This document shows, in pieces, positions 1 to 27,376 of a stretch of DNA of 27,376 bases. This stretch comes from a virus (Duplodnaviria > Caudoviricetes). Location of the stretch: the IMG/VR virus record IMGVR_UViG_3300037991_004325, positions 1 to 27,376 of that record; one strand, given 5' to 3'. The number at the start of each line of letters is the position of its first letter. Within the stretch, counting starts at the first letter, position 1. The position numbers and the translations under genes are program-made. Below the pieces are notes generated by a model. It saw nothing but the letters and a program-made list of their open reading frames with translations, was not told the origin of the DNA and searched no databases.

Positions 1-1014
1 TGTTGTGTTTGTTTCGTCTTCTCTAAATTTTGTAAGTTTATATGCTGAGTGCTGGTAAATTGTATTACCTTGAATGCCACTGTTAGATCCTAGCCATGCT
101 GGATATGAAACTTGTATCCCTCCATCTCTTGGCCACCATTCGTTAAATAGTTCGCCATATAGATAATCTTTGTTTGTCCTAAATGTCGAATCCCAGTAAT
201 AATGTGAGTTGCTTGTGCCTCTATAAAATGTTTTATCTACAGAGCCAGTATTAAACGCTCTATGATCTATGGCTCGCAACCATTGACCACCTCTTGAATA
301 GGTTGTGTTGTTGACATTATAAACAGGAAAGGATGTAGATTGTCGATATTGATTGTAACCAACACCACCCATTCCAAGCACGCATCCATATTCTAATTGA
401 CTTTCTGGTTCGAGCGTTTGCCAGCTCGTTCTAGTCATTGCCCAGTCAACAACCGTTGCCCAATATGCAGGATGCGTTGGGCTGTTAGCGTTCTCTTCAA
501 AATACAATCTGTAGATTAAATCAATCTGATCGTTTACACCCTGCACTACTGGAGTAGGTAATAGTAAACGTGTTACACATTGTTGATTTGTAGAAATGTC
601 GTTTTGTGGGTCGCCGGCATCGTTAAACAATCCTATGCTATAAATTGTTCTTGCTGTTCCTGTAACTTGATATAAGTTTCTGATTTGAATATATGGAAAG
701 TCTGTAACTGGCTCTGCGCCTCTTGCAAATACTCCTGAAGGATGATCGGTCCCTTCACCAATCATGTCAGCGCTTGTTTCGTAAGGGCTAGGTATTGTTT
801 TGTCCGATCCAATATATGTTCTTATATTAAATAATCTTTTGGAGGAATTTGTGGCATTGTACTGCCCTTCATTAACTAGCAGGCTGTCCCAAAAGCGTGC
901 ATTCAATAAATTTTTACCACTGCACTCAGTCTTTACCTGTCCGTCTGGACCTAGTACACGGATCGTGCCAACACCTCGAACCCGTGGCACGTCAAGCGAT
1001 CTATGTAATCCCAC
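1..1014 (-). CDS. Putative tail fibre/structural protein, 3'-truncated (>330 aa); not in the supplied ORF track
   Basis: Hand translation is open from 1050 to position 1: (V)GLHRSLD(V)PRVRGVGTIRVLGPDGQVKTECSGKNLLNARFWD...TIYSIGLFNDAG...CVTRLLLPTPVVQGVNDQIDLIYRLYF.... This N-terminal pattern resembles phage fibre attachment domains and is followed by an aromatic/Asn-rich region. Start is uncertain (GTG 1014 or GTG 990). Confidence 0.8.
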   Translation of the reverse strand, partial: MGLHRSLDVPRVRGVGTIRVLGPDGQVKTECSGKNLLNARFWDSLLVNEGQYNATNSSKRLFNIRTYIGSDKTIPSPYETSADMIGEGTDHPSGVFARGAEPVTDFPYIQIRNLYQVTGTARTIYSIGLFNDAGDPQNDISTNQQCVTRLLLPTPVVQGVNDQIDLIYRLYFEENANSPTHPAYWATVVDWAMTRTSWQTLEPESQLEYGCVLGMGGVGYNQYRQSTSFPVYNVNNTTYSRGGQWLRAIDHRAFNTGSVDKTFYRGTSNSHYYWDSTFRTNKDYLYGELFNEWWPRDGGIQVSYPAWLGSNSGIQGNTIYQHSAYKLTKFREDETNTT

Positions 1015-1036
1015 CGATACCGTGCAAATCTGCCCG

Positions 1037-1046
1037 CTAGGCTTCC
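1037..1046 (-). promoter_or_regulatory. Conserved intergenic motif GGAAGCCTAG (candidate late promoter)
   Basis: 4 nt after the TGA at 1051-1053 and 22 nt before GTG 1014. One of six GGAAnnnT copies. Confidence 0.6.
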
Positions 1047-1050
1047 GCCA

Positions 1051-1965
1051 TCACTCGATCACGATGATTCCATCAATATCATCGGCATAGGTGAAAAACG
1101 ATCCAGGATGAATTTTCATCCTTCCTTTGGCGTCTGCAGTCTGTTGCTCATCCTCTCTTTGGTTTTGCACATTGTCAGCAAATTTTGCGTGAAATACTTG
1201 AATGCCTTCATCGTTCAAACGTCCATAAGCCTTAGGCCTCGATTCTCTCTCTTCCGCTTCAATTAAATCTGTTTCTCCAAATGTTCCATACTCAAACAAA
1301 TTTGTATGAGCAATGTTTTTCTGTGACGTGGACGCCGATCCGTTCTGCACTAGCTCAGCAACCATGATTGGCTGCACTCTTGGAAGGGTGGCGCCATCAA
1401 TTATTTCTGACAGAAATTCGTAATGAGGATCAGGAGTCCAAGCATAACGTGTCGCTACCTGATATTCGTCGTTTGCATTTGGCGTTAATTCTTCTACATA
1501 CAAATCTATAACGTTGCTATTGCTTGGACCGTACTGATCAATTGCTGCAGTGAATGGCCTGTAATCGATTTGAGTTCTCCACTGTGTCGCTCCTTTGGGG
1601 CGGCTTCTAATAAACATCCCAAGCAACAGATTCAGCCCTCCATTGCTTGGCCATCTTAAAAATACTGAATATAGACTCGGATCATTCAACCCCTGTAATT
1701 CTTGCGGTCTTATGACTGGACTAATCCCCGTCGATGTTCTTTGTTGTGCTGTTGGATTTGTTTCTGGCCATTCCCAGATCGGATAAGGTACTAAGGTGAC
1801 GATATAGGGCGATTCATCTTCTGGCTGTGGGTGTGTAAAAAACTTGCTACCTGTTAGGCCGCTCCCAGGATCAAAGCGTTCTGATATGTCATCTCTATCT
1901 GCTAATCGGTCTTCATCTCTCGGTCTTGAGGCAGCTCCCGCGCCAGTCCTGAATATTTCAGCCAT
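1051..1965 (-). CDS. Putative virion protein with a possible fibronectin type III-like domain (304 aa)
   Basis: TAATG overlap with the upstream gene. The segment SVFLRWP...FIRSRPKGATQW...LYVEELTPNANDEYQVATRY fits the FN3 pattern (W-P, W, L-x-P-x-x-x-Y). The ORF is solid; the fold call is tentative. Confidence 0.7.
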   Translation of the reverse strand: MAEIFRTGAGAASRPRDEDRLADRDDISERFDPGSGLTGSKFFTHPQPEDESPYIVTLVPYPIWEWPETNPTAQQRTSTGISPVIRPQELQGLNDPSLYSVFLRWPSNGGLNLLLGMFIRSRPKGATQWRTQIDYRPFTAAIDQYGPSNSNVIDLYVEELTPNANDEYQVATRYAWTPDPHYEFLSEIIDGATLPRVQPIMVAELVQNGSASTSQKNIAHTNLFEYGTFGETDLIEAEERESRPKAYGRLNDEGIQVFHAKFADNVQNQREDEQQTADAKGRMKIHPGSFFTYADDIDGIIVIE

Positions 1966-4211
1966 TACAGATTTGCGATCCTGCTTTGGAAATCAGCAAA
2001 ATCAGTTGATGCTGCCGCTAGCGATTTTAAATCTGAAACTGTGATAAATGGTTGATCCGGTAGCCATGACCCGTTTTGATAAATTAAAACATCGCCGTTG
2101 ATTGAATTGTTTGGGAATACGTCTGCAAGGTCTCCCACATATTCGATGATGCCCCCTTGCACAGCGCCGGTCGCTTTCAGGTCTCCAAATACATACCACT
2201 GCCCGGAGCCCAAATGAATGCAGGTAGCAACGCTGTACTGCTCACGCAAGCTAAACCGCCCGCCGCTTGCATAGATCGCTGCAGCTGAGAATGTAACCTC
2301 TCCCGTTCCATTTTGAACAACTAAGACTTGAAAACCAATATCAACATTAGATGGCAGAGTGACGACTGATTCGCCTGACACCTGAACGACTTTTGTGCTG
2401 TCTGTCGTTAGCAGTGTGTAATTTGATGCAACTGGTCGGAATGTTGTCAGCTTGTCCGACTTGCCTGATATGTCACCACCGGGAATGTTCTCCCATAGCT
2501 GCGTTGTTGCGTTGTAGGCCAACAGCTGGCCCGCCTGAGGGTTTGAGATATTTACATCACCCAAGCCATCAAAAGTCAGGCCTAAAGCAACGGTTTCTGT
2601 GATTTCACTAAGCGGCAAAGTTGTGTTTTCCCACTTGCCTGTAGCCGACGAATAAACAAGGTAATCGTTATTTGAAACCCCACTTAGTACAACGTTGCTA
2701 AGGTCCCCGATTGAAAATGTGCTTTGCAGCGCCGTCTCAATTGCGGTCGTGTCTAGCGGGCCTGTTGTGAATTTGCTTAAAAAGCTGTCGTATTGAATTA
2801 CGTCACCATCGGCTTTTGATTGTGGCGCCTGATAGTCCTGAGCTGTTTCTAGCTGAAACACCACGCCCGCACCCGATATGTCGTAAAGGTCGCCGCTAAC
2901 CGTCCACTTCCCGTTGGTGTATAGAGCCAGGGCCGCGCCCCCCTCGCGCACGTAGGTAAGCCCTCCCCCGGTTGTCAGGTCCACGCCTGCAGCTGCTACC
3001 AGTGAAAGCCCATCGGCCCCCCTGTTGACAATCTCAACCTGTACGCCCTCTGACCCATCCAGAAAGCTTGCAACAGGGTTTGCCCCTGTAAACATCAATG
3101 ACTGATACCAGTGGCTTTCGCCAATGCTCACGGTGCCCGTGACGATCTGGAACTGTCTGGTTAAAGAGTTTTCACGTATGCCGGTCGGCACCCATAAAGA
3201 TCGCTGCGTGTCGTAGGCCAACACGTCCCCATTGCTAGGGGCGATGGTCTGAATCACGTCATCGGCTTTTCCTATCTCTGTGGCTGTCGGAAGGTTCAGC
3301 CACTGTTGGTTGTATTCCTCCCAAAACCAAAACCGGGCTACTGCGTTGGCATCGCTAGAGCTTGCGTTTTGGTTGTAATAGTCCAGCTGAAAATCAGTTA
3401 GAGATAAGGTCGCGCCATCTGTCCCTGATGCTGCGCCAAAAGCTGCTCTTGAATTTGTAGGGACTGAAACGCCTGTGATCTGGAACAGCAGCGCATTGTC
3501 TCGGTAAACCTTAAGAGTTAGATCAGTCAGGTTTGTGCCCGTGTATAGCAGCCGCCAATTGTGATTGCCTTCTACGTCTGTCGATTCATTTTTAAGGGTT
3601 GTCGCGAACCCATTGTTTGTCACGATGATTTCGTCATCGCTTAAAAAATCAAACCTCACGACGTGTTCAGCCCCGTTCACCCCGGCCTGACTTATCGAGC
3701 CGCCGCCGCTGCTAGTTGTGCTGGTGTCGTAGTCAAATACCGCAAAAGCGAAAACAGTTCCGGCGTTCGCACCAACCGATGAACTGAATTCGACGTTAAG
3801 ACTGACCCAACCAGTAGAAGGTATGGATTCAGTGGAAATAACCCTAGTGTTTTCGTTGGCTCCATCCAGCAGCCGGTATGTGGTGTTTTCAAAGTGGTAT
3901 CCATCACCATTGAGCACCCAGTCAGTGCCCCCGTCAGCGATTAGCGACGTATAAGACCCGCCGCCGATCTGCACATAGGTATCCCCATCATTCTCGCCAT
4001 CGACAAAGCCCGGCACGTCTGGCCCGTCACTACCGGTGCGGACGCCTCCACCGTCTCCGACCATGATTATGTCGCCGGCCGAAGTCTTGGAATAAATCCG
4101 TTTGTCGGCAAGGTTTGTAGCAAGCTCCCCTACGAGGATCTGATTAGCGTTCGGCCTAGATCCTGATTGCTCGCTCCGCTTAGGACGAATCGCTGCGCTG
4201 ATAACAACCAT
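1965..4211 (-). CDS. Modular tail fibre / receptor-binding protein (748 aa)
   Basis: N-terminal Mtd_N-like motif (IRPKRS...RP...LVGELATNLADKRIY). ConA/L-lectin-like domain at about 3375-3930 (FAFAVFD...HNWRLLY...AAFGAASG). Several L-x-D-V...G-x-x-L-x-Y...W fibre repeats. Two copies of a beta domain ending W-x-V-x-G-D-L. C-terminal LKSLAAASTDFADFQSRIANL helix. TGATG overlap with the upstream gene. Confidence 0.85.
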   Translation of the reverse strand: MVVISAAIRPKRSEQSGSRPNANQILVGELATNLADKRIYSKTSAGDIIMVGDGGGVRTGSDGPDVPGFVDGENDGDTYVQIGGGSYTSLIADGGTDWVLNGDGYHFENTTYRLLDGANENTRVISTESIPSTGWVSLNVEFSSSVGANAGTVFAFAVFDYDTSTTSSGGGSISQAGVNGAEHVVRFDFLSDDEIIVTNNGFATTLKNESTDVEGNHNWRLLYTGTNLTDLTLKVYRDNALLFQITGVSVPTNSRAAFGAASGTDGATLSLTDFQLDYYNQNASSSDANAVARFWFWEEYNQQWLNLPTATEIGKADDVIQTIAPSNGDVLAYDTQRSLWVPTGIRENSLTRQFQIVTGTVSIGESHWYQSLMFTGANPVASFLDGSEGVQVEIVNRGADGLSLVAAAGVDLTTGGGLTYVREGGAALALYTNGKWTVSGDLYDISGAGVVFQLETAQDYQAPQSKADGDVIQYDSFLSKFTTGPLDTTAIETALQSTFSIGDLSNVVLSGVSNNDYLVYSSATGKWENTTLPLSEITETVALGLTFDGLGDVNISNPQAGQLLAYNATTQLWENIPGGDISGKSDKLTTFRPVASNYTLLTTDSTKVVQVSGESVVTLPSNVDIGFQVLVVQNGTGEVTFSAAAIYASGGRFSLREQYSVATCIHLGSGQWYVFGDLKATGAVQGGIIEYVGDLADVFPNNSINGDVLIYQNGSWLPDQPFITVSDLKSLAAASTDFADFQSRIANL

Positions 4212-7200
4212 CAGTAAAGACCCCCATCGATTTCTGTGACATCGCTATAAGTTCCATCAGTGGCAAAGTTGAAAGCTGTTCCTGATGCGTCGAGCGCATA
4301 CAGCTTTTTGTCCGCCATGTTTAGGAATAGCTCGCCCGCGAAGAGGCTTCCTGCACTAGGCACAAAACCCGGCGCAACAGTGCGAGCCACAAGGGGCCGG
4401 ACACCACCGTTGCCGTCGATCTTTGTTCGCTGAAACTCACTAGCGCTGCTGTCCCAGGCCAGAACATCACCGTTGTCTGCAACGCTGTTGGCCACGTTGA
4501 CATCGGTCAGCTCGCCAATGCTCGAAGCGCTTATGTCGGCTGCAGGCTCTGCCCCTGGCTCCCAATAGCCCTGAACGGCATTCCATATCAAGGCGTCACC
4601 GTGGACAGGCGCAGTCGCTGTTGTGTTGACATCTTCCAGCATGGAAAGACGCCCGAATACGTTTGCAACGTCTCCTAAAGGCAGAGGGTCAACAGGTACG
4701 GGGACAGAGCCCGCCGCTGTGATGTAGGGCAGCCAGCCATCAGTAATTCGTAAGTCGTCTAGCTGTGCTGTCAGGTAGCCCTGCTCATCGAAGGCGTCTG
4801 GCAGCGTCCTTCCCCCAATGGCCATGCCTCCGGTCAGCTGCCATGCACCGGTCTGCAAATGATCGCCTACTTCAATTCCATTGATATAAAGACGGATTAA
4901 ACCACCACCCTCCTGAGCTAAATAAACGTGGTTCCAACTATCTTCAATCAAAGATCCGCTTATATGATCTGCGCCATAATTTGTAAGTATTCTAGTGCCA
5001 AAGTAAACACCAAGCTCTGATCTATCAAGTCCCTTAAGATAGATATGCAGTCCAGTGCTTTGATATGAATCAGGTTCTGCAGGCGCAATTATGTATTCAT
5101 CTCTTCCGTCTCCTGTAGTCTGACTGTCTGTTTTAATTAAAAATTCAAAAGACCAGATCCTGCCAGCTGCCCAAGTTTCCGGGCATCCATCATTAGCAGT
5201 CCATTCAATCTTGTCTTGATTAAATTTTCTAAAGTGAATAGAATATGATCCAGAAAATTTAGAATCATAAACAGGATTGGGTGATGTTACAACACTAACT
5301 TGCAGCGGCCAGTTGTAAGATGACTCTAAAAAGTTTTCAGCTTTTAGTAAGAACAGTGCTTGATAATCAACAGCTGATCGAATAATTTGTTGTCTTACTT
5401 GCAGCCATGACGGGACGGTATTATCTCCCAATGATGGCTGACGCCCGTAGATAATCCCGTTAGCAGCATGTACTCCAACCTCATCACCTAAAACCTCAAT
5501 GCTTGAGGTGTCTAGTGGGCCGGTCGTATTTTTTAAATACGGTGCGCCCTCTTGATTTGAACTCCAGCCAATCAGGCCTGCAGCGTTTGAACTTGGCAAA
5601 TCCAATCCGCCACCGGTTTGCGCCGGTCGGCTTGTTTTTAGCTGGCCAATGTCAAACGTTATATCCCCGTCATTAGTTACAGCATCGCTGTTGTCTGTTT
5701 TGTCAATATCTACCAAACCACCGATACTGCTAGATCCAATATTTGCGGCAACTGAATTGCTGGCGATCCATTGGCTGCCATCCCACATCAGGGCATAACC
5801 AATTGCTTTCCCTGCTGTGTTGACATTTTCTAAATCTTCTAATGGATACTGAGTAATATCAAGGTCATTAAATTGAACATTTAGATACTCTAGAATTGAT
5901 TCCTTGTTAGGGACCTGTGCATTAGTAAAGTCATCCCATACTAGATCAACATCTTCATAAACGATCTTCCAGTCTTTTGCGATTCTGAATCCATCAATTC
6001 CATTATTGAGTGCTCCGTTATCAGCGACCCTCACATGGCCTGCCGCAATCTCTAAGAATGAACCTGTCGATCCAATTAAGCCGCTCGTAATAAATGTTGG
6101 AGAACCTACGCCAACACCACCAAACATATATGCCTTACGAGGATTAAAACCATTTTGTGTTGGCTCATACGCTGTAAACTCAAAACCTCTTTCGCCTTTG
6201 CCTGCAAACCCAATAATTACATTTTCATGCTCCTGTTGGTTTGTAGTTATTTCTTGATCTCGCGTGTCATACAGGCGAGGCCCAGGAATCGGGAATGTAT
6301 TAGTTACAATTTTTTCTTCGACAGTATCAAACAGGAACATATCCTGTGCAATTGGCGCGGGAGCCCATACAGATCCGTTCCACAAAAGGGCATAACCCTC
6401 AATCACGGTGTTATCTGATGCATTAGGGGAAACGTCTCTTAGGTCCCCAATGCCGTTGTTGCTTATGTCGGCTGAAATAGTTGATGACGGCTTCCAGCTC
6501 GTGCCGTCCCATGCAAGCGCCTGACCTATTGCAGGACTGGCAGCGTCAACATTGCCAATGGATCCAAGACTTCCAAAAGCCAATAGCTTGTTAATTTCAT
6601 CTTCTAGAACACCCCAGCAAGGGATATAAGTTTCTGGAATAACACCACCTTCAAAATCACCATTGTGCAAATTAGTGGATGACGGCGCCCGATTTGGACA
6701 TCCTTGATAGTGTAAGCTTGGACCATGGAATGTTCTCGGTATAAAATAGCAATCAGAAAATCTGTTTAAAACTGTGATCTTTTCCCCTTTTATTTCAACA
6801 TTGCCTTGTAATCCAACCCTTACAAATGTTGATTGATTAGTCCAGAATTTCGCATCATCATCAGATGGTGAGGTCCCGTCACCAAGTCCAAATGTGTTCC
6901 ATTCATCAGAGCATGTCCAGCTTCCATCAAACTGATTGATGCTTGTAGCATATCCGGGAGAAGAAATAGACCCTTGATCAAATATGTTTTTATAGAGATC
7001 TGAAAAATATAGTGTTGTTGCCTGATCAAATCTAACGTAGCCACTTCCTACCTGATAGAAAGTTGAAACGTCACTGAAGTCATCTAGCCCCCAAGTAGAA
7101 CCAACTCCAGGAATACCCGGCTCCCATTTATTGCCTGTCCATACCAAAGCATCGCCGGTTCCAGGGTTGTTGCTTGTTACGTCAACGTCTAGTAATTCGT

Positions 7201-9718
7201 CGATACTATTTGTAGAAATGTCCGCATCAACTCCGGCTACATTTGTCCATTTCGTTCCATCATAAGAAAGGAAATCTCCAGCATTTGGAGTGGTGTCTAG
7301 AATTTCTCGGCCGATGCCGTACGGAACTGTGTACGTTGTGCCCGTGTATTTAGCGCGACCTCTAGTAACTCGAAGGTCAAGCATGAACCCTCGCCAGAAG
7401 TTGTGAGTTAAAACATTCTGATCGTTGAGGTCATTGCGACCTAAAATAAACTCTTGATCACCTGTATAAATTACATCAGCTGTTGTGTAGTCAACTCTGT
7501 ATCCATCAAGCCATAATGCGTGCAAATCGGCTTCTTTGGTTACTGCGACGTGATGCCAATTGTTAAGGCTAACAGAGTTATTCGGAGTGCTCAGCTGAAA
7601 GCCGCTTTGACCTTGCGCACCAACCACATTCCATGACAATGATCCGTCTTGCAAAAGCCTGAGTGTGTAACCACCATTTCCTTGAGTTGCTACTTTTCTA
7701 AAGATGCATCTATCTTCTAGCAAAAGAGATGGATAGAAAAATATTTCTATACAGCCGTCACCATCGACAACTTGCCAGCTGACATCATTAGCCCAGGACA
7801 CATAATTGTCTAAGCGTTGCTGTAAAGTCCAGTTTGAAGACGGCCCCCAGTATCTTGCGATAGGATATAAATAATTTTCAGGGCTAAAAAATTCGTATGT
7901 TGTGCCTACGTTAGCATTTGCTTTTGGCGTCGAAACTGCTAATACAGTCGAAACATCTTCACTCGTTAAATAGTTTAAGTTTGGATTAGCAACCAACATA
8001 TATGCGGCTACTAATTTATTATTTGTAATACCTAGATCTCCGAATTGCACGTCTTGCATATCGTCCAGCCTGAACCGCTGGTCAAGCGTGCTAGCAACCC
8101 AGTTTGTGCCGTCCCACAGCAGCCCATATCCCGTCCCCGCGCCGTAAGGGGCTACGTCACCTAACTGGCCAATGCTGTAATCATTGAGATTAAGCAGAGG
8201 GAATCCCATCCTGAAGCCCCCAGTTTCTGCGATCAGGGCTAAGCCAGGGGATGCGTCCGCCGTGCTGACATTTTCAAGCGCACCCAGCGAGCCTTCATAA
8301 GCAACTAAATGCAGTGGGTCTGTAACACCCAGAGGCTTTTCCTGTGCATTCTCAGCAGGCGGGATAAAGGCTTGTGCATTATTCAAGCCATCCATCAATA
8401 TCCGAACGTATGCAAATTTTTCGTTCTCTATTTTGTCTGTGCTTTCTCTAACTTTTAAGCATACATACGGCAAGTTATCGACAACCGTATATCTCCCTAA
8501 ATTTTCTTCATCACATGGCTGACAGGATAGGTCTGGAAATGCCTCGGGAGTTGCTCCAAAATTCTGATAATAGTCAAACTTGGCGTACCATAATTCTGGA
8601 TATTGTGCTTTCCAGTTTCCCTCTGATGGATTCCAGACTAATGTCTTTCCATAGTCTCTATCGTTAGTATTGACATCCCTTAAATCGTTGATGCCGGCAG
8701 ACGATAAATCCGGGGCGGGTCCAGCTACTGGCTGCCACTCTGATGCGGCAGAGTTCCACGCTAAAACATATCCTTCTCCGGGGATAATATCCGAAACGTC
8801 TCCAATGTTTTGAAGTTGTTGATTTCCAAATTCTGTTCTTACATGTTCTAATGTAGTAAGTGAAAATAAACTTTCATCTGTGCCGTCATGCAAGTTTGGA
8901 ATTGTATTCGAAGTGTATCGAATTTTTGTCGCATTTTCAATATAAATATCGTCAGGTGATTTAATAAATATATTTTTTTGGTAGGCATTTTGTCCGAGAT
9001 ATGTTTTCTTTAAATTTATCTCCATATCCTCATCGGCCATTAACCTTAGGCCAGAGCCTGCAATTATTCTTTGACTTGTAGAAATGTCTTGGCTGTTATA
9101 TGCAAATCTTAGTTCTGATATTTTTGCCCTGTTGAAAGTTACAACATTTCCGGCTTGAACTGTCCCATCAATAATATCAAACGTGGGTGCTACTGGTGCC
9201 CAGTAGTATTTATTATTTGGGTAATCGTATTGATACCATAAAAGATCATTTGCGTCAGGGGTATATTTAGGATTATTTGCTGAAGCGTAGAACCCATAAT
9301 TGACATCACCAGCGTCATTGAGCGATGGGATTAGTCCAGCATTGCCTCCATACGCGGCCGGTGGTCTTACAACCCACTTTGTGCCATCCCACGTCAGCAG
9401 CCAACCGGCTTCGCCTGTATCGAGTTCCCCAGCAATGCCATCCTCAATGTCAACGTCTCCAATATCAGACAGGTCACACGACAGCAGTTCTTCTTTATCC
9501 CATGGGATTGCAATTCCACCAATATCTGTAGAAATCTGAGTAATATCACCATTAGTGTCTAATGTCCACAGTTCTGCAAACTGTTCGCCACGTCGAATTA
9601 CAAGCTCACCAGCCTCGATCGAGCCGCCCTCAATATCGCTAGCGCGGATTGCATTTTTAAAATCCTCAAGTTCCTCAACTTGAGAATGCTTGAGGATGAT
9701 CCGATCTAGCTGAGCCAC
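4211..9718 (-). CDS. Long modular tail fibre with two LamG/concanavalin A-like domains (1835 aa)
   Basis: About 15 'l-x-d-l-x-D-V...G-x-x-L-x-W-d-G-x-x-W' repeats. LamG-like domains at about 7345-7830 (IEIFFYP...WHHVAVTK...LWLDG...LDLRVTRG) and about 4725-5245 (FEFLIK...WNHVYL...LYING...LDDLRIT). Mtd_N-like motifs at both termini; ends in EIDGGLY. GTG start. Confidence 0.88.
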   Translation of the reverse strand: MAQLDRIILKHSQVEELEDFKNAIRASDIEGGSIEAGELVIRRGEQFAELWTLDTNGDITQISTDIGGIAIPWDKEELLSCDLSDIGDVDIEDGIAGELDTGEAGWLLTWDGTKWVVRPPAAYGGNAGLIPSLNDAGDVNYGFYASANNPKYTPDANDLLWYQYDYPNNKYYWAPVAPTFDIIDGTVQAGNVVTFNRAKISELRFAYNSQDISTSQRIIAGSGLRLMADEDMEINLKKTYLGQNAYQKNIFIKSPDDIYIENATKIRYTSNTIPNLHDGTDESLFSLTTLEHVRTEFGNQQLQNIGDVSDIIPGEGYVLAWNSAASEWQPVAGPAPDLSSAGINDLRDVNTNDRDYGKTLVWNPSEGNWKAQYPELWYAKFDYYQNFGATPEAFPDLSCQPCDEENLGRYTVVDNLPYVCLKVRESTDKIENEKFAYVRILMDGLNNAQAFIPPAENAQEKPLGVTDPLHLVAYEGSLGALENVSTADASPGLALIAETGGFRMGFPLLNLNDYSIGQLGDVAPYGAGTGYGLLWDGTNWVASTLDQRFRLDDMQDVQFGDLGITNNKLVAAYMLVANPNLNYLTSEDVSTVLAVSTPKANANVGTTYEFFSPENYLYPIARYWGPSSNWTLQQRLDNYVSWANDVSWQVVDGDGCIEIFFYPSLLLEDRCIFRKVATQGNGGYTLRLLQDGSLSWNVVGAQGQSGFQLSTPNNSVSLNNWHHVAVTKEADLHALWLDGYRVDYTTADVIYTGDQEFILGRNDLNDQNVLTHNFWRGFMLDLRVTRGRAKYTGTTYTVPYGIGREILDTTPNAGDFLSYDGTKWTNVAGVDADISTNSIDELLDVDVTSNNPGTGDALVWTGNKWEPGIPGVGSTWGLDDFSDVSTFYQVGSGYVRFDQATTLYFSDLYKNIFDQGSISSPGYATSINQFDGSWTCSDEWNTFGLGDGTSPSDDDAKFWTNQSTFVRVGLQGNVEIKGEKITVLNRFSDCYFIPRTFHGPSLHYQGCPNRAPSSTNLHNGDFEGGVIPETYIPCWGVLEDEINKLLAFGSLGSIGNVDAASPAIGQALAWDGTSWKPSSTISADISNNGIGDLRDVSPNASDNTVIEGYALLWNGSVWAPAPIAQDMFLFDTVEEKIVTNTFPIPGPRLYDTRDQEITTNQQEHENVIIGFAGKGERGFEFTAYEPTQNGFNPRKAYMFGGVGVGSPTFITSGLIGSTGSFLEIAAGHVRVADNGALNNGIDGFRIAKDWKIVYEDVDLVWDDFTNAQVPNKESILEYLNVQFNDLDITQYPLEDLENVNTAGKAIGYALMWDGSQWIASNSVAANIGSSSIGGLVDIDKTDNSDAVTNDGDITFDIGQLKTSRPAQTGGGLDLPSSNAAGLIGWSSNQEGAPYLKNTTGPLDTSSIEVLGDEVGVHAANGIIYGRQPSLGDNTVPSWLQVRQQIIRSAVDYQALFLLKAENFLESSYNWPLQVSVVTSPNPVYDSKFSGSYSIHFRKFNQDKIEWTANDGCPETWAAGRIWSFEFLIKTDSQTTGDGRDEYIIAPAEPDSYQSTGLHIYLKGLDRSELGVYFGTRILTNYGADHISGSLIEDSWNHVYLAQEGGGLIRLYINGIEVGDHLQTGAWQLTGGMAIGGRTLPDAFDEQGYLTAQLDDLRITDGWLPYITAAGSVPVPVDPLPLGDVANVFGRLSMLEDVNTTATAPVHGDALIWNAVQGYWEPGAEPAADISASSIGELTDVNVANSVADNGDVLAWDSSASEFQRTKIDGNGGVRPLVARTVAPGFVPSAGSLFAGELFLNMADKKLYALDASGTAFNFATDGTYSDVTEIDGGLY
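4420..9480 (-). repeat. Dispersed protein-level fibre repeat (about 15 copies) inside the 1835-aa gene
   Basis: Examples: LQNIGDVSDIIPGEGYVLAWNSAASEW; IGQLGDVAPYGAGTGYGLLWDGTNW; IDELLDVDVTSNNPGTGDALVWTGNKW; LGSIGNVDAASPAIGQALAWDGTSW; LEDLENVNTAGKAIGYALMWDGSQW. Diverged at the DNA level. Confidence 0.85.
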
Positions 9719-9740
9719 CCGTTGCGCCTCTGTTGTCGGC

Positions 9741-9750
9741 GTAGGTTTCC
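9741..9750 (-). promoter_or_regulatory. Conserved intergenic motif GGAAACCTAC (candidate late promoter)
   Basis: 10 nt after the stop at 9761 and 22 nt before GTG 9718. Confidence 0.6.
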
Positions 9751-9760
9751 GCTCTGCTAG

Positions 9761-10321
9761 TTACCAAAGGCCAATAGGGCAGCTGCTTTTTGCGATTCTA
9801 GTTTTTGCCGGCAGGAAACAACCACACTTGCCGCACCTTTGATCTTTACCTTTAAACGGGCAGGTATTGCATACATCCATTCTGGCTTTCGGATCCGTAA
9901 CACCACCTGATGCCAAATCCTTAGCTGACTTGATTAGCCCTTTAGCCATATCAAGTGGTGATGCCTCGATTTTCCTTTTTATTTCAGCTACATCATTGAC
10001 CTTTGTCATAGCAATTTTTTCATCTTCGATTTTTCTTTGCAGTGCCAACTCTTCCATTTCAATTCTTTTGGCTTCAACCTCCTTTTGTTTTTGCTTGATT
10101 ATTTCTGATCTCTCAATCAACCATAGCCTGCTGTAACTTTTGACTTGTGCGCTTATCTCAGCTTGCTCAGGATGTTCAGGCCATTGGCCTAGATACCCGA
10201 TGCACCAAATGTAGTTGCGCGGCAGATTGCTAAGGTCAAATGTCTTTTCTAGAAGGCAACAGGCACCTGATGGATCTGTCCCGTCTGCTGCCCGAAAAAC
10301 CGTCCAGTCTGGTGAGCGCAT
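9761..10321 (-). CDS. Coiled-coil protein with C-terminal CxxC...CxxCGC...K...CP-x-G-x-W (DUF6171-like) metal-binding domain
   Basis: C-terminus is RMDVCNTCPFKGKDQRCGKCGCFLPAKTRIAKSSCPIGLW, preceded by a K/E-rich helix. The ORF track starts at GTG 10375. ATG 10321 (186 aa) is preferred because it removes the overlap with the giant gene, follows purine-rich GAGAAAGG, and lies 18 nt after the conserved intergenic motif. Confidence 0.8.
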   Translation of the reverse strand: MRSPDWTVFRAADGTDPSGACCLLEKTFDLSNLPRNYIWCIGYLGQWPEHPEQAEISAQVKSYSRLWLIERSEIIKQKQKEVEAKRIEMEELALQRKIEDEKIAMTKVNDVAEIKRKIEASPLDMAKGLIKSAKDLASGGVTDPKARMDVCNTCPFKGKDQRCGKCGCFLPAKTRIAKSSCPIGLW

Positions 10322-10339
10322 GCCTTTCTCAAAAGCGCC

Positions 10340-10349
10340 CAAGTGTTCC
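10340..10349 (-). promoter_or_regulatory. Conserved intergenic motif GGAACACTTG (candidate late promoter)
   Basis: 4 nt after the TAG of the giant gene and 18 nt before ATG 10321. This is the most divergent copy, and it is intergenic only if ATG 10321 is the true start. Confidence 0.45.
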
Positions 10350-10353
10350 TGAT

Positions 10354-13300
10354 CTATGCCCGTCCAGGGGGCCACGTATCCTTGTCATCTAAGTATTCAT
10401 TTAGTTCAATATTTTCTCTAAGCTCTTCCATTAGTTCTTTAGCATCTTTTGTTCCCTGAGGTCTCTTGACTGGCCCCGTAGCGTATGGGGGTGTTGAATT
10501 TTCGTCTTTTTCGATTAATTCATCTACTTCCTCTTGCTTCGCATCTCTCTCATCTTCTGTATTGGCTTTCAAAGTTTCAAGCTCTTGTTTTTGTCCTTCT
10601 GCATTGTAAATTACTTCTCTTATTTGCTCGATCTGCTCGCAGATATTTTTGCATTCTCTTTCATGATCACCACGCGAAATACGATTTAATAACCCACAAT
10701 TCATTTCACCGTTTTCATTTACCTTACAGCAGATTTTGTTTCCAAAGGAATCTTCGGCAGGCGCATAGCCTTCTTTGCATTTGTCTGGATTCCATACAAG
10801 TAAGCCAGCTCTTTCGTTTAAAGACTGTAATTGCGCTTCGGCGTTTTCAAGTGAATTTTTAGCGTTCTGCATGTCTGAGAAAATACTTTCTCTGTCATCG
10901 ACCCAGCTACCTTTTACACTCTTTGCTTCTCTCAAAGCCAGTTCTGCCTGAGTCCAGACAGGCCTTTGCTCATCAACATCCGTTATCGCATTTTCTAGTT
11001 GTTTGTTAAATGATATGCACTCACCATAACCCTCTCTTTCATATTGCGATTGTGTGTAACCTTCTGGAAGATCGCATGAATTAATTTCGATCCGACGCTC
11101 ACCTAATTTAACTTCCTCTTCATATACGAGCATATCGCTTACAACCCCTAAATAATCTTCTTGTGCTACGGATAGATCAGCCTCTTTGTTTGCTAATTCG
11201 TTTTCAAGAATTACATATTCACTGCTTAATGGATCGGTTTCAGATATAATAACTTTAAGTTCAGTAATTTCTACCTGCAATCTTGATACAGACAAATATA
11301 AAGTATTAGCTGCTGACTGTGCGCTTAAAAGATTATTTTTTGCTGTGTCATTGATTAATTCTTGCTGCTCAATCTGTGATTCCTTATCGGCTTGCGTCTG
11401 CTGAAGCTCTGTCAGTTTCTCGTCTGCTGCATCAAATGCTTCTTGCTTTGCTTCTATGTCAGAGTCAATGCCCGACTGACTACCATCAGTTTGTTTAAAC
11501 AAATTTTCTAATCTGAGCACTTCATTCATTGCATTATTTCTTACTTGGATTGCTATATCTATTTGAGACTCAAGTTGTTCCAAAAGGGTTTCAAGATTTT
11601 CAATTTCTTTTTCTTGATCTTCTATAAACTTTTCTACAAATTCAACGTAACCTTCAAGCCATGCAATTAATGCATTTAACTCTTCTATCTCTCTTACCAT
11701 TTTTAAAATAACTAGATCTTGAGAACCCGCTTCAAAGTAAGTGTCAAAGACTGCGCCGCATCCTTCATTTCCTGGCGTACATCCATAAACTAATTCAGCC
11801 TTATTACATATCGGATGCCCGGCCACTAGATCCTCAAACGTAACCATTGTGTTAAATCCAAGGGCACCCGCAGCATCGTTATCATGCAAGCACTCAGCTC
11901 TTTGTGGCCACTTTTGTCCAGGGTATCGGCCTATCTTTACCCAGTTTTGATAATCAGTCGTAAAATAAGTTCCAGACTCTGATAGGTCTACTTCATAAAC
12001 CCAGCCCTGCCTATATTGCTTGCCTTCCCAATACTCGTTAATGCAAGCCATCAGGCCGCCAATGCAATACTCCCAATATCTGTTTTGATAAGCCACACCT
12101 GGCCGATCTTCATAGTAAAGACTTTGCGAACAATCGTATTTCACGCATGTATCCTTTTCATGTTGATAGTCCCATCTGAACTTACCATTCATTTCTTCCT
12201 CGCCTGTCCTGTCTGGTGAATCAGGCGAGATAATATTTTTCAAAACCTTGCCATACAATTGAGCGTTATATGCTTTGCCAGGCGTATTGTCGTATTCAGT
12301 CACGCACATGTAGCAAGTTCCATAGGTGCATTCTGAATCATCTCTACAAGTGCCGCCCATACAGCAACCGCATACACGCACTTGCTCGTAGTAAACACTG
12401 TCAGGATTTTGTACTTTGGCTAAATCATTTTGCAGGTCTCTAAGTAGCTGCTCCTGTTGCTGAATATATCTTCTGCTTTGTCTAACCATATACCTGCTAT
12501 GTTCAAGCTGTCTATACTTAACATCTAATTGCAGCTGAGCATCATTCGGCAAGTCTTCTAGTAATTCATTTATATCTTCCTCGTTTTGATCAAGCAATTC
12601 ATCCAGTTCATCGCTTCTTTCCTGTAAGGCGTCTCTTTCCGTTTCCGACTGAGTTAATTGCTGCTCAAGATTTTCAAGATCTAGATGTTTTTCGTTAAAC
12701 AGCGCGAGTTCAATTTTTTTCTCAAGTACCTTAACTTTTTCAGTGGCTTCATACAACTCTTCGTCAGTCTCTTTTATTTCTTCGTTATAACTTTCTCTTA
12801 GTTGCTCCAGTTGATTAGATACATTCTGATTGTATCCATTGTTTATTGTTTGCTGAACAATTGCTGATTCGTATGCAGCAGATGCATTTTGCAAGTTTAT
12901 TAATCTTTCTTGATAGTTGTCTTCAAAATTGTCTAATGAATCTTGCGTTTGTCTTATTTTCTGCTCTACTCTCATTACCTCTGCTGACGGACCTACGTCT
13001 ATTCCTGGCCCTTGCTTTTCCCACTTAAAGCATGATTCACAATCTGCCCATGCACCGCACTGGATGCCTGTCTCCGTGCAAGTACATGGCCTGCAATCCC
13101 CAGACTGTTCTTCACCGTCAGCGCTGACAATTGTTAGCGTGCTGCTAGGCCATGCGTTTTTGACCTCTCTAACTGCATTGTCGTAATTTTCTTGCGAGCT
13201 GTAATAATCTCGAATAGTGTTTGGATCTTCATTTAAATAATATGTGATTTCCCATGGGCCTTTTGCTTTGCCTTTGCTTTCAATCCAGGTTTCATATTTA

Positions 13301-16300
13301 GAACGGCAATCGCCTTGTTTGCTGCAGCAATAGCAGAAATATGGGTTTCCTCCAATCTCGCCTAAGTCTTGGCCATCAGCAGCCCCTATGCGCCCAGGAT
13401 TGCTGTCTTCACTGCCGCACTCGGTAATGCATGTATAGTTTTTGCACTTTTGATTACCAGGGCATTGAGCATCAGTTTCGCATTGAGCGCAAATGTCCTT
13501 TTTATAATCTAGACACTTTTCTGTTCTGTTATAAGCAAGCGTACCATCAGCAAGTGCTGTTGTTGATTGCAGGCATTTGAGTTTTTGATTTTTAAGATCT
13601 GCAATAGAATTGAACCCTTGGCAGCAGTCTTTAGTTCGATCCAGAATGCAAGCGCACTGAGTAGGCGGCAATACCAATTCGCCTGTGATCGGATCAATGT
13701 ATTCCTCACCCGACTCAAACGACCCTTCAATCGCACACGGTCCATGTCGTTTCTGACAGGTCGGACATTCCTTACCTTCAGAAAGCGAACCGCCGCATGG
13801 ACACTTTGCCTCGCAGTCTTCTTTGCACTTGCCAAGTTTATTGAGACTGCCACCATCGCAATATTCGCATTCAGTGCAATCGTCATCTGATCTACAGCCA
13901 CATTCCTCGGGTGACTCTTTCCATGGGTGCTCTTTACATATTTTTCTAGTTATGTAATCTACGCCGGTAGGTATCCCGTAGCCGGTGCTAGACGTAATTT
14001 CACCTTCACCATAAATGCCGCAACATGCATCGCTTCTATATGTTTTTTCATAGCAATCAGCACATGGCCCGCAATCGTCATCATTTACACATTCATCTGT
14101 TTCCGGTATATCGTCACACTTGCATTCTTTTGTTTCAGAAACAAAGCATGCATCCTTCAGTAAATTGTCAATCTGGAATGGTAGTTTTTCGCCACCTTCC
14201 ACGCATCTCAACTCTCCAGTGACTGCATCAATTACTTCGCAAGCGCGGTAATGTCTTTCATCTCCTAACTCTTCAGGTATGATTTGATTTTCTTCGCTAT
14301 CGTAAAGTTCGCAAAATACTCTATCGATCGTGCAGCCGTCAGGTGATCCATATTTTGTATTTGGATGCTCTTCTACTGATATACATTGGCCAGTGTCTCG
14401 ATCACAACATTGGCCAGTTTTCTTGCAAGGGTTCTTTTCGTCGCAACCACATGGCTGACAATATCCATCATCACCACAGCATTTATTCTTTGCTTCGCAA
14501 TTATCTTGTTCTTGTTTGCCGGCATTGTCAGTCGAGCCAGCAGTGGTTGATGTTTTCTCTTCGCATCTAAATTTACATACACCATCGCAGCATTTTTTAT
14601 TGCCCCCGCAGTGTCCATCGTTGCAACACTCGTTTTCTCCGTAGCCCTTTCTGATGCAGCCACCGTCGCAACAGAATTCACCTGTTGCGCATTCGGGTTC
14701 AGCGACAGTGCTAAGAGTTACTCCTGCACGTAGGCAATACCCGCCAATCGTATCCTCTGCACTGCAATAAAAGCCAGGCGGGCAATTGCCTTCATCGCCG
14801 CATAAGAACACGTCAGAGCCCGCCCCACACTGCCACACGCACTGATTGTGAATACACGTCTTTCCTTGCTGGCAAGTGTCAGCGCTCCCACATTCACCTT
14901 CTGTGCATTTCCCTTCATCACATACCTCACCCTCGTCACAGTCACTATTAGTAAAGCAAGTTACGCCAACCTCAATGCAGGTGTTGTTGCTACATTGATA
15001 TTCTTTTCCGTCTTGTAAAGCCTGCTCTGCGCAATCACTGTCATAAGTGCATCTGCCATCAGTTTGTCTGCAATATCCAAATCCGCCGCATACAGTTCCA
15101 TCCTCACAGTCCGAAGATGTTATGCAACTGTTTCTGCATACTTCGCAATTTGTGATATGTACTTTCATTCTTTCTTGCAATACGTCATAAACCTGCTCTA
15201 CGTTGCAAACTTCATCAACCTTTCTGCATGGTGCCCCAGTTGGACACTGCTCTGGACACGAATGACAAGTGTCCCCGTCCAGAAGCCCTGTGAAACAATC
15301 GCCAGTGCTTAGCCCCGTATAACAAGGTGTGTCACATTTACCCTCATTGCAAAGAGTCCCTTCCCCGAATTGCCTTACACAATCGCTATTAGTAATGCAT
15401 TCAATACACTCACCCTTTTTGCATCTTCCCCCACCGCAGTCAAAGTCTGTTTGGCACGTCTCTATACATACGCCACTGCCGCCACAAAAGCCGCAGTTGC
15501 AGTCTTGCGTCGTATTGCAAGGCATAGGTTTGCAGACCCCTCCAGGGGCGCAGAAGTCTGCGCAGCTTTCGCATCCAATAACAGCGGGGTCAAATGCTGC
15601 ATAACTTTCATCCGTTGGTTCCTCGTAACAAATCAGAGCTCCATCTCTGCCCATTGGGGCGCATACTTCTGGATACGTGCATTCAAAGTCAGCCAAGCAT
15701 TCGATAGGCTTTGGCTCGCATGTATCTGTATTACATTCTTGACCTGCGGGGCAATCTCTGTTTTTTGCTTCAATTAGTTGTTCTTCATAGTAATCTACTT
15801 GAGCTTGCTCTTCTGCTGTTAGCGGTGGATAAAGAGAGAGTATGTGATCAATTTGAGCCTGTAAGTGTTGAATCTTTTGGTCTCTTTCTGGGCTTTGTTC
15901 CTCTTGCTCTATTACAGCTTTTTTGTAATTCATCTCATCTAGTCTGGCCTGATCATTTGCATCAGGAACTGACTTTACTTTAATGCCAAAAATTATATCT
16001 TCTATTTCTTTTACTCGATCGTTTTCAGGATCACAGGTTGCGCCTACAAACTGGCAACCCCCTTCAATGCATTGATGGTATTCAGGACAAGATGTGCATT
16101 TTCCATCCCTGCACGTTTCATTAAATGCACAGTCATTGTCACCTGCACACACAACAATATTTTCATTACACTTATCAACGCATTGCTCACTTTTGCAGAC
16201 TTGCGATGGGTTGCAATCACTATTTTCTTTACAGCCTCTTGTGCATTGTCCAGCTTCACAATAAAAACCTTCATCACAGTCTTGACTACCAATGCAGGAA

Positions 16301-19014
16301 AGCGGGCCGCCCGGCGTGCATGCATAAGCGCATAGCCCCTTTACATAAGGCTTTTGCTCGCGCATTGTTCTCATTTGATCCAATATCGCCTGCACTGCGT
16401 TTTGTGGCGCATTTGTTGCTAGTGCTAGCTTTAGATCTTGTTCTAAGAGTTGATACTTTTCTTGCTCACGATCGTTAAATGGTTCTCTTCGCCTTTCGCC
16501 ATCTTCATCTTTATTGTCACATACTTTGGAGCCAGGGCAGTCTTCATCAAAATCACATTCACCACAAACATTACCTACAAGGCACGATCCGCACGCCTCT
16601 TCCTCGCAATCTAAATCACTATCACAAACAAACGGTTTACAGTAACCATTTTGATCGCAGAATTCATAACACTCACAGCCCTTGTGTCCACCCTCTGAAG
16701 TTGTTCCTTTGTTTACTTGAGCACATATCCCATCACTATTGCAGAATCCTGAGTCACCAAGTATAGCCACGCAAACTTCATTGCTATCGCACTTAAGTTC
16801 GCATGAATTGTTTACACAAATCTCATCTTCCCCACATTGACTATCAAAGCGACATCCAAAGGTGCAAGTATGGTTTTTGCATATCTCCCCTGATTCACAT
16901 CCATCGTCATTGTCACATGTTGTTGGTGGTATTGAGCAACTTTCATCGACGCATGTTTCGCCCGCCTCGCAGTCAGCATCTGAATTGCAATAAGCCGTAC
17001 AAAGTCCAACCTCACTAAAGCATTCTTCATCTGGATAAAATTCACATGGAGCAATAACGCCATTTGGTGCTTGCACATAATTTTTGCTACAGCGCATCAA
17101 TGTGTTGCTTCCTGGCTCAATCAATGAGCTGCAATCTGCGTCTTGGAAACAACCCTCTAAACAATATTGCTCATCGCCGCAATACTGGCCAGGGGAACAG
17201 TCGGCCGTCGATATGCACGGCACCAATGGATCGCAGATAAATCCACAGCAGCCACCCTCTAGGCACAGTTGATTGCCCTGCTCTGTTGCGCAGTCAAGAT
17301 CATTGCTGCATTTTTTGCTGCATCTTCCATCAGCATTACAGCAGGCTCCATCGGGGCATGGGTTGTCATCGCTGCAGCCCTCGATGCAGACTCCATCCTC
17401 ACAAATACTGCAAGACGGGCACTGCTCATCAACCTTGCAAATAACAACTTCACATGTTCCAAATTGATTACATGTATCACCGCAATCGCATCCAATCCGA
17501 CTGTCAGCTGGCTCCGTTGGATCTGCCTGTTTATGCATGCAGAATCCTTCTACACACAAATCTCCATCGCTACATTGAGACGATGTTGAACAGGTCTGCT
17601 CACATCTATGGTCAATGCATGTATCCTTTAGGTTTGATTTAATGCATGCCTCATCATCAGGGCATGCAGCTATGCATTGTGGGTCTCTTGGGCATAGTTC
17701 AATCCAATTTGGATTAAAACATCCGTCACCAGTACAAGTGCAATTCCCTATCGGTGGGCACTCATTAACGCATGCAGCATCTTTCGAGCATGCCCGCGTG
17801 CAATCATTGTTCGTTTCACAACCACCCGCGCATCTCCCGTCTTCATTGCAATACTCACCATCACTGCAATCTGATGATGTTACACATATTTGTCCCGCGC
17901 TTTCACATTTCCCATTCTCGCAACTTTCGTCTACGGAGCAATCTGCTGTTTCAGTACATGCTTTATAGCACGTTCTACTTTCTGGATCACATACGGCTTG
18001 CCTATTATATTCATCAACCCTTTGTCTTAAATCAGCAATATCATTTGTCAGTTGTTCAATTCTATCTATGCTTTGCTGTAATTCTAATTCTGTCGCAGCT
18101 ACGTCCTGTGCTGTTGTTGAACCATTTGTTAGACCAGCTTGATATTGTCTAAGATCGTTTTCAATAATAGCTCTGTTTTCCGCTTCGGCTCGTACATCTT
18201 CGAGCATGCTTAAAATGTCGAGCTCCCCTTGTTCGTCTCTGCATTGCCCGAACCTGCACCCTTCTATGCATTGATATTGAGCACCCTCTGGATCACTGTT
18301 TACAAAATATTCTCGTTCTCCGCAATATTCGCGATCGAAACAATCGCTATCTGTTAAGCAATATCTTACAGGATCGCATGGATATACGCATTCACAATTT
18401 TCACACAATGTGTTGGCTTGTGCATCACCTGCAGCGTTTTGACTCCGTGGATTGCAGTCGCTGTCTTCTTTGCAACCATCGGTGCAAAATCCTGACCTTA
18501 GATCGCAAACTTGGCATTCTCCGCAGTCACTATTAACCGTACATGTCAGAGAACAATCACCATCTATGCACTCATAGTGCTGTCGATCATTAGGTGGGCA
18601 AGGGCACTCCCAGGTGGCGCCGCATGGTCTGTTTTCATCTCTTGGCACGCAGGTATTATTTTCGCACCAATCGCATGGATCGCATTCATACCATCCATAG
18701 CAAACATCATTAAATAAACAATCTGTCCCATTTGCGCATTTTATTTTTTCGGATAGCTCAGATCCTGGCTGTCCCGTATCCCAAGTTTCTGCCCATACAA
18801 CTTCACCTGTTTCTGGATCAAAATTTCCAGCAAGGTTTGTCCCCTCTGCAATGGAGACTGCACCCATCTGTGTATATTTCTTTCCGCTTGCAGTTCTCTT
18901 GTCTGCGTTTGAATAAATGCCTCTTGCCTGAGAACTTGCCCGCTGCTCTTCCTCAAGCTCGCGGGATGCCGCAGCCTGAAGCTCTATAGCTCTTAGCAGC
19001 TCATCTGAGGCCAA
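10354..19014 (-). CDS. Giant cysteine-rich repeat / coiled-coil protein (2886 aa), probably tail-associated
   Basis: Uninterrupted 8.66-kb ORF with a TTG start. Dozens of C-x4-[DEQ]C-x2-G-x2-C-x2-G-x-C modules, acidic composition, heptad-rich Cys-free inserts and a long C-terminal coiled coil. No N-terminal hydrophobic signal peptide or TM segment visible. Function is inferred from position only. Confidence 0.9.
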   Translation of the reverse strand: MASDELLRAIELQAAASRELEEEQRASSQARGIYSNADKRTASGKKYTQMGAVSIAEGTNLAGNFDPETGEVVWAETWDTGQPGSELSEKIKCANGTDCLFNDVCYGWYECDPCDWCENNTCVPRDENRPCGATWECPCPPNDRQHYECIDGDCSLTCTVNSDCGECQVCDLRSGFCTDGCKEDSDCNPRSQNAAGDAQANTLCENCECVYPCDPVRYCLTDSDCFDREYCGEREYFVNSDPEGAQYQCIEGCRFGQCRDEQGELDILSMLEDVRAEAENRAIIENDLRQYQAGLTNGSTTAQDVAATELELQQSIDRIEQLTNDIADLRQRVDEYNRQAVCDPESRTCYKACTETADCSVDESCENGKCESAGQICVTSSDCSDGEYCNEDGRCAGGCETNNDCTRACSKDAACVNECPPIGNCTCTGDGCFNPNWIELCPRDPQCIAACPDDEACIKSNLKDTCIDHRCEQTCSTSSQCSDGDLCVEGFCMHKQADPTEPADSRIGCDCGDTCNQFGTCEVVICKVDEQCPSCSICEDGVCIEGCSDDNPCPDGACCNADGRCSKKCSNDLDCATEQGNQLCLEGGCCGFICDPLVPCISTADCSPGQYCGDEQYCLEGCFQDADCSSLIEPGSNTLMRCSKNYVQAPNGVIAPCEFYPDEECFSEVGLCTAYCNSDADCEAGETCVDESCSIPPTTCDNDDGCESGEICKNHTCTFGCRFDSQCGEDEICVNNSCELKCDSNEVCVAILGDSGFCNSDGICAQVNKGTTSEGGHKGCECYEFCDQNGYCKPFVCDSDLDCEEEACGSCLVGNVCGECDFDEDCPGSKVCDNKDEDGERRREPFNDREQEKYQLLEQDLKLALATNAPQNAVQAILDQMRTMREQKPYVKGLCAYACTPGGPLSCIGSQDCDEGFYCEAGQCTRGCKENSDCNPSQVCKSEQCVDKCNENIVVCAGDNDCAFNETCRDGKCTSCPEYHQCIEGGCQFVGATCDPENDRVKEIEDIIFGIKVKSVPDANDQARLDEMNYKKAVIEQEEQSPERDQKIQHLQAQIDHILSLYPPLTAEEQAQVDYYEEQLIEAKNRDCPAGQECNTDTCEPKPIECLADFECTYPEVCAPMGRDGALICYEEPTDESYAAFDPAVIGCESCADFCAPGGVCKPMPCNTTQDCNCGFCGGSGVCIETCQTDFDCGGGRCKKGECIECITNSDCVRQFGEGTLCNEGKCDTPCYTGLSTGDCFTGLLDGDTCHSCPEQCPTGAPCRKVDEVCNVEQVYDVLQERMKVHITNCEVCRNSCITSSDCEDGTVCGGFGYCRQTDGRCTYDSDCAEQALQDGKEYQCSNNTCIEVGVTCFTNSDCDEGEVCDEGKCTEGECGSADTCQQGKTCIHNQCVWQCGAGSDVFLCGDEGNCPPGFYCSAEDTIGGYCLRAGVTLSTVAEPECATGEFCCDGGCIRKGYGENECCNDGHCGGNKKCCDGVCKFRCEEKTSTTAGSTDNAGKQEQDNCEAKNKCCGDDGYCQPCGCDEKNPCKKTGQCCDRDTGQCISVEEHPNTKYGSPDGCTIDRVFCELYDSEENQIIPEELGDERHYRACEVIDAVTGELRCVEGGEKLPFQIDNLLKDACFVSETKECKCDDIPETDECVNDDDCGPCADCYEKTYRSDACCGIYGEGEITSSTGYGIPTGVDYITRKICKEHPWKESPEECGCRSDDDCTECEYCDGGSLNKLGKCKEDCEAKCPCGGSLSEGKECPTCQKRHGPCAIEGSFESGEEYIDPITGELVLPPTQCACILDRTKDCCQGFNSIADLKNQKLKCLQSTTALADGTLAYNRTEKCLDYKKDICAQCETDAQCPGNQKCKNYTCITECGSEDSNPGRIGAADGQDLGEIGGNPYFCYCCSKQGDCRSKYETWIESKGKAKGPWEITYYLNEDPNTIRDYYSSQENYDNAVREVKNAWPSSTLTIVSADGEEQSGDCRPCTCTETGIQCGAWADCESCFKWEKQGPGIDVGPSAEVMRVEQKIRQTQDSLDNFEDNYQERLINLQNASAAYESAIVQQTINNGYNQNVSNQLEQLRESYNEEIKETDEELYEATEKVKVLEKKIELALFNEKHLDLENLEQQLTQSETERDALQERSDELDELLDQNEEDINELLEDLPNDAQLQLDVKYRQLEHSRYMVRQSRRYIQQQEQLLRDLQNDLAKVQNPDSVYYEQVRVCGCCMGGTCRDDSECTYGTCYMCVTEYDNTPGKAYNAQLYGKVLKNIISPDSPDRTGEEEMNGKFRWDYQHEKDTCVKYDCSQSLYYEDRPGVAYQNRYWEYCIGGLMACINEYWEGKQYRQGWVYEVDLSESGTYFTTDYQNWVKIGRYPGQKWPQRAECLHDNDAAGALGFNTMVTFEDLVAGHPICNKAELVYGCTPGNEGCGAVFDTYFEAGSQDLVILKMVREIEELNALIAWLEGYVEFVEKFIEDQEKEIENLETLLEQLESQIDIAIQVRNNAMNEVLRLENLFKQTDGSQSGIDSDIEAKQEAFDAADEKLTELQQTQADKESQIEQQELINDTAKNNLLSAQSAANTLYLSVSRLQVEITELKVIISETDPLSSEYVILENELANKEADLSVAQEDYLGVVSDMLVYEEEVKLGERRIEINSCDLPEGYTQSQYEREGYGECISFNKQLENAITDVDEQRPVWTQAELALREAKSVKGSWVDDRESIFSDMQNAKNSLENAEAQLQSLNERAGLLVWNPDKCKEGYAPAEDSFGNKICCKVNENGEMNCGLLNRISRGDHERECKNICEQIEQIREVIYNAEGQKQELETLKANTEDERDAKQEEVDELIEKDENSTPPYATGPVKRPQGTKDAKELMEELRENIELNEYLDDKDTWPPGRA
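13030..18738 (-). repeat. Tandem Cys-rich protein modules of about 20-30 aa
   Basis: Examples: CTETADCSVDESCENGKC, CVTSSDCSDGEYCNEDGRC, CSTSSQCSDGDLCVEGFC, CDNDDGCESGEICKNHTC, CFTNSDCDEGEVCDEGKC, CETDAQCPGNQKCKNYTC. Hand count gives 29 Cys in the first ~166 aa of the array. Confidence 0.92.
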
Positions 19015-19017
19015 TGG

Positions 19018-19245
19018 TTAGCTCTCAACCTCATACCACTTCGATAGATCCTCAGAGCCTACAAACAGCCTGCATTTGTTAGCAGTTGACGGAACGGCCA
19101 CAATCTGCCCCGGAAAAAGCGGCACATTGTTAGGGGGCGCGTCTAGATTAGGATATTTTGTCCGCCAACTAATTGCAGTATCTGTTGCAAATCGATGTGG
19201 CGAGGTATTTTTGATCTGTGGCTTATCAAACACCTTTAACCACAC
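19018..19245 (-). CDS. Small hypothetical protein, possible fibre adaptor (75 aa)
   Basis: Fills the gap in the operon and has a GTG start after the intergenic motif. PLFPGQIVAV...RLFVG...KWYEV loosely resembles the Mtd_N-like l-x-x-G-E-l...k-l-y pattern. Confidence 0.7.
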   Translation of the reverse strand: MWLKVFDKPQIKNTSPHRFATDTAISWRTKYPNLDAPPNNVPLFPGQIVAVPSTANKCRLFVGSEDLSKWYEVES

Positions 19246-19255
19246 GGCTGCGCGT

Positions 19256-19265
19256 GTAGGCTTCC
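19256..19265 (-). promoter_or_regulatory. Conserved intergenic motif GGAAGCCTAC (candidate late promoter)
   Basis: 2 nt after the stop at 19268 and 10 nt before GTG 19245; would drive the 75-aa gene and the giant Cys-rich gene. Confidence 0.6.
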
Positions 19266-19267
19266 AA

Positions 19268-19543
19268 TCAAGCCCAGTTTACAAAGTAACCTTGGCTTGT
19301 TCTTCTAAGGTTTACTTTTGCTCCAAATTGTTTGCATTTTCTTGCTAAAACAATACATTCATACGTTCGTCCTTTGTACTCTACAAGCCCTTTTCCGGCT
19401 CTGTTATATCCATGCCAATATCCAGTCACGTCAACCCTTTCCCTTTCCTCTGTGATTTCGTTTCTAAGTTTTATTAGCGTATCTGTCCGTGCTAAATCTT
19501 GCACTAACCCTAATTCGGTTTCAAGTTCGCGGAATGTAGACAT
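19268..19543 (-). CDS. Small hypothetical protein, helix plus small beta-barrel (91 aa)
   Basis: TAATG overlap with the upstream gene. An amphipathic N-terminal helix is followed by GYWHGY...GLVEYKGRTY...GAKVNLR (OB-like pattern, tentative). Confidence 0.75.
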   Translation of the reverse strand: MSTFRELETELGLVQDLARTDTLIKLRNEITEERERVDVTGYWHGYNRAGKGLVEYKGRTYECIVLARKCKQFGAKVNLRRTSQGYFVNWA

Positions 19544-19980
19544 TAAGCCGCAATAAATACACCAAACAAAGTAAAGTCAAAATAAAATATAGCAGCTTGC
19601 CCATCTGACAATGTTGCTCTACCAGCCAGCTTGACAGTGCAAACTACGTTCTGTTCGTCAGGGCTTAAAAGCACTACATGGCTAAACCTGAACGACTGAG
19701 CCGGTTGATTGTTGTGGACAAACGTAGCTGCTTTTCTTGCAAACGGAACCGACCCCTCATCGTATAGGCCTATGTCTGCAGTGGTAAATCCAATTTGCTG
19801 TCGCGTATATCCGCCCAGGCCGCTTGTAACTTCATTGGCAATCACTGTCGCCAACGGATCGTCAGCGTCAAACGTAGACCCTGGAGCGTCTACCAGCGCG
19901 ACCTTGAATGATTGGTTGACGTAAGACTCTGTTGCGATCCTTTGAAGTTCGCTTGCTCCTACTCTTGCGGCTATAGGCAT
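19543..19980 (-). CDS. Putative tail structural/fibre-attachment protein (145 aa)
   Basis: The pattern FKVALV...EVTSGLGGYTRQ...ATF...HVVL...TLSDGQ...F is typical of small phage tail beta-sandwich proteins. ATG follows AAGATAGGTC. Confidence 0.75.
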   Translation of the reverse strand: MPIAARVGASELQRIATESYVNQSFKVALVDAPGSTFDADDPLATVIANEVTSGLGGYTRQQIGFTTADIGLYDEGSVPFARKAATFVHNNQPAQSFRFSHVVLLSPDEQNVVCTVKLAGRATLSDGQAAIFYFDFTLFGVFIAA

Positions 19981-19989
19981 GACCTATCT

Positions 19990-20328
19990 TTAACCTGTAA
20001 CAGCAATTGACCCGCCGTAATCCGCTTGTCCCACGGCGTAATAATACAAAGTATTAGGCGCTCCTACCGCTACCTCGATTTGAATAAATCGGCTTGTGGC
20101 AGAAGAAAAACCAGACAGATATGAGGTTCTGTTGACCTCAATATTATTCAGCCAATAGCTTACGCCTGTGCTATACGCTGATCCACCATCATTCTCGCCA
20201 TCATCAGTTTCTGACAGGCTAAGAGGTGCTGTGCTGTTGCTGCTGTTGTTTTGATCAAAGCGGTAGATATTACCGCGTGTCATAGCCAGAGAGGCCTGAG
20301 CTACGTTGTCAATATAGAAAACGGCCAT
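19990..20328 (-). CDS. Stand-alone cupredoxin-like virion domain lacking copper ligands (112 aa)
   Basis: RGNIYRFDQ.NSSN..APL.LS.T.DG...GGS.YSTGV...APNTLYYYAVGQADYGGSI matches a pattern I recognise from aquatic phage virion proteins (usually HP...LYYYC-x2-H-x2-MGG), but with A, A, Q and Y at the ligand positions. Confidence 0.75.
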   Translation of the reverse strand: MAVFYIDNVAQASLAMTRGNIYRFDQNNSSNSTAPLSLSETDDGENDGGSAYSTGVSYWLNNIEVNRTSYLSGFSSATSRFIQIEVAVGAPNTLYYYAVGQADYGGSIAVTG

Positions 20329-20355
20329 TAGCGGCCCCTAAGGCATTCGACTGCG

Positions 20356-20365
20356 TTATGTTTCC
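20356..20365 (-). promoter_or_regulatory. Conserved intergenic motif GGAAACATAA (candidate late promoter)
   Basis: 2 nt after the stop at 20368 and 27 nt before ATG 20328. Confidence 0.55.
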
Positions 20366-20367
20366 GA

Positions 20368-21756
20368 TCAGGTAACTGTAATGGATCCTCTCATTGATGA
20401 ATGATATTGGCAATTATAGTAATACGTTCCAGCTTGACTAAACCTTACTTTAACTTGTCCGCTTTGGGTTCCATTATTATCTAGCTGCATGGCCCAGGTC
20501 GGCAGTGTGCTCGAAGCGCAGCCGCCAGTCGTTGCGGTGCTACAAATCCAGAACGGGTGAGAGTAAGCGTTGACATTGAAAGTCATTAGTTGCCCAACCG
20601 TTGCCGTCAGACTTGGATTGTCTGTGAAGTATTGATCAGGCCCATAGAAGCGATATGCGCCTGGCTGGTTTGTCACCGTATAAGCAACTGGCGCGTCATA
20701 GACTTCTACGTCAAAGATTTCTAAAACCTCAACGTCAAATGTCTGATCTGCCGCCACTGGACCTGTTGTCACGGTGAACGTTTGATAGCTCGGCGGTGCG
20801 CTCACTGATACATCGAAGATTGCGTTAGGCGTCTCAGGTCCAACGGTCACAACAAACGGCGCTGGCCCTGCTGTGACTGTGAATACCTCATCGACTAGCA
20901 GAACGTTGAATGTCTGGTTTGGTACTGACGGCCCAACGATGACAGTGAATACCTGATCGGCACTAGGCAAAGGTGGCGCATCAGGTCCGCCAATGCTTAC
21001 ATCAAAGATTTGATCTGGTGTGTCTGGCGGATTTGGCCCAACCGTCACCACGTAGGTTTGATCTGGCTGTTCAATCTCTGCTGTCACCTCGTAGGTGGTA
21101 ATGACCTTGACCTCGTAGACAGTATCGGCTTGTCCCGCCTCCCTCGTAACAGTAAAGATCTGATCGGGAGTTTCTGGCCCAACTAATACCTCAAGAATTT
21201 GATCAGCCGGCTTGGCAAATACTGAAACGATAAATGGTGGCTCAGCTGTTACTACGTCATGAAGCGTAATGGCTTTTACATCAAAGATTTGATCAGGTGG
21301 GACCGGGCCAACCTCTGTTGCGAATGTTTGATCAGGCGCGGGGGCCAGTGACAGCACGGTAAAGACTTGATTTGCAGCCGGCGCCCCAGTCGTTACCTGA
21401 AAAACATAATCAGGATTAGGTATTGAAGTCGAATCAAATAAATCGGCGTTAATTACAAATTCAGTGCTTTGAAGCAAGGAATCAGCCGAGTCTAATGGAG
21501 TTCCATATACATCCAACCCTAAAATATTTGCTTCACCGCTTACCTTTTCACCTGATATTTCTATCTGTATATTTGGCTCGAATGTATTGATCAATGTATC
21601 ATCCCACCAGTCCGTAACGCCTAGCCCATCGTCTCCATTTCCAGTCCTAACGGTTATCCTCAACCTTGGCTCATTTGCAAAATATTGCTCTACATCCCAG
21701 ACCCTTCCGGTCGTAATCTTTGTTTCGTTGCTTATCGACGGCGGGTTGTAAGTCAT
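20368..21756 (-). CDS. Repeat-stalk protein with C-terminal blue-copper (cupredoxin) domain (462 aa)
   Basis: Central PDQ-x-F-x-V-x-v-G-P repeats. C-terminal ~100 aa reads NPSLTATVGQLMTFNV...HPFWI...F..AGTYYYNCQYHSSMRGSITV, with His, Cys, His and Met in type-1 Cu arrangement. TAATG overlap with the hub gene. Confidence 0.85.
   Translation of the reverse strand: MTYNPPSISNETKITTGRVWDVEQYFANEPRLRITVRTGNGDDGLGVTDWWDDTLINTFEPNIQIEISGEKVSGEANILGLDVYGTPLDSADSLLQSTEFVINADLFDSTSIPNPDYVFQVTTGAPAANQVFTVLSLAPAPDQTFATEVGPVPPDQIFDVKAITLHDVVTAEPPFIVSVFAKPADQILEVLVGPETPDQIFTVTREAGQADTVYEVKVITTYEVTAEIEQPDQTYVVTVGPNPPDTPDQIFDVSIGGPDAPPLPSADQVFTVIVGPSVPNQTFNVLLVDEVFTVTAGPAPFVVTVGPETPNAIFDVSVSAPPSYQTFTVTTGPVAADQTFDVEVLEIFDVEVYDAPVAYTVTNQPGAYRFYGPDQYFTDNPSLTATVGQLMTFNVNAYSHPFWICSTATTGGCASSTLPTWAMQLDNNGTQSGQVKVRFSQAGTYYYNCQYHSSMRGSITVT
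20680..21417 (-). repeat. Tandem ~7-14 aa repeats, consensus (P/A)DQ-x-F-x-V-x-(V/T)-G-P
   Basis: Examples: PDQTFATEVGP, PDQIFDVKA, ADQILEVLVGP, PDQIFTVT, PDQTYVVTVGP, PDQIFDVSIGGP, ADQVFTVIVGP, PNQTFNVL, ADQTFDVEV. About 20 units including short ones. The DNA string catcaaagatttgatc recurs near 21000 and 21279. Confidence 0.88.
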
Positions 21757-23624
21757 TAGATATTACTCCCAATATTTACTTGTCCATTACTTATACCGCA
21801 AAAGACACCATCACTAGACATAATTGCGTCTTCCCTGTTTACTGCCCAGCCGCATGCATTCATTCTCAGTCTCACCAATTTGTTTACAGTCCTGTCGTAG
21901 AAAGCGAAAGGCATGCCCGGATAATAGTTAAATATTTCCGGCCGCATTGCTTCCGCTACTCTTATCCCGGCTGAATCTCCCTCGATTAGGTTTCTTGTGT
22001 ATTGCGCATAATCAATAGCTCTTTCGCGTGCTGTCTCTTCAGTGTCTGCATCTACCTGATACGGGACTTGCAATTCAGATACAACTGATCCTGCGCTAGT
22101 TGGAGAATATCGCTGAGAAACATCCTCAACGGTTGCAGACTTTGTTACTTTGCCCGCTGTTCCGTCTCCAATCCTGTCTGGTTGCGGTGGGTTTACTAGC
22201 CCACTTAATGATGTTCGCCTTGTGCTTGTCTCAATGCCATTTGCTGTTGCATCTAAGTTTTGCAATTTTCTAGATCCTTCTTTTGGGTATATGCCGGTAT
22301 TGTTGCAATCAGCTGAGCTAACCAATGTTGTCGTTGTTTCTACCGTCCGGTCGTCGTAATATTCAAAGACTGTAGTAACTTGCTGTTGCAGGAAAAAAGA
22401 ATTTGTTGGAACGCTTGTTAAAAATCCACGCTGGACCCCACCTGTTGTCTGTGAAAAAGGACTTGATGATTCAAAGTCTGTTGTGTTTGATGCTCTCCAA
22501 TCATTAGCGTTCATAGCGTTAATGACATTTTTAAATGTTTTGTCTACTGTCTTTTTAACCTCGCCGCCTGCCCCATATTCATAAGTCCTCTCTTGATAAC
22601 CTTGCGTTACGTTGTCTAATCCTCGCATCTGAACGCCTGAGGGGTTCCCGCCATTTCTTGCTAATTCATAACTGTAAAGTTCACCGTAATATGCGCCGTT
22701 AAGTTCTACTTGTGGCCCAACCGTTACTGATGTTTGCTCTGAGGTACTTCCACCGGGTCCGCCGTAATACGTTCTATCTGTTGTTGTCTTGCTTACACTA
22801 AACGTTCTTTTACCATCAAATATTTCACGAACCTCACACGTCTTTACGCCATTAATTGTAGAACAAACTTTTTGCTTTCTTTTTAAATTAGCCGGATGCT
22901 CTAGCCAGTAAAAAGATTCACTGGTGTCTTGCGTGTATCTAGTCCCGCTGTCATCCGACAAATTGCCATCGTCTTCATCGAGTTCTTCATCTGTCAGCCA
23001 TGTATATGTCACCACGATTTTGTCGGGGACTACACCGCCAACTCCTAGCGGCTGGCTGCTTAGTGCTGTGTGATCTCTGACAGACACCCAGGCCGGTGAT
23101 GCCAAATTGCTGCCCAGCCCATCACCATCATAAAACTTTCTTTTTTGTATAGTGCCATTACCGTCCACATAGATAAATCTTTGCTCCATCACTAGAGCAT
23201 TGCTTAAGTCATTAAATTTGCACTCATCGTCTAAATCAAATATCGTTTTATTTTTTATATTTTCAACTTCATCAGTTATCCCGTACATTGTCAATAGGCA
23301 TCCAATATTAACTTCTACCGTTCTATCGGTGTTGTTATAACTGCTGTCAATTACTATCATTGACCCTCTCGGGTGTCGCCTTGTAGTCCCGTCTATTGTC
23401 AGGTCTAAAGTTACTGCGGCGCCTCTGGCAAATTTTGTTTTTCCGTAGTCAAGCAATGTTGTCTGGCCTGGCAGCTCTCCAAGCTGTATCCGGCCCTGCG
23501 TCGTAATTATCCCGCTACCAATGATTGAAGAATCTGTTACTTGAAACGTAATTAAATTATTTGAATAATCTGTGCCACCAATTGTTAAAGTTGATTCGGC
23601 CGCTGTATTTATTAGCCAAGTCAT
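21756..23624 (-). CDS. Putative tail-tip hub (Tal/gpJ-position) protein (622 aa)
   Basis: Second gene after the tape measure. Beta-rich, with LTIGGTDYS at the N-terminus, 'FIYVDGNGTIQ' and 'ETARERAIDYA' segments as in phage hub proteins. Assignment is mostly by synteny. Confidence 0.65.
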   Translation of the reverse strand: MTWLINTAAESTLTIGGTDYSNNLITFQVTDSSIIGSGIITTQGRIQLGELPGQTTLLDYGKTKFARGAAVTLDLTIDGTTRRHPRGSMIVIDSSYNNTDRTVEVNIGCLLTMYGITDEVENIKNKTIFDLDDECKFNDLSNALVMEQRFIYVDGNGTIQKRKFYDGDGLGSNLASPAWVSVRDHTALSSQPLGVGGVVPDKIVVTYTWLTDEELDEDDGNLSDDSGTRYTQDTSESFYWLEHPANLKRKQKVCSTINGVKTCEVREIFDGKRTFSVSKTTTDRTYYGGPGGSTSEQTSVTVGPQVELNGAYYGELYSYELARNGGNPSGVQMRGLDNVTQGYQERTYEYGAGGEVKKTVDKTFKNVINAMNANDWRASNTTDFESSSPFSQTTGGVQRGFLTSVPTNSFFLQQQVTTVFEYYDDRTVETTTTLVSSADCNNTGIYPKEGSRKLQNLDATANGIETSTRRTSLSGLVNPPQPDRIGDGTAGKVTKSATVEDVSQRYSPTSAGSVVSELQVPYQVDADTEETARERAIDYAQYTRNLIEGDSAGIRVAEAMRPEIFNYYPGMPFAFYDRTVNKLVRLRMNACGWAVNREDAIMSSDGVFCGISNGQVNIGSNI

Positions 23625-23625
23625 C

Positions 23626-24021
23626 TCACACCTCAGTCAGGCTAAAGCTAACCCTATACAAAGGTGCTCCGTTGCCTACCAGCTCAATGTTGACGGCTTC
23701 AGTAAATACTGTATTTGCTGTAAAACTATTCCTTCCAGTAATTTGATCAGTCAAACTAATAATTGCAGCGCTTCCTCCCGCTCTTGCTGTATCCCAATCT
23801 TCATATAAATCCTGCAACTCAAAGGCGTCTGCTTTATTCATAAGCAAATCAACAGCCCATAAACGGCGTGCCGCTCGACTGCTGCCAGACTGAATTGCTG
23901 TTCCTGTCGTCGAAAAATTTAATGTCGCTGTGTCTACATAGGTTCGCTGAGCACCACCACCGCCGAACCGATCCAGCGTGATGTTGTAACTACCAAAGGA
24001 CAACTGTAGTGCAGGGGCCAT
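23626..24021 (-). CDS. Putative distal tail (Dit-like) protein (131 aa)
   Basis: Immediately downstream of the tape measure gene. Has a W-x-V-x-L strand, a helix ending LY-x-x-W and a terminal VSFSLTEV strand, typical of Dit/lambda gpM-like proteins. Confidence 0.65.
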   Translation of the reverse strand: MAPALQLSFGSYNITLDRFGGGGAQRTYVDTATLNFSTTGTAIQSGSSRAARRLWAVDLLMNKADAFELQDLYEDWDTARAGGSAAIISLTDQITGRNSFTANTVFTEAVNIELVGNGAPLYRVSFSLTEV

Positions 24022-24038
24022 CGGACTTTTCGACCGTC

Positions 24039-24048
24039 TCAGGGTTCC
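24039..24048 (-). promoter_or_regulatory. Conserved intergenic motif GGAACCCTGA (candidate late promoter)
   Basis: 3 nt after the tape measure stop and 17 nt before ATG 24021. Confidence 0.55.
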
Positions 24049-24051
24049 GGT

Positions 24052-27000
24052 TCATCTGCGATATGCCCTCAATCGATTCATCTCTGCAAGCATCCGGCTT
24101 GCGTCATTTACAGGTGCTTGGCTCTGGATTGTGATTTGATTTGATACTGACCCGCCATTGTCTAGTTTCTTAAGTTCACGAACCAATGCCCTTTGAAGAT
24201 TGCCTGAGTCGTTGCTGGCCTGCTGAACTTTGATCTTTGTCAAGCCCGTAGATGCAATGCTGGTCATGGCCTTGCTTACTTTCGCGTTTTCTTTGTCATC
24301 TCGAATTTGATTTGCAATGTGAGCAGGGATAACGGTGCCACTTGTCGGTGGCGTCCATTGCCCAAACTTAGGCACCTTGATCTCTGAAATGCGGCCAGTG
24401 TTTGATTGGAACATTTCACGGCCAAATTCGTTGACCGTATAGGTTTGCCCAGGGGAAACGGGACCGCCCGCGAATTTGTATTGGGCGGCTCTTTGTGCGG
24501 CTCTTGCTGCTCTCTCTAGCTGTTGCGCAAATCGCCCTGCATTTGTAGAGGCTTGACTCATTGTTGAAGGCAGTCTTTGCAGACTACCTTTTGCCTTGTT
24601 TGCTTGCTGTGCAACGGTCGCTGTTTCTTTGCTAAGTCCCGCAGCCTCTGCTTTGATGAATCCACCTTCAATCGCGATGATCGAATCTTTCAGTCCATCA
24701 GGCGCGGTCAATGTTGACAATGCTTCTGCAGCTTCCGCAATCGGTGTTGAAAGAGAATCTCTGATTTTTCCGCTTATTTGTTCGCCATTGATTTTCTCGG
24801 GAAGCGTGCCAAAGGTCGTTTCGATTTCACCCGTTACGGTGTTTAATTCGGCAACGATTCCTTTGCTTAGCTGTGTCCCTGCGCCTGAAACCGCCTGTTC
24901 AACAGTTGCGCCGACCCTAGTTCCCCATGCCTCAACTTCCACCTCAGCTTGAGTAAGACCACTCTTAACACCAGTAGCAACGGCTTTTGAAAGTTCTGGT
25001 GTTGTTTTCTGCATTGCAGAATTAAAGTCTGTGGCGCCATTTGTCCCGGCTTGTTTAAGGCCAGCCCGTCCAGCTTCTTTAATTCTCTCAACAGTTGTTG
25101 CATCCAACGTCAATGCATTTAGCGCCAATCTGCCTGCCTCTGTGCCGCCTTCCAATGAGCTGCCCAGAATCTGCGCAATTCTTTCAAATGGCAATGCATC
25201 AGGCAGTTTGTCGAATTCGTTTTTAGCAGCCACAATGCTCATCTGACCACCACTTGTGAAGGCACCCACGAGCTGATCTTCAATCATCTGTTTTGGCACA
25301 AAGCCTTGATTGCCAAATACCTCAACTACTTTCATTTTTGCTTGATCAACACCTGCAGCAGTACCAGACAGGATCGAAGCGGTCATGTCTTCTGCGATTG
25401 TGGCTCTGATTTCTGGCGGTATCCCCAACTGCCTGAGTGAATTCTCAACCTGCGTTGTGTCGATTGCCCCTAGTCCCGCGTTGATCTTATCGCGCACACT
25501 GTCTCCAACCTGCTGTGCGGTCACTGTCCCGACCTCGCCTAACGTTGTCTGGAATGCCTTGGCTTTGTCTGCTACCGCTTGAACTTTCCCCGTGAAAGCA
25601 TCCATCTTTGTAGAGAGCGTACCAACGTTCTCAACTGATCCAGCGAACGCGGTTCTAGTTCCGTCAGCTCTTGCTTTAGCTGCTAACCCTGCCTCAGCTG
25701 CCTGATTTTCAATGCTTAGCAGTTCACCTTTAAGCCTCTTTTGATCCTCAAGCAAAGTGCCTTGGAATTCGGTAAGCCTTTTTACGTTTTCTAGTTGCCT
25801 TATTTCTTCTGCTGTTGCGCCATTGGCTTTTGCTCTTTCGATCGCAATTCCTGCCTCTACCTGAGCAAGCTGGTTTTGAACTGTTTGCTGCGCATACCAA
25901 AGTTCTAGTTCAGCCTGTTTTGCTGCAAATGTTGCCTGTTGTGCCTGCTCTGCAAAGGTTTGCTGTGCCTGTAGGATCTTTTGCTTTTCTCTTTCAAAAG
26001 CACGTTCCACTCTTTGCTTGGCTGCCTCTTTAGCGGCTCCGTCTTTGTACGTTGCGTCAATAGCTTTGAGTTTTGCAGCCTTAGCTTTTTCAATACCTGC
26101 TATTTCATAGTTTGTTGATGCATCCGCTAGTTGCTTGAATGCACCGATGCCGCTTGTATTGATCTGGCCAAGTTGCCCTAGTGATGTATTAATTGCTTGC
26201 ACATTGCCAGCAATTGTTTGTTGCTCGCGCTGATAAGCACTTAGTCTTTCTTCGATAGCAGCAATAATTGCTGCCTTTGCGGCCTTCTCTGATTCAATCC
26301 TATCCTCTAACGATTTTTTGATCTTGCCTACGATTTGCTCTTTTTGCTCTTGAAATTTGACTTCTGTAATTTTCTCTTCATCTCTCAATCTTATTAGCTC
26401 TTGTAACGCATGTTCATCATTTGCTAGTTTCTTTGCATTTGCATCTACTACGGCTTTTGTTACCATTGCCCGTGCCTCAGTCTCACTTAGCAACCCAGTC
26501 CGAACAGCTGCCATTGCTTGCACCTCCTGAGCTGCACGGGTTGCGTCGATAGAAGCATTTGCCTCATTGCGGGCACGCGACACAGCTTGATAACTTGTCG
26601 TTAATGAGTCGTTAGCGCCAGCTGCTGCGTTTACGTCTTTGAATTCTTGTCTTAATTTTGCAAGTCTTTGATCCTGTGCAGGCAATCCGCTTTGAAGAAC
26701 CTCAATCTGCTTTTTGATTGCTGTTGCAACTCTGCCGTTGCCATTACCATTTTCGTCTAATGCTTTTAATTCGTTTTTAAGTTTTTCAATTCTGCTATTA
26801 GTTGCGTCAACTACACCTTGCTGAATATTAATGTTTTCTTTAAGGAGGTTTCTATACTCTTGCGTTTCTACGTTTAATTCAGCCATTTTTAATCTATTTG
26901 CTTCCATCTTAGCGCTCGCTTTTTCAAATCCTCCTGACAATGCGATCATGCTGTTTCTTGTTGCATCAATCTTTGCATTGTCTTTAATCATCCCGAAAAA

Positions 27001-27375
27001 TAGTCCTATCCCCTTTGTGAGTTTTTCAACTACAAATGTAGCTTTAGTTATTGGTTCGCCAAATACACCATCGATTTTTTTCAGCAGGAATCCAAGTGGC
27101 CCAAGCGCTTCCTCGATAGATTTAGACCACGATCTGTTTACTTCCGCTGAGGCCTCTGCTGCGTCTTTTCCGTCATCTAAAATGTTATTTAATTTTGCTA
27201 AATCACCTTCAAGTGCTCTAGTGGTTTTGTTATATTCTTTTGTGTAAACCACTGTAGAAGCTATAGCGGTTCCAATTGCAAGAACTAACGGGGCGAACGG
27301 CAACGCCGCCCCGATAAATGCTGCTACTGAGCCCGCTAATGCTTTAAGCCCTAATCCCGCTGCTGCGGCTTTGAC
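24052..27375 (-). CDS. Tail tape measure protein, 5'-truncated (>1100 aa)
   Basis: The frame stays open upstream of 27303 to the window edge (VKAAAAGLGLKALAGSVAAFIGAALPFAPLVLAIG..., hydrophobic). Ala/Gln/Glu-rich helical body. C-terminal FAGGPVSPGQTYTVNEFGREMF...SGTVIP motif is characteristic of tape measure proteins. Confidence 0.9.
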   Translation of the reverse strand, partial: VKAAAAGLGLKALAGSVAAFIGAALPFAPLVLAIGTAIASTVVYTKEYNKTTRALEGDLAKLNNILDDGKDAAEASAEVNRSWSKSIEEALGPLGFLLKKIDGVFGEPITKATFVVEKLTKGIGLFFGMIKDNAKIDATRNSMIALSGGFEKASAKMEANRLKMAELNVETQEYRNLLKENINIQQGVVDATNSRIEKLKNELKALDENGNGNGRVATAIKKQIEVLQSGLPAQDQRLAKLRQEFKDVNAAAGANDSLTTSYQAVSRARNEANASIDATRAAQEVQAMAAVRTGLLSETEARAMVTKAVVDANAKKLANDEHALQELIRLRDEEKITEVKFQEQKEQIVGKIKKSLEDRIESEKAAKAAIIAAIEERLSAYQREQQTIAGNVQAINTSLGQLGQINTSGIGAFKQLADASTNYEIAGIEKAKAAKLKAIDATYKDGAAKEAAKQRVERAFEREKQKILQAQQTFAEQAQQATFAAKQAELELWYAQQTVQNQLAQVEAGIAIERAKANGATAEEIRQLENVKRLTEFQGTLLEDQKRLKGELLSIENQAAEAGLAAKARADGTRTAFAGSVENVGTLSTKMDAFTGKVQAVADKAKAFQTTLGEVGTVTAQQVGDSVRDKINAGLGAIDTTQVENSLRQLGIPPEIRATIAEDMTASILSGTAAGVDQAKMKVVEVFGNQGFVPKQMIEDQLVGAFTSGGQMSIVAAKNEFDKLPDALPFERIAQILGSSLEGGTEAGRLALNALTLDATTVERIKEAGRAGLKQAGTNGATDFNSAMQKTTPELSKAVATGVKSGLTQAEVEVEAWGTRVGATVEQAVSGAGTQLSKGIVAELNTVTGEIETTFGTLPEKINGEQISGKIRDSLSTPIAEAAEALSTLTAPDGLKDSIIAIEGGFIKAEAAGLSKETATVAQQANKAKGSLQRLPSTMSQASTNAGRFAQQLERAARAAQRAAQYKFAGGPVSPGQTYTVNEFGREMFQSNTGRISEIKVPKFGQWTPPTSGTVIPAHIANQIRDDKENAKVSKAMTSIASTGLTKIKVQQASNDSGNLQRALVRELKKLDNGGSVSNQITIQSQAPVNDASRMLAEMNRLRAYRR

Positions 27376-27376
27376 A

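Follow-up and report, generated by a model that had tools for sequence, protein, structure and literature searches.

A giant, probably disulfide-built cysteine-rich protein in the tail module of P-SS2-like cyanophages

Long filaments of four-cysteine beta-hairpin modules are known from the secreted animal proteins Dumpy and CREMP, the first with a DPY module (PF21164, PDB 1OIG) of spacing Cx5Cx5Cx4C that holds two disulfides, the second with avian repeats of similar build (PMC12723725). Cysteine repeats with a C-x2-D-x-D-C pattern also occur in DUF7107 (PF23416) proteins, including three of Myxococcota type (L013, L016 and L017) that are cellular, 570-760 aa long, carry apparent N-terminal export signals (judged by eye) and have no tail genes nearby. 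Among viruses, disulfides have been described in virions of cyanophage Pam3 (PMC9942802) and Agrobacterium phage Milano (PMC10491603) and in gp39, a tail tube protein from a siphovirus (PMC13576161), and DTT detaches the fibres of Pam3 and weakens Milano (PMC9942802, PMC10491603). As these reports present them, such bonds are few per subunit, mostly link subunits and occur in ordinary folds, in contrast to the repeat-rich protein described here; structural proteins of Milano contain 2.4% Cys, against 9.7% in this protein. Oxidation of phage disulfides is described as spontaneous or host-driven, with dedicated phage machinery stated to be undescribed (PMC13576161). Closest of all is ORF084 of cyanophage P-SS2, listed in 2009 as an 'unknown structural protein' of purified virions with a mean of 43 peptides (PMC2784084, Table 2). 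The main text of that paper gives it no function and does not use the word 'cysteine', and its text describes no appendage of the kind considered below (PMC2784084).

We analysed a 27,376-nt stretch of viral DNA, referred to here as the window, that contains a gene for a 2,886-aa relative of ORF084 (Table 1). The gene begins with TTG and lies on the minus strand, as do all other long genes of the window. An earlier note, made from the sequence, had estimated some 300 Cys in an 8.66-kb ORF and about 17% Cys in one segment; the count is 280 Cys, or 9.7% of residues, with 16-19% in the densest segments, which bears out both figures. The other tail proteins of the window contain 0-2.2% Cys, the DUF6171 neighbour excepted (4.4%). 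The giant protein is acidic (D+E 566 versus K+R 248), and its cysteines are spaced mostly by five (83), three (35), four (34) or two (25) residues. Matching by regular expression picks out 29 four-Cys modules without overlaps, some of which are out of register, versus a mean of 2.1 and a maximum of 7 in 200 local shuffles, in line with the dozens of acidic modules that had been proposed. The exact Cx5Cx5Cx4C spacing occurs in 11 copies, versus a shuffle mean of 0.055 (maximum 1). In 26 of 83 Cx5C windows, the residue before the second Cys is an aspartate, giving a frequent D-x-D-C pattern whose acidic residues would be compatible with Ca binding. Hydropathy reveals no hydrophobic N-terminal stretch, leader or membrane segment, the highest 19-residue Kyte-Doolittle mean being 1.5, at the Cys-rich residue 583, and this agrees with the absence of a signal peptide remarked on previously.

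Table 1. Positions of the giant gene, segments of its product and neighbouring genes in the window
Feature	Position	Strand	Remarks
Giant Cys-rich protein gene	10354..19014	-	2,886 aa, 280 Cys; P-SS2 ORF084 orthologue
Residues 1-92	18739..19014	-	Cys-free N-terminal segment, conserved helix-like motif
Residues 93-832	16519..18738	-	Arrays I and II, 115 Cys, Cys-free insert 259-341
Residues 833-1998	13021..16518	-	Arrays III and IV, 142 Cys
Residues 2010-2202	12409..12987	-	Predicted antiparallel helical hairpin, turn ~2107-2110 (structure model)
Residues 2207-2432	11719..12396	-	Beta-rich family-specific domain, 15 Cys (structure model)
Residues 2433-2886	10357..11718	-	Long predicted coiled coil and six-Cys knot, 2746-2792 (structure model)
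DUF6171-domain gene	9761..10321	-	186 aa, likely ATG at 10321; P-SS2 ORF085 orthologue
Downstream fibre genes	1965..9718	-	1,835-aa LamG-containing (P-SS2 ORF086 orthologue) and 748-aa fibre-like
Two small upstream genes	19018..19543	-	75 and 91 aa; P-SS2 ORF083 and ORF082 orthologues
Upstream tail genes	19543..27375	-	Include P-SS2 ORF078-081 orthologues
Tape measure gene	24052-27375	-	P-SS2 ORF077 orthologue

A chimeric assembly, which the earlier note had named as a possible source of error, and a frameshift can both be rejected. Another locus (L009) is 99.9% identical to the window over 21,253 nt without a gap; contigs from four marine metagenome runs, the best-matching of which may be the source sample itself, show no indel and no joint inside the gene, with a single contig covering positions 11513-24000; and of the single-base differences listed within the gene, 29 of 31 are synonymous and none falls at a Cys codon. 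Codon-position GC of the gene is like that of its neighbours. Promoter and terminator scans stayed at chance level, and no RNA dataset was among those listed as containing the gene.

Within 50,697 annotated phage records, only three match, all of them cyanophage P-SS2 (tblastn E 2e-102, residues 1-2629). The matching protein, ORF084 or gp084 (ACT65646.1; 2,612 aa, 282 Cys), is collinear with the window protein over residues 1-2629 at 25-35% identity, with the same neighbours and architecture, but is 274 aa shorter, has its inserts elsewhere and lacks the C-terminal six-Cys knot. By collinearity and synteny, the window protein belongs to the P-SS2 ORF084 family. Searching 5.8 billion proteins yielded 16 full-length sequences including that of the window, with 2,666-3,224 aa and 274-348 Cys; one carrier genome (G002) is classed as a provirus by IMG/VR. 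For residues 1-340, the scoring of 7,997 candidates produced a single shorter relative, a 475-aa match located on a 3-kb contig. A cellular origin of the gene was rejected, as two patterns, run against one genome from each prokaryote species, returned only two loci, both module-level matches in Myxococcota, and every full-length locus that could be read proved to be a P-SS2-like tail module, in keeping with homologues that are tail-linked rather than cellular.

Gene order is also preserved. Eleven consecutive genes of the window, from the tape measure to the fibre genes, follow the order of their counterparts in P-SS2, which makes a marine picocyanobacterium the likely host of this phage. The succession of 91-aa protein, 75-aa protein, giant protein, DUF6171 protein and LamG fibre holds in all six loci that show both flanks (P-SS2 and L006-L010), and its upstream part is kept in both of two truncated loci; five other retrieved loci have the module type alone in common and contain no tail genes. 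The place between tail genes and tail fibres, which had been recognized from the window, is thus conserved in all readable full-length loci. From its position, we read the stretch 21756-23624 as a tail-tip hub.

In purified P-SS2 virions, ORF079 and ORF086 gave mean peptide counts comparable to that of ORF084 (43 and 45), the products of ORF082 and ORF083 likewise belong to the virion, and 0 peptides came from ORF085; the proteomics used DTT and iodoacetamide (PMC2784084). With its orthologue detected there, the proposed virion presence of the giant protein is very likely. Gene position suggests that it is probably external, at the tail end. It could instead travel inside the particle and be released with the tape measure into the host periplasm, where host Dsb or VKOR would oxidize it and its coiled coils would help span the envelope. 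Such a destination would account for modules of secreted type, VKOR is present in a Synechococcus control genome, and a tape-measure PHROG (phrog_167, E 4e-7) weakly matches the long helical segments, within the coiled coil only. We consider this highly unlikely, as a separate tape measure gene exists (24052-27375), the giant protein does not itself qualify as one and has no transmembrane segment, its gene lies between those for small tail proteins and fibres, and the variable Cys-free inserts would be more easily tolerated outside.

The cysteines are unevenly distributed, with 257 in residues 93-1998, 15 in 2215-2419, two at 2647 and 2666, and six in 2746-2792, and residues 1-92, 259-341, 833-894, 995-1087 and 2010-2202 are free of them; the inserts 833-894 and 995-1087 differ among homologues. 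The earlier picture of a Cys-rich repeat protein therefore fits about two-thirds of the length. It does not fit residues ~2000-2886 or the three Cys-free inserts, which are helical or helical-looking, and a predicted antiparallel coiled coil in the last third had been overlooked, while the module part stands. Residues 1-92 are a candidate virion anchor, and a hint in this direction is that their N-terminal helix weakly resembles the one in the 91-aa upstream protein (probability 9.6% by hhalign, P 0.0033 versus 0.34-0.65 for three control families).

Structure models are consistent with this division. For residues 341-833, AlphaFold2 (17 rows) predicts repeated units of a helical turn plus a beta-hairpin (mean pLDDT 71.7, pTM 0.26), values to be expected of beads on a flexible string. 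In the model of residues 1938-2886 (pLDDT 75.3, pTM 0.31), a long helical hairpin precedes the beta-rich domain, after which comes another long coiled coil, and the conserved C-terminal helix terminates in W-x-P. A Foldseek search of the PDB with the modules gave no match at E<=0.001, and VIA returned three chains at Z 2.0-2.5; the top fold neighbours, all weak and non-significant, are LRP2, NELL2, EGF-like domains and small disulfide inhibitors. In the viral fold library, C7F4D0, presumed from its 2 x 1,306 residues to be P-SS2 ORF084, is followed by Cys-rich proteins of pithoviruses and their relatives. Besides C7F4D0, the C-terminal model matches only generic antiparallel coiled coils (SMC, Rad50, PrgA; Z<=17). 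Residues 2207-2432 match nothing in Pfam or PDB sequences and gave no usable match in the ESM Atlas, and a profile of residues 2200-2440 retrieved 12 proteins from 1.84 billion representatives: ten family members or fragments and two unrelated, weak ones.

Pfam scores of the modules, obtained for 20 of the 29, all remain below family cut-offs. Dumpy_DPY reaches at best 19 bits against a cut-off of 27, with 5 of 20 modules matching at E<=1, and DUF7107, EB and Dickkopf_N reach 20.8, 18.6 and 18.7 bits against 24.6, 24.3 and 25; WAP is likewise sub-threshold. DUF7107 is the best single-module match and scores 17.2 bits with the whole protein, and in its Myxococcota-type members the similarity is confined to the repeats. 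At the level of sub-threshold matches and look-alikes, then, the likeness to secreted eukaryotic and myxobacterial cysteine repeats suggested earlier is real. The 11 exact DPY spacings are shared with Dumpy; unlike Dumpy and CREMP, the giant protein lacks a signal peptide, and its modules are diverged, cross-stapled and interleaved with coiled coils. By inference, it may work like these two-disulfide filaments, with no common ancestry implied. Among phages, Cys-rich proteins annotated as hypothetical occupy the matching place in the related tail modules of the Synechococcus siphovirus S-CBS2 (gp029, 59 Cys in 500 aa) and of S-CRES3 (gp92, 61 in 539). DPY-spaced modules number one or two in each, and a DUF6171-like gene lies downstream, but these proteins are one fifth as long as the giant protein and have no coiled coils. 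Their similarity shows up only once the composition filter is switched off, so we treat them as positional analogues and do not claim orthology.

Whether the cysteines bind each other or a metal can be judged from how they are gained and lost. Across 12 close homologues (40-100% identity), 298 alignment columns contain Cys, of which 263 are invariant and 35 variable; the variable ones show 12 patterns of presence, and in 11 of the 12 the column count is even (binomial P 0.003, with lineages that are not independent). Local co-varying pairs are 167/207, 511/535, 835/841, 1419/1434, 1449/1464, 1476/1484, 2215/2223 and 2647/2666. Lost cysteines in this set are replaced by A, E, G, V, P, R or T and never by H, Cys totals are even in 19 of 21 full-length sequences, and totals such as 274, 278, 280 and 282 differ by steps of two, not only four. 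In two CxxCxxC motifs, the middle cysteines, 167 and 535, co-vary with the distant single cysteines 207 and 511 and not with their own neighbours, which argues against zinc knuckles. Cys 2030 and 2184 were gained together in three homologues, and the centre of this pair is residue 2107, the predicted turn of the helical hairpin; such symmetry speaks for a disulfide bond and equally for helices that run antiparallel. More distant comparisons are noisier. Even numbers occur in 2 of 7 patterns among four sequences at 34-57% identity and in 0 of 2 for a pair at 50% identity, and replacements in these sets include one H and four D; the failure of parity there stems in part from visible alignment shifts, and the local pairs 172/212, 123/148 and 1744/1791 recur.

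These patterns bear directly on the alternative of a metal-loaded appendage, in which Zn, Cu or Fe would sit at about 70 four-Cys sites in each chain, drive folding of the modules in a reducing cytoplasm and be retained in the virion. The lack of a signal peptide, the 27 CxxC motifs of the protein and the absence of an oxidase gene from the four genomes searched would all suit it, and iron-bearing phage fibres have been proposed in print. Turnover by fours and exchange with His, as expected of four-Cys zinc repeats, is nevertheless not what the 12 close homologues show: cysteines change two at a time, without substitution by His, and those of CxxC motifs follow distant partners. Nor does the protein contain any HxH, which we take to be the iron-binding motif of tail fibres. 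We therefore regard a metal-loaded appendage as very unlikely, although the CxxC motifs mean that some metal sites are possible. Pairwise turnover without His replacement favours disulfides over Zn or Cu, and on sequence evidence the giant protein is probably disulfide-dominated. Of the two branches left open in the earlier note, the disulfide one is consistent with these data and the Zn/Cu one finds no support in them.

The bonds could also join chains. Were the protein an ordinary trimeric fibre or a covalent scaffold, three chains would make parallel coiled coils, and many of the cysteines would bridge these chains or tie them to other tail proteins, in the manner of Pam3 and Milano. Most phage fibres are trimers (PMC13243795), and a model of one chain will in any case show its helices folded back on themselves. 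Peptide counts from P-SS2 give ORF084 a ratio of 1.16 (43/37) over Cys-free theoretical peptides, versus 1.34 for ORF079, which is compatible with three copies, and of 0.49 over all theoretical peptides, again versus 1.34, which speaks against it; one to three copies relative to ORF079 may be allowed, without the copy number being fixed thereby. With the 2030/2184 pair suited to an antiparallel hairpin and the neighbouring tail proteins nearly devoid of Cys for bonding, we find this arrangement very doubtful.

How so many bonds might form brings the adjacent DUF6171 gene into view. Its six-cysteine product has CxxC, CxxCxC and CP motifs, and the gene is the sole conserved non-virion gene of the block and always follows the giant gene. 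A second copy lies ~19-22 kb upstream in each of three P-SS2-like genomes, in P-SS2 just before the tape measure gene. In the ESM Atlas, the protein matches only DUF6171 phage clusters, and we found no mention of DUF6171 in the open-access literature. Under crude gene calling, DUF6171 genes adjoin a Cys-rich ORF in 3 of 23 lineages, the lineages being drawn from 80 of 136 loci. Leaving out the P-SS2 ORF084 family, 2 of 22 lineages adjoin unrelated large Cys-rich ORFs, versus a background of 3 in 272 small ORFs (1.1%; P 0.024), and none was flagged beside a Cys-rich protein in six cultured phages. With no Cys-rich neighbour in 20 of 23 lineages, DUF6171 was rejected as a general partner of Cys-rich proteins, and a weak lead remains: as a lead and not a result, we propose its product as a candidate assembly or folding helper.

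Searches for oxidation genes covered relatives, the window being a 27-kb fragment of its own genome. DsbA, DsbB and VKOR were absent from four of four complete or near-complete genomes (P-SS2, the P-SS2-like G001 and G002, and S-CBS2), with positive controls that matched; Erv1/ALR gave no match in five of five, with positive controls likewise blank. Thioredoxin-like genes (CGF/WC, CxPC) sit beside ribonucleotide reductase, well away from the tail genes. By default, oxidation of the giant protein would be spontaneous or host-driven. Forming 140 bonds correctly through oxidation in air would be demanding, and this weighs against a disulfide-locked chain.

Two variants give the process more structure. 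In one, the thiols would be shielded by Zn or a partner, with the metal an obligatory intermediate that is released as the thiols oxidize at lysis, and the finished virion would be disulfide-locked just as in the reading favoured below. This squares cytoplasmic assembly with pairwise Cys turnover, and the adjoining non-virion DUF6171 protein has suitable motifs; the many DUF6171 lineages without a Cys-rich neighbour speak against it, nothing does so directly, and we rate it as very unlikely. In the other, a single-chain, Dumpy-like tail-tip filament with ~140 disulfides would be folded inside the host by DUF6171 acting as a phage thiol oxidase or isomerase. Such a pathway is unlikely; if true, it would be the first bacteriophage oxidative-folding machinery, reused beside unrelated Cys-rich tail proteins in other lineages.

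The reading we favour, with somewhat better than even confidence, is an external tail-end filament locked by intrachain disulfides that serves as a tether or adhesin. Small predicted beta-hairpin modules would be strung together and held by as many as 140 intrachain disulfides, and a predicted antiparallel coiled-coil stalk would come after them. Each four-Cys core would be bonded 1-3/2-4, as in Dumpy DPY modules, with extra cysteines (167/207, 511/535) stapling adjacent modules. The chain would be synthesized in reduced form and attached through its Cys-free end to the small tail-tip proteins, and oxygen or enzymes of the host would oxidize it at a late stage of infection or once the cell has lysed, possibly with help from the non-virion DUF6171 protein. 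Its likely job would be that of an acidic, protease-resistant tether, on the order of 100 nm if extended (a rough estimate), that widens host capture or carries lectin-like fibres; from gene position, the case for a role in adhesion or capture is evenly balanced.

The giant protein is real, conserved and virion-linked, and it is probably disulfide-built. The suggestion of an undescribed type of appendage holds in part: the full-length family exists in a cultured phage and disulfide-bearing virions are in print, but the P-SS2 protein is uncharacterized, and we found no description of the family's cysteine architecture in the open-access literature. P-SS2 ORF084 itself has been known as an unexplained virion protein since 2009. 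Because this orthologue belongs to a cultured phage with a cultured host, the proposal is directly testable. Such a build is characteristic of proteins that animals secrete and is not what one would expect of a chain presumably made in the bacterial cytoplasm, and the seeming need for up to 140 correctly paired disulfides makes it an extreme test of phage disulfide formation. Confirmation would add a new phage appendage architecture, in which two-disulfide hairpins are strung together like those of extracellular filaments in animals, and would give the first functional lead for DUF6171.

DUF6171 proteins also stand beside other large Cys-rich proteins. In a separate phage lineage (loci L023-L027, L035, L046, L051-L053, L062 and L091, retrieved from databases), a DUF6171 protein with 12-16 Cys adjoins a Cys-rich ORF of 667-2,373 aa and 59-103 Cys; BLAST displayed no match between these large ORFs and the giant protein. 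At locus L028, a Thr/Cys-rich protein is followed by a 604-aa ORF that has DUF6171 at its end, and at L087 the gene upstream of an ORF similar to the latter encodes 1,306 aa, of which 113 are Cys. Giant Cys-rich ORFs of a repeat type (C-D-D-G-N-x-C-T) different from that of our protein occur on two GC-rich metagenome contigs, L014 and L015, where they exceed 3,600 and 4,290 aa and hold 542 and 606 Cys, respectively.

P-SS2-like genomes carry a small additional DUF6171 gene besides the one adjoining the giant gene; in P-SS2 it has no GenBank annotation and immediately precedes the tape measure gene. Two DUF6171 genes bear database names, 'DNA-directed RNAP' for ORF085 (GQ334450.1) and 'RNA polymerase-like protein' for gp034 (NC_015463.1), that find no support in the present analysis. 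The tail modules of the Synechococcus siphoviruses S-CRES3 and S-CBS2 each include a second Cys-bearing protein, gp98 and gp035, respectively.

Features described in this section
Feature	Position	Length (aa)	Cys	Placement
S-CRES3 gp98	L103:26044-27084	346	23	directly after DUF6171-like gene
S-CBS2 gp035	L002:27517-28242			directly after DUF6171-like gene
Second DUF6171 gene, P-SS2	L001:9154-9378 (P-SS2 record 53912-54043)			
Second DUF6171 gene, G001 (P-SS2-like genome)	G001:54224-54370			
Second DUF6171 gene, G002 (P-SS2-like genome)	G002:60084-60224			
Thr/Cys-rich protein, then DUF6171-ending ORF	L028:6227-10156	702 (first protein)	63 (first protein)	
Two-gene counterpart of ORF079	window 20368-23624	622 + 462		
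91-aa protein	window 19268-19543	91		

Elsewhere among the tail genes of the window, two genes are the counterpart of the single P-SS2 ORF079, and the shorter product contains repeats of the form P-D-Q-x-F-x-V and ends in a cupredoxin-like domain that carries the motif YYYNCQYH..M. The 91-aa protein encoded upstream of the giant gene, for which PDB and PHROG searches returned no match, has an N-terminal helix and a small beta domain judged OB-like on visual inspection; among its homologues are S-CBS2 gp026 and S-CRES3 gp89. Finally, in P-SS2 and G002 (L104, L106), the ribonucleotide reductase open frame begins with a thioredoxin-like domain, additional to a stand-alone thioredoxin.
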